Made by a program: the position numbers and the translations under genes
Source of the DNA: an uncultured Ruminococcus sp.
GTDB taxonomy: Bacteria; Bacillota; Clostridia; Oscillospirales; Acutalibacteraceae
Length of the DNA: 32,000 nucleotides
Direction of reading: 5' to 3'
NCBI GenBank assembly: GCA_902772955.1
Contig: CACYCV010000161.1
Location: 9,561 to 41,560, forward strand
Part shown: positions 1-32,000 of the stretch, piece after piece
Position numbering within the stretch: position 1 is the first letter of the stretch
Layout: every line of letters begins with the position of its first letter
Notes under the pieces: model-generated
Told to the model about the DNA's origin: nothing
The model's input: only the letters and a program-made list of their open reading frames with translations
Database searches by the model: none

Positions 1-2
1 CG

Positions 3-554
3 GATGTTCAGGGACAGTATATTAAAATCTTCAAAGAAAACGGTCTGGATGCGGTGATTCTCGAGCATAACATTGATGCCCATTTTGTGACCTTCCTGGA
101 ATACATGGAATCCGGAACCAAATTTGTCCGTATTGATTCCGAAATCGGAGACGCGCTGAAATCAGAAGCTGCGGAAGACAGCAAGGAAACGGATGAAGCT
201 GTTGTACAGATGTTCAGGGATGCCCTTGGTATGGAAAAACTGCAGATTAAGACTGAAAACCTGAAAACAGCCAATATACCCGCCATCCTGACCATTAATG
301 AATATGAAAGACGAATGAATGATATCAGCAAGATTTATGGCAATATGTTTGGTGAAGCCGGAGCTGCTTCGGAAACGTTAATTGTCAATACCGCCAATAG
401 TGTGGTCAAAAAGCTGGCTGATTTTGAAGTGGATAAGCGCAATTTACTTTGCCGCCATATTTTTGATCTTGCCCTGATGAGCCAGCGTAAGCTGAATGCA
501 GACGAAACGGAGGGCTTTATGACCAGAAGCGTTGCGGTTATGGAGCTGCTCTGA
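3..554 (+). CDS. htpG: Chaperone HtpG (Hsp90 family), C-terminal part; the 5' end lies outside the window
   Basis: The frame is open from base 3 (DVQGQYIKIFKENGLDAVILEHNIDAHFVTFLE...) to the stop at 552-554. The sequence pattern matches the middle/C-terminal region of bacterial HtpG. A hairpin terminator follows. Confidence 0.8.
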   Translation, partial: DVQGQYIKIFKENGLDAVILEHNIDAHFVTFLEYMESGTKFVRIDSEIGDALKSEAAEDSKETDEAVVQMFRDALGMEKLQIKTENLKTANIPAILTINEYERRMNDISKIYGNMFGEAGAASETLIVNTANSVVKKLADFEVDKRNLLCRHIFDLALMSQRKLNADETEGFMTRSVAVMELL

Positions 555-570
555 AACTAAGTTTTTAAGA

Positions 571-699
571 AATCCCTCCGTGCTGCGCAATGTCATTAAG
601 ATAAGAACATAGAAAAATACCCCGTACCTTTGTTTTAGTACGAGGTATTCTTTATTTGTGCTTTACCTTAATGACATTGGTCCGCGCTGCGGGGGGATT
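571..699. repeat. Long imperfect inverted repeat (arms 571-600 and 667-699) enclosing the htpG terminator hairpin
   Basis: The left arm is aatccctccgtgctgcgcaatgtcattaag. The right arm, reverse-complemented, is aatccccccgcagcgcggaccaatgtcattaag. The inner 13 nt (caatgtcattaag) pair perfectly. Confidence 0.6.
617..657 (+). terminator. Putative intrinsic terminator of htpG
   Basis: The stem is ATACCCCGTAC (617-627) with GTACGAGGTAT (638-648), with one mismatch. It is followed by the T-rich run tctttatttg. Confidence 0.6.
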
Positions 700-725
700 A
701 TTTTGTAATATTTTATGAAAATGTA

Positions 726-754
726 TTGATTTATGGTGGTATTATTGATAAAAT
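726..754 (+). promoter_or_regulatory. Putative sigma-A promoter for the protease-FHA gene
   Basis: TTGATT (726-731), a 17-nt spacer, then TAAAAT (749-754) preceded by TG at 746-747 (extended -10). Confidence 0.45.
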
Positions 755-883
755 ATAGATGAGCGTAATTCTGTCAAACAGCCATTGATTTCGTTAATAA
801 ATTTAAGAAAAGAATGTGTGATTTACGGATTTGTGCGTTGGTTTTTCTTGTCCGGAACGCTCATTCAGATAGGAGCTGAAATC

Positions 884-2383
884 ATGAAATCTGTGTTTTC
901 AAAAGTTTGTGCTGCGCTGATGGCGGTTTTCTTATTTCTTTTTGTTCCTTTTTCTCTTCCGGCGATTGAAGTTGAGGCATTTGACAACTCGGTCAAAAGC
1001 GGAACGGTGGCGGTCGTGATCTATGCCACAAAAGCCCGTCTCTTTATTGTCAAGGACGGTGCCCGTAATTATGTCGATGTTGGAGAAGGTCCCATTTCAT
1101 CCGGTACCGGCTTTTTTATCGGGCCCCCAAATACCAAAGATCCTCAGTATATTGTCACAAACTATCATGTTGTGCAGGAATACCTGACCTCCAACTACAC
1201 ACCGGTTGAAGCGGGAACCGATTCTTCCGGGAATAAAATGTATGCCGAAATTCAGGAGACGGAAGTACGGATTTACTATTCTCAGAATGATTATGATTGG
1301 GCCGGAGTAGTAGCGTATGGGGATGTGAATAAGGACGATCTGGCTGTTCTGTGCCTGAAGCATCCTACCACCAAACGGCATACCTTAAAGCTGATGGAAA
1401 CAAAACCGGATATGGTCGGTGATACGGTTTATACGGTTGGTTTTCCCGGTAATGCTGACAACGAATATACCAGTGCCAGCCAGTATGGAATCGAAGATAC
1501 AACCGTCCATAAGGGTTCCATCACCAAATTTGTTTCCAGCGGTTCCAGCGGTATCGCGCGAATTGCGATTGATGCCACTGTACAGCACGGTAATTCCGGT
1601 GGTCCTCTGGTAACGGAAGAAGGCTATGTCATCGGTGTCAATACAAATGTCTGGTCCCAGAGTCCTTTTGAGTCACAGATTGAAGCAGACTACTATGCAA
1701 TCAATTCCTCCGAGTTGTTTAAGTTCCTGGACAAAAATAAGATCCCCTATGAAAAAGTGGAAGCACCCACGAAGCCTGTTGTGGCGGAAACCTCCAAGAC
1801 AGAGGAATCCTCTAAGGAACAGAGTACCGACCCTTCCAAACAGACTTCTGTGATTCAGGATAATTCCTCTGTTCAGCAGAATGCTTCGGATGATTCCGGT
1901 AATGTGATGATTATTATTCTGATAGCAGCCGGTTCCGTGGTGTTGACAGCCTTGATTGCTATCGTTGCAATTGTATCCATCCGCAGCAGCAAAAAGAAGG
2001 CTGCAGCCAACAAAATTCTGGATATTGAAAGCCTGTATGCAAGTGATCCCTCTCTCAAAAAAGGATATCTGCGTTCTCTGTGCGAGCAGCACAACGGACA
2101 GAGCTATCCTGTGGGACTGACTCCCCTGATGATCGGTCGGGATCCTGTCAGCTGCTCGGTTGTGTTTGAAAAGGGAACCCCAGGTGTCAGCAGCAAGCAT
2201 TGTACCCTTACCTTTGATCCTGTTACCCAGGAATTTACGCTGACGGATCTTCGTTCCTCTTATGGTACATATTTACTGGAAACCGGAAGAAAACTGGATG
2301 CACATACTCCCGTCAAGCTGCGGGCAGGAGACTGCTTCTGTGTCGGCGGAGAGACAAATGTCTTCCGTGTAGAAACTGAATAA
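884..2383 (+). CDS. Secreted/membrane-tethered trypsin-like serine protease with a C-terminal TM helix and cytoplasmic FHA domain
   Basis: The start was moved to ATG 884, which has GGAG 8 nt upstream; the track start at 785 has no signal-peptide logic. The N-terminal signal is MKSVFSKVCAALMAVFLFLFVPFSLPA. The putative triad contexts are TNYHVV, DLAVL and GNSGGPL. A Ser/Thr/Gln-rich linker follows, then a TM helix (VMIIILIAAGSVVLTALIAIVAIVSI) followed by RSSKKK. The FHA-like core is GRD...VSSKHC...DLRSSYGTYL. Confidence 0.8.
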   Translation: MKSVFSKVCAALMAVFLFLFVPFSLPAIEVEAFDNSVKSGTVAVVIYATKARLFIVKDGARNYVDVGEGPISSGTGFFIGPPNTKDPQYIVTNYHVVQEYLTSNYTPVEAGTDSSGNKMYAEIQETEVRIYYSQNDYDWAGVVAYGDVNKDDLAVLCLKHPTTKRHTLKLMETKPDMVGDTVYTVGFPGNADNEYTSASQYGIEDTTVHKGSITKFVSSGSSGIARIAIDATVQHGNSGGPLVTEEGYVIGVNTNVWSQSPFESQIEADYYAINSSELFKFLDKNKIPYEKVEAPTKPVVAETSKTEESSKEQSTDPSKQTSVIQDNSSVQQNASDDSGNVMIIILIAAGSVVLTALIAIVAIVSIRSSKKKAAANKILDIESLYASDPSLKKGYLRSLCEQHNGQSYPVGLTPLMIGRDPVSCSVVFEKGTPGVSSKHCTLTFDPVTQEFTLTDLRSSYGTYLLETGRKLDAHTPVKLRAGDCFCVGGETNVFRVETE

Positions 2384-2401
2384 TCGATTGAAACAAAAAA
2401 G

Positions 2402-2456
2402 CAGAGGCTTTTGCACAAGCGTTCATTTCACGCAGTGCGAAAGCCTCTGTTTTCTT
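2402..2456. terminator. Bidirectional intrinsic terminator between the protease-FHA gene (+) and queF (-)
   Basis: A 15-bp stem pairs CAGAGGCTTTTGCAC (2402-2416) with GTGCGAAAGCCTCTG (2435-2449), including one G-U pair. It is flanked by AAAAAA upstream and TTTTCTT downstream. Confidence 0.7.
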
Positions 2457-2574
2457 GGGCGTTTTGTGAATGGAACAGGTTACTGGTGCGTGACCGTACA
2501 GGACGTATCGCGGCAGCGATCCGGGTTGGGTACCTGCATTGAATCGGTCATTTCCCAATTATTTTACACAAATG

Positions 2575-3066
2575 TTACTGATAGGCATCTGCGGATGACC
2601 ACTGCCCTGCCAGCCGTTCCCAGGCCAGTTTTTCCCATTTTGTTCCGGGTGCTCCGTAGTTGCAATAGGGATAAATGGAAATGCCACCCCTCGGAAGAAA
2701 TTTTCCGAATACTTCAATATATTTTGGCTGCATCAGCCTGATCAGATCCTTCATGATAATATTGACACAGTCCTCGTGGAAATCTCCGTGATTCCGAAAG
2801 CTGAATAAATACAGCTTGAGGGATTTACTCTCTACCATGCGATCCGCCGGAATATAGGAAATGTAAATGGTTGCAAAATCCGGCTGCCCGGTGATGGGAC
2901 AAAGACTGGTGAATTCCGGACAATTAAAACGTACAAAGTAGTCGTTTTCCGGATGCTTATTCGGAAAGGTTTCCAAAACTTCCGGTTGATAATCCGTAGG
3001 GTATTGGGTATGGTTATTGCCAAGAAGTGTGATCTCCCCCCGCTCATTTTCTTTTCTTCCGTCCAT
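2575..3066 (-). CDS. queF: NADPH-dependent 7-cyano-7-deazaguanine (preQ0) reductase QueF, unimodular type
   Basis: 163 aa. The catalytic Cys context is [15 protein letters not shown] and the QueF motif is [13 protein letters not shown]. The start overlaps the queC stop by 1 nt (TAATG). Confidence 0.9.
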
Positions 3067-3755
3067 TATTCTGCTCCTTCCATCAGTGGGTCTTTAAGTC
3101 CGTTTGCCTGAAATGCGGCGATTCTGTCCAGACAGGTTCCGCATCGTCCGCAGGGCTTCACAGAGCCTTCATAGCAGCTCCAGGTGAGATGATAGGGTGC
3201 CTGCAGTTCGGTTCCCAGGGCAATGACTTCTGCCTTGTTTTTTTGAATCAATGGCGCCACAACCTTTAATTGTTCTCCGCTGCCAAGATAAATCGCCTGG
3301 TTCATAGCTTGATGAAATGCGGTACTGCAGTCGGGATAGGCGTTGCCTGCGGCGTCATCCTGATGGGCGCCGTACCAAATTTCACTGCAGCCAAGAGATA
3401 ATGCAATTGCTGCAGCCGCAGAAAGAAATAATCCATTCCGGAAGGGAACGTAGGTGGATACCGGCTTGCCTCCTGTTTTTTTTAGTTGATGAGCATAGCT
3501 TTCCTTGGGTATTTCCTGTGCGGTTCCAATGAGCAAAGAGCAATCTGACCCTTCAAAAAGAGCGGCAAGGTCCAATTGACGATGGGAAACGCCGTAATAG
3601 GCAGCGATTTCCTTGGCTGATTGAAGCTCACGGGAGTGCTTCTGCCCGTAACTGACGGAAAGTGCAGTGACTTCCTCGGTGCCATAAGCGTTGATGGCCA
3701 TTGCCAGACAGGTAGTGCTGTCTGCACCGCCGCTGAATAAAACCAGTGCTTTCAT
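3066..3755 (-). CDS. queC: 7-cyano-7-deazaguanine synthase QueC
   Basis: The PP-loop SGGADS follows directly after the start [17 protein letters not shown]-terminal Cys cluster is present ([20 protein letters not shown]). The start was trimmed to ATG 3755; the track's N-terminal extension runs into folE. Confidence 0.9.
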
Positions 3756-3771
3756 TGTTTTTGACTCCCTG

Positions 3772-4341
3772 TTAATCAAATTGAACGGCGGTGCGGAGAG
3801 AAGCATCCTCCCGGAACCGTCCTGTAAAGGTTGAAGTAATTGTTTTAGAGGAAGCATTGCGGATGCCACGTGCCGTCATACAGCTATGACTTCCGCAAAT
3901 CATCACTGCCACATCCGGGGTTCCGGCAGCTTCGGAAATGATTTCCGCAATGTCTCTGCCGATCCGCTCCTGGAGCTGCAGCCGTTTTGCTGCCATATCA
4001 CAGATTCTGGCAATTTTGCTGAGTCCTAATATTTTTCCGTGAGGCAGGTAAGCAACATTGACCTTCATGTCATACATCAGTGCAAAATGATGCTCACAGT
4101 AACTGAAAATGGTAATGTCCTTCATTACCACCATATTATCTTCACTATCCCCTTCGGGAGCTTCAAAGGTTTTGCCGAACATGGCAGCGATATCATGATT
4201 GGAGTAGGCGGTGCCTTCTAATACTTCCTCCAGCATCCGGGCAACACGCTCCGGTGTTTCACGGAGGCCCTCCCTTTCCGGATCTTCTCCGATGGCCTGC
4301 AGTAAACCTTTGATATGATATTCTATTGCCTGTTTATCCAT
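3772..4341 (-). CDS. folE: GTP cyclohydrolase I (FolE)
   Basis: 189 aa. It has the GLRETPERVA and SYCEHHF (zinc-binding CEHH) motifs typical of type I GTP cyclohydrolase. Confidence 0.9.
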   Translation of the reverse strand: MDKQAIEYHIKGLLQAIGEDPEREGLRETPERVARMLEEVLEGTAYSNHDIAAMFGKTFEAPEGDSEDNMVVMKDITIFSYCEHHFALMYDMKVNVAYLPHGKILGLSKIARICDMAAKRLQLQERIGRDIAEIISEAAGTPDVAVMICGSHSCMTARGIRNASSKTITSTFTGRFREDASLRTAVQFD

Positions 4342-4343
4342 GC

Positions 4344-5003
4344 TTATACTCCCCTCTTGTCCGGATCCCAGATTATTTTATGCAGCTGCAGCTGTAGACG
4401 AACCATAGCAAGCTTCTTTTCTTTCATAAAATCCACTATTTCAGCGGGTGAAATCCTGCCGAATACAGGACTGAAATACACATGACAGTGTTCACACAAA
4501 TGATATTGTGTTAAAACAGCTTCAGCGCATACGAGGTCATTCTGATCTCCGATGACAAATTTGACGGTGTCCTGATGCTCCAGCAGGGAGAAATTATTTG
4601 TGTTCATTGCCGTCTGCATCCCACTGCCAGGCAGTTTATAGTCCATTGTAAAGACCGGACGCAGGGCTGCCTGAGCCAGTTCATTGAGAGGAAGGCTTCC
4701 ATTGGTTTCAATTTCTGTGCGCAGACCATTCTGTATCAGCAAAGCGGTCAGCTTTGGAAGATCCTTTTGCAAAAGAGGCTCTCCACCAGTCAGGGTTACA
4801 TTTTTTACACCGGCTTCTAATGCCTTTCTGCAAAGCTCGTCGGCTGTTATTTCAAGAAAAGGAGTGTCCTTTTCGTTTGCCCAACGGGTATCACAATAGG
4901 AACACTGTAAATTACAACCGTGAAAGCGGATAAAATATGACAGTTCCCCGGCTCTGGTTCCTTCTCCGTTGATACTCACAAAGGTTTCTACTACCTGGAG
5001 CAT
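4344..5003 (-). CDS. queE: 7-carboxy-7-deazaguanine synthase QueE (radical SAM)
   Basis: 219 aa. The radical-SAM cluster motif is CNLQCSYCDT. An AGGAGG RBS lies upstream. The gene overlaps the queD stop by 13 nt. Confidence 0.88.
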   Translation of the reverse strand: MLQVVETFVSINGEGTRAGELSYFIRFHGCNLQCSYCDTRWANEKDTPFLEITADELCRKALEAGVKNVTLTGGEPLLQKDLPKLTALLIQNGLRTEIETNGSLPLNELAQAALRPVFTMDYKLPGSGMQTAMNTNNFSLLEHQDTVKFVIGDQNDLVCAEAVLTQYHLCEHCHVYFSPVFGRISPAEIVDFMKEKKLAMVRLQLQLHKIIWDPDKRGV

Positions 5004-5428
5004 GGTTGATCCTCCTTATAGACGGCACCGTTTTCAGGTGTTTCATAGACCGTCACCTGACAAACAGGAAGCCCCTGTTCTTTCAACTGATGATAAAAAC
5101 GTTTTGCGAGGTTTTCTGCTGTCGGTCGGCAGGGAATCTCGATCACCAGGAAGCCTTCCTGAAGCATAGCCTCCATGGTTTTCGGCTGAAGGGTTTCCTT
5201 CTCAACAATCAGTGCGTGGTCGTATAGATCAGCAAGGGCTCTGACGGCTTTTTTAAAATCACTGAAATCCAGAATCATGCCTCTCTTCTCCCCTTCTGCC
5301 TGAAGGGCTTCTGATTGGATAACTACTTCCAGTACCCAATGATGACCATGAAGGCGGCTGCATTTACCGGAATAGCCTGACAAAAAATGAGCACTGTCAA
5401 AGGATGCGGATGTGATCAATTGAAACAT
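4991..5428 (-). CDS. queD: 6-carboxy-5,6,7,8-tetrahydropterin synthase QueD
   Basis: The start was trimmed to ATG 5428, which has GGGAGG upstream; the longer track ORF would read through the riboswitch and terminator. PTPS-type motifs SFDSAHFL and CSRLHGHHW are present. Confidence 0.88.
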   Translation of the reverse strand: MFQLITSASFDSAHFLSGYSGKCSRLHGHHWVLEVVIQSEALQAEGEKRGMILDFSDFKKAVRALADLYDHALIVEKETLQPKTMEAMLQEGFLVIEIPCRPTAENLAKRFYHQLKEQGLPVCQVTVYETPENGAVYKEDQPCSR

Positions 5429-5471
5429 AGTATTCCTCCCGGAATGAAGACAGCAGAGCATGGACGCCAAC

Positions 5472-5497
5472 AAAAAAGCGTCTGCAAACGCAGACGC
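5472..5497 (-). terminator. Riboswitch expression-platform terminator (attenuator) upstream of queD
   Basis: The minus strand reads GCGTCTGC-GTTT-GCAGACGC followed by TTTTTTG. It lies between the aptamer and the queD RBS. Confidence 0.8.
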
Positions 5498-5532
5498 ACC
5501 GATCAGGCAGAAGTAATTCTCTTCTGATTCAG

Positions 5533-5574
5533 CCCTGGTTTTGTTTAACGACAGGATGGTGCCAACGAACTGTC
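5533..5574 (-). promoter_or_regulatory. preQ1-I riboswitch aptamer
   Basis: The minus strand reads GACAGUUCGUUGGCACCAUCCUGUCGUUAAACAAAACCAGGG. P1 is GACAG/CUGUC and the loop begins UUCG. The A-rich tail UUAAACAAAACCAGG resembles characterised class I aptamers. A tail CCA can pair with a loop UGG to form the P2 pseudoknot. The element sits directly upstream of a preQ1 biosynthesis operon. Confidence 0.7.
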
Positions 5575-5605
5575 TATTCATTAGAATCGCTAACTGACAT
5601 ATTTT

Positions 5606-5634
5606 ATTATATTGCTTTTACACTTCCTTGTCAA
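5606..5634 (-). promoter_or_regulatory. Sigma-A promoter of the que operon
   Basis: The minus strand has TTGACA (5634-5629), a 17-nt spacer and TATAAT (5611-5606), about 30 nt upstream of the aptamer. Confidence 0.7.
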
Positions 5635-5639
5635 GTGAT

Positions 5640-6011
5640 AATACGATTGGGGCACGGAAATCAACTTTCTTCTCCGGAATATTGGGTCTCTGTCCCAAAC
5701 CCTGCCGGGGGAAACCCTTTTTTGAAAAAAGGGTTATCCCCCGAACCCCTTTCCAAAAAAACTTGTGTTTTTTCCATACGGAGCGCTCTGGAACGGTTTT
5801 TTTGACCGAAAGAACGCTTTGCAAGCCTTGCACTAGTTTTACTTTCCTTAAAGTTTTTTCTCCGAAGGGGTGCAGGGGGCGATCGGAAAGCCACCTGCGT
5901 ACACCGGATGTGTTCGCTTCACTAAACAATAAGACAGGATGTGTGAATCATTCGTCAAGTCGCCCGCGGGGGCACCCCCACCCAAAGTAACTTGGGTGAG
6001 ATCTGGAACAA
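5640..6011. repeat. Non-coding, hairpin-rich, locally GC-rich intergenic island of unknown function
   Basis: A long imperfect palindrome lies at about 5708-5742 (GGGGGAAACCCTTTTTTGAAAAAAGGGTTATCCCCC). Further hairpins follow (CACCCAAGTTACTTGGGTG on the minus strand near 5980-5998). Short ORFs overlap on both strands with low-complexity products. There are several poly-A and poly-T runs. Confidence 0.5.
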
Positions 6012-7760
6012 TTATTTTTCCACACGGAACACCCAGGCAGTGTAAGGAGGAAGGTCGGAATAAAGAGTGCCATCTGAAACGTTAAAAGAAGGATTGTCAG
6101 AATTGGAAGCAAACACCAGAGATACGCTTCTGCCGGCCGGGATGGGGACAGCATGGGACTGGGAATGATTATCAAAGTTAAAGACCGTCAGCAAGATTTC
6201 GTCTTTTGACCGGCGGGTTATGGCATAGACGTGTTTGTTCTCCTGATGACAGTCTGCCCATTCAAATCCGTCTGTTTGATAATCCTTCTCAAATAAAGCG
6301 GGATGAGACAGATAAAAATGCTGCAGCGCCTTCATGTAATTGTGAAAATCCTTGTGGCGGCTCTCGCCTAATAAATAAAAATCCAGTTCTCTCTTTTCGT
6401 CCCATTCACGGAACTGGGCCAATTCGTTGCCCATAAAATTCAGCTTTTTTCCGGGATGAACCATCATATAGGTGTAAAGCATTCTGGCCTGACGTATTTT
6501 TTCCTCTTCCGAGCCGAAGATTTTATTGACAATGGTTCCTTTTCCATGGACGACTTCATCATGTGAAAAGGGAAGCAGGTAGTTTTCATCCGAGTAATAC
6601 AGCATCGAAAATGTCAGCTTGTGATAAAGCTCGGTTCTTCTCTCAGGAGGTGCCGCCATGAAATCCAGGGTATCATGCATCCAGCCGAGATCCCATTTGT
6701 AATCAAAGCCAAGTCCGCCTTTGTCAGGGGAGCCTGTGATACCTTTGTAGCTGGTGCTGTCTTCTGCGATTAGCATACAACCGGGATTCATTTCTTTCAG
6801 TCGGCGGTTCATGTTTCTGACAAAATTGACGGCATTGGCATTAACTCCTCTGTGTTCGTCACCCTGCCAGAAAATAATATTACTGATGGCATCCATCCTT
6901 AAGCCGTCAAAATGATACTCCTTCAGCCAGAAATTGGCGCAGGACTGCAGGAAGCTGCGGACTTCTCCGCGGGAATGCATAAAGTTACAGCTTCCCCATT
7001 CACTTTTCCCTACATCCTGATGTGGATATTCATACAGGGCAGAACCATCGTAGCGATATAACGCATAAGCATCCACGGCAAAATGAACCGGAACATAATC
7101 CAGAATCACGCCGATATCATTCTGATGAAGCCTATCAATCAGCCTTTTGAGTTGGGTTGGATTACCATAGCGGGAGGTAGGAGAAAAATATCCAGTAATC
7201 TGATAGCCCCAGCTTTCATCACAGGGATGCTCACACAAGGGCAAGAATTCAACATAGTTATATCCGCCTTCCTTCAAATAGGGAATCAGAACATCTCCCA
7301 GGGAGTCGTAATCGTACCAATCATCCGGTTTTTCTGAGGGCTTGCGGAAAGAACCTGCATGCATCTCATAGATGTTCAGCGGCTTTTCCTTCATGTCGGA
7401 ACGTTTTTTCATCCACGCTTCATCATGAAATTGATATTGATTCATATCCCATAATACAGAACGATGGTCAGGTCGCCGTTCCATCCAATAACCATAAGGG
7501 TCACAATGATTGACGCAGCCGTTGTTGGAGCAAATACGGTATTCGTATTTGCTGCCAAAGGAAAAATCAGAAACCGTCACCTCATAGAATTGTCCGTTAT
7601 AGACCTTTTGCATGGGAATGATGCGATCGTTCAGCACCAGATCAACTCCCTGTGCCTGGGGTGCAAAGGTACGGAAGGTTACAGTGTTTCCGTTAACGTG
7701 GGCGCCAAGGTATTCATAAGCATCAAAGACTTCTCCCGTATAAAAGCCATAATAATCCAT
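6012..7760 (-). CDS. glgB: 1,4-alpha-glucan branching enzyme GlgB (GH13)
   Basis: 582 aa. GH13 catalytic regions are present: HFDGLRMDA, IAEDST and FSHDEVVHGK. The N-terminal CBM48-like region is TFRTFAPQAQGVDLV. A GGAGG RBS lies upstream. Confidence 0.9.
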   Translation of the reverse strand: MDYYGFYTGEVFDAYEYLGAHVNGNTVTFRTFAPQAQGVDLVLNDRIIPMQKVYNGQFYEVTVSDFSFGSKYEYRICSNNGCVNHCDPYGYWMERRPDHRSVLWDMNQYQFHDEAWMKKRSDMKEKPLNIYEMHAGSFRKPSEKPDDWYDYDSLGDVLIPYLKEGGYNYVEFLPLCEHPCDESWGYQITGYFSPTSRYGNPTQLKRLIDRLHQNDIGVILDYVPVHFAVDAYALYRYDGSALYEYPHQDVGKSEWGSCNFMHSRGEVRSFLQSCANFWLKEYHFDGLRMDAISNIIFWQGDEHRGVNANAVNFVRNMNRRLKEMNPGCMLIAEDSTSYKGITGSPDKGGLGFDYKWDLGWMHDTLDFMAAPPERRTELYHKLTFSMLYYSDENYLLPFSHDEVVHGKGTIVNKIFGSEEEKIRQARMLYTYMMVHPGKKLNFMGNELAQFREWDEKRELDFYLLGESRHKDFHNYMKALQHFYLSHPALFEKDYQTDGFEWADCHQENKHVYAITRRSKDEILLTVFNFDNHSQSHAVPIPAGRSVSLVFASNSDNPSFNVSDGTLYSDLPPYTAWVFRVEK

Positions 7761-7779
7761 AACAAATTCCTCCTGCTAT

Positions 7780-7808
7780 TTGACATTTGTCTGTTTTCTG
7801 ACTATAAT
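7780..7808 (+). promoter_or_regulatory. Sigma-A promoter for the TetR-family gene
   Basis: TTGACA (7780-7785), a 17-nt spacer, then TATAAT (7803-7808). Confidence 0.65.
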
Positions 7809-7901
7809 AAATATAACATATCTGCTTCAGAATGCAATTGGCTAATTTGTCCTGCAATCAATTATTTGATATTTATCTAATATTATCAAGGAGGTAGCAA
7901 A

Positions 7902-8432
7902 ATGGATCTGAGAGAAACCAAAACCAAGCGCAGCATTACCAATGCTTTTCTGGAAATCCGTGCCAAAAAGCCTTTGGAGCGCATCACCGTCAAGGAAGTC
8001 AGTGAACGGGCTGAAATCAGCAAGGCAACCTTTTATCTGCACTATCGGGATATGTATGATCTGTCGAATTATCTGCAGGAAAATATCATTGCTGAAATTC
8101 TTCACCATGTTGAAAACCCTGATGATATGATTTATAATCCATGCAAATCCAGCCGGGAAATGATAGAAGGCTTCTATGCCAACCGCGGCATGGTTAGTAT
8201 TCTTTTTTCAGGGTCCCAGTTTTCCAGACTGCCGGAAAAAATTGAGGCGGAGATCAAAAAAACACTGTTTTCCCATCATCCCGAGCTAAAGGATGATGTC
8301 TATGCCAATATCCGGATTACCTATCAGCTGATGGGAGCCTTCTATGCCTTTTATCGGTATGAGGACAGCTTTGGCTATGATGCGGTTTTTGGTTCGGTTG
8401 AAAGAATTACAAAACTATTTGAATTGAAATAA
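7902..8432 (+). CDS. TetR/AcrR-family transcriptional regulator
   Basis: 176 aa. The N-terminal HTH pattern is ITVKEVSERAEISKATFYLHYRDMYDL. An AGGAGG RBS lies at 7889-7894. Confidence 0.85.
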   Translation: MDLRETKTKRSITNAFLEIRAKKPLERITVKEVSERAEISKATFYLHYRDMYDLSNYLQENIIAEILHHVENPDDMIYNPCKSSREMIEGFYANRGMVSILFSGSQFSRLPEKIEAEIKKTLFSHHPELKDDVYANIRITYQLMGAFYAFYRYEDSFGYDAVFGSVERITKLFELK

Positions 8433-8489
8433 GAGGATTTTCTTTTTGAGAAAATGGCAGAATATATAAAATTTCTGAGGAGGTATTTT

Positions 8490-9635
8490 ATGAATCAAAA
8501 TCAGAAAAAAGCTGGTGCCAGCCTGTTGGTTTTGTTGCTTGCGGCTCTGATCGCGCTCAGCGGCTGCACAAAAAATTCTGAAAGTCAGGAACAATCCCAT
8601 GCTGGGTCCGGTGTTTCTTCAGTTTCAGAAACGGTCAGCAGTGCTCATACTTCGGAGGAAAAAGTATCCTCTCTTTCTTCTGTGTCTCAGGAGGATGATC
8701 TGCAGCATTCCCTGGAGGAACAGGCTAAGTCCAATTCCTTTGAGGGTTTAATTGTCATCGCCAAGAAAGGACAGCGGGTGGCATCCTATTCTAACGGAAA
8801 GCTGGAAAACGGAGAACCCATTACAGCGGATACGCCTATGCCTGTGGGATCCGTTTCCAAACAATTCTGTGCCGCTGCCATCCTGCAATTAAGCGAAAAA
8901 GGGAAATTATCACTGGATGAACCCATTGCTCGTTATTTTCCGGAGTATGAGCCAGGAAAGAAAATCACAATCCGTCATCTTCTGATGATGAGGGCATCAG
9001 ATGTGGATTTTTCAGAGGCAATTTTTGAGCTAACCTCCGAAAATAATACCTATGAAAAAAATACTTCCATCGTTAAAGAGGATATTTTCAGCAAGGAAGT
9101 CCACTCAGAACCGGATACCGGCTTCTTCTACTCTAACGCCAATTATTTTTTGCTGGCAGATATTATTGAGCAGATAACCGGTCAGCGATATATCGATTAT
9201 CTCCGGGAAAATATTTTGACACCCCTGGGTATGGTTCACACCGGATCCATTGATGAGCTTGGATCTTCCCCGTCGTGGCTTCAGGGAATTGATTTTAAAA
9301 AGGTAAATCGTCAGCCGGCTATTACTAAAGGCGCCGGTGATATCATTTCTAATGCGGAAGATATGAATCTATGGTTGAAGGGACTCAGCAGCGGAAAGGT
9401 GATTTCTCAGGAAGACTATGAAGAAATGATTACAGACTATAGCAACGGTGAGGGCTACGGCTATGGCATTCGTACGGATTTCGGAGGAGGTATCGGCCAT
9501 TTTGGTGAGATTGGCAGTTATGTTGCGGCTGACTACCTTGATCCCGAAGAGGATATTACAATTTTTATTGTCAGCGGGACGATGTCCACTGCGTATCTGA
9601 CGCAATTCTTTTTCTCATTGGTCCGGATTCTGTAA
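8490..9635 (+). CDS. Lipoprotein, beta-lactamase-fold serine hydrolase (class C / PBP4*-like family)
   Basis: The start was moved to ATG 8490, which has GGAGG upstream. The lipobox is LIALSGC, followed by a Ser-rich linker. The SxxK motif is GSVSKQF and the YxN motif is YSNANY. Confidence 0.75.
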   Translation: MNQNQKKAGASLLVLLLAALIALSGCTKNSESQEQSHAGSGVSSVSETVSSAHTSEEKVSSLSSVSQEDDLQHSLEEQAKSNSFEGLIVIAKKGQRVASYSNGKLENGEPITADTPMPVGSVSKQFCAAAILQLSEKGKLSLDEPIARYFPEYEPGKKITIRHLLMMRASDVDFSEAIFELTSENNTYEKNTSIVKEDIFSKEVHSEPDTGFFYSNANYFLLADIIEQITGQRYIDYLRENILTPLGMVHTGSIDELGSSPSWLQGIDFKKVNRQPAITKGAGDIISNAEDMNLWLKGLSSGKVISQEDYEEMITDYSNGEGYGYGIRTDFGGGIGHFGEIGSYVAADYLDPEEDITIFIVSGTMSTAYLTQFFFSLVRIL

Positions 9636-9716
9636 GGGTGTACACGAATTGTGTAAGAACAATGATCAGAATATGATATAATAGAAGTATCATCAGCAAC
9701 AATCGAGGTGAATACC

Positions 9717-10397
9717 GTGAATCAATGCCTTCGGATTGCACTTGTCCCTGCGTATTGTCCGGATAAAAAGTTGATTTCACTGACAAAGCAGCTTTCAGAG
9801 AAAGGCTTTTCTGTGGTTGTGGTCAATGACGGAAGCAGTCCAAGCTATGCCGCTGTTTTTCAAAACGCTTCCCAATATGCCACTATTTTGTCACATTGTT
9901 CCAACCGCGGCAAGGGAGCAGCAATCAAAACTGGTCTTGGCTATATCAGAAAGCACTTTCTCCCTCCCTATGTGGTGGTGACCTGTGATGCTGACGGACA
10001 GCACCTGGTAAAAGATATCATCACTGTGACGAATCAGGCGGTTGCCTGCCGGAATGTACTTGTTGTCGGCAGTCGAAAAATGGATATTTCCACCCCCTTC
10101 CGCAGTCTGTTTGGAAATATGATGACCCGGGTGATTTTTCGGATGCGTACCCACTGCCATATTCACGATACCCAGTCAGGATTGAGAGCTTTCTCGGATT
10201 CGCTGGTGAAGACGCTGATGGCTATTCGGGGAGATCGCTATGAATATGAAATCAATGTGTTGCTTTTATTTGCCAGACAAAAGCGAAAAATCCTCGAGCT
10301 CCCGGTTCATACCGTGTATTTTGAAAAAAACAGCTCTTCTCATTTTCGATTGATGAAGGATTCGTTTCGTATCTACAGGGAAATATTCCGACACTAA
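9717..10397 (+). CDS. Family 2 glycosyltransferase (soluble, GtrB/DPM1-like catalytic domain)
   Basis: Motifs VVVVNDGSS and CDADGQH (DxD) are present. The start is uncertain: GTG 9708 or GTG 9717, the latter with GAGGTG 6 nt upstream. Confidence 0.7.
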   Translation: MNQCLRIALVPAYCPDKKLISLTKQLSEKGFSVVVVNDGSSPSYAAVFQNASQYATILSHCSNRGKGAAIKTGLGYIRKHFLPPYVVVTCDADGQHLVKDIITVTNQAVACRNVLVVGSRKMDISTPFRSLFGNMMTRVIFRMRTHCHIHDTQSGLRAFSDSLVKTLMAIRGDRYEYEINVLLLFARQKRKILELPVHTVYFEKNSSSHFRLMKDSFRIYREIFRH

Positions 10398-10398
10398 A

Positions 10399-10433
10399 CA
10401 AAGGACCTGTGTTTCTCAAGCACAGGTCCTTTG
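10399..10433. terminator. Hairpin between convergent genes (GT2 + / hydrolase -)
   Basis: A perfect 13-bp stem pairs CAAAGGACCTGTG with CACAGGTCCTTTG around a 9-nt loop. A T-rich tail (TTTGTTTAG) is present on the minus strand only. Confidence 0.65.
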
Positions 10434-10471
10434 CTGTAGACAGCGGGACTAACAAAAGATAATGATGGAAT

Positions 10472-11476
10472 TCATGCAATGGCATGTCGATAAAATGAAA
10501 GCACCTGGTTCATATAATTTTCATCAAGAATATTTGCCTGATGTTTGTCCGTGGGGTTATCGGTTTTGGCAAGATAACGGGCAGCATCCTCCCGGAGCCA
10601 GAGAGTATTATGCCCGCCCCGATAGGGAGCTTCAATCAGTAGAGTAACCGCATTTGGGTTGGTGATTTCATCCTTTTTGTGCAGGATACTGATATCCTCC
10701 GTGACGATGTCGTCAGTGTTTCCGCCAATGATCAGAACAGGTGTCCTGACGGAATTAACGGCAGCTATGACAGTTTCGTTGGAATCATTTCCGAAGAGGA
10801 AATAATTTTGCAGGCACATAAAGGGGTATTGCAAATCGGCCAGAAAACCCACATAGCGTCTGGCATGATGCAGCATATTTTCGTTGGGTTCATTGAAGCC
10901 GGCAACGCAAACCGCTGCCCGGATGCTGTCATCATCCTGCAGAGCTGTTCCCACCGCATATCCGCCAAGAGAATGGCCGTAGAGCAGAAGCGGAAGCCAA
11001 CAGAGGTCTGATCTGCTCCGGATATACGCTATGGCAGACCTGACATCCAGCCGTGCCTGGGCAATTCCCACGGTTCCGTTTCCCTGACTGTGTCCTACCC
11101 CTGTGTATTCAAAGGTGAATACGGAAAAACCGTTGTCTACAAACCAAAGTATTTCCGGCAAATGGCGGTCAATACAACAGTTCATTCCGTTTGCCAACAG
11201 AATAATTCCGCTTGATTTCTCTTTCGGCTGGTACAAGCATCCAAAAAGCTGTTGATTTCCTGATGGAAACCAAAGCTCTTCACGGGGATACCGATCCTGA
11301 TCAATGTCATCGTAGGTCAGCTCATAAGGGGCAATGGAACCGGAGCGGGAAAAGATGATCTGAAAAATGATAACGGATCCCGCCATGGATACCACCACAT
11401 AAGAAAGAGTGGAAACGATCAGAATAATGCACACCTTCCTGATTCGCCGTCGTTTAGGTGTCACCGGCTTTTTCAT
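10472..11476 (-). CDS. Membrane-anchored alpha/beta hydrolase (paralog 1)
   Basis: An N-terminal TM helix is present (VCIILIVSTLSYVVVSMAGSVIIFQIIF). The nucleophile elbow is GHSLGG. The later Asp and His contexts are GGNTDDIV and YRGGHNTLW. The start was set to ATG 11476 (AAAGGAAGAG RBS); the track start is 11515. Confidence 0.75.
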   Translation of the reverse strand: MKKPVTPKRRRIRKVCIILIVSTLSYVVVSMAGSVIIFQIIFSRSGSIAPYELTYDDIDQDRYPREELWFPSGNQQLFGCLYQPKEKSSGIILLANGMNCCIDRHLPEILWFVDNGFSVFTFEYTGVGHSQGNGTVGIAQARLDVRSAIAYIRSRSDLCWLPLLLYGHSLGGYAVGTALQDDDSIRAAVCVAGFNEPNENMLHHARRYVGFLADLQYPFMCLQNYFLFGNDSNETVIAAVNSVRTPVLIIGGNTDDIVTEDISILHKKDEITNPNAVTLLIEAPYRGGHNTLWLREDAARYLAKTDNPTDKHQANILDENYMNQVLSFYRHAIA

Positions 11477-11521
11477 AAGACTCTTCCTTTCTATTTTGGG
11501 CTGTCTGAACAACATTTATAC

Positions 11522-11551
11522 AAAAAAAGCACCGACATCGATCGGTGCTTT
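11522..11551 (-). terminator. Intrinsic terminator ending the 11-gene lipid operon
   Basis: The minus strand reads AAAGCACCGA-TCGATG-TCGGTGCTTT followed by TTTTTG. It lies directly after the stop of the last gene (11557). Confidence 0.8.
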
Positions 11552-11556
11552 CGTCA

Positions 11557-11973
11557 TTACAGTTTACCAAGCTTGCTCATAGCAACGGAGGTTTTCAGTG
11601 CGTCAGGGTGCTGAATGGCCATGATAATTAGGAAGGTATAAAGGATTGTCATGCCGATACTTGCAAAGATACCGGCAATAGCAAGCTTCTTGCCAATCCG
11701 GACCTGCTTTGAGATATCACCATAGGTCGAAACATAGTTATTGGCCTTAACGATGCCAATAATGGAAAAAATCAGACCGAAAATAGCCAAGCAACAGCCA
11801 ACAGCCACAGATACAATACCAAATACCAATACCTGAACGTGATTTCCCTGTGATTGTGTGCCCATAGAAGAATTGGGCTGAGTTTGATAGGGTGCTGCTC
11901 CGGCAACGGGTGTTCCACACCTCGGGCAAAAAAACTGCCCATCAACGGGTGTTCCGCATTTCTGACAAATCAT
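11557..11973 (-). CDS. Zinc-ribbon membrane protein (two C-terminal TM helices, DUF4190-like)
   Basis: The start is at ATG 11973 (AGGAG RBS). The CxxC...CxxC motif is MICQKCGTPVDGQFFCPRCGTPV. A Gln/Ser-rich linker and two hydrophobic helices follow. Confidence 0.65.
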   Translation of the reverse strand: MICQKCGTPVDGQFFCPRCGTPVAGAAPYQTQPNSSMGTQSQGNHVQVLVFGIVSVAVGCCLAIFGLIFSIIGIVKANNYVSTYGDISKQVRIGKKLAIAGIFASIGMTILYTFLIIMAIQHPDALKTSVAMSKLGKL

Positions 11974-12011
11974 AGAATACTCCTTTCCTGCAGTTTCCTG
12001 CAAACACAAAA

Positions 12012-12986
12012 TCATTCGCCGAGAATACCATCGGTTACTGTCTTATTATGACATAATTCTCCTAAAAAATCAACTATTACCTGATCATATTTTTCCGAAG
12101 CATGTATTTTTATATGAGAATGTGCCCCTTTTTCAAAATACACCAGTCGTTTAGGAGCAGGGCACTGCTCATACAAGACCTTGGCCTTTTCAGGAAGTGA
12201 AAAAATGTCTTCTTTGCTTTGCAGCATCAGAATAGGCTTTCGCAGGTTTCTGATCCGGAAAATCGGTCCGTCTTTTTTGATATCATAGCCTGAAAACAAT
12301 CGTATATAGCCCCGAAGCTCCCATAAGGCCGGATAGACCGGCTGATGAAAGGCCTTGATGCGATAATACAGCATATCATAGAACCGGGTAAACATTCCCT
12401 CGCTTGTCATTCCCTGCACATAATCGGGACAGTCTCCGGAGGTCAGGGCAAACAGCGCATGAGAAGCGCCGATGCAGATTCCGTGAAGAAATACCAGTTG
12501 ATTATTCATCTCATCATGCAGCATGCGGCACCAGCAGAGCACATCCTGGTATTCCCGATAGCCAAGGGAGTTGACTACGCCATCGGATTTTCCATGAGAA
12601 CGGCAGTCTATTACCAGAACATTATAGTCCGCCCTGCGGTAGGCTTCGGCAAAATAATAGGAGTATAACATAGACTCCGTTCTGCCGGAGATAATGATTA
12701 CAGCTTTGTCTGAGTTAAAATCAAAATACTCACCGAACAAATGATACTTGCCGCTGTAGAGATCGACAGGACAACGACGCCTGACGTACTTCTCTGCCCA
12801 TTCCAGGCCTGTATAATACATTTCTGTGATTTCTTTATCCTTTGGGACGCTGCATTTTCTGGCCCATTTTCCCTTTCGGGTACGTACCAGCAATATCAGG
12901 TACAGAACGGCCGGGACAATGATCAAAGGAGCAATAACCAGAAAAAATACAGCAATTCCTATCAGAATTCCAATCCAGATATTCAT
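12012..12986 (-). CDS. Membrane-anchored alpha/beta hydrolase (paralog 2) with Cys at the nucleophile position
   Basis: An N-terminal TM helix is present. The elbow reads HGICIGAS, aligned with GLSMG and GHSLG in the paralogs. The Cys171 codon TGC is at 12474-12476. The Asp and His contexts are SKEDIFS and EKGAHSH. Confidence 0.75.
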   Translation of the reverse strand: MNIWIGILIGIAVFFLVIAPLIIVPAVLYLILLVRTRKGKWARKCSVPKDKEITEMYYTGLEWAEKYVRRRCPVDLYSGKYHLFGEYFDFNSDKAVIIISGRTESMLYSYYFAEAYRRADYNVLVIDCRSHGKSDGVVNSLGYREYQDVLCWCRMLHDEMNNQLVFLHGICIGASHALFALTSGDCPDYVQGMTSEGMFTRFYDMLYYRIKAFHQPVYPALWELRGYIRLFSGYDIKKDGPIFRIRNLRKPILMLQSKEDIFSLPEKAKVLYEQCPAPKRLVYFEKGAHSHIKIHASEKYDQVIVDFLGELCHNKTVTDGILGE

Positions 12987-13018
12987 CCGTTTTCCTCGCT
13001 TTTCTATTAACGATGGGG

Positions 13019-14683
13019 TTATACAAGTCCAAGAATCCAGTGATAGACACTCTGTCCCCCGTTGACAAATTCAACATCCAGAGTGGGATAGGCTTCACCC
13101 AGCGCCCGCAGCAGGATTTCCTCGTGTTCCTCCGGAACACCTTCTCCGCGGAAAACCACGCAGGTTTCCTTATCCTCCATATCCTCCACTTCCTGAAGAC
13201 CCTGCATAATCGGCGTAAGCCATTGATTGCTGACACAAACAAGATGATGATCCAGCAGCAGGATCTCGTCTCCCTTCCGGCAGCTGACAGATCCCTCGGT
13301 ATAATCCCGGAAGGCAGTTGTTTCACAAAGTGTAACGGTGTTTTCCATGCCGCCGGTCATTTCACTGATGCGAAAATCAATGTCGGTACTATTGCTGACA
13401 TCCATTGCCATGGCGAAATAACCTTCTGCGATGCTTTTGGAGGGAAGCACGGTGACTATTTTTTTATCGTACAGTTTGATAGCTTGCTGCGCGGCAAGAA
13501 TCACATTCGGATGGTTGGGAAGAACGACGATAGCATCTGCGTCCAGGCCGGCAAAGGCATCCAGAAACTCCTGGGATGAGGTATTCATGGTGGAACCGCC
13601 GTCAATGACAACGTCACATCCCAGATCGGAAAATATCCGTTTCATTCCTTCTCCGTTGGCAACCGCAACGGTAGCCAGCAGCTTGTGAATTTTCCTGGGC
13701 TTCTGAGAGGAAAGCAGCTTTTCATGTTCGTTGTGCTGAACCTGCATATTTTCCAGCTTAAAGGTCAGAAACTCGCCGTAACGCTGGCTAAGCAGAATTA
13801 CCTTCGCTGGGGACAGGGTATGAATATGTACCTTGATCCGTTTTTCGTCCTGAACCACGACCAAAGAATTGCCGCATTCCTTCAAGGCTTCTATATATTC
13901 CTCCAGCACGAAATCCTGCCGGTAGCAGGGTGCCTTCAGCAGCTGCAGAATATACTCCATACAGTAGCCGTCCTGAAAGCTGCTGTTTTCATCAAACAGA
14001 TCAAATCCGGCTCCGGTGGAAGCAGTGCTTTCTTCAGGAGCAGTGTCACTGATGATCTCTCCCCTGAGATAAGAGAGAATTCCCTCGGTAATCGTAATAA
14101 ATCCAAGGGCACCGCTGTCAACCACGCCGGCCTCTTTGAGTACAGGAAGCAGTTCCGGCGTTTTATCAAGGAGATTATTCATCGTGGAAAGATAGCGGGA
14201 AAGAAAATCCTCTAAACTCAATTCAGGTGTAACGGAATCCCTGATGGTTTCGATCCCCTCCCGGGTGACGGTGAGAATGGTTCCTTCTGTGGGGTTGACA
14301 ACCGCCTTATAGGCGACCTGATAGCCCTTGACCAGACCTTGACTGTATTCTACCGTTCCGATGGACTGACAATCCCGAAGCACAAGACTAAAGCCCTTGA
14401 AAAACTGAGACAGGATCACGCCGGAATTCCCTCTGGCACCCAGCAGCATCCCTTTGCTGAAGCGTTCCATATAAGCGCCGAGATGATTATCTGAGCCGGC
14501 ATATCGGATGCCGCTTTCCAATGTCAGACGCATATTGGTTCCGGTATCTCCGTCTGAAACAGGAAAAACATTCAGGCGGTTTATTTCCCGTTCCAATTGT
14601 CGGAGTCTTGCCAGTCCGTTTTTCAGCATTTTTTCAAACTGTAAGCCGTCAATTCTTTTTTCGCTCGTCACGGTGGTGATCAC
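13019..14683 (-). CDS. fakA: Dak2-domain fatty-acid kinase subunit (FakA / YloV family)
   Basis: 554 aa. The DhaL/Dak2 motif is FPVSDGDTGTNM. Size and domain order match YloV/FakA. The GTG start overlaps the stop of the upstream DegV gene (GTGA). Confidence 0.75.
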   Translation of the reverse strand: MITTVTSEKRIDGLQFEKMLKNGLARLRQLEREINRLNVFPVSDGDTGTNMRLTLESGIRYAGSDNHLGAYMERFSKGMLLGARGNSGVILSQFFKGFSLVLRDCQSIGTVEYSQGLVKGYQVAYKAVVNPTEGTILTVTREGIETIRDSVTPELSLEDFLSRYLSTMNNLLDKTPELLPVLKEAGVVDSGALGFITITEGILSYLRGEIISDTAPEESTASTGAGFDLFDENSSFQDGYCMEYILQLLKAPCYRQDFVLEEYIEALKECGNSLVVVQDEKRIKVHIHTLSPAKVILLSQRYGEFLTFKLENMQVQHNEHEKLLSSQKPRKIHKLLATVAVANGEGMKRIFSDLGCDVVIDGGSTMNTSSQEFLDAFAGLDADAIVVLPNHPNVILAAQQAIKLYDKKIVTVLPSKSIAEGYFAMAMDVSNSTDIDFRISEMTGGMENTVTLCETTAFRDYTEGSVSCRKGDEILLLDHHLVCVSNQWLTPIMQGLQEVEDMEDKETCVVFRGEGVPEEHEEILLRALGEAYPTLDVEFVNGGQSVYHWILGLV

Positions 14684-15615
14684 TCCGATGCATTCAGTAA
14701 TTTCGTGAAAAGTTCCTTCTCTTCCTGCAGATCCTTCGAAATGGATTTTCCCATATAATAGGCCGCCATCAGACCAGGTCCGATATTAATGCCGGAACCA
14801 GGAAAGACATCTACAATTCGGATTTCCTTGGGATGAATGGTTTCTTCGATCATTTTTTTATACTGCTCAGCCTGCGGGAGCCGGTTGGACTGGGCGATAA
14901 AAATCATCTGAGTTTCCGGATGCTCAATGGTAGCGGCGATATACTTCAAAAGAACGCTGTAGGCTTTTTTAGCTCCCTTTGCCTTGCCTAGGACAGTTGT
15001 CATTCCGTTATAGTCGAATTCTCCGATGGGCTTGACGCCGATCAGTGTTCCCATCAGGGCCGCGGCATGATTGATTCTACCCTTTTTGGCAACAAAGGAA
15101 AGATCGTCCAACCAGCCCGCCTGATGATAACGACATTTGTTTTCTTCAATCCAGGCGGCAGTCTCTTCCAGCGTTTTTCCTTGGCTGCGAAGCAAAGATG
15201 CACGGACAGCAATCAGTCCAAAGCCTGGTCCGAAGCGCAGGGAGTCAATGAGACGGATATCCGCATGGGGGTATTCTTCCTTGACCTGCTCGATACCCTT
15301 TGCGGCAAAACTGTAGCTTCCGCTCATGGTTGAGGACATGGTGATAACAAGAATGCCATAGCCCTGCTTGAGATATTCTCTGAAGGCTTCTGCAAACAAT
15401 TCAGGGTTTGGCGGTGAAGTGGAATAGCCGTTGGGATTCTTTTTCAGCTTATTGTAAAAATCTTCCCGGTCATAGGTTTTCCAGCTCAGAAACTGCCTGA
15501 TATCCGTATTATCCGGCAGATGAATGTGGCCGACAACCGTCTTGATGTCGAATTCCTGCTGCATCTCTTCGCTGAGATCAGAGGTGCCGTCTGCAATGAT
15601 GATGAATTTCTTCAT
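14680..15615 (-). CDS. fakB: DegV-family fatty-acid-binding protein (FakB-type)
   Basis: 311 aa. The N-terminus is typical of DegV (MKKFIIIADGTSDLSEE). The gene is translationally coupled to the Dak2/FakA gene. Confidence 0.7.
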   Translation of the reverse strand: MKKFIIIADGTSDLSEEMQQEFDIKTVVGHIHLPDNTDIRQFLSWKTYDREDFYNKLKKNPNGYSTSPPNPELFAEAFREYLKQGYGILVITMSSTMSGSYSFAAKGIEQVKEEYPHADIRLIDSLRFGPGFGLIAVRASLLRSQGKTLEETAAWIEENKCRYHQAGWLDDLSFVAKKGRINHAAALMGTLIGVKPIGEFDYNGMTTVLGKAKGAKKAYSVLLKYIAATIEHPETQMIFIAQSNRLPQAEQYKKMIEETIHPKEIRIVDVFPGSGINIGPGLMAAYYMGKSISKDLQEEKELFTKLLNASE

Positions 15616-15621
15616 GGTTTT

Positions 15622-16572
15622 TCACTCCTTTGAAAAATCAGGGAAGTAATGTCTGACAAATGACAAGAGAACCTGTTCTGCCCGCTGTCGATCCTCCAGG
15701 AAACTGAGAGTATGGTGTCCGTTTTCCATCAGGAGAAATTCTTTTGGAGAGGCACAGGCATCATAGATAACCTGTCCCCAGTGTGGATCAACGGTCAGAT
15801 CGTTGGTTCCCTGTACCACCAATACCGGGCACTTTGCATGAGAAAGTGCTGCTGTAGTGGGGGTTTTGATATCAACATGAAAGAAGATTCCGGCCATCAG
15901 ACGTTCTGTCAGAAGGAGAATCTTCGGTATGTGACGCTTAATGGCGTCGCTTCGCATCTGTTCATGGACAGAATAGTAGCAGCTGTCCAGCACAATGCCA
16001 CGTACAATGTCCGGATCCAACGTATCAGAGGCATAGGCAATGGCCGAGGCACCCATGGACAAGCCGTAAAGCAGTATCTGCGTTGCCCCCTGCTTCTGTG
16101 ACCATTGGATCCAGGAAAACACATCTTTTTTTTCACGCAGTCCGATGGTGGTCCAGTGTCCCTCACTCTGACCGTGAGAACGGTGGCAGATTAACAAAAC
16201 ATTAAAGCCGTTCCTACGGAAGAAATCAGCCTGTCCGGAACAGTTGGTGTACATTTCTGCCCCAAGGCCATGAAAGATAATTGCCGTACGGGGATAACCG
16301 CCGTCATAGTATTCGCCGTAAAGCTTTAATCCATCATAGGAAACAGTGCTGACCGGATGATGCTCTTGTGAAAGGATACTGCTGCGGGCTGAGGCGATTC
16401 TGTCCAGATATGGAATATAATAGTGATTGCGAAAACGCTTCCGATTATACTGCTCAAAAGGTACCGATTTTTTTCTTCTGAAAACCAAAACAAAAACCAC
16501 CAGGGTGGGAGCGATGATAAACACCAGCAAGCAGGCGGCGGCAATCAGAAGAATGATTCCCCAGACAGACAT
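15622..16572 (-). CDS. Membrane-anchored alpha/beta hydrolase (paralog 3)
   Basis: An N-terminal TM helix is present (VWGIILLIAAACLLVFIIAPTLVVFVLVF). The elbow is GLSMGAS. The Asp and His contexts are QGTNDLTV and ENGHHTL. A GGAGGGTG RBS lies upstream. Confidence 0.75.
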   Translation of the reverse strand: MSVWGIILLIAAACLLVFIIAPTLVVFVLVFRRKKSVPFEQYNRKRFRNHYYIPYLDRIASARSSILSQEHHPVSTVSYDGLKLYGEYYDGGYPRTAIIFHGLGAEMYTNCSGQADFFRRNGFNVLLICHRSHGQSEGHWTTIGLREKKDVFSWIQWSQKQGATQILLYGLSMGASAIAYASDTLDPDIVRGIVLDSCYYSVHEQMRSDAIKRHIPKILLLTERLMAGIFFHVDIKTPTTAALSHAKCPVLVVQGTNDLTVDPHWGQVIYDACASPKEFLLMENGHHTLSFLEDRQRAEQVLLSFVRHYFPDFSKE

Positions 16573-16584
16573 ATCTTCACCCTC

Positions 16585-17430
16585 CTACATAAAACGCTTT
16601 TTGCCAAGCAATGCAGCAAAGTCATTTTCCACCCAGAAGTATCTGGCTGCTGCTGCATTTTTTCCGCTGATGGAAACGGGGATTTCCGGCTCTCTCAGTG
16701 TCTTGACCACATCGCCGTCCGGAGTATCTGTTCTGAGAATGACAGCCTCATTGGATACGGCAACAGCGGCAACGGATCCGGTACTGCTCATGGAAAAATG
16801 GAAGCTGCTGCAGACCCATTTTCCGCTGAGCTTTCGTTTCAGTCCGGCTTTTGACAAATCCGTGTGAAAGGAACGTTCCGCTGCAATCGACATAAGCCTC
16901 CAGCAGGTGATTACCCTGCGCCGTTCTTCCTCCTGACGGAAGGCCTGAATCTCCCGCAGGAGCTTTTCCGGAAGTGTATCCGGTATCGCATGTGCATCAG
17001 TGACAGCCGACAGATAGACATCGCAGATCCGTTGATTCGCCCATCGTTTTCGGACCTCCTCTTCCTGACTGCAGCGAGAGATGCCGAAGATACATTCATT
17101 GACAAAATGCTCACAGTTATGATGGATCAGATCATAACCTCCCTCTCCCAGACGGGAGCGGGCTTTCCGGATCGTTTCCTCAGGAGGAAAGCGCTTCTTC
17201 AGCTCGCCTCGTTCGAGGCAGGCAGTTTCTATGATACAGCCGCAGGAAAAAACGTCAATATTGGTGGCAAGAACAACGACTTCTCCTTCGGCTGCCCGGT
17301 TTTCCGCAGTAGGAGGCAGTCCGAACTGGATGATCTCATTTTCACTGACAAAAATCCCGTAATGATAGAGCGCTCCCAGGCGAACCCGGATCATATCACC
17401 GGGATGACATTCTTTTGGCTCCCATTTCAT
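16585..17430 (-). CDS. LRAT/PLAAT-like (NlpC/P60 superfamily) Cys-His acyltransferase/phospholipase domain fused to a degenerate Sfp-type PPTase-like region
   Basis: The N-terminal His box is LYHYGIFV and the catalytic-Cys motif is HHNCEHFVNE. The C-terminal ~150 aa follows the Sfp pattern (GKW...FHFSMSSTG; FWVENDFAALLGKK versus W-x-KE-x-x-K). It lacks the G-I/V-D-x-E metal motif. Confidence 0.6.
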   Translation of the reverse strand: MKWEPKECHPGDMIRVRLGALYHYGIFVSENEIIQFGLPPTAENRAAEGEVVVLATNIDVFSCGCIIETACLERGELKKRFPPEETIRKARSRLGEGGYDLIHHNCEHFVNECIFGISRCSQEEEVRKRWANQRICDVYLSAVTDAHAIPDTLPEKLLREIQAFRQEEERRRVITCWRLMSIAAERSFHTDLSKAGLKRKLSGKWVCSSFHFSMSSTGSVAAVAVSNEAVILRTDTPDGDVVKTLREPEIPVSISGKNAAAARYFWVENDFAALLGKKRFM

Positions 17431-17684
17431 GACAATGCGCCCTCGATATAGCTGATAACATCTCCGACGGTCTGGAATTCGTTCATGGAAACGCCGGAGA
17501 AGCGGATCTGAAATTCCTCTTCTGTGGCAATAATCAGATAAAGCATATTGACTGAGGTCAGTCCCAGGTCATATTGCAGGTTGGTTTGTTCATCAATCGT
17601 TTCGATGATGTCACCGCTGCGCTCATCCATAGAATAGAGAATTCCTTTTAAGCGTTCCAGTATTTCTTTTTTACTCATTGACAT
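17427..17684 (-). CDS. Stand-alone acyl carrier protein
   Basis: 85 aa. The phosphopantetheine-site context is DLGLTSVNMLYLIIATEEEF (compare DLGLDSLD...EEEF). It overlaps both neighbours (ATGA with the LRAT gene). The alternative start at ATG 17678 forms ATGAGTAA with the stop of the upstream adenylase gene (17671-19182). Confidence 0.8.
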   Translation of the reverse strand: MSMSKKEILERLKGILYSMDERSGDIIETIDEQTNLQYDLGLTSVNMLYLIIATEEEFQIRFSGVSMNEFQTVGDVISYIEGALS

Positions 17685-19182
17685 TTTTGTATCTCACAAT
17701 CTTTAGACTTGGTGTTCTTTCAAAATCCTTCTCACGGATTACCATCCTGCTGACCTGTTGAAAGGACGGAAGACCGGCATTGATTTTCTGGCATTCCTGG
17801 AGAACATAGGCATTAACATCCACGGTTCCCAGTTTGGCAGCCTCTGATGCCCGCAGAACAATTTCCAGGGCAAGAAAGCGATTGCCCTTTTCATCCTGAT
17901 CCTCAAAGACCTGGGTATCCTGGATAATGGGCAGGGCGTTGAATTTGGCTTCCAGCTCTGCCGGAGAAATATTTTCGCCGCTGGGGAGAACAATTACTTC
18001 CTTGATTCTGCCGGTGATATAGAGAAAACCCTCTTCGTCCATACGCACCAGATCGCCGGTTTTGAACCAGCCGTCTTCATAGGCATCCGTTTCATCTGTG
18101 CCTACATAACCATCCATCATGTTCTTACCTTTCAGCCACAGTTCTCCGTCTACAATGCGGTATTCCATTTCCGGATAGATCAGTCCGACAGAATCCGGTT
18201 TATTCAGGAATTCCGGATTGCCGGAAACCAGGTTAGCCGATTCCGTCAGGCCATAACCAGGATACAGGTCGATACCATATTGCTGATATTCTTTTGTCAA
18301 ATAAGGCGGTACACTGGCTGCTCCGCAAATAATGGTATGCAAGCTGTTGCCTAACATCATTTTGCCAAACTTTTTGGAAAGTGCCAGTGTCATTTCTGCC
18401 AGTGCAGGCACCATGATCATGATAGTCGGCTGAAAGACGGCGGCATCACGGAACATATCCTTGTTATCGCGGCAAATCTTTAACGTGCTCCCGGTGTAAA
18501 GTGACGCCATCAGATTGCGGATCAGACCAAACACATGAAACAGGGGCAGAACCAGAAGATATCGCTGACCAAAGGATTTCGGAAGGCCGAGACAGCTATT
18601 GATCGAACCCTGCATAACTGCCGTATGGGAAAGAAGGGCACCTTTGGGACGTCCTGTTGTCCCGCCTGTCATCATGATGACGCACTCGTCCTTTCCCTCA
18701 CACGGTACCGACGGGGTTGCTTCCGATGCGGTTGTTTCCGGGAGAATAACCGGAAAAGCGGGATTCATCTTTTGCAGCAGATTTCCTTTTTCGGCATGAT
18801 CTGTAATCAGCATGGAAAATCTCAGCATCTGACTCAGCCCGAATAATTCTTTCTCCTGCAAATGAGGCGGCAGAATCACGGCAGTACATCCCAGTGTTAC
18901 CGTGGCAAGAAACGCTTTGACCAGATCATAGCAATTGGGCATGCACAAGGCAATGCGTGTTTTTTCCACTCCCTGTTCTTTCAGAACGGTTCTGAAGCAG
19001 GCAACGTCCTGTGACAGGGTTTGATAAGAATATTGCTTGTCCAGATCTTCGATGGCAATTCTGTCACTGTACTCTTTGGACCTTGCCTCCCACATATCCG
19101 TCAAAGACGGATAATGAATGATTTTTTGAAAGGTTTCCTCGCCGGTAAAACGACGGTAAAGTTCCAAGGTATCTGCTATCAT
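17671..19182 (-). CDS. Adenylate-forming enzyme, long-chain fatty-acid ligase-like (ANL superfamily)
   Basis: 503 aa. Canonical motifs are present: TGGTTGRPKG, GYGLTE, FKTGD and GRIKEVIVLPSGENISPAELE. An AGGAGG RBS lies upstream. Confidence 0.85.
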   Translation of the reverse strand: MIADTLELYRRFTGEETFQKIIHYPSLTDMWEARSKEYSDRIAIEDLDKQYSYQTLSQDVACFRTVLKEQGVEKTRIALCMPNCYDLVKAFLATVTLGCTAVILPPHLQEKELFGLSQMLRFSMLITDHAEKGNLLQKMNPAFPVILPETTASEATPSVPCEGKDECVIMMTGGTTGRPKGALLSHTAVMQGSINSCLGLPKSFGQRYLLVLPLFHVFGLIRNLMASLYTGSTLKICRDNKDMFRDAAVFQPTIMIMVPALAEMTLALSKKFGKMMLGNSLHTIICGAASVPPYLTKEYQQYGIDLYPGYGLTESANLVSGNPEFLNKPDSVGLIYPEMEYRIVDGELWLKGKNMMDGYVGTDETDAYEDGWFKTGDLVRMDEEGFLYITGRIKEVIVLPSGENISPAELEAKFNALPIIQDTQVFEDQDEKGNRFLALEIVLRASEAAKLGTVDVNAYVLQECQKINAGLPSFQQVSRMVIREKDFERTPSLKIVRYKNVNE

Positions 19183-19199
19183 TTGAATAGTCCTCCTGT

Positions 19200-19844
19200 T
19201 TAAAGTTTTTTGGCATATTCTTCAAGTATGGTTTCCTTTTCCTGAAGCTCCTTCGTAATGGCTTGTATTTTGGCAAATGACGGTCTTCCCCCACTGGCGG
19301 CGACAATATCCACCGGTTCTCCGATTACCGCTTTCAAACGGGAATACCAATGCTTCCGGGGCTTGATATACATCGGCACAATTGGACACCTGCTCTGGAT
19401 AGACATCAGAATCATACCGGATTTGAACTGACTCATTTCGTCCCGGTAGATATGTCCCTCCGGAAAAATCGTTACCATTTTTCCCTCTTTCAGGGTGTCA
19501 GTAATAGTGCGGAAGGAGTCGATGCTGACATTATCGGCATGAATGGGGATCATACAGCCGGCTGCACGAAAAAGAGGGGCTGCCCGGGATTCCATCAGCG
19601 TATGATGGCAGACAAAATATTGCCGACGGTACCAGACGGAATACATGGTGTGCAGGGGATCAAAAAAGCTGGTATGATTGGCTATCAGAAGAGTACCGCC
19701 CCGGATTTTTTTGCGGGCTTCCCTGGAAATAAAGCGTATTTTAGGTCGGAGCCAGATAAAACCAGGGAACCATCCGGTAATGCGGACAAAATCCATCAGA
19801 AAGCATCTGAGAGAAAATAATTTAGCCTTTTGAGGTTTGTTCAT
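19200..19844 (-). CDS. PlsC/LPLAT-family acyltransferase (copy 2)
   Basis: 214 aa. The HX4D motif is NHTSFFD. FPEGHI and PIVPMY are also present. It overlaps the upstream paralog by 23 nt. Confidence 0.8.
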   Translation of the reverse strand: MNKPQKAKLFSLRCFLMDFVRITGWFPGFIWLRPKIRFISREARKKIRGGTLLIANHTSFFDPLHTMYSVWYRRQYFVCHHTLMESRAAPLFRAAGCMIPIHADNVSIDSFRTITDTLKEGKMVTIFPEGHIYRDEMSQFKSGMILMSIQSRCPIVPMYIKPRKHWYSRLKAVIGEPVDIVAASGGRPSFAKIQAITKELQEKETILEEYAKKL

Positions 19845-20463
19845 GTAACTGACGCTCCAATCGGATGATTTTTTCCCGCAGGGCAGCAGAGATTTTTTCG
19901 AGATTTTCTTTTTCTGTCAGGGAATCGTCTACATAGTCTCTTGCATACACTGGCGTACCAATGATAACCCTTGCTCGTTTTTTACAGAAATAGGCGCCGT
20001 TGGTATAAACCGGAATGATCGGTATATTGTTCATCAGACTCAGATAGGCCGTTCCCGGTTTGAACGGAAGGGGCCTTTCTTCTCCATTTTTGGGAAGACG
20101 TCCCTCCGGAAAAATCTGAACGACGCCGTGCTTTTCAAGTACGGACTGTGATTTTCCCATAAATCCGAACTGCATACTGTCCCGGTCCACCCGGATTCCT
20201 CCCATCATTCTGAGAAAAAGACCTAACAGCTTTTTTCGGAAAAGCACCTCTGCCATTTGTGTTCTCAGAGTCCGGAAGAAAAAAACAAATAAAAAAACAG
20301 CATAATCCCACACAGATGTGTGGTTTGATATCAGAATGGCCGGCCCATTGATGTGACGACTCTGAATTTTTTTGTCTTCATAATAGACCTTTGTACGAAA
20401 AACCGCCTTCTGAACAGGGTAACCGGTTATCTTGACAAAGGCATTCCAAAGCTGAATCAACAT
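19822..20463 (-). CDS. PlsC/LPLAT-family acyltransferase (copy 1)
   Basis: 213 aa. The HX4D motif is NHTSVWD. FPEGRL and PIIPVY are also present. The start overlaps the upstream stop (ATGTTGA). Confidence 0.8.
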   Translation of the reverse strand: MLIQLWNAFVKITGYPVQKAVFRTKVYYEDKKIQSRHINGPAILISNHTSVWDYAVFLFVFFFRTLRTQMAEVLFRKKLLGLFLRMMGGIRVDRDSMQFGFMGKSQSVLEKHGVVQIFPEGRLPKNGEERPLPFKPGTAYLSLMNNIPIIPVYTNGAYFCKKRARVIIGTPVYARDYVDDSLTEKENLEKISAALREKIIRLERQLHEQTSKG

Positions 20464-22394
20464 GATTTTGAATTTTCCTTCATGTATTGATAGAATTCCT
20501 CGGCGGTGCGCAGCGTCTGATCATCCTGCCGGAGAAAGGAAACGCCATAGTCCTCCTGAAGTCTGGCGGTAAGTGCCATATAATCCAGACTGGTGCCTCC
20601 CAGATCCAGAAAAAAGTCCGTTTCCGGTGATATTTCACTGAGATCCTTTTCCAGCACTGCCGCCATCATTTGCCGGAGGGTTCGCATCAGCTCGTCCTCT
20701 TCCTCCCTGTCGGCAGCGGAATCGGGCGTTACCTGACGCAGCTTGCCCGCCGCATAATCCTCACGCAGGCGCTTGCGGTTGAGCTTAAATTCATCTCCCA
20801 GCATCAGCTTATCTGAGATATAAACAATCCTGCCCAACTGACCTGTCAGATGAAGCTCTGTCAGCTTATCCTTTAATCGGCTATCCAGCTGTTCCAGCTG
20901 GCTTCCCTCGCAATAACGATTGACCGATACCAACAGCACAGGGGTATCCTTGCTGGGGATGATGCAGACGCCGTTTGTTCCTTCGATACTAAGCTGAGGC
21001 TCGTACAAATTGGGATTGAGATTTTCTCCGTTGGAGGAGACAATCAGATCATCTGTCCGGCCAAGAATACGGTATTCCCCCCTGACGCATTCTGCGAGAT
21101 CATGGGTATTAAACCATTTTTCAGGATCGGTCATGGTTTTTTGGCCGTTTTCAATGATATAGCGGGCGACAACCTTTCCCCTCACCAACAATTCACCGTC
21201 ATCATTGATAGAATATTCGGCATAGGTCATTGGTTTCCCGACAAAGCAGGCATTCAGAATTTTGGGCCGGTTGGAAAGCTCCACGGAGGTAATGCCGATT
21301 TCTGTCATGCCGTAGCCGTCAGCCAACCGGTAGCCGATAGCATTAAAAAACTCCATGACTTCCGGACGAATGGCGCTGCCGCCGGTAATCAGGATACAGA
21401 TACTTTCACCGAAAAGATTCTCTCTGACCTCCTTGAAGGCAGTCCGTGAAAACAGGTGACTCAATGCGGTCATGCCGGATAGCTTCCGCGAGAGTTTCAT
21501 TCCCTTTTGAAATTTCCGATAAGTTTTTTGTCCCCTTCCCCTGATGGTTTTGATTGCCTGGTCATAAACCGTTTCCCAGAACAGAGGGACAGCAAAGATA
21601 TGCGTTACTTTATGTCGTTTAATCGTATTGACAATGGTCTGTGGGGTCATATCATTGAGATGCACAAAGGTTCTTGAGAAAAATGCAAACCAGATGTACA
21701 TGGCAATCAGACCGAATACATGATAGAATGGCAAAAAAGTCAGCAACTTCAGATATCCGTCATAATGACGCTTGAACAAAGAGCATTTTTGGATAAGGTG
21801 ATAGCTGTCATGAATCTGACACCGGAACTCCTTGGCGGAATAGGCACAGATTTTGATATGATCGGAGGTACCGGAGGACATCACCAGGATTTCTTCTCCG
21901 AATTTCCGGGGCTTCCATGGGGGTTCTGTTTTGACAAGCTCCTTAGTGTCAATAGTAGGAAAAGAATAGCTCCTTTGATCGGACAAAACGGCACAAGCAT
22001 GACTATCCTTCAGAGCTTGCTCCAATACGTCATCACTCAGACGAAGGTTCATCAGCAGCGGACACCAGCCGCAAAGGAGAATAGCCCAAAATAACTCAAT
22101 CCACAAAAGGGAATTCTCCATACTCAGACCGACGACCGCATTATCCGGCAGGTCAAGCCGCTGTTTCAGTGTGGCTGCCAGTAAATAGATTTCCTCCTTG
22201 GCTTCTCCATAGGTGGTAATCTGCATCCGGTAGCCTTCGCTTTTTTCATACATCCGGTTTTCTGATTCACTGAACATTAATTCAAACAGAGATGAAAAAT
22301 CCGGTTCTGACTGATCCAACAGTTGTAGCTTAGCTTCCACAAAGCGATTAATGGTTTTATGAGTTCCTAAGCCGAGATTTTTCTGTTTTTTCAC
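20457..22394 (-). CDS. Divergent adenylate-forming enzyme fused to a C-terminal PCP-type carrier domain (A-T didomain)
   Basis: 645 aa with a GTG start and an AGAGGAAGGAAG RBS. ANL motifs GYGMTE, NTHD and GRTDDLIVSSNGENLNP are present. The P-loop-like motif is degenerate (SSGTSDHIK). The C-terminal carrier motif is DFFLDLGGTSLDYMAL. Confidence 0.8.
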   Translation of the reverse strand: MKKQKNLGLGTHKTINRFVEAKLQLLDQSEPDFSSLFELMFSESENRMYEKSEGYRMQITTYGEAKEEIYLLAATLKQRLDLPDNAVVGLSMENSLLWIELFWAILLCGWCPLLMNLRLSDDVLEQALKDSHACAVLSDQRSYSFPTIDTKELVKTEPPWKPRKFGEEILVMSSGTSDHIKICAYSAKEFRCQIHDSYHLIQKCSLFKRHYDGYLKLLTFLPFYHVFGLIAMYIWFAFFSRTFVHLNDMTPQTIVNTIKRHKVTHIFAVPLFWETVYDQAIKTIRGRGQKTYRKFQKGMKLSRKLSGMTALSHLFSRTAFKEVRENLFGESICILITGGSAIRPEVMEFFNAIGYRLADGYGMTEIGITSVELSNRPKILNACFVGKPMTYAEYSINDDGELLVRGKVVARYIIENGQKTMTDPEKWFNTHDLAECVRGEYRILGRTDDLIVSSNGENLNPNLYEPQLSIEGTNGVCIIPSKDTPVLLVSVNRYCEGSQLEQLDSRLKDKLTELHLTGQLGRIVYISDKLMLGDEFKLNRKRLREDYAAGKLRQVTPDSAADREEEDELMRTLRQMMAAVLEKDLSEISPETDFFLDLGGTSLDYMALTARLQEDYGVSFLRQDDQTLRTAEEFYQYMKENSKSC

Positions 22395-22429
22395 CGTTTC
22401 TTCTTCCTTCCTCTTTTCACTAATGATAG

Positions 22430-22458
22430 ATTATACTACAAATAGCGACACGTTTCAA
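22430..22458 (-). promoter_or_regulatory. Sigma-A promoter of the lipid operon
   Basis: The minus strand has TTGAAA (22458-22453), a 17-nt spacer and TATAAT (22435-22430), about 35 nt upstream of the GTG start. Confidence 0.65.
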
Positions 22459-22502
22459 GTTTTTTGGGCGGTTTTTTCAAAGGAACTTTAAAGAAATAAG
22501 TA

Positions 22503-22531
22503 TTGACAAGCATAATCTGTCATGCTATAAT
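22503..22531 (+). promoter_or_regulatory. Sigma-A promoter of the trp operon
   Basis: TTGACA (22503-22508), a 17-nt spacer, then TATAAT (22526-22531), with TG at 22523-22524 (extended -10). Confidence 0.75.
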
Positions 22532-22537
22532 CATTGA

Positions 22538-22828
22538 AAATCGGATATATAAACCGATGATGCGGAGATAACGGCATGGATGCCTTTACAGAGAGCCTGT
22601 GGTGCTGAGAGTCAGGTAAGAAACACTATGTCAAATGGACCGCTGAGGGCGCAGCCAAAGGGGATTCTTCCCTCAGTATGCTGTGACGTTGCAGGCAGAC
22701 GTTACCTGCCGGGGATATGTTGGTATCTCGCAGAGGGCACGGGTTTTCCGTGAATGTAAGGTGGCACCGCGAATTTGTTGATTCGTCCTTAGCAGAATTC
22801 TGGATTCTGTTAAGGATTTTTTATTTTT
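22538..22828 (+). promoter_or_regulatory. T-box riboswitch leader, Trp-specific
   Basis: Stem I elements are present (AGAGAG...GGTGC...AGAG). The candidate specifier is UGG followed by A (22636-22639). The T-box sequence is AAGGTGGCACCGCG (22758-22771). The terminator is TCCTTAGCAGAAT/ATTCTGTTAAGGA (22786-22816) followed by TTTTTTATTTTT. It lies directly upstream of the trpE RBS. Confidence 0.85.
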
Positions 22829-22842
22829 AGGAGGCGTTTCGT

Positions 22843-24312
22843 ATGAAGATTTCCCCGTCGTTAGAAACTGTAAAGACAATTGCAGCATCCGGGCAGTATG
22901 ATGTCCTTCCCCTGAGCTGTGAGATCCTGTCGGATTTTACAACTCCTATTGAAACGATACGGATACTAAAAAAGGCATCCACCCATTGCTATCTGCTGGA
23001 ATCTGCGCAGGCCAATGAACGATGGGGACGCTATACCTTCCTGGGTTACGATCCGAAAATGGAAATTACCTGTATCAACGGCCGGATGAAAATGGGAGAC
23101 AAGGAGCTGCAGGTTGAAAATCCCACGGAGCATCTGAGAAGAATTCTGTCGGATTACAAAAGTCCCCGACTGGAATCCCTTCCTCCTTTTACCGGAGGCC
23201 TGGTAGGCTATTTTGCCTATGATTATCTTGGCTACAGTGAACCCTGTGTCCGCTGTCAGGTGGAGGACAGCGAGCGCTTCAAGGATGTAGACCTGATGCT
23301 GTTTGATAAAGTCATTGCCTTTGACCATGTCAGACAGAAGATAGTCCTGATGGTCAATATGAAGCTGAAAGGCGATGCGGAGGAGCATTACCGCAAGGCT
23401 TCTGAAGAGCTTCATCAACTGATCAGACTGTTGAAAACCGGAGAGAAAAAAGAGGAAAAACCGGGGCGTCTTGTGGGTGAGGTAACACCCCTGTTCCGGA
23501 AGGAAGAGTATTGTGCCATGGTCGCAAAAGCCAAGGAGCATATCCGAGAGGGAGATATTTTTCAGATTGTGCTGTCCAACCGGTTATCGGCACCTTTTGA
23601 GGGCAGTCTGCTGCACACCTATCGGGTTCTGCGCACCATCAACCCTTCGCCGTATATGTTCTATTTCTCGGGAACGGACGTGGAAGTAGCCGGAGCCTCT
23701 CCCGAAACCCTTGTTAAGCTGGAAAATGGAATTCTTCACACCTTCCCGCTGGCAGGTACCCGTCCCCGTGGAAAAACCGAGCAGGAGGATCTGGAGCTGG
23801 AGCGGGAATTACTGCAGGATGAAAAAGAGCTGGCAGAGCACAACATGCTGGTTGATCTGGGGCGAAATGACCTTGGAAAAATCAGTCGGTTCGGAACCGT
23901 TGTGCCGGAGAAGCTCCGTTCGGTGGAACGGTATTCTCATGTAATGCATATCGGTTCGACTGTACGGGGGGAAATCCGGGAGGACAAGGACGCGCTGGAT
24001 GCGATTGAAGCAGTGCTCCCTGCAGGAACGCTTTCCGGTGCGCCAAAGCTGAGAGCCTGTCAGCTGATAGGGGAACTGGAAAACAACAAGCGCGGGATTT
24101 ACGGCGGTGCCATTGGCTATATTGACTTTACGGGCAATATGGATACCTGCATCGCTATCCGCATCGCTTATAAGAAAAACGGTAAGGTGTTTGTCCGAAG
24201 CGGAGCCGGCATAGTAGCGGATTCCGATCCGGAAAAGGAGTTTGAGGAATGTCTGAATAAGGCACGTTCCTCCCTGAAAGCCCTGGAAATAGCACAGGAG
24301 GCAGATGTATGA
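22843..24312 (+). CDS. trpE: Anthranilate synthase component I
   Basis: 489 aa. Chorismate-binding family motifs are present (GTLSGAPKLRA, GIYGGAIGY). An AGGAGG RBS lies upstream. Confidence 0.92.
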   Translation: MKISPSLETVKTIAASGQYDVLPLSCEILSDFTTPIETIRILKKASTHCYLLESAQANERWGRYTFLGYDPKMEITCINGRMKMGDKELQVENPTEHLRRILSDYKSPRLESLPPFTGGLVGYFAYDYLGYSEPCVRCQVEDSERFKDVDLMLFDKVIAFDHVRQKIVLMVNMKLKGDAEEHYRKASEELHQLIRLLKTGEKKEEKPGRLVGEVTPLFRKEEYCAMVAKAKEHIREGDIFQIVLSNRLSAPFEGSLLHTYRVLRTINPSPYMFYFSGTDVEVAGASPETLVKLENGILHTFPLAGTRPRGKTEQEDLELERELLQDEKELAEHNMLVDLGRNDLGKISRFGTVVPEKLRSVERYSHVMHIGSTVRGEIREDKDALDAIEAVLPAGTLSGAPKLRACQLIGELENNKRGIYGGAIGYIDFTGNMDTCIAIRIAYKKNGKVFVRSGAGIVADSDPEKEFEECLNKARSSLKALEIAQEADV

Positions 24313-24878
24313 TTCTGTTAATTGATAATTATGATAGCTTTTCCTATAATCTGTATCAGTACGTCGGAGAGATCAATCCGGATATCAGAGTGATTCGCAA
24401 TGATGAAATGACCGTTTCGGAAATCCGCTCACTGCATCCCGAGAGAATCATTCTTTCTCCGGGACCGGGACGGCCGGAGGATGCGGGAATCATCATTGAT
24501 GCCGTAAAGGAATTGGCCAATGAAATTCCGATGCTGGGTGTGTGTCTGGGACATCAGGCTATCTGCGCTGCCTTCGGAATGAAGATTACCTATGCCGGAC
24601 AGCTGATGCACGGAAAGCAAAGTCTTGTTTCCTTTGACACGACCTGTCCTCTCTTTATGGACTGTCCGGAAAAAGCACCTGTTGCCCGTTACCACTCGCT
24701 GGCAGCGGATGCCTCTACCCTGCCGGATTGTCTGAAAATCACAGCAGTAACCGATGACGGTGAGATTATGGCGATACAGCATAAAACCTTTCCTGTTTTC
24801 GGTATTCAGTTTCACCCGGAATCCATTCTGACTCCCAACGGAAAAGAAATGCTGCTGCGCTTTATTAACGAAGGTTAA
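24309..24878 (+). CDS. trpG: Anthranilate synthase component II (glutamine amidotransferase)
   Basis: 189 aa. The class I GATase motifs GVCLGHQ and FHPES are present. The start forms an ATGA overlap with trpE. Confidence 0.9.
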   Translation: MILLIDNYDSFSYNLYQYVGEINPDIRVIRNDEMTVSEIRSLHPERIILSPGPGRPEDAGIIIDAVKELANEIPMLGVCLGHQAICAAFGMKITYAGQLMHGKQSLVSFDTTCPLFMDCPEKAPVARYHSLAADASTLPDCLKITAVTDDGEIMAIQHKTFPVFGIQFHPESILTPNGKEMLLRFINEG

Positions 24879-24965
24879 TCATTCAAATGCTGTTTCCGGG
24901 TATCAGTCAGATGAAAGATGACCGGAACGGAGTCAATACTCAATCACAGAAAGGAATGTTCAGAA

Positions 24966-25997
24966 ATGATCAAAGAAGCCATTGTCAAAATTGTCAGCAA
25001 GGAGGATCTGACCTATCAGGAAGCCTATGATGTCATGAATGAAATAATGGACGGAAAGACTACCTCCACTCAGAATGCCGCCTTTCTCGCGGCACTTTCT
25101 ACCAAAAGTGCCAAGGCAGAGACTACCGATGAAATAGCCGGGTGTGCTGCCGCCATGCGGGACCATGCCACAAAGGTGGAAACCGGTATGGATGTATTTG
25201 AAATTGTCGGCACAGGCGGAGATAACGCCCACAGCTTCAATATTTCCACAACATCTGCCCTTGTTGCGGCGGCCGGCGGTATGAAGGTTGCCAAACACGG
25301 CAACCGTGCAGCTTCCTCCAGCAGCGGCACAGCAGATTGTCTGGAGGCGCTGGGAGTCAATATCCAGCAGCATCCCCAGAAATGCGTGGAGCTGTTGAAG
25401 GAAGTCGGGATGTGCTTCTTCTTTGCCCAACTCTATCATTCCTCCATGAAATATGTGGGAGCGATTCGCAAAGAATTGGGATTCCGTACGGTTTTCAATA
25501 TTCTGGGACCTCTGACCAATCCTGCATCCCCTTCCATGCAGCTTTTGGGCGTATATGATGAGTATTTGGTAGAGCCCCTTGCAAGAGTACTGGTCAGTCT
25601 CGGTGTCCAGCGCGGCATGGTGGTTTACGGTATGGATAAGCTGGATGAAATTTCTCTGAGCGCTCCTACCAAAATCTGTGAAATCAAGGATGGATGGTAT
25701 AAATCCTATATGATCAAGCCGGAGGATTTTGGGTTTGAGCGCTGCCGGAAGGAGGATTTAAGGGGCGGTACTCCGGAAGAGAATGCCAGGATTACCCGCG
25801 ATATTCTTTCAGGACAGAAGGACCATAAGCGCAATGCGGTTCTGATGAACGCCGGGGCTGCATTGCTGATCGGAGGAAAAGCGGAAACATTGCAGGAGGG
25901 TATTGCATTGGCGGCTGATTTGATTGATTCCGGAAAGGCTCTTGCGGTATTGGACAAGCTGATCGAAGTGAGTAACCGTCCGGAGGTAGAAGCATGA
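24966..25997 (+). CDS. trpD: Anthranilate phosphoribosyltransferase
   Basis: The GTGGD motif is present ([16 protein letters not shown]), along with KHGNRA. The start was trimmed to ATG 24966, which matches the usual TrpD N-terminus. Confidence 0.9.
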
Positions 25998-26776
25998 CCA
26001 TTCTGGATCAGTTGGCTGCTCATGCAAAAGAACGATGTTCTGCCGCCAAAGCAAAGCTGTCTGAGGATGAAATCAGAAGCACGGCGCTTGCTTTGCCAAA
26101 GGGTGACTTTTCCTTTGAAAAAGCACTGCAGAAGCCTGACCTGTCATTTATCTGTGAGTGCAAAAAAGCCTCTCCCTCCAAGGGACTGATTGATGCAGAT
26201 TTCCACTATCTTCAGATTGCCAGAGAATATGAAGCGGCAGGAGCAGATTGCATTTCGGTACTGACAGAGCCGAAATGGTTTCTGGGGAAAAATGATTACC
26301 TGAAAGAAATTGCAGCAGAGGTTTTTGTTCCCTGCCTGCGGAAAGATTTTACGGTCGATGCCTATATGATCTATGAAGCAAAGCTGCTTGGGGCATCCGC
26401 TGTTCTGCTGATTGTTTCCATTCTGAGTGAAGAGCAGCTCCGGGAATACATAGAGCTTTGCGATGCACTTGGTTTGTCTGCGTTAGTGGAAACACATGAC
26501 GCGGAAGAAATCACGGCGGCACTTCGTGCGGGGGCAAGAATGATTGGCGTCAATAACAGGAACCTCAAAAACTTCTCTGTTAATCCGGAAAACAGCCGCC
26601 ATTTGAGAGAGTTGGTGCCGGAAAATGTTCTTTTTGTATCGGAAAGCGGTATCAGGACTCCGGAGGATATCCGGCTGCTGCGGGAAATCGGTGCTGACGC
26701 TGTTTTGATCGGAGAAACACTCATGAAGGCTGACGATAAAAAGAAGATGCTCCGTCAGCTGAGGGAGGTTGTATGA
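25994..26776 (+). CDS. trpC: Indole-3-glycerol-phosphate synthase
   Basis: 260 aa. Motifs [12 protein letters not shown] and GVNNRNL are present. The start forms an ATGA overlap with trpD. Confidence 0.9.
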
Positions 26777-27387
26777 AAAAGATTAAAATCTGCGGATTAA
26801 AACGGGCGGAGGACATTCTGATGGTCAATGAAGCAAAACCGGATTATATCGGCTTTGTCTTTGCTCCCAACCGGAAACGAACGATTACACCGGATACGGC
26901 CAGAGAGCTGAAACTGTTGCTTCACCCTTCCGTTAAGGCAGTTGGGGTATTTCTGAACCAGGATGTGAATGAGATATTACAGCTTGCCGGGGAAGGAACC
27001 ATTGATATGATTCAGCTTCATGGGGATGAAAACGAGGAAACGATCCGGTATCTCCGTCATCATACGGATGCTCCCATTATGAAGGCGGTGAATGTCCGGG
27101 ACCGTGATCAATTGGAAAGAATGGACAGCATGTCTGAAATAGAGTATCTTTTGCTGGACACCTATGATCCTCGGATGCCCGGCGGAACCGGCAAGACTTT
27201 TGACTGGAGTGTGATTCCAAAGCTGAATAAGCCGTTTTTTCTGGCAGGGGGACTGAATTCCTCCAATATCTTGGCTGCTTTGCAGACGGATGCCTTTGCA
27301 CTGGATATCAGCAGCGGTGTAGAAACCAACGGATGGAAAGATCCACTGAAAATAAAAGAAATTATAAAAATGATAAGAGAGGGATAA
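26773..27387 (+). CDS. trpF: Phosphoribosylanthranilate isomerase
   Basis: 204 aa. The KICG N-terminus is present, along with IQLHGDE and GGTGKTFDW. The start forms an ATGA overlap with trpC. Confidence 0.88.
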
Positions 27388-27391
27388 GAAT

Positions 27392-28576
27392 ATGTCAAAA
27401 GGAAGATTCGGCGCACACGGCGGACAGTATATTCCGGAAACGTTGATGAATGCTGTCATTGAACTGGATGACGCTTATCATCACTATAAAAACGATCCGG
27501 ATTTTCAGCGAGAGCTTTCCGATTTGTTCAATCAATATGCCGGAAGGCCCTCCCTGCTTTATTATGCGGAAAAAATGACCGGAGAGCTGGGAGGGGCAAA
27601 GATTTATCTCAAGCGGGAGGATCTCAACCATACCGGCGCCCACAAAATCAACAATGTACTGGGACAGGCCTTATTGGCTAAAAAAATGGGAAAAACCAGA
27701 CTGATAGCCGAAACAGGAGCCGGACAACACGGTGTGGCAACGGCTACAGCAGCTGCCCTGATGGGAATGGAATGTGTGGTTTTCATGGGCGAGGAGGATA
27801 CCAAGCGGCAGGCGTTGAATGTATATAAAATGAAGCTGCTGGGTGCCGAGGTAGTTCCTGTCAAAACGGGAACCGCAACCCTCAAGGATGCGGTCAGCGA
27901 AACCATGCGGGAGTGGACCAACCGGATTGCAGATACCCATTATTGTCTTGGTTCTGTCATGGGTCCTCATCCCTTCCCTACGATTGTCCGTGATTTCCAG
28001 GCTGTCATCTCCAAGGAGATCAAGGAGCAGATGCTGGAAAAAGAGGGACGTCTGCCGGATGTTGTGATGGCCTGTGTGGGCGGCGGATCCAATGCAATTG
28101 GCAGCTTTTATCACTTTATCGAGAACAAGGAGGTTCGTCTGATCGGCTGTGAAGCAGCCGGAAGAGGAATTGATACCTTTGAAACGGCCGCTACGATTAA
28201 TACCGGAAAACCCGGTATTTTCCATGGAATGAAGTCCTATTTCTGCCAGGACGACCATGGGCAGATTGCACCGGTGTATTCCATCTCGGCAGGCTTGGAT
28301 TATCCCGGTGTCGGTCCGGAACACGCTTATTTATACGATACGGGCAGAGCAGAATATGTGGCCATTACAGATGATGAAGCGGTGAATGCTTTTGAGTATC
28401 TTTCTAAAACGGAAGGAATCATTCCGGCGATTGAGTCGTCTCATGCCATTGCTTACGCTATGCAGCTTGCACCAACTATGAAAAAGGATCAGACGATTGT
28501 GATTACGGTTTCGGGCAGAGGTGACAAGGACTGTGCCGCTATTGCCCGCTACAGAGGAGAAGATATCTATGAGTAA
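27392..28576 (+). CDS. trpB: Tryptophan synthase beta chain
   Basis: 394 aa. The PLP-lysine context is [17 protein letters not shown] is also present. Confidence 0.93.
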
Positions 28577-29363
28577 AATACAAAAAGCATTTGAAAACGG
28601 AAAAGCCTTTATCCCCTTCATCACCTGTGGGGATCCTGATCTGGCCACAACAGAAGCCGCTGTCCGTGAAGCCGTAAAAAACGGAGCCGATCTGATTGAA
28701 TTGGGAATTCCTTTTTCGGATCCCACCGCAGAAGGCCCCGTCATACAGGCGGCTAATCTTCGTGCTTTGAAGGGCGGCATTCATACGGAGTTGATTTTTG
28801 ATTTTGTCCGTCACCTTCGAAAGAACATTACGATTCCTCTGGTATTTATGACCTATGCCAATGTGGTATTTTCCTATGGCTCAGAAAGGTTTATGAAGAC
28901 CTGTGCAGAGGTCGGCATTGACGGGGTGATTCTGCCGGATATTCCTTATGAGGAGAAGGATGAGTTTCTTCCCTACTGTCATCAATATGGTGTGGATCTG
29001 ATCTCACTGATTGCTCCGACCTCAGAAAACCGGATCGGGATGATTGCCAAGGATGCGGAAGGATTTATTTATCTGGTTTCGAGTCTTGGCGTGACAGGTG
29101 TACGGAATGAAATCAACACAGACCTGGAATCCATGATGAAGACCATTCGCCAGTACACGAATCTGCCCTGTGCAATCGGGTTTGGCATATCGTCACCGGA
29201 ACAGGCCAAAAAGATGGCAGCCATCGCGGACGGTGTCATTGTAGGCTCCGCTATTGTACGGCTTTTGGAGCAATACGGCACAAAAGCGGCTCCTGTCGTT
29301 GGACAGTTTACAAAAGAAATAAAGGAAGCGGTTCTATCCACCGGCACCCAGAATCCTCCGTGA
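28569..29363 (+). CDS. trpA: Tryptophan synthase alpha chain
   Basis: The start was trimmed to ATG 28569 (ATGAGTAA overlap with the trpB stop). Motifs FITCGDP and [15 protein letters not shown] are present. Confidence 0.9.
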
Positions 29364-29443
29364 TCCTTCTGAAAGGGAACTGACAGTCTGATGTCGGAAA
29401 AATGAAAAGCAACAGATTCAGTAAAACAGTCGGCGAAGTGCGC

Positions 29444-29611
29444 GTGACCCCGCGGGACAATTCGCGGTAGCGCTCCACTCCGGCGGGTGACCCCGCGGGA
29501 CAATTCGCGGTAGCGCTCCACTCCGGCGGGTGACCCCGCGGGACAATTCGCGGCAGCGCTCCACTCCGGCGGGTGACCCCGCAGGACGATTCGCGGCAGC
29601 GCTCCACTCCG
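29444..29611. repeat. GC-rich 43-bp tandem direct repeat, about 3.9 copies
   Basis: The unit is gtgaccccgcgggacaattcgcggtagcgctccactccggcgg, starting at 29444, 29487, 29530 and 29573. Copies 1 and 2 are identical, copy 3 has one substitution, and copy 4 has several and decays at its 3' end. Each unit contains the small palindrome CCGCG-N8-CGCGG. Confidence 0.9.
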
Positions 29612-29654
29612 TTCCGCTCGATTTTGCCGTGTCTATACTTTTTGGCCGCGACTT

Positions 29655-29700
29655 CCACCCCACACGACGCTTACGCGCCGCTTTGGGGTGGTTCTTTTTT
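29655..29700 (+). terminator. Putative intrinsic terminator downstream of trpA and the tandem repeat
   Basis: CCACCCCA (29655-29662) pairs with TGGGGTGG (29684-29691) and is followed by TTCTTTTTT. The loop is long (21 nt), so confidence is moderate. Confidence 0.5.
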
Positions 29701-29970
29701 GATCGGAAGGACTGGGGTGGTTACATTCTGACCGGGCATTTTTCCCAGAATTATTTTACACTGAACTTCGGAGGAGGAAAATCCCTTTGCCGGCTGTTTT
29801 ATTATTAAAAGCGTTGCTTTCAACAAGCAACGACAAACCGCAGACTTGCCGGACAACTCTGACAAAGGCAGAAGCGCCGACCGAACTGACAGACGAGACC
29901 CGGGAAATACTCTTTGCGGTTAAATATATCCATTTTAGCTTTTTTAATTTTTTCCTTTTTTACTAAAATC

Positions 29971-30000
29971 TTTACAAAAATTCTATTGATTTCTTATAAT
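29971..30000 (+). promoter_or_regulatory. Putative sigma-A promoter for the open-ended ORF
   Basis: TTTACA (29971-29976), an 18-nt spacer, then TATAAT (29995-30000). A second TATAAT lies at 30008-30013. Confidence 0.4.
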
Positions 30001-30058
30001 ATTGTGATATAATTGTAGTGAGTATGAAAAATACCATTTGCTTGCAAAGGGGGATATT

Positions 30059-32000
30059 ATGGACTTTAAATCATACGTTCAGAGCGTTGTTCAGTCCTAT
30101 GTGGAGAAACAAAACCGCAACGTCATTTTTATTAAACATTATAATACCCTCGATATCAGCAAAGAAGAACTTCTTGCCCGCGTTCAGGATTCCGGCGATA
30201 AGGTCTTTCTTTATCATGAATATGCGATGCACAGTATGCATCCGACCTATGACCCTTTTTTGCAGTGGATCTCTCAGTGCTATGAGGACTATTACAAGGA
30301 TCGTATTTCCGTCGAGGACTTTCTGAGGGAATGCCATGTCTATTCCCTTCATGTTGAGCCTCTGGCCGATTATATTCGCAGCAGGACCTGTCACCGGAAA
30401 GAAGATGTTCTGTATTTTGAAATCCAGTATGAAAGCTACCGGATGCTGCAGAGTATTATTTCTATCCTGCAATATATTTCCAAGGAGCATCATCTGATTC
30501 TGATTCTATGCAAGTTCCATCTGGCGCCCTACAGTACCATTCAGCTTTTTCGTTCTTTTATCGAGCAGTCGGTGGGAATTCATGCAATTCTGATGTATAA
30601 TGATGAATTTCTGATGGCTGATTACAAAAAAGGTGTCTGGAGCGATTTGCTTCAATCGGCAGCAGACCAGAATCTTCAACTGGAATGGGGCAGCATGAAC
30701 AGCGAACGTACCATGGACGTTCAGGACGAATTCCTTTTTGATAAGTCCAGTGCAGAGGATTATCTGCTGCGGCTGAGAAATATGATCTATACCTTTTCCC
30801 TGCAGGATGCCAACTACTATGTCGGCAATATTATGAACCGGATTGAAGAAAAAACGATTCGTCTGAAACAGGATCAGTATCTGCGTTTTTTGGCGCTCAC
30901 GGCGATGATCGATATGAATCTCAGACAGGTCAATCACGCGCTTGTACTGTGCGATAAAATGATTTCTGTAAAAAGCTTGCCTGAAATGGAACCCATGCTA
31001 AGGTATTCGGTTTATTATGTTTGTGCAAGAGCAAAAATGATTGCTTCTCAGACCAAGGAAGTTGAGAAATATTGCCAGAAATGCGTGGAGATTGCTGAAG
31101 AACTGGAGGATAAGTATCTTGCCTGCCGGGCCGAAGTTATCCTATGGTCAACCTATTGCAGTTTTGGAAGAGAATTTTTTGAATATGATTTCAATTACCG
31201 GCCGGATCCTAAAGTTGTCGAAAAGGTGTCCGCCTTTGGTTTCCGGAATTTTCTTGCCTATTATTATGTCTTTTCCTATGAAAATGAAAGTGAAACCATT
31301 CGTGCGATTGCCGATGGAACAAAAAAGCCCTATTATTTTGATTTAGGGATCCGGATTGGCACCGAGTTAGGAAATGATAATTTCCTGCTGCATGCCTATA
31401 TGAAGAATATCGTCTTATATTCCCGTGCGGGATACCATCGTCTGGTTCGGGAAATGTATATCAAGCGTCTTGCAGTTCTGCGGAAGCCAAATCCGCTGAG
31501 AGAATCACACATGTTAGCGGGCCTTGGTTATAACAGTATCATTCTGGAGGATTTTGAAACTGCCCATAAGGATCTGAGACAGAGTGTTTTGAATCTGACT
31601 GAGCTGGAAGCGCCGGATGACGTCATGAATTCCCTGTACAATCTGGCAATGAATTATTTTGTGGCGGAAAATTATCAGTGTACCGTCACTACAATTGAAC
31701 TGATCATCAAAATGCTGAAGGAAATGGGATATCATTCCATTACGGCCTGCAGCACGATCAAGCTTTATGCCTTAATCGCAGCCGGCTGTTATTATCTGAA
31801 GGAATACTATAACAGCTATTACTATCTTAGCAAGATGGAGCTGATAGTGGAACACATGGTCTTGGTGTTAAAGACGACCAGTGAAGACTCCTGGGATGAA
31901 GACCTGCTGCTGTATCATCTTATAAAGGGAATGCTGTATAATTATGAAAATAATGATGTGCTTTGCCAGAAGGAATTTGACGTTCTCAAGGGTATTCTGA
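30059..32000 (+). CDS. Large protein (>647 aa, 3' end outside the window): STAND/AAA_16-like N-terminal region with degenerate NTPase motifs followed by TPR-like helical repeats; function unknown
   Basis: This ORF is not in the supplied track. I translated it codon by codon from ATG 30059 (AAGGGGGA RBS 5 nt upstream; in-frame TGA at 30005-30007) to base 31999 and found no stop. The two long minus-strand track ORFs (30071-30493 and 30506-30937) are its antisense shadows. The product begins MDFKSYVQSVVQSYVEKQNRNVIFIKHY... Confidence 0.8.
   Translation, partial: MDFKSYVQSVVQSYVEKQNRNVIFIKHYNTLDISKEELLARVQDSGDKVFLYHEYAMHSMHPTYDPFLQWISQCYEDYYKDRISVEDFLRECHVYSLHVEPLADYIRSRTCHRKEDVLYFEIQYESYRMLQSIISILQYISKEHHLILILCKFHLAPYSTIQLFRSFIEQSVGIHAILMYNDEFLMADYKKGVWSDLLQSAADQNLQLEWGSMNSERTMDVQDEFLFDKSSAEDYLLRLRNMIYTFSLQDANYYVGNIMNRIEEKTIRLKQDQYLRFLALTAMIDMNLRQVNHALVLCDKMISVKSLPEMEPMLRYSVYYVCARAKMIASQTKEVEKYCQKCVEIAEELEDKYLACRAEVILWSTYCSFGREFFEYDFNYRPDPKVVEKVSAFGFRNFLAYYYVFSYENESETIRAIADGTKKPYYFDLGIRIGTELGNDNFLLHAYMKNIVLYSRAGYHRLVREMYIKRLAVLRKPNPLRESHMLAGLGYNSIILEDFETAHKDLRQSVLNLTELEAPDDVMNSLYNLAMNYFVAENYQCTVTTIELIIKMLKEMGYHSITACSTIKLYALIAAGCYYLKEYYNSYYYLSKMELIVEHMVLVLKTTSEDSWDEDLLLYHLIKGMLYNYENNDVLCQKEFDVLKGIL

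Follow-up and report, generated by a model that had tools for sequence, protein, structure and literature searches.

The window, by which we mean the whole stretch of 32,000 nucleotides analysed, contains eleven minus-strand open reading frames running from 22394 to 11557, which genes are given here together with their signals and neighbours.

22548-22793: T-box leader of the trp operon (95.3 bits), divergent from the operon
22430..22458, minus: sigma-70-type promoter, TTGAAA-17 nt-TATAAT, 11/12 consensus positions
20457..22394, minus: gene 1, A-T didomain, 645 aa, divergent adenylase (AMP-binding, 3e-33) with fused carrier domain (PP-binding, 3e-11)
19822..20463, minus: gene 2, PlsC-type acyltransferase 1 (PlsC1), 213 aa (PF01553, 4e-19)
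19200..19844, minus: gene 3, PlsC-type acyltransferase 2 (PlsC2), 214 aa (PF01553, 4e-16)
17671..19182, minus: gene 4, stand-alone adenylase of the acyl-CoA-synthetase class, 503 aa (AMP-binding, 4e-57)
17427..17684, minus: gene 5, private acyl carrier protein (ACP), 85 aa (PP-binding, 5e-7)
16585..17430, minus: gene 6, PLAAT/LRAT-type Cys-His domain (LRAT, 1e-16) with decayed Sfp-type PPTase remnant
15622..16572, minus: gene 7, abh1, Ser alpha/beta hydrolase, predicted membrane-anchored, 316 aa (Hydrolase_4, 1e-14)
14680..15615, minus: gene 8, DegV/FakB-type fatty-acid-binding protein, 311 aa (DegV, 3e-54)
13019..14683, minus: gene 9, FakA-type kinase, 554 aa (Dak2, FakA_M, and FakA_C)
12012..12986, minus: gene 10, abh2, alpha/beta-fold enzyme with cysteine nucleophile, predicted membrane-anchored, 324 aa (Hydrolase_4, 2e-11)
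11557..11973, minus: gene 11, zinc-ribbon protein, two hydrophobic segments, 138 aa (or 152 aa with a start at 12015)
11516..11552, minus: intrinsic terminator, 12-bp stem, 4-nt loop, U-run
10472..11476, minus: associated gene 12, abh3, third paralogous Ser alpha/beta hydrolase (Hydrolase_4, 1e-13), downstream of the terminator

A sequence-only reading of this DNA had proposed an eleven-gene operon with a single near-consensus promoter and a single intrinsic terminator, and that operon is real: all the reading frames lay at the positions first claimed; the junctions of genes 1 to 11, obtained from the ORF coordinates, were in order −7, −23, +17, −14, −4, +12, +6, −4, +32, and +38 nt—values identical to those given before, gene 5 thus sharing 14 nt with gene 4 and 4 nt with gene 6—and Pfam and NCBIfam profile searches agreed with all eleven family assignments. 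The promoter at 22458..22430 was the best minus-strand match within the 13.5 kb from 10000 to 23500, and its end lies 36 nt upstream of the GTG at 22394, whose Shine–Dalgarno sequence is AAGAGGAAGGAAG. The terminator hairpin folded with a dG of −17.8 kcal/mol (z = −4.3), a stability equalled by 0 of 200 shuffles. Two junctions depend on the start codon chosen: the ribosome-binding site before the GTG of gene 9 at 14683 is weak, and a second in-frame GTG follows 12 nt (4 codons) downstream, so that the gene 8/9 junction is either −4 or +9; and the final +38 assumes the ATG of gene 11 at 11973, which codon has the better Shine–Dalgarno (GGAAAGGAG), the value becoming −4 with the longest ORF, from 12015. 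The upstream boundary is formed by a divergent promoter (12/12) serving the trp operon and by the T-box leader of the latter, while downstream abh3 was found again at the same place in many related loci and is hence a recurrent neighbour.

About 80 other species-level genomes, all from rumen and gut Oscillospiraceae, show the same succession of genes, with proteins 50–70% identical, for which reason the arrangement must be more than chance. Among the carriers of the block are the cultured Ruminococcus sp. JL13D9 and JE7B6 and Ruminococcaceae bacterium P7. Among eligible loci, synteny held for PlsC1 in 75/75, PlsC2 in 73/73, the adenylase in 66/68, the ACP in 67/68, LRAT in 65/67, abh1 in 61/63, DegV in 63/63, FakA in 56/56, and abh2 in 53/53, so that the block co-occurs across related genomes, its flanks excepted, no flank family appearing in more than six of the loci compared. 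In the reverse test, starting from LRAT homologs drawn independently from metagenomes, the ACP was immediately upstream in 67 of 68 loci and an adenylase upstream in 42 of 43, those homologs being located in such an operon almost without exception. The catalytic residues of all the enzymes, along with both carrier serines, are conserved in 52–79 orthologs each.

The P-loop of gene 1, SSGTSxHxK, is atypical yet conserved, and H225, E365, D432, R446, and K537, as well as the carrier Ser602, were kept in 77–79 of 79 orthologs. The divergence of this protein is strong, only a generic A-PCP fold being recognisable, and its AF2 model best matched the A-PCP didomains of CAR (5msw) and McyG (4r0m). 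Gene 4, for its part, has all its core motifs canonical and conserved; its closest solved structures are the feruloyl-/fatty-acyl-CoA synthetases 8wev/8weu, FadD13 (3r44), and MenE (E 1e-34 to 1e-32), the similarity to feruloyl-CoA synthetase equalling that to the fatty-acyl-CoA synthetases. Both adenylases carry the LPxxHVFG A4 motif and belong to the acyl/aryl-CoA-synthetase class, with fatty acids, most likely long-chain, as the probable substrates. An amino-acid class, whose adenylation model scored much lower on both, was ruled out by that motif and by the nearest solved relatives (FadD13, MenE, and the fatty-/feruloyl-CoA synthetases). ACP models reached at most 43 bits on gene 5, under every cutoff, and Ser44 was present in 56/56 orthologs; the two carriers first postulated each have an intact phosphopantetheine serine. 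In gut Clostridia, free fatty acids are loaded on private ACPs by free-standing adenylases (FAA pathway, PMC13310621).

Gene 6 had been described as an LRAT/PLAAT-like fusion, of which the Cys-His domain (residues 1–130) stood, whereas the partner (about residues 135–281) now proved to be an Sfp-type phosphopantetheinyl transferase, decayed in the window. The former domain, a bacterial relative of the human PLAAT/LRAT enzymes, matched human PLAAT3 and PLAAT2 directly (4e-7), with H23 and C106 invariant; the AF2 model matched PLAAT3 and about half of Sfp. Relatives of ~345 aa have an intact PPTase (PF01648) with the motifs VGVDxE and WTxKEAxFK, both of which are missing in the window clade, where ~60 aa have also been deleted. 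The fused PPTase ties the PLAAT/LRAT enzyme to the carriers; and, because it has decayed in the window clade, another PPTase must prime the carriers there.

Both PlsC-like proteins have an intact HX4D motif (H48 and D53 of gene 2 in 67/67 orthologs, H57 and D62 of gene 3 in 65/65), and at 26% identity they are old paralogs. Their top scores were with Aas-type acyl-ACP:phospholipid acyltransferase models, yet far under every curated cutoff: PRK08633, the best NCBIfam match of gene 2, gave 57 bits with that protein (cutoff 1221) and 70 bits, also under cutoff, with gene 3; gene 2 in addition matched the T. maritima PlsC 5kym (6e-5). The earlier wording, split Aas-like but not Aas, dlt, OlsAB, or ElbD, holds in view of those scores, and the operon resembles a split version of LplT/Aas without being a member of that family. 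The sub-cutoff PlsC scores, the divergence of gene 1, and the feruloyl-CoA synthetase match of gene 4 count against the lipid acylation proposed below.

The fold of the two alpha/beta hydrolases was likewise upheld; abh1 has a Ser nucleophile, but in abh2 the nucleophile is a cysteine, the invariant C171. In abh1, with an N-terminal hydrophobic segment (residues 1–34) and with esterases and lipases as its closest solved structures, GxS172xG, D258, and H287 were kept in 53/53 orthologs; in its paralog abh2 (27% identity, 1e-28), G-I-C171-I-G and D260 were kept in 54/54 and H289 in 52/54. Another paralog of abh1 is abh3 (1e-11), whose GHS168LG was kept in 18/18 orthologs; at its N terminus a basic stretch precedes a hydrophobic segment, from which its catalytic domain is predicted to be extracytoplasmic. 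Gene 8 exceeded the cutoff of TIGR00762 (194 bits versus 99.7), as gene 9 did that of TIGR03599 YloV (478 versus 396), the latter protein being a paralog, at 37% identity, of a second FakA, of more canonical type, that locus L073 encodes apart from the operon. The occurrence of adenylate/thioester and acyl-phosphate activation side by side in one operon counts against the function proposed. Gene 11, with hydrophobic segments at 43–79 and 97–121, gave only matches under cutoff (zinc-ribbon, 'CCC motif membrane protein') and occurs in about one in two related loci, at times in 2–3 tandem copies.

The eleven genes had been taken as one set; and, although the block is conserved, it proved divisible. 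Its core comprises the adenylase, the ACP, and the LRAT-PPTase, to which most loci add the A-T didomain and both PlsC-type acyltransferases. FakAB and the hydrolases occur only in the Ruminococcus-like clade, the window included; the Saccharofermentans-type loci, L166/L167, and L132 all lack them. An arrangement in which each adenylase has its own PlsC is not borne out by L166/L167, where a single A/ACP pair stands alongside both PlsC genes, or by L132, a stand-alone minimal cassette that pairs A/ACP with LRAT and has no PlsC. This same cassette raises the alternative that LRAT may be the ancestral transfer enzyme, on a possibly non-lipid acceptor; while the Wzy_C membrane protein that replaces FakAB and the hydrolases in the Saccharofermentans-type loci hints at an envelope glycoconjugate as the acceptor. 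An MFS_2 transporter gene, present in 27/56 loci, overlaps PlsC1 or stands directly ahead of it in L166/L167 and in L130, an order that in these two instances recalls lplT-aas; the best solved relatives of its profile were the MFSD2A lysolipid symporters, at a weak E of 0.0035–0.06. The absence of a transporter gene from the window and that weak similarity count against lipid acylation as the function.

The first interpretation of the operon as a whole is thus partly supported, and our literature search found no published account of such a system. The gene content, the intact catalytic motifs, the conservation, and the modular build are observed facts; the chemistry, the nature of the acids and of the acceptor, and the topologies of the proteins belong to a scheme that we infer. 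In it, the two adenylases (genes 1 and 4) would activate acids with ATP and load them as thioesters on the private carriers, one being the T domain of gene 1 and the other the 85-aa ACP, both primed by the LRAT-fused Sfp-type PPTase in most relatives. The two Aas-like PlsC-type enzymes would then transfer the acyl groups from the carriers to hydroxyls of a lipid in lyso or partly acylated form, the acceptor perhaps being a (lyso)phospholipid, which in many relatives the MFS_2 transporter might deliver or flip, as LplT does for Aas. The PLAAT/LRAT-type enzyme, whose gene directly follows that of the ACP, and abh2 would form thioester acyl-enzymes that either hand on the acyl group of acyl-S-ACP to another acceptor or edit the carriers. 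The Ruminococcus-like clade has added what may be a supply module: abh1 and abh3, as serine esterases, would free fatty acids for the FakB/FakA pair to capture and convert to acyl-phosphate, which is the donor in the first acylation of PlsY type. In the rumen and gut Oscillospiraceae, this chromosomal operon would then acylate membrane lipids by way of carrier proteins and independently of the FASII ACP, drawing on free carboxylic acids of exogenous or recycled origin, among which long-chain fatty acids are the likeliest. We propose this function tentatively, with slightly less than even confidence.

The eleven minus-strand ORFs that the sequence-only reading had placed between positions 22394 and 11557 were all found where it had put them, and the junctions that we recomputed from the ORF coordinates (-7, -23, +17, -14, -4, +12, +6, -4, +32, and +38 nt, negative values denoting overlaps) coincided with those it had listed. 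The -14 value corresponds to the overlap of genes 4 and 5; the +38 junction presupposes that gene 11 begins at the ATG at 11973, which start has the better ribosome-binding site; and the start codon of FakA is ambiguous by four codons. In the order of transcription, the operon encodes an adenylase-carrier (A-T) didomain protein (gene 1), two PlsC-type acyltransferases (PlsC1 and PlsC2, genes 2 and 3), a stand-alone adenylase (A, gene 4), an ACP (gene 5), an LRAT/PPTase protein (gene 6), the hydrolase abh1 (gene 7), DegV/FakB (gene 8), FakA (gene 9), a second hydrolase, abh2 (gene 10), and a zinc-ribbon protein (gene 11), the family assignments of all eleven having been upheld by profile searches (Pfam, NCBIfam).

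The promoter proposed for the operon (TTGAAA-17-TATAAT, 22458-22430, minus strand; 11/12 consensus) and the terminator proposed for its end (a 12-bp hairpin plus a U-run, 11552-11516, minus strand) each proved to be the best minus-strand signal of its kind in the region. The terminator folded with a dG of -17.8 kcal/mol (z = -4.3), none of 200 shuffled sequences folding equally well, and no terminator was found within the operon upstream of 11552. The upstream boundary is fixed by a divergent promoter and a T-box that serve the trp operon, and the surroundings comprise the following features:

785-2383, plus strand: trypsin-like protease with a C-terminal FHA domain
2575-5581, minus strand: five genes, encoding QueF, QueC, GTP cyclohydrolase I, a radical-SAM protein, and a PTPS-family protein
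7902-10397, plus strand: TetR-family regulator, beta-lactamase-family serine hydrolase, and GT2 glycosyltransferase, convergent towards the operon end
22503-22531, plus strand: divergent promoter, perfect 12/12 sigma-70-type with an extended -10 TG
22548-22793, plus strand: T-box leader (95.3 bits)
22785-22817, plus strand: T-box terminator
from 22843, plus strand: trp operon, first gene trpE, under the divergent promoter and the T-box

The five-gene stretch is likely devoted to preQ1/queuosine synthesis, and the window at large consists of ordinary chromosomal genes (the queuosine operon, glgB, and the trp genes), with a GC content that is uniform along its length. The trio of TetR, beta-lactamase-family, and GT2 genes was not kept beside the operon in other genomes.

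Conservation was assessed in a collection of one genome per species (185,579 species), which does not include the window's own genome and in which the best identity was 72%. Relatives of the A-T didomain protein were present in 189 stretches, mainly from rumen or gut Ruminococcus or Oscillospiraceae MAGs, together with three cultured strains. Among the best 80 of these 189 loci, with the denominators limited to those long enough to judge, we found PlsC1 in 75/75, PlsC2 in 73/73, the stand-alone adenylase in 66/68, the ACP in 67/68, the LRAT protein in 65/67, and abh1 in 61/63, with order and strand unchanged at 50-70% identity, so that the co-occurrence of the gene set in related genomes, on which the sequence-only reading had depended, was borne out. 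No flanking family recurred in more than 6 of the approximately 80 loci. When the test was reversed and anchored on LRAT genes from metagenomes, an ACP lay directly upstream in 67/68 loci, an adenylase upstream in 42/43, an A-T gene upstream in 28/29, and a DegV gene downstream in 38/42.

A few related loci have other arrangements. In L132 an adenylase 49% identical to gene 4 is accompanied by only an ACP and an LRAT-PPTase gene, with housekeeping genes on both sides. Three Saccharofermentans-type loci (L163-L165) have the order A-T, PlsC, PlsC, A, ACP, LRAT-PPTase, and then Wzy_C, without FakAB or the hydrolases; and two loci of a Ruminococcaceae clade (L166 and L167) lack the A-T gene and read MFS_2, PlsC, PlsC, A, ACP, and LRAT-PPTase, the MFS_2 gene overlapping PlsC1 and, in L166, being a long form that occupies the position of the A-T gene. 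L130 retains all the genes in a rearranged order, with an MFS_2 gene directly ahead of PlsC1. The Wzy_C and long MFS_2 genes are positioned as follows:

L163, 9448-11223: Wzy_C membrane protein (O-antigen-ligase family), 590 aa, directly after LRAT-PPTase
L164, 11019-12791: Wzy_C, likewise 590 aa and directly after LRAT-PPTase
L165, 7703-9475: Wzy_C, likewise 590 aa and directly after LRAT-PPTase
L166, 5137-6978: long MFS_2 form (613-645 aa), immediately before PlsC1, with an 8-nt overlap
L130, 5025-6962: long MFS_2 form, likewise immediately before PlsC1 with an 8-nt overlap

The proposal that the eleven genes form one system accordingly stood with respect to the core, which is retained, and did not stand with respect to FakAB and the hydrolases, which are absent from L163-L165, L166/L167, and L132. 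These absences would favor the explanation that esterases without any functional tie to an A/ACP/PlsC cluster, and a fakB-fakA pair of the housekeeping kind, have come to lie beside it by chance, as would a 10/12 promoter-like site inside gene 6 (17258-17231, minus strand), ahead of the genes for the hydrolases and FakAB, which site might permit the separate expression of that module. We nevertheless regard a chance adjacency as very improbable: in the best 80 loci DegV (63/63), FakA (56/56), and abh2 (53/53) are maintained in fixed order and strand at 50-70% identity between unconserved flanks; the junctions are of +12, +6, and -4 nt, the first terminator being the one at 11552; L130, though rearranged, keeps both gene sets together; and in the related locus L073 the operon FakA is an extra paralog. 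There a second complete FakA gene (198-1877, minus strand), some 8 kb upstream of the operon and beside a TetR-family regulator gene, encodes the more canonical protein (YloV 550 bits, vs. 478 for the operon copy of the window, these two being 37% identical), the operon FakA of L073 being the more divergent of its two paralogs. The best-supported reading is that the FakAB and esterase genes constitute a supply module acquired in one clade.

The catalytic residues were essentially invariant among 52-79 orthologs per gene; this holds for the triads of the hydrolases and the His and Cys of LRAT as well as for HX4D, the carrier serines, and the core motifs of the adenylases, A10 lysine included. 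Gene 1 combines an AMP-binding and a PP-binding domain, gene 4 has an AMP-binding domain, and gene 5 encodes a small ACP that fails every housekeeping-ACP cutoff; the A domains of genes 1 and 4 are old paralogs (24% identical). In both, the A4 motif is of the acyl/aryl-CoA-synthetase type, LP(F/L)(Y/F)HVFG (LPFYHVFG and LPLFHVFG), whose histidine is kept in 79/79 (H225) and 65/65 (H216) orthologs. The amino-acid-adenylation model TIGR01733, whose cutoff is 317 bits, gave the two proteins 43 and 106 bits and was outscored by the fatty-acid and MenE models. For gene 4 the closest solved relatives were feruloyl- and fatty-acyl-CoA synthetases, FadD13, and MenE (1e-34 to 1e-32), the A domains of NRPSs reaching only about 1e-19 and neither DltA nor AasS appearing among the sequence matches at E <= 1e-18. 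Gene 1 is highly divergent, with a MenE match at 2e-11, and in a Foldseek search its AF2 model (pLDDT 71.6) gave a generic A-PCP fold without a substrate assignment, the AasS structures 8hsy and 8i8d being among the fold matches. An 809-aa homologous protein, P0035, which was considered as a natural fusion, carries merely an N-terminal extension.

The sequence-only reading had allowed that the adenylases might fall in the amino-acid class; the motif and the model scores say otherwise, and together they make the activation of an amino acid unlikely and that of a fatty acid plausible. An adenylase, a small carrier, and a PlsC/LPLAT transferase are formally equivalent to AlmE, AlmF, and AlmG, which in Vibrio cholerae transfer glycine to lipid A. 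An aminoacyl transfer after the fashion of AlmEFG or Dlt, with adenylation of an amino acid, loading onto the carrier, and delivery to a lipid through an enzyme of the LPLAT superfamily, is in our judgment scarcely credible and was rejected on the A-domain motifs and model scores: both adenylases have LPxxHVFG where an amino-acid-type A4 motif has FDxS, with its Asp for binding of the alpha-amino group, and an MBOAT/DltB protein is absent.

That one or both adenylases take acids other than fatty acids, such as the phenylpropanoid, phenylacetic, or short branched-chain acids that abound in the rumen, for esterification to a lipid or polymer, strikes us as improbable. The top solved match of gene 4 was a feruloyl-CoA synthetase, followed by 4-coumarate ligases; abh1 matched cinnamoyl and chlorogenate esterases at 1e-7 to 1e-9; and the substrate of gene 1 is unassignable from sequence or fold. 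In the same searches, however, fatty-acyl-CoA synthetases and lipases scored equally well or better. FakB and FakA are, to our knowledge, specific for fatty acids in every characterized case, and PlsC-type enzymes normally move fatty acyl chains.

Like ElbD of Myxococcus, an adenylase-ACP-reductase-acyltransferase of ether-lipid synthesis, and like AlmEFG, the operon joins an adenylase and a carrier with a PlsC/LPLAT-superfamily transferase, which in those systems acts on a membrane lipid. No reductase or NAD-binding domain was found in any operon product, and an ElbD-like chemistry was ruled out on the absence of a reductase domain. OlsAB/OlsF was likewise discarded, there being no OlsB-like protein and the sole match being that of gene 3 to OlsF, at 19 bits vs. 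620. The reaction proposed for genes 4 and 5 would be identical to that of the soluble acyl-ACP synthetases such as AasS of Vibrio harveyi, which enzyme serves the housekeeping ACP and FASII and has no private carrier.

PlsC1 and PlsC2 matched PF01553 at 4e-19 and 4e-16, kept the His and Asp of HX4D in 67/67 and 65/65 orthologs, and are likewise old paralogs (26% identical). Their best NCBIfam matches were the Aas-type acyl-ACP:phospholipid acyltransferases, though far below cutoff: the equivalog models returned 57 and 70 bits vs. 1221 (PRK08633) and 17.8 vs. 886 (PRK08043), and the polypeptides are separate. In E. coli, Aas is a PlsC-type acyltransferase fused to an acyl-ACP synthetase, and LplT is an MFS flippase. 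Common to both systems are, then, a PlsC-type HX4D acyltransferase and an adenylate-forming enzyme that makes, or in the operon would make, acyl-ACP from a free fatty acid; the operon differs in having separate and duplicated proteins (two adenylases, two carriers, two acyltransferases), in its private carriers where Aas uses the housekeeping ACP, and in adding the LRAT-PPTase, a Cys alpha/beta enzyme, FakAB, and esterases.

The window contains no LplT-type transporter, nor one of any kind. An MFS_2 gene (PF13347, 4e-27; not of the LplT type), encoding some 450 aa and situated between fakB and fakA, occurs in 27/56 Ruminococcus-like loci, and this presence of an MFS gene in the operons of many relatives, overlapping PlsC1 in L166/L167 and L130, echoes the lplT-aas arrangement. 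The 170 extra C-terminal residues of the long MFS_2 form are hydrophobic helices without a domain match. The description of the operon as resembling a duplicated, split Aas without being Aas was sustained, membership failing on the fusion, the cutoffs, and the transporter type, as was the broader claim, to judge from the membership features tested, that it matches none of Aas, dlt, OlsAB, or ElbD. We propose that the system would work as a split, duplicated LplT/Aas with private carriers. LplT/Aas itself has been identified only in Gram-negatives, and activities of lysolipid uptake and acylation have been reported in Gram-positives as well (PMC11416262).

Glycosides are the best-known cargo of the MFS_2/GPH family, and the NCBIfam GPH and MelB models matched the transporter at 1e-12, below cutoff; in addition, Wzy_C directly follows LRAT-PPTase in the Saccharofermentans-type loci, and a GT2 gene adjoins the window operon on the opposite strand. 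These observations would accord with an envelope glycolipid or lipoglycan, for example an anchor of the lipoteichoic-acid type, acylated from the carriers at sugar or glycerol hydroxyls in the place of a lysophospholipid. We nonetheless hold this to be of low probability, in that Wzy_C is confined to the three Saccharofermentans-type loci inspected, the GT2 neighbor is unconserved and no glycosyltransferase lies within the operon, and the best solved relatives of the MFS_2 profile are the MFSD2A lysolipid symporters and not MelB, albeit as weak matches (E 0.0035-0.06).

With regard to gene 6, described earlier as an LRAT/PLAAT-like fusion, the LRAT portion was confirmed, and the fusion partner could be identified anew as a decayed Sfp-type PPTase. 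The protein matched PF04970 with 61 bits (cutoff 24); its N-terminal domain gave direct sequence matches to human PLAAT3, PLAAT2, and PLAAT4 at 1e-4 to 4e-7 (4e-7 for PLAAT3 and PLAAT2); its model superimposed on PLAAT3 (7zom, TM on target 0.74), HRASLS2 (0.70-0.74), and PLAAT4 (0.62); and H23 and C106, the Cys of NCEHF, are invariant. Relatives of about 345 aa match PF01648 with both Sfp motifs. In the window protein PF01648 gave no match and the (V/I)G(V/I)DxE and WxxKE(A/S)xxK motifs are both missing, the remnant being located as follows:

16585-17040, minus strand: PPTase remnant, C-terminal half of gene 6, motifs lost and about 60 residues deleted

Only about half of Sfp superimposed on the gene 6 model. 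The 281-aa clade of the window is thus the decayed form, the PPTase being either intact or wholly lost in other clades: of 111 LRAT genes surveyed, about 43 have the PPTase motifs, 27 are decayed like that of the window, and 41 are LRAT-only. An exhaustive search delimited a compact family (319 clusters at E <= 1e-10), of fused length in most. Among the LRAT-domain relatives a protein of 1125 aa, P0431, has ten LRAT-like stretches, a repeat architecture unlike that of the operon protein. No PPTase that would prime the two carriers is encoded in the window.

With the vertebrate PLAAT/HRASLS/LRAT proteins (PF04970) gene 6 shares the NlpC/P60-type fold and the catalytic His and Cys; in contrast to them, it has no hydrophobic C-terminal membrane anchor after the catalytic domain, the PPTase remnant being there instead, and it belongs to a family that is, or ancestrally was, fused to a PPTase and is always encoded directly after an ACP. 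The missing anchor, the ancestral PPTase fusion, and the place right after the ACP make it more likely that the acyl donor or acceptor is carrier-bound; and from the fusion, the fixed post-ACP position, and the three-gene cassette of L132 we argue that the PLAAT-like enzyme would work on an acyl-S-carrier. Our literature search found no paper pairing LRAT with a phosphopantetheinyl transferase in bacteria.

PLAATs form N-acyl-PE by acylating the head-group amine, and papain-fold Cys enzymes that condense acyl-S-ACP with amines exist, such as AdmF, the transglutaminase homologue of andrimid synthesis. A cluster for a specialized lipid might be conceived in which A and ACP make acyl-S-ACP, the LRAT Cys-His enzyme acts in the manner of a C domain upon a small amine or alcohol or upon a phospholipid head-group amine, and PlsC together with abh2 adds ester chains, to yield a lipid in its own right, which may be secreted or serve as a signal. 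The precedent is the FAA pathway of gut Clostridia, in which the free OaaA adenylase loads a free fatty acid onto the private OaaACP by the same logic, the OaaC condensation domain being the transfer enzyme (PMC13310621). A free-standing adenylase, a dedicated small ACP, a free-standing transfer enzyme, and the gut-Clostridia host are common to that pathway and the operon (OaaA and OaaACP being compared by description only), and the minimal L132 cassette, free-standing and without any other transferase, has the same three-part logic; the transfer enzymes here are instead of the PlsC type and of the PLAAT/LRAT type with a fused PPTase. The juxtaposition of LRAT and ACP in 67/68 loci, the lack of an anchor on the LRAT domain, and the label of "non-ribosomal peptide synthetase" attached to the A-T protein in some public records also speak for such a pathway, which we nevertheless consider rather unlikely. 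Genes for condensation, reductase, thioesterase, and export functions are all absent; the PlsC-type proteins resemble Aas; FakAB and the membrane-anchored esterases are better suited to lipid housekeeping; the operon is surrounded by core genes of the chromosome and its conservation is very wide; and L132 is the sole locus of its kind seen. The NRPS reading itself was rejected, since no operon product had a match to a condensation domain.

The hydrolases of genes 7 and 10 both belong to the Hydrolase_4 family and are old paralogs (27% identical). Gene 10 had been described as an alpha/beta hydrolase, which is correct as to the fold; it is, however, no ordinary Ser hydrolase, its nucleophile being a cysteine where its paralogs abh1 and abh3 have a serine. 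The enzyme would accordingly be expected, from its sequence, to form a thioester acyl-enzyme, unlike a typical lipase. The two relevant entries are:

12012-12986, minus strand: abh2, G-I-C-I-G elbow, with C171 in 54/54 orthologs, plus Asp and His
10472-11476: abh3, a third paralogous hydrolase, past the operon terminator and in the same position in related loci

The DegV protein of gene 8 matched PF02645 (3e-54) and TIGR00762 (194 bits, above the cutoff of 99.7), and gene 9 has the three FakA domains (Dak2, 2.5e-34; FakA_M, 4e-21; FakA_C, 3e-48) and exceeded the cutoff of the YloV model TIGR03599 (478 vs. 396 bits), an equivalog-level match to staphylococcal FakA/FakB1 not being reached (NF038248, 355 vs. 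975; NF038249, 92 vs. 350). The pair thus shares DegV and the three-domain FakA with the fatty-acid kinase of Firmicutes, and differs from its usual setting in being located among adenylate-forming enzymes and carriers, with a transporter gene between fakB and fakA in many relatives. Gene 11 encodes a zinc-ribbon protein with two hydrophobic segments, whose homologs form tandem arrays of two or three in some related loci (L002, 10389-11859; L073, 20786-21509; L079, 21071-21751) and are absent elsewhere.

The operon is therefore real and well conserved, and is a new combination of known families, several of whose parts are unusual; our literature search found no description of this gene combination, its nearest precedents being the FAA pathway and LplT/Aas. 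The best-supported interpretation, whose chemistry is deduced throughout from the sequence, is that the system would use carriers to acylate membrane lipids with free carboxylic acids, which are probably fatty acids, the FASII ACP being bypassed. More tentatively, we consider it possible, although rather less than probable, that the core of A, private ACP, and PLAAT/LRAT-PPTase constitutes an unrecognized carrier-dependent acyltransferase machine, whose PLAAT homolog would use an acyl-S-carrier as donor or charge the carrier from a phospholipid, and which in gut Clostridia would, with both PlsC proteins and abh2, use fatty acids from the diet or the host to make or remodel an unusual membrane lipid with multiple acyl chains (for example N-acyl-PE, or an acylated PG or glycolipid). 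If that reading is true, the operon would represent a bacterial pathway akin to the Lands cycle with carriers of its own.

Gram-positive bacteria import lysolipids and acylate them anew, and they also draw on exogenous fatty acids for membrane synthesis; we know of no characterized route for this other than FakAB/PlsX. The PPTase fusion and the obligate adjacency to an ACP would give a first functional context to the bacterial PLAAT/LRAT homologs, and since the operon is carried by cultured isolates the hypothesis is directly testable. The operon, which is widely conserved, is a candidate for an acylation route that relies on carriers and is independent of FASII in the abundant Oscillospiraceae of the rumen and gut; this function, if confirmed, would bear on how fibre-degrading rumen bacteria tolerate and use dietary lipids.

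Follow-up and report, generated by a model that had tools for sequence, protein, structure and literature searches.

Two putative adenylase-carrier-acyltransferase modules at the head of an operon conserved among Ruminococcus-like bacteria of rumen and gut: a candidate system for fatty-acid and lysolipid salvage

Five genes of an uncultured Ruminococcus sp., encoding an adenylase fused to a carrier domain (A-T), two acyltransferases (Pls1 and Pls2), a second adenylase (A2) and a free-standing ACP, are the head of a conserved 11-12-gene operon of rumen and gut Ruminococcus-like bacteria, of which no published description was found in a search of the literature. With a probability of roughly 0.55, the operon is an accessory system for the salvage and re-acylation of exogenous fatty acids and lysolipids, composed of two non-redundant activate-carry-esterify modules, in which scavenged fatty acids are probably activated on two private carriers and then built into membrane lipids. 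The first-pass annotation of the window, the whole 32,000-nt stretch of DNA that was analysed, had described the five genes without noting that they head an operon with Fak, LRAT-PPTase and hydrolase genes, a context that favours salvage over a free-standing biosynthetic pair.

Extent and conservation of the operon

The five genes and their order, as first annotated, were confirmed by an ORF check, Pfam searches and the quoted motifs, and all five ORFs lie on the minus strand. The features of the operon, in order of transcription, are:

22430..22458, minus strand: sigma-70-like promoter TTGAAA-17-TATAAT (11 of 12 matches), upstream of the first gene, A-T
20457..22394, minus strand: A-T, adenylase fused to a carrier domain, 645 aa (Pfam AMP-binding 3e-33 and PP-binding 3e-11)
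19822..20463, minus strand: Pls1, PlsC-like LPLAT acyltransferase, 213 aa (PF01553 4e-19)
19200..19844, minus strand: Pls2, Aas-like LPLAT acyltransferase, 214 aa (PF01553 4e-16)
17671..19182, minus strand: A2, fatty-acid-type adenylase, presumed acyl-ACP synthetase, 503 aa (AMP-binding 4e-57)
17427..17684, minus strand: free-standing acyl carrier protein, 85 aa (PP-binding 5e-7)
16585..17430, minus strand: PLAAT/LRAT-like Cys acyltransferase or phospholipase (N half) with a degenerate Sfp-type PPTase remnant (C half) (PF04970 1e-16)
15622..16572, minus strand: ABH1, membrane-anchored alpha/beta hydrolase with a GxSMG serine (Hydrolase_4)
14680..15615, minus strand: DegV/FakB-like fatty-acid-binding protein (PF02645 3e-54; TIGR00762 194 bits, over the cut-off)
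13019..14683, minus strand: FakA-like kinase subunit (Pfam Dak2, FakA_M, FakA_C; TIGR03599 478 bits, cut-off 396)
12012..12986, minus strand: ABH2, membrane-anchored alpha/beta-fold enzyme with a cysteine nucleophile, HGICIG (Hydrolase_4)
11557..12015, minus strand: small membrane protein with an N-terminal zinc ribbon, variably present among relatives
11525..11552, minus strand: intrinsic-terminator-like hairpin, a 12-bp stem then a T run, closing the 11-gene unit
10472..11515, minus strand: ABH3, alpha/beta hydrolase with a basic N-terminus and one TM segment, beyond the terminator yet syntenic in many relatives

Neighbouring genes overlap or lie at most 32 nt apart; the overlaps amount to 7 nt between the A-T stop and the Pls1 start, 23 nt between Pls1 and Pls2, and 14 nt between the A2 stop and the start of the ACP gene. 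This spacing, together with the promoter at 22458-22430 and the terminator at 11552-11525, indicates a single transcription unit, and the feature runs past the five genes down to approximately 11525 or 10472. The acyltransferase genes, previously described as back to back, are indeed adjacent, but they are co-directional and not divergent. The promoter of the A-T operon itself stands back to back with a trp-operon promoter and T-box leader.

Synteny was analysed in 55 sufficiently long, species-level related loci from rumen and gut Ruminococcus, Oscillospiraceae and Acutalibacteraceae, which are 49-72% identical to the window. A-T, Pls1 and Pls2 occur in that order at all 55 loci, with ACP at 54 and A2 at 50; FakA and FakB are likewise present at all 55, ABH2 at 54, esterase- or lipase-like hydrolases at 54 and the PLAAT-like LRAT gene at 52. 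The genes flanking the operon are not conserved among the related loci, and the recurrence of the gene order is not a matter of chance. The catalytic motifs of the five genes are intact and conserved in 60-80 species, and on alignment neither set has lost a catalytic motif. Together with pairwise identities of 24% between the two adenylases and 26% between the two acyltransferases, this agrees with two distinct, anciently diverged sets, both under selection.

Adenylases, carriers and acyltransferases

A-T is a divergent CAR-like A-PCP didomain. Its T domain spans approximately residues 565-645 (nt 20460-20702) with the carrier serine within LGGTSL, and the carrier-site motif first quoted for it, DFFLDLGGTSLDYMAL, was found in the protein. 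An NCBIfam CAR model was matched and the top Foldseek matches of the AF2 model are the A-PCP didomains of CAR and McyG (5msw, 4r0m, E about 1e-20), although identity to any solved ANL enzyme is only ~15%; unlike CAR and NRPS-loading didomains, A-T is without reductase, condensation or thioesterase domains, and its presumed partner is a PlsC-family acyltransferase. The P-loop SSGT[ST]xHVK, GYGM[TS]E, the A7 Asp, GRxDD, the A10 Lys and the carrier Ser are kept in 79-80 of 80 family sequences (the carrier serine in 79). The P-loop of the window protein reads SSGTSDHIK where TSGTTGxPK is usual, and given this variant and the divergence of the protein, its substrate could be other than a fatty acid.

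A2 is closest among PDB entries to FadD13 and feruloyl-CoA synthetase (1e-33), and its TGGTTG..K, GYGLTE, TGDL, GRxKE and A10 Lys are invariant or almost so in 61 sequences. The A3, A5, A7, A8 and A10 residues of the adenylases are conserved. A-T and A2 look acyl-activating and not amino-acid-activating, because they carry an acyl-type A4 motif (LP[FL][YF]HVFGL; LPFYHVFGL in A-T), match FadD, MenE and CAR models of NCBIfam, and fall far under the cut-off of the amino-acid adenylation model TIGR01733 (43 bits for A-T, cut-off 317).

The free ACP contains the other quoted carrier-site motif, DLGLTSVNMLYLIIATEEEF, and all 68 ACP sequences keep the serine of its DLGxxSV. Every NCBIfam ACP equivalog scored under its cut-off, and the protein is distinct from the housekeeping AcpP. 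The earlier division into a PCP-type and an ACP-type carrier holds insofar as the sites differ (GG[TS]S in the T domain, G[LF][STN]S in the ACP) and BLASTP finds no detectable similarity between the two; the distinction is nevertheless soft, as both carriers are acidic (pI about 4.2; 4.2 for the free ACP) and both have DLGxxS.

Both acyltransferases keep the HX4D and FPEG motifs, as had been reported (NHTSVWD and FPEGR in Pls1, NHTSFFD and FPEGH in Pls2), and every one of 74 Pls1 and 72 Pls2 sequences has the HX4D His and Asp. Systematic differences between Pls1 and Pls2 are seen in block II, which binds the acceptor, and in affinity to PlsC or Aas. In Pls1, HX4D, PE[GS]R and the Arg of block II (GGxxV[DN]R) are invariant in all 74 sequences, E. 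coli PlsC reaches 41.6 bits with the family profile and Aas 19.1 bits, and the PDB match is T. maritima PlsC (5kym), so that by sequence Pls1 resembles a canonical PlsC, the standard lysophosphatidate acyltransferase. Block II of Pls2 has the form C-I-P-I-D-x-x-N with Arg in just 37 of 72 sequences, and in the window it reads IPIHADN, the Arg being replaced by Ala throughout its clade and the Asp by His here only. The top NCBIfam match of Pls2 is PRK08633 (LplT-Aas fusion type, 70 bits), PRK08043 (E. coli Aas) is also matched, and the Pls2 profile scores 37.7 bits on E. coli Aas, spanning all blocks. A PlsC-like Pls1 beside an Aas-like Pls2 and A2 fits two positions or two acceptors, in line with the original suggestion of two acyl groups or positions; the accompanying suggestion of N-acylation found no support.

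The LplT-Aas system of E. coli puts free fatty acids back onto lysophospholipids by means of ACP, an ANL adenylase and an acyltransferase of the PlsC family (PMC11416262). Pls2 and A2 resemble a split Aas, that is, a lysophospholipid acyltransferase and an acyl-ACP synthetase with the same chemistry: the A2 profile scores 107 bits on the Aas adenylation domain, and NCBIfam Aas models are among the matches of Pls1, Pls2 and A2. Unlike Aas, however, these are separate genes with a private ACP in place of AcpP, and the operon has a second, unrelated module of A-T and a PlsC-like enzyme. The window has no transporter gene, and MFS_1 LplT is absent, 24 of the 55 relatives having an MFS_2 protein instead, and the hosts are Clostridia, whereas LplT-Aas is described as Gram-negative (PMC11416262). 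Chlamydia trachomatis assimilates host fatty acids with the lysophospholipid acyltransferase CT775 and the AasC acyl-ACP synthetase CT776 (PMC5693948). These likewise form a split Aas, with synthetase and LPLAT in separate genes, but constitute one module only, in a unit without FakAB, LRAT, PPTase or hydrolases. Chlamydia uses its housekeeping ACP.

Downstream genes and the proposed salvage function

The N half of the sixth gene product has the fold of mammalian PLAAT/HRASLS/LRAT proteins (PLAAT3 4dot, 4e-7) and retains the catalytic Cys of NCEHF; it differs from them in being bacterial, in the change of the second His to Gln and in its fusion to an Sfp-type PPTase, for which no report was found in the literature. 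Relatives of ~345 aa combine PF04970 and PF01648 with GVDIE and WTxKE motifs, and a putatively active PPTase thus lies inside the operon in many relatives, which implies private carriers. In the clade of the window, a deletion of ~60 aa strips the PPTase core (GVDIE/WTxKE), and this half, judged by its sequence, is dead, while its AF2 model keeps the PPTase fold (2cg5, 4mrt) at pLDDT 80-95.

ABH1 has an N-terminal TM segment followed by RRKK, with the catalytic domain predicted to face the cytoplasm; among PDB entries it comes closest to esterases, lipases and monoacylglycerol lipase, and all 60 sequences keep its Ser. The GxCxG Cys of ABH2 is invariant in 51 of 51 sequences, with D260 and H289 conserved in at least 95%, and a cysteine nucleophile in GxCxG is the arrangement of PHA-synthase-type acyltransferases. 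The catalytic domain of ABH3 is predicted to be extracellular.

DegV/FakB and FakA pass their family models, and the FakA/FakB pathway of Firmicutes activates exogenous fatty acids (PMC10146087). Fak, PlsX, PlsY and PlsC suffice in known systems, whereas here Fak is tied to two adenylase/carrier/LPLAT modules. Since Fak and PlsX are regarded as the route that Gram-positive bacteria generally use (PMC10146087), two extra ATP-dependent routes look redundant. One relative (L079) holds a second FakA-like match near the operon, 36% identical, suggesting that the operon FakA is an accessory paralogue.

In the proposed salvage system, A-T of module 1 would adenylate a fatty or other carboxylic acid and thioesterify it onto its own fused carrier, from which Pls1, with its phosphate-binding block II Arg, would pass the acyl group to a lysophosphatidate-like acceptor. 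In module 2, A2 would act as the acyl-ACP synthetase charging the private 85-aa ACP, and Pls2, as an Aas-type enzyme, would re-acylate a lysolipid from the acyl-ACP so made; for a specialised ACP served by a dedicated acyl-ACP synthetase there is a precedent (PMC9386255). The downstream genes may supply and recycle substrates for both modules: FakB and FakA would bind and phosphorylate free fatty acids, yielding acyl-phosphate for sn-1 acylation via PlsY, encoded elsewhere, and the LRAT-like Cys enzyme and membrane-anchored alpha/beta hydrolases may make or interconvert lysolipids and free fatty acids.

An unlikely alternative, although one with several features in its favour, is an NRPS-like specialised-metabolite cluster, in which A-T would activate a non-fatty (hydroxy, aryl or amino) acid and the PlsC-like pair would attach this acid as well as a fatty acid to a small acceptor through ester bonds, giving a secreted or signalling lipid and not bulk membrane lipid. 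The PCP-like carrier site, the Sfp-type PPTase of relatives, the distance of A-T from known fatty-acid ligases with its odd P-loop, the nucleophile arrangement of ABH2, an MFS transporter in relatives that could export a product, and the label 'non-ribosomal peptide synthetase' on homologues in some database records would all suit such a cluster. However, in domain searches no gene of the operon showed a condensation, thioesterase or reductase domain; known fatty-acid-amide clusters of gut Clostridia depend on a C domain that stands alone (PMC13310621), and the operon has none. The acyl-type A4 motif and low TIGR01733 score of A-T, and the retention of the PlsC phosphate-binding Arg in Pls1, also argue against it, as do FakA/FakB, the PLAAT-like enzyme and the lipase-like hydrolases, which handle fatty acids and glycerolipids.

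It is very unlikely that the acceptor is macromolecular, namely a lipoteichoic-acid or glycolipid anchor, a polysaccharide or a protein acylated via the private carriers. Dedicated ACPs for protein acylation are known, the precedent being a secretion-system protein (PMC5279801), the locus encodes the small membrane protein with its zinc ribbon as well as a hydrolase with a predicted outward orientation, and the acceptor-phosphate-binding Arg of Pls2 varies; the conserved genes of the operon, however, include no glycosyltransferase, teichoic-acid gene or gene for a substrate protein, the adjoining GT2 gene is not syntenic in relatives, and Pls1 has the appearance of a standard lysophosphatidate acyltransferase.

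Pairing of carriers, adenylases and acyltransferases

After the operon-wide signal was taken out, residual co-evolution was higher within the presumed pairs (A-T/Pls1, r 0.55; A2/Pls2, r 0.44) than across them (0.26 and 0.12). On bootstrapping, three of the four differences exclude zero, while the interval for the Pls2 contrast (A2 vs A-T) includes it, and the signal could stem from physical adjacency, A-T lying beside Pls1 and Pls2 beside A2. A Fusobacterium protein of 824 aa, annotated as 'AMP-binding protein', unites AMP-binding, a DLGMDSLD carrier and PF01553 in one polypeptide, and the A-T profile scores 150 bits on it, covering the A and T parts; it is ~26% identical and, unlike the present system, fused, single-copy and without Fak, LRAT or hydrolase context.

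These observations favour the dedicated donor-carrier/transferase pairs that had been postulated, but a strict one-to-one relationship is contradicted by the five loci of 55 that keep Pls2 without A2. Four of these retain ACP and one lacks A2 and ACP, so Pls2 has no strict need for either. A further reading dispenses with dedicated pairs altogether: the adenylases would differ only in chain preference, either carrier or housekeeping acyl-ACP would serve either acyltransferase, and the mirrored order would have no functional meaning. The loci lacking A2, all of which keep both acyltransferase genes, would be expected on this basis, as would the similar acidity of the carriers and the T-domain residuals, which are equal for Pls1 and Pls2 (0.30 each). 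The reading also gains from one MAG in which Pls1 and Pls2 are fused into a single 431-aa protein, suggesting that the two work jointly. It is nonetheless improbable, given that all five genes are held in order at 50 of the 55 loci despite 30-50% sequence divergence, that A-domain residuals are pair-specific, that Pls1 and Pls2 differ in block II and in Aas versus PlsC affinity, and that the carriers have no detectable mutual similarity.

Layout and conservation of the operon

Five co-directional minus-strand genes were found in the ORF listing at exactly the coordinates reported by the first-pass annotation, and every motif quoted there was recovered from the window proteins. These genes encode A-T, an adenylase fused to a carrier (T) domain; Pls1 and Pls2, two PlsC-like acyltransferases; A2, a second adenylase; and ACP, a free-standing carrier. 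Their domain calls all exceed the curated Pfam cut-offs. The five head genes overlap one another or are spaced by 17 nt, and further genes follow unbroken on the same strand, each overlapping its neighbour by 4-14 nt or lying 6-32 nt from it. The structural observation of the earlier annotation therefore stands, and its inference of dedicated carrier and transferase pairs is reasonable and partly supported, yet the account was incomplete, as the operon is larger than reported. The features are as follows:

22458-22430: near-consensus promoter TTGAAA-17-TATAAT, upstream of A-T
22394..20457, minus: A-T, 645 aa; AMP-binding and PP-binding (Pfam)
20463..19822, minus: Pls1, 213 aa; PF01553 (Pfam)
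19844..19200, minus: Pls2, 214 aa; PF01553 (Pfam)
19182..17671, minus: A2, 503 aa; AMP-binding and AMP-binding_C_3 (Pfam)
17684..17427, minus: ACP, 85 aa; PP-binding (Pfam)
17430..16585, minus: LRAT-domain protein (sixth gene), 281 aa
16572..15622, minus: ABH1, membrane-anchored alpha/beta hydrolase
15615..14680, minus: DegV/FakB
14683..13019, minus: FakA-like kinase
12986..12012, minus: ABH2, second alpha/beta hydrolase
12015..11557, minus: zinc-ribbon membrane protein
11552-11525: hairpin of 12 bp with T run (terminator), after the zinc-ribbon gene
11515..10472: ABH3, third hydrolase, beyond the terminator

The operon is flanked by ordinary chromosome, with a divergent trp operon on one side and glgB and queuosine genes on the other. 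The trp promoter (22503-22531) and the promoter of the lipid operon are arranged back to back, and a T-box leader (RF00230, 95 bits, 22548-22793, plus strand) and a terminator-like hairpin (22785-22817) precede trpEGDCFBA (22843-29363). Three genes on the plus strand (7902-10397), for a TetR regulator, an esterase-like protein with a beta-lactamase fold and a GT2 glycosyltransferase, are transcribed towards the downstream end of the lipid operon. The TetR, beta-lactamase-like, GT2, glgB and trp genes were considered as members of the system and ruled out, because they are not syntenic in relatives and therefore lie outside it.

Relatives were collected by scanning one genome per species, and at least 464 genomes possess a relative of A-T. 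Its close homologues are many and are named in databases only as 'AMP-binding protein' or 'non-ribosomal peptide synthetase'. Eighty loci, mostly from MAGs, were kept; they derive from rumen and gut Ruminococcus, Oscillospiraceae, Acutalibacteraceae and some Lachnospiraceae, and include the cultured Ruminococcus sp. JL13D9 and JE7B6. The operon was mapped onto these loci using tblastn and phmmer, and genes were counted over the 55 loci in which at least 11 kb of sequence follows A-T. A-T-Pls1-Pls2, DegV and FakA are each present in 55/55 loci; ACP, ABH1 and ABH2 in 54/55 each; LRAT in 52/55; and A2 in 50/55. The architecture is very stable among loci and, given the stable gene order and the unconserved flanks, the operon is the conserved unit. 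The mirrored order of the two sets, noted in the first-pass annotation, is therefore not a matter of chance, and the same order recurs in relatives (55 loci judged). One relative has another FakA-like match, 36% identical, close to the operon (L079, about 210, minus strand), which hints that the operon FakA is an accessory paralogue and not the housekeeping copy.

Two sets of different kinds

The adenylases were assessed against the ANL motifs A3 (T/S)GGTTGxxK, A5 GYGxTE, A7 TGD, A8 GRxK(D/E) and A10 Lys, together with an AMP-binding score above cut-off. A2 scores 194 bits with PF00501, against a cut-off of 29.9, and its motifs are fully canonical, with the key catalytic residues of A3, A5, A7, A8 and A10 invariant or nearly so among 61 sequences. 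The adenylation domain of A-T scores 115.6 bits and keeps GYGM[TS]E (A5), the A7 Asp, GRxDD (A8) and the A10 Lys in 79-80 of 80 sequences; its P-loop (A3) is a family-specific variant, SSGT[ST]xHVK, in which the Lys is kept and Gly and Pro are lost. By motif and Pfam score, both adenylases are predicted members of the ANL adenylate-forming superfamily. The AF2 model of A-T has a pLDDT of 75, the AF2 models in this analysis being of medium confidence overall, and its nearest folds are the A-PCP didomains of McyG, carboxylic acid reductase and EntE-EntB, followed by MenE, FadD13 and AasS, at ~15% identity. A-T reaches only 43 bits with the amino-acid adenylation model TIGR01733 (cut-off 317) and has an A4 motif of the acyl type, suggesting that its substrate is most likely acyl, probably fatty-acyl. 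A true NRPS, or a cluster of the fatty-acid-amide type from gut Clostridia, was rejected because C domains are missing from all operon proteins and the A domain does not pass the amino-acid model.

Both carriers exceed the PF00550 cut-off of 20.8 bits (T domain, 43.7; ACP, 30.4), and the phosphopantetheine Ser, which opens helix II of the fold, is kept in 79/80 T domains and 68/68 ACPs. The free-standing ACP does not match the housekeeping AcpP: its best NCBIfam ACP matches reach 43 bits, where the cut-off is 70, and it scores 35.9 with TIGR00517 (cut-off 70.45). Pairwise comparison of the paralogues, proposed in the first-pass annotation, indicates that they are old: the adenylases are 24% and the acyltransferases 26% identical, and the two carriers are both acidic, yet without detectable mutual similarity. 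A recent tandem duplication of one set is ruled out by these values.

Pls1 possesses all four blocks of the LPLAT/PlsC family, namely block I HX4D, block II xxxR, block III (F)PEGxR and the proline-rich strand of block IV, and scores 69 bits with PF01553. All 74 Pls1 sequences have the His, the Asp, the Arg of block II and PE[GS]R, and the IPV of block IV is conserved. Pls1 falls below the trusted cut-off of TIGR00530 (54.7 vs 103) and is therefore a divergent member of the family. Pls2 has blocks I, III (as FPEG) and IV, with the block II Arg in only 37/72 sequences; the His and Asp of HX4D are invariant in both acyltransferases (60-80 species). Block II reads GGxxV[DN]R in Pls1, with Arg in all 74 sequences, and C-I-P-I-D-x-x-N in Pls2, which can be likened to FVPLD of Aas. 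In the window Pls2 (19200-19844, minus strand) this block is IPIHADN; its His, seen in the window alone, stands where 69/72 relatives have Asp, and Ala in place of the Arg is shared by the window's entire clade. Block II of the LPLAT fold contacts the acceptor phosphate, according to GPAT/PlsC motif analysis, and Pls2 of the window lineage could have an altered acceptor or weakened activity. Deviations are limited to this block and to the remnant of an Sfp-type PPTase in the sixth gene. The catalytic motifs of both sets are intact across 60-80 species, and no inactivated set is seen in them; inactivation of one set is what the first-pass annotation had named as counting against its reading.

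Family profiles built from the related loci were scored against E. coli proteins from the annotated K-12 record.

Table. Profile scores against E. coli PlsC and Aas
Profile: PlsC; Aas
Pls1: 41.6 bits; 19.1 bits, partial alignment only
Pls2: 41.7 bits; 37.7 bits, across all blocks
A2: no match; 107 bits (adenylation domain)
A-T: no match; 12 bits

Among NCBIfam models, the LplT-Aas fusion model PRK08633 matches both acyltransferases, Pls2 more strongly, and A2 matches PRK06814 at 3e-36. As judged by these profiles, the two sets differ in kind, one being PlsC-like and the other Aas-like. In E. coli, Aas combines acyltransferase and adenylase in one protein, whereas Pls2 and A2, each homologous to a part of Aas by profile score, are encoded in the window by separate genes 17 nt apart. 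Aas also has a partner, the MFS lysolipid flippase LplT. No transporter was found in the window operon, whereas an MFS_2 (PF13347) gene lies between DegV and FakA in 24/55 relatives (e.g. L046 15353-16696; L056 5502-6929).

Pairing within and between the sets

The co-evolution of the components was analysed using pairwise distance matrices for 38 shared taxa, regressed on the operon background (FakA, DegV, ABH1 and ABH2). The residual correlation is 0.55 between the A-T adenylation part and Pls1 (module 1), 0.44 between A2 and Pls2 and 0.33 between A2 and ACP (module 2), compared to 0.26 between the A-T adenylation part and Pls2 and 0.12 between A2 and Pls1. Bootstrap differences exclude zero in three of the four contrasts; the paired genes are also physical neighbours, and functional coupling cannot be fully separated from linkage in this signal.

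Gene fusions were also identified. An 824-aa 'AMP-binding protein' from Fusobacterium animalis pSB029A (NZ_CP077186.1, L084 7584-10058) is an adenylase-ACP-PlsC fusion that contains DLGMDSLD and PF01553, and the A-T profile aligns over its A and T parts. This protein, which amounts to an Aas that contains its own carrier, shows what appears to be the same logic in one chain, in which the adenylase would load its own carrier and hand over to a PlsC-like enzyme. F. vincentii and Ilyobacter polytropus have similar matches. In a single assembly, that of one Oscillospiraceae MAG, Pls1 and Pls2 appear as one in-frame fusion (L026 11937-13232; 431 aa, two PF01553 domains), which argues that both act in one pathway. 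A homology search with Pls2 returned orthologues alone, none of them an informative fusion, and an 809-aa homologue (P0035), a candidate A-T-PlsC fusion, was rejected as an ORF call over-extended at the N-terminus.

A2 is absent from five of the 55 loci (L046, L062, L072, L073 and L056), of which four keep Pls2 and ACP and one lacks both A2 and ACP. In L046 there is no space for A2, with Pls2 ending at 13170 and ACP starting at 13181, and MFS_2 is present in all five. The dedicated pairs of the first-pass annotation thus gain support from co-evolution and the Fusobacterium fusion, but 'dedicated' is too strong a term given the loss of A2. Co-evolution, fusions and gene loss, taken together, point to cognate, though not obligatory, pairing as the best reading of these sequences.

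Downstream genes and a putative lipid-salvage route

The N-terminal half of the sixth gene product is PLAAT/HRASLS/LRAT-like, with an NCEHF cysteine. Many relatives, of ~345 aa (e.g. L053 14950-15984; L037 14954-15991), contain a complete Sfp-type PPTase (PF01648, GVDIE and WTxKE), and other relatives have a stand-alone LRAT domain of 132-144 aa (e.g. L020 14952-15386). A PPTase within the operon of relatives argues for private carriers. The PPTase of the window's clade has lost ~60 aa by a deletion that removed its catalytic core (GxDxE..WxxKE), and the window protein reads VILRTD, lacks the WxxKE segment and has no PF01648 match. Its PPTase half is still confidently modelled by AF2 in a PPTase-like fold, with conserved residues kept, suggesting that it still serves a purpose other than catalysis, for example in docking the carriers. 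The holo-form of the window carriers must, as predicted from this sequence, come from a PPTase other than the in-operon one, and no second PPTase is visible within the 32-kb window. With neither a transporter nor an active PPTase in the window, both functions must be provided in this organism by genes beyond the 32 kb.

ABH1 resembles esterases, lipases and monoacylglycerol lipase, and its GxSMG serine is present in 60/60 sequences. ABH2 (HGICIG) has a GxCxG Cys instead of serine in the nucleophile elbow in 51/51 sequences, with Asp and His conserved in at least 95%, which suggests a transacylase that forms thioesters and not a simple hydrolase. In both proteins an N-terminal TM segment is followed by basic residues; the catalytic domain should therefore be cytoplasmic, and that of ABH3, with the opposite topology, should lie outside. 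The FakA and DegV/FakB proteins exceed the cut-offs of PF02645, PF02734, PF21645 and PF13684, as well as of TIGR00762 and TIGR03599, and fall below the staphylococcal equivalog models; these family models identify them as a predicted fatty acid kinase pair. The rest of the operon, as annotated here, supports a role in lipid salvage.

A mechanism can be proposed in which free fatty acids would be released by the hydrolases, outside or at the membrane, or would already be plentiful in the rumen. FakB and FakA would capture them as acyl-phosphate for sn-1 acylation by PlsY, encoded elsewhere; A-T would load fatty acids onto its own carrier, from which PlsC-like Pls1 would acylate a lysophosphatidate-type acceptor; and A2 would load the private ACP, from which Aas-like Pls2 would re-acylate lysolipids. 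The LRAT-like enzyme and the hydrolases may supply these lysolipids, as may MFS_2 import in relatives. The mechanism as a whole is inferred. Precedents exist in LplT-Aas (Aas-type re-acylation has been described as a Gram-negative system; PMC11416262) and in Chlamydia, where Aas occurs in a split form (PMC5693948). Further precedents are sphingolipid synthesis, in which a specialised ACP is served by a dedicated acyl-ACP synthetase (PMC9386255), and the involvement of auxiliary ACPs in the handling of exogenous fatty acids (PMC6509188). Exogenous fatty-acid use in Gram-positive bacteria is generally held to proceed via fatty acid kinase with PlsX, PlsY and PlsC (PMC10146087).

A bolder and rather improbable reading is that the operon constitutes a self-contained line for membrane-lipid assembly and remodelling, independent of FASII and AcpP, with chains moved onto two private carriers. 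These chains would be exogenous fatty acids and acyl groups taken straight from dietary or host glycerolipids; the adenylases would load part of them and thioester-forming cysteine transacylases (the LRAT-PPTase fusion and the GxCxG enzyme) the rest. The retained PPTase fold of the fusion would dock the carriers, and the PlsC-type and Aas-type acyltransferases would place chains position-specifically. If true, this would add a lipid-acquisition route in Clostridia besides fatty acid kinase.

The operon brings FakAB together with two modules of adenylase, private carrier and LPLAT, with a PLAAT-like enzyme and with cysteine or serine hydrolases, which suggests, on the lipid-salvage reading, dedicated ATP-driven uptake, detoxification or re-use of dietary fatty acids and lysolipids in Ruminococcus-like bacteria that are major degraders of fibre and starch. 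This bears on rumen lipid metabolism, on sensitivity to unsaturated fatty acids and on the extent of FASII-inhibitor bypass, and the operon offers a clean system for asking how PlsC-family acyltransferases and carrier proteins are matched. 'NRPS-like' calls on these genes in rumen and gut gene-cluster surveys probably reflect lipid metabolism, not a peptide natural product. All parts come from known families, and their chemistry matches Aas and PlsC. Literature searches returned no published account of the combination of two modules with FakAB, PLAAT-PPTase and hydrolases, of the LRAT-PPTase fusion or of the Fusobacterium tri-domain protein; one search yielded the precedents from Chlamydia and for the specialised ACP and no others, and the paper PMC6378601, also returned, was irrelevant. 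New relative to the literature found are the fixed mirrored modules wired to FakAB and conserved across hundreds of Clostridia species.

Elsewhere in the window, a 532-aa ORF (785-2383, plus strand) encodes a trypsin-like protease with a C-terminal FHA domain, a somewhat unusual pairing.

Follow-up and report, generated by a model that had tools for sequence, protein, structure and literature searches.

A degenerate phosphopantetheinyl transferase domain fused to an LRAT-family enzyme in a conserved operon of gut and rumen Clostridia

[quoted passage not shown] What this C-terminal half is, how it arose and what it may still do beside an ACP gene are the questions raised by the locus. The gene spans positions 16585..17430 of the minus strand, on which all features described below also lie, and runs from an ATG start to a stop codon at 16585-16587. 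The list of open reading frames gives it 281 codons' worth of protein, just as in the preliminary description, which had been made from the sequence alone. The ATGA overlap reported there, in which the ACP stop and the fusion-gene start share four nucleotides (17427..17430), was also found in place and points to translational coupling. A GAGGG Shine-Dalgarno-like motif lies ~10 nt upstream of the fusion-gene start, and 67 of the 81 related loci share the 4-nt overlap, 20 of them with a short and 47 with a long form of the protein.

The N-terminal part (residues 1-126; 17053..17430) is an LRAT/PLAAT (NlpC/P60-type) Cys-His acyltransferase/phospholipase domain according to Pfam, PDB and Foldseek comparisons. 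Residues 7-117 matched Pfam LRAT (PF04970) with E=1.4e-16 and 61.4 bits (cut-off 24.3), in support of the LRAT assignment made in the preliminary description from a LYHYGIFV His box and an NCEHF Cys motif, both of which are present. PLAAT3/HRASLS structures in the PDB were matched by sequence at E ~4e-7, and Foldseek aligned the domain with HRASLS2/PLAAT3 (4DPZ, 7ZOM, 4FA0) at E ~2-3e-6 and a TM score (target) of 0.74-0.77; as modelled, the domain has the papain-like alpha+beta fold of the PLAATs. Residue conservation was counted in 117 homologs (83 short, 34 long). The predicted catalytic His23 in the LYHYGIFV box (17362..17364), which aligns to His23 of PLAAT3, is kept in 82 of the 83 short and all 34 long homologs, while N105-C106-E107-H108-F109 (17104..17118), the counterpart of PLAAT3 NCEHF, is invariant (117/117). 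Cys106 (codon 17113-17115) is the predicted acyl-accepting nucleophile. Activated by His23, it would be acylated as a thioester, and the chain would then be transferred to water or a lipid acceptor, a chemistry whose acyl donor and acceptor we infer by analogy.

The PLAAT/HRASLS/LRAT family (PF04970; human PLAAT3, 4DOT/7ZOM) shares with this domain the fold (TM ~0.75), the His box and the NCEHF Cys, and covalent acyl-Cys chemistry may be expected in both. The window protein differs from the PLAATs in being bacterial, apparently soluble and without a C-terminal membrane anchor, and in its second triad position. Where PLAAT3 has His35, the window protein and 81 of 83 short forms have Gln, and the long forms Q, A, E or G; the residue is thus polar in the window protein, neither His nor conserved across relatives. 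It differs further in its fusion to a PPTase-derived domain and in being encoded directly 3' of an ACP gene. Animal LRAT/PLAAT enzymes take acyl chains from phospholipids; the location of the fusion gene directly after the ACP gene suggests an acyl-ACP thioester as donor, instead of or besides a phospholipid.

The C-terminal domain (residues 127-281; 16588..17052) has escaped all direct sequence thresholds. Its 155 residues gave no Pfam match even at E<=10 and none in NCBIfam, none of 25 short C-domains matched Pfam ACPS (PF01648) as against 22 of 24 long ones, and a profile of the 25 short C-domains found nothing among PDB sequences. Homology was therefore established by three other means: the long relatives, structure comparison and phmmer searches of a full protein library. 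Comparison of the short and long C-domain profiles with hhalign gave 100% probability and E=1.9e-47, with a 64-column gap, and the long-form profile in turn aligned to Sfp (1QR0) at E=3.5e-10, pairing with H90, D107, E109 and W147-K150-E151. Searched alone against 1.84 billion proteins with phmmer, the window C-domain retrieved stand-alone PF01648 proteins at E-values down to 1e-11. The AF2 model of the window protein (pLDDT 92, no disordered part, pTM 0.63) matched AASDHPPT and Sfp in Foldseek at E ~2e-4 over ~113-124 columns, corresponding to one lobe, and the model of an intact relative (P0088) matched Sfp over 216 of 225 columns at E=1.3e-9. In the window domain the first lobe is complete and the second is reduced to its beta-strands. 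G203-K204-W205 (16816..16824), the counterpart of Sfp G74-K75-P76 in the long-form profile alignment, is kept in both clades, with G203 and W205 invariant. The C-domain is a true homolog of Sfp-type PPTases by common descent. The resemblance that the preliminary description had seen in GKW and FHFSMSSTG is therefore not due to chance, and the PPTase-fold similarity on which it had staked its reading was recovered by profile, structure and phmmer searches alike.

The same alignments show what has been lost. F212-SMSSTG218 (16777..16797) is a degenerate counterpart of Sfp F86-NISHSG92, in which the His90 equivalent is Ser216; this His is kept in 97% of long forms and is missing from the short ones. 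I231-L-R-T-D235 (16726..16740) stands in the place of the metal-binding G-[VI]-D-x-E (Sfp G105-E109). G-x-D-x-E is present in 34 of 34 long forms, and the short forms have S/E-L-R/S-L-N/G/D, with S-L-R-L-N/G as the clade consensus. Around residues ~238-239 (16714..16719, an approximate junction) ~64 residues are absent relative to intact relatives. By the hhalign gap and by the secondary structure of short and long models, the deleted segment comprises the three second-lobe helices (236-254, 257-262 and 268-285 in the long-form model) including W-x-K-E, and the region of Glu151, a Mg2+ ligand in Sfp, falls within it. The absence of G-x-D-x-E and W-x-K-E noted in the preliminary description was thus confirmed in the sequence. 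A reading of FWVEND as a degenerate W-x-K-E did not hold, as the helix is deleted outright; profile alignment and secondary structure ruled out FWVEN as a remnant of the motif and placed it in a C-terminal beta-strand of intact relatives. Altogether, the His, Asp, Glu and Lys-Glu residues are absent in 103 of 103 short forms and all kept in 80 of 91 long forms, and the window protein additionally lacks two residues conserved throughout the family (R133 to Q, R157 to L). With the Mg2+/CoA ligands and the helical segment gone, the domain cannot bind Mg2+/CoA or transfer phosphopantetheine: it is a pseudoenzyme rather than a PPTase, and does not have the two-lobe pseudo-dimeric fold.

How such a domain came to be retained is best seen from its relatives. 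The homolog set consisted of 103 unique short forms and at least 91 long forms of ~345 aa, intact or nearly so. Across Clostridia, the operon position of the window gene is taken by long relatives with intact G-V-D-x-E, S-H and W-x-K-E. The intact fusions (such as P0088; known from database entries only) have the same LRAT domain at 41-51% identity and still possess every PPTase motif and both lobes of the fold. By position the window protein is orthologous to them, and its clade is a catalytically dead, shortened derivative. The slot can also hold a stand-alone PPTase: P0126, one of the proteins retrieved with the window C-domain, is encoded right behind the ACP in an operon of this kind. This gives three states of the slot: a stand-alone PPTase, a fusion that is active as judged by its motifs, and a dead shortened fusion. 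In a neighbour-joining tree the short clade is near-monophyletic, and two full-length but degenerate proteins (P0100 and L052) adjoin it or fall inside it. The sequences indicate a stepwise decay in which the catalytic residues would have been lost first and the 64-residue segment afterwards. Across 17 short-clade genes, dN/dS was ~0.30 for the C-domain versus ~0.12 for the LRAT domain, values to be read with synonymous sites partly saturated and the long clade too saturated for a clean baseline, and the ~155 residues of the C-domain are free of frameshifts or stops in 103 variants. The remnant is under purifying selection. The preliminary description had noted no earlier account of the architecture. 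No paper describing an LRAT-PPTase fusion was found in a literature search, in line with that remark, and searches on bacterial LRAT proteins in ACP operons, on NlpC/LRAT domain architectures and on acyl-ACP synthetases with DegV/FakA likewise yielded nothing relevant. The architecture is not unique, given the at least 91 intact or near-intact fusions in the same slot across Clostridia. The series is most simply read as the decay of an in-cluster PPTase within one lineage, and not as the design of a docking module.

The operon around the fusion gene is conserved as well. It starts with an AMP-binding/PP-binding (PCP) fusion of 645 aa (20457..22394), whose C-terminal translation retains the GGTS serine motif, preceded by a promoter-like site (TTGAAA-17-TATAAT, 11/12; 22430..22458) found by consensus scan only. 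Two Aas-like, PlsC-type acyltransferases follow (19200-19844 and 19822-20463; PF01553), which match NF006386, the NCBIfam model for acyl-[ACP]--phospholipid O-acyltransferase, at E=8e-20 and 6.5e-16. Next come an AMP-forming acyl ligase of FadD/MenE type (17671..19182; Pfam AMP-binding E=4e-57, and NCBIfam), predicted to load the ACP, and the 85-aa ACP itself (17427..17684; Pfam PP-binding, NCBIfam ACP). Downstream of the fusion gene, Pfam identified an alpha/beta hydrolase (15622-16572), DegV/FakB (14680-15615), FakA (13019-14683), a further alpha/beta hydrolase (12012-12986) and a Zn-ribbon membrane protein (11557-12015), 3' of which a consensus scan placed a terminator-like hairpin with a 12-bp stem and T-run (11525..11552). 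The order AMP-PCP, PlsC, PlsC, AMP ligase, ACP, LRAT-PPT, hydrolase, DegV, FakA, hydrolase is the same in the window, in L001 and L084 and in ~85 loci. The intact LRAT-PPTase fusion is located in a syntenic operon, one short homolog has the same operon between different flanks, and an operon of 10-12 genes is conserved among Oscillospiraceae, Lachnospiraceae, Christensenellaceae and rumen Ruminococcus-like bacteria. The combination of two ligases, two carriers, two PlsC proteins, three alpha/beta hydrolases and FakA/DegV suggests a system that scavenges exogenous fatty acids and remodels phospholipid acyl chains. The acyl-AMP ligase, carrier protein and PlsC-type acyltransferase are a set in common with E. 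coli Aas; unlike in Aas, the functions here are divided among individual genes, duplicated, and accompanied by the LRAT protein, the three alpha/beta hydrolases and FakA/DegV. A Clostridial fatty-acid-amide (OaaC) NRPS-like cluster was also considered as the identity of the operon and rejected because the operon has no condensation domain.

A dead PPTase domain leaves two carrier proteins to be primed. The phosphopantetheine attachment site of the ACP, Ser44 (17553-17555), is invariant in 23 of 23 short-clade and 58 of 58 long-clade loci. Since the ACP and PCP serines are kept and the C-domain is dead, both carriers are probably primed in trans by a different PPTase from elsewhere in the genome. 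When the window and ~85 loci were searched over +-10 kb with a profile built from intact domains, no compensating PPTase was detected at E<1, and the trans-priming enzyme is thus assumed rather than seen.

These results suggest a model, to which we assign a probability of about 0.6, of one live LRAT domain joined to one dead PPTase-derived domain, in which the in-cluster PPTase has decayed and its remnant is kept as a folded module under selection. The domain identities, motif losses, deletion, synteny and selection behind it come from computation, while the LRAT chemistry with its donor and acceptor, the priming in trans and what the remnant does today are inferred. In the ancestor the slot would have been occupied by a PPTase standing alone, its gene coupled in translation to that of the ACP and its product priming the ACP and PCP of the operon; in many Clostridia the slot now holds an LRAT-PPTase fusion with every catalytic motif. 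In the rumen Ruminococcus-like lineage, loss of the PPTase catalytic residues would have been followed by loss of the 64-residue helical segment, leaving the two carriers to a PPTase encoded elsewhere and the remnant as a folded, non-catalytic module. As to the present role of this module, two proposals stand on an equal and tentative footing. The remnant may tether the acidic ACP through its first lobe and basic surface, such that acyl-ACP from the adjacent ligase reaches Cys106, or it may only aid the folding or stability of the LRAT domain; what is left falls to other partners or ligands.

The preliminary description had suggested that the C-domain may serve, without catalysis, as a docking module for carrier proteins that brings acyl-ACP to the Cys-His acyltransferase. 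In the model the first PPTase lobe is whole and its fold is predicted with confidence, and in human PPT this lobe supplies one of three ACP-contact patches (PMC2148441). The opposite net charges of the C-domain (+6) and the ACP (-9), together with the conserved ATGA coupling, are consistent with contact between the two. The purifying selection on the remnant also fits, as does the fact that in all loci examined the LRAT protein is fused to a PPTase-type domain and never encoded separately. The coupling and the fusion, however, were inherited from ancestors with an active PPTase and so lend no support to a new docking role. The second-lobe helices of Sfp and human PPT carry the principal hydrophobic patch to which helix II of the carrier protein binds (PMC8857579; PMC2148441), and the 64 residues lost here hold that patch, including the Trp of W-x-K-E; canonical-mode docking of the ACP by the window C-domain is therefore unlikely, to judge from these two enzymes. 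We consider the docking module doubtful overall, and a PPTase fold turned into a non-catalytic receptor that holds the ACP of the operon against an LRAT-type thiol enzyme somewhat more doubtful still. A remnant without a ligand or partner of its own, kept as the fold or solubility of the LRAT domain came to depend on it after fusion, is neither more nor less doubtful than the docking module. The C-domain is under weaker selection than the LRAT domain, all functional motifs are gone, and the window protein has shed further family-conserved residues. Partial decay has occurred independently in 11 long forms, which indicates that PPTase activity was repeatedly dispensable, and LRAT loop 41-50, strongly conserved in the short clade, may be a new interdomain contact. 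Against such dependence, the intact retention of ~155 residues in the 103 variants weighs, as do the persistence of conserved surface-type residues, e.g. the basic K-R-K-L-G-G-K-W stretch, and the pTM of 0.63, which gives no sign of tight interdomain packing.

Two further readings are far less probable. The first lobe of Sfp contacts the adenosine 3'-phosphate, and a remnant with affinity for the 3'-phospho-ADP moiety of CoA or acyl-CoA, as an acyl-CoA donor supply or a sensor for the LRAT domain, would make use of a complete first lobe, of the conserved G203-K-W205 and of R157 (the position of Sfp K28), present in most family members. The window protein itself has Leu157, though, the His90 equivalent is lost throughout the short clade, and the CoA pocket is left incomplete by the absence of the second lobe and Mg2+ site, making this reading improbable. 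Weak residual PPTase activity, or else a decaying pseudogene or annotation artefact, is the least credible explanation. Asp235 happens to sit at the Glu109 position in the window protein, but the clade has none of the three Mg2+ ligands and neither the His nor any part of the W-x-K-E helix, and the open reading frame intact in 103 variants, the purifying selection and the good predicted fold all speak against a pseudogene.

Sfp-type (group II) PPTases (PF01648; Sfp 1QR0/4MRT, human AASDHPPT 2C43) share ancestry and the first-lobe fold with the window C-domain, and its ancestors resembled them in operon role, as an in-cluster PPTase beside a carrier protein. The window domain nevertheless lies below all sequence thresholds and has no equivalents of His90, Asp107, Glu109 and Lys150-Glu151-Lys155, nor the three second-lobe helices. 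The PPT domain of the fungal FAS alpha-subunit (2WAS/2UV8), a family matched by the long-form C-domain profile, likewise links a PPTase covalently to a member of its client pathway. In fungal FAS, however, an active PPTase forms part of the synthase that bears the ACP, whereas the partner here is an LRAT enzyme and the PPTase is inactive in the clade.

To our knowledge, LRAT/PLAAT enzymes have been studied almost only in animals. An LRAT protein encoded after an ACP gene and fused to a priming enzyme points to an uncharacterised route for exogenous fatty acids in abundant gut and rumen anaerobes. If the ACP-receptor reading were true, the protein would be the first bacterial LRAT-family enzyme acting on acyl-ACP and the first PPTase-derived pseudoenzyme, a class for which a literature search found no relevant paper, and it would belong to an undescribed scavenging/remodelling pathway widespread in gut and rumen Clostridia. 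The three slot states form a clean natural series in which an in-cluster helper enzyme turns redundant, dies and stays on as a domain, and they supply constructs for asking what a non-catalytic PPTase fold can do. Annotation pipelines label these proteins 'LRAT family' only, and record neither their descent from PPTases nor the loss of that function.

The window protein, a product of 281 amino acids encoded at 16585-17430 on the minus strand, is a truncated derivative, catalytically dead in its PPTase part, within an uncharacterised fusion family, LRAT-PPTase. Similar to PLAAT enzymes, it carries an N-terminal LRAT domain with a His box and an NCEHF motif, as the preliminary description had proposed: residues 7-117 match Pfam LRAT (PF04970; E=1.4e-16, 61.4 bits, cut-off 24.3), solved PLAAT3/HRASLS structures match by sequence (E ~4e-7) with NCEHF aligned on NCEHF, and a Foldseek search of the PDB with the modelled N-domain returned PLAAT/HRASLS (E ~2e-6, TM 0.74-0.77). 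Across 83 short (~282 aa) and 34 long (~345 aa) homologs, His23 and N105-C106-E107-H108-F109 show little or no variation. Where PLAATs have their second histidine (His35), the window protein has Gln and its relatives Q, A, E or G; from the alignment, a Cys-His dyad whose third residue is polar and variable best describes the active site. Bar this non-canonical residue, the domain passes as an LRAT-family member and is predicted to be active. An LRAT loop at residues 41-50 (17281-17310; T41-A-E-N-R45 and E48-G-E50) is near-invariant in the short clade and variable in the long forms, and may have arisen as a new interface once the PPTase had decayed.

By sequence thresholds the C-domain is not a PPTase, since residues 128-281 alone gave no match in Pfam, even at E<=10, or in NCBIfam, and a profile built from 25 diverse C-domains of the short form found nothing meaningful among PDB sequences; Pfam ACPS was matched by 0/25 of these domains. 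The 288 proteins found in the homolog search fall into two size classes, the window-like one of ~282 aa and one of ~345 aa with precomputed Pfam ACPS (PF01648) together with LRAT. In the alignment the long forms display V-G-V-D-x-E, F-S-L-S-H-T and W-T-K-K-E-x-x-F-K, all absent from the short forms, which have a gap of ~65 columns. The long C-domain profile matches Sfp (1QR0, 4MRT; E=3.5e-10, Sfp residues 16-161), placing the long-form His, Asp, Glu and Trp-x-Lys-Glu on H90, D107, E109 and W147-K150-E151, as well as AcpS and fungal FAS PPT domains. Alignment of the short and long C-domain profiles has a probability of 100% (E=1.9e-47) and a single 64-column gap.

AF2 modelled the window protein with confidence (pLDDT 92.3, pTM 0.63), and the C-domain of this model matched AASDHPPT, Sfp, PptT, PptAb and AcpS in the PDB (Foldseek, best E=1.7e-4) over only ~113-124 columns, or one lobe. 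The model of P0088, an intact long fusion (pLDDT 91.5), matches Sfp over 216/225 columns (E=1.3e-9). Comparison of modelled secondary structure revealed that P0088 helices 236-254, 257-262 and 268-285, the last being the W-x-K-E helix, are missing from the window protein, and the four β-strands that follow are retained. FWVEN, previously taken for a degenerate W-x-K-E, was rejected as such a remnant, as it sits on a retained β-strand and the W-x-K-E helix is deleted. Searched alone against 1.84 billion representative proteins (phmmer), the window C-domain had 232 matches at E<=1e-3, many of them stand-alone proteins of 200-225 aa matching over residues ~5-105. Pfam ACPS was found in the second half of 7 of the 8 stand-alone matches scanned, 6 of them above the Pfam threshold; P0127 scored 22.4 bits (ACPS cut-off 25) and P0125 had no Pfam ACPS match. 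The earlier claim of a PPTase-like region thus stands, with both profile search and predicted structure showing PPTase relatives (Sfp, AASDHPPT), and together they indicate a PPTase-derived pseudoenzyme domain that lacks every functional feature of a PPTase and shares its descent.

The course of the decay was followed in 194 unique homologs (103 short, 91 long). None of the 103 short forms retains the His, either acidic residue of G-x-D-x-E (Asp, Glu) or the Lys-Glu pair; the absence of G-x-D-x-E and Lys-Glu from the window protein, recorded at first reading, is a property of all the short forms surveyed. All PPTase catalytic residues are kept in 80/91 long forms, and the other 11 carry single or multiple substitutions, such as Asp to Ala, or Gln in place of the Glu of K-E. 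The short forms are near-monophyletic in a neighbour-joining tree, with L052 (326 aa) nested inside and P0100 (333 aa) as sister, both full-length yet already degenerate; from this placement, the catalytic residues appear to have been lost before the 64-residue deletion. L066 (299 aa) arose independently of these, and the sequences suggest that PPTase activity was lost repeatedly and independently in the family. Rumen MAGs labelled Ruminococcus sp. or Clostridiales are the source of the short forms, whereas the long forms are from MAGs of Oscillospiraceae, Lachnospiraceae, Christensenellaceae and other Clostridia. Single substitutions at PPTase catalytic positions (H to L/C/S, D to A, K-E to K-Q) occur in the full-length or nearly full-length P0100, P0110, P0115, P0116, P0120, L024, L030, L043, L052, L059 and L066. 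P0121 (435 aa), a GH26 glycoside hydrolase (residues 82-309) with a C-terminal segment (302-434) 43% identical to the short-form pseudo-PPTase (phmmer), is probably a chimera produced by assembly or gene calling.

The gene is the sixth of a 12-gene lipid operon on the minus strand (10472-22394), which contains two acyl-AMP ligases, two carrier proteins and three paralogous α/β hydrolases. Downstream of a promoter-like site (22458-22430, minus strand), it begins with an AMP-binding+PP-binding fusion (20457-22394), two Aas-like, PlsC-type acyltransferases (19822-20463 and 19200-19844; best NCBIfam match for both, acyl-[ACP]--phospholipid O-acyltransferase) and an AMP-forming ligase (17671-19182) directly before the ACP gene. 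The reported ATGA overlap was located at 17427-17430, joining the stop of the 85-aa ACP gene to the start of the window gene, and is shared by 67/81 related loci. A membrane-anchored α/β hydrolase, DegV (DegV/FakB), FakA, a second hydrolase, a Zn-ribbon membrane protein and a third hydrolase follow, with a strong terminator-like hairpin (11552-11525, minus strand) after the Zn-ribbon gene. The operon looks like the Aas system of E. coli with its functions split up and duplicated, plus Fak and lipases; our literature search found nothing on this 12-gene operon and no apparent characterised member. A tblastn survey recovered the operon order in ~85 loci from Clostridia of gut and rumen, and the same order surrounds P0088 and, with different flanking genes, the short homolog P0045. 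In the P0088 operon (L001) the AMP-PCP fusion is separated from the first PlsC by an extra 103-aa gene (6643-6954) with no Pfam match and no counterpart in the window.

The window gene is positionally orthologous to active PPTases. P0126, a stand-alone PPTase (224 aa; locus L085, 8001-8675, also in L086), fills the same slot, directly after and overlapping the ACP gene, in an operon without the LRAT domain and second AMP ligase and with an MFS transporter between DegV and FakA; other close stand-alone PPTases have housekeeping contexts. Judged from this occupancy, the predicted ancestral state of the slot is an in-cluster PPTase serving the operon's carrier proteins. Loci L042 and L053 have the LRAT-PPTase fusion and lack the second ligase. 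The carrier proteins still need priming, because ACP Ser44 is invariant (23/23 short-clade and 58/58 long-clade loci) and the GGTS motif of the first gene's PCP domain is intact; with no other PPTase-like ORF within ±10 kb in the window or in the ~85 related loci, we infer that priming comes from a PPTase elsewhere in the genome. The remnant is relaxed but clearly under continued selection, with a median dN/dS of 0.30 in 17 short-clade genes (LRAT domain, 0.12), the long-clade baseline being too saturated for strict comparison.

By analogy with the LRAT/PLAAT family, Cys106 would form an acyl-thioester. Phospholipid is the usual donor in that family and is a possible one here; acyl-ACP is also plausible, given that the protein lacks a membrane anchor and is co-translated with the ACP, the expected substrate of the adjacent ligase. 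The preliminary interpretation as a whole is partly supported, but its suggestion that the remnant may be a non-catalytic carrier-protein docking module, delivering acyl-ACP to the Cys-His acyltransferase, meets a specific difficulty: in canonical docking the carrier-protein patch is held by second-lobe helices, exactly those deleted here. Sfp receives PCP helix II on a hydrophobic patch of its C-terminal portion (PMC8857579), and in human PPT the major ACP patch (F144-M148, F173, W177) lies in the second lobe and a minor one (F51-A54) in the first (PMC2148441). Any ACP tether would thus be left to rely on the first lobe and on electrostatics. The remnant has a net charge of +6 and the ACP of -9, and the window protein departs at two family-wide conserved positions, R133 to Q and R157 to L, the latter aligned with Sfp K28. 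A residual ACP tether and a purely structural role carry about equal weight, and the dead domain may simply have been kept as a scaffold. Little weight is given to CoA or nucleotide binding, or to residual catalysis. PPTases fused to client synthases are known, e.g. the PPT domain of fungal FAS, a match of the long C-domain profile; the literature search turned up no description of either an LRAT-PPTase fusion or a dead PPTase, and the fusion and its operon are worth experimental work.

Divergent from the lipid operon promoter, a T-box leader (22548-22793, plus strand; Rfam RF00230, 95.3 bits) with a perfect sigma-70-like promoter (22503-22531) and a terminator-like hairpin (22785-22817) precedes a trpE/trpG/trpD... 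operon starting at 22843. A queuosine precursor operon (2575-5581, minus strand) encodes QueD/PTPS, QueE radical SAM, GTP cyclohydrolase I, QueC and QueF, and across the whole window no preQ1 riboswitch reaches the Rfam gathering score. A 532-aa protein (785-2383, plus strand) carries a trypsin-like serine peptidase domain and, at its C-terminus, an FHA domain.
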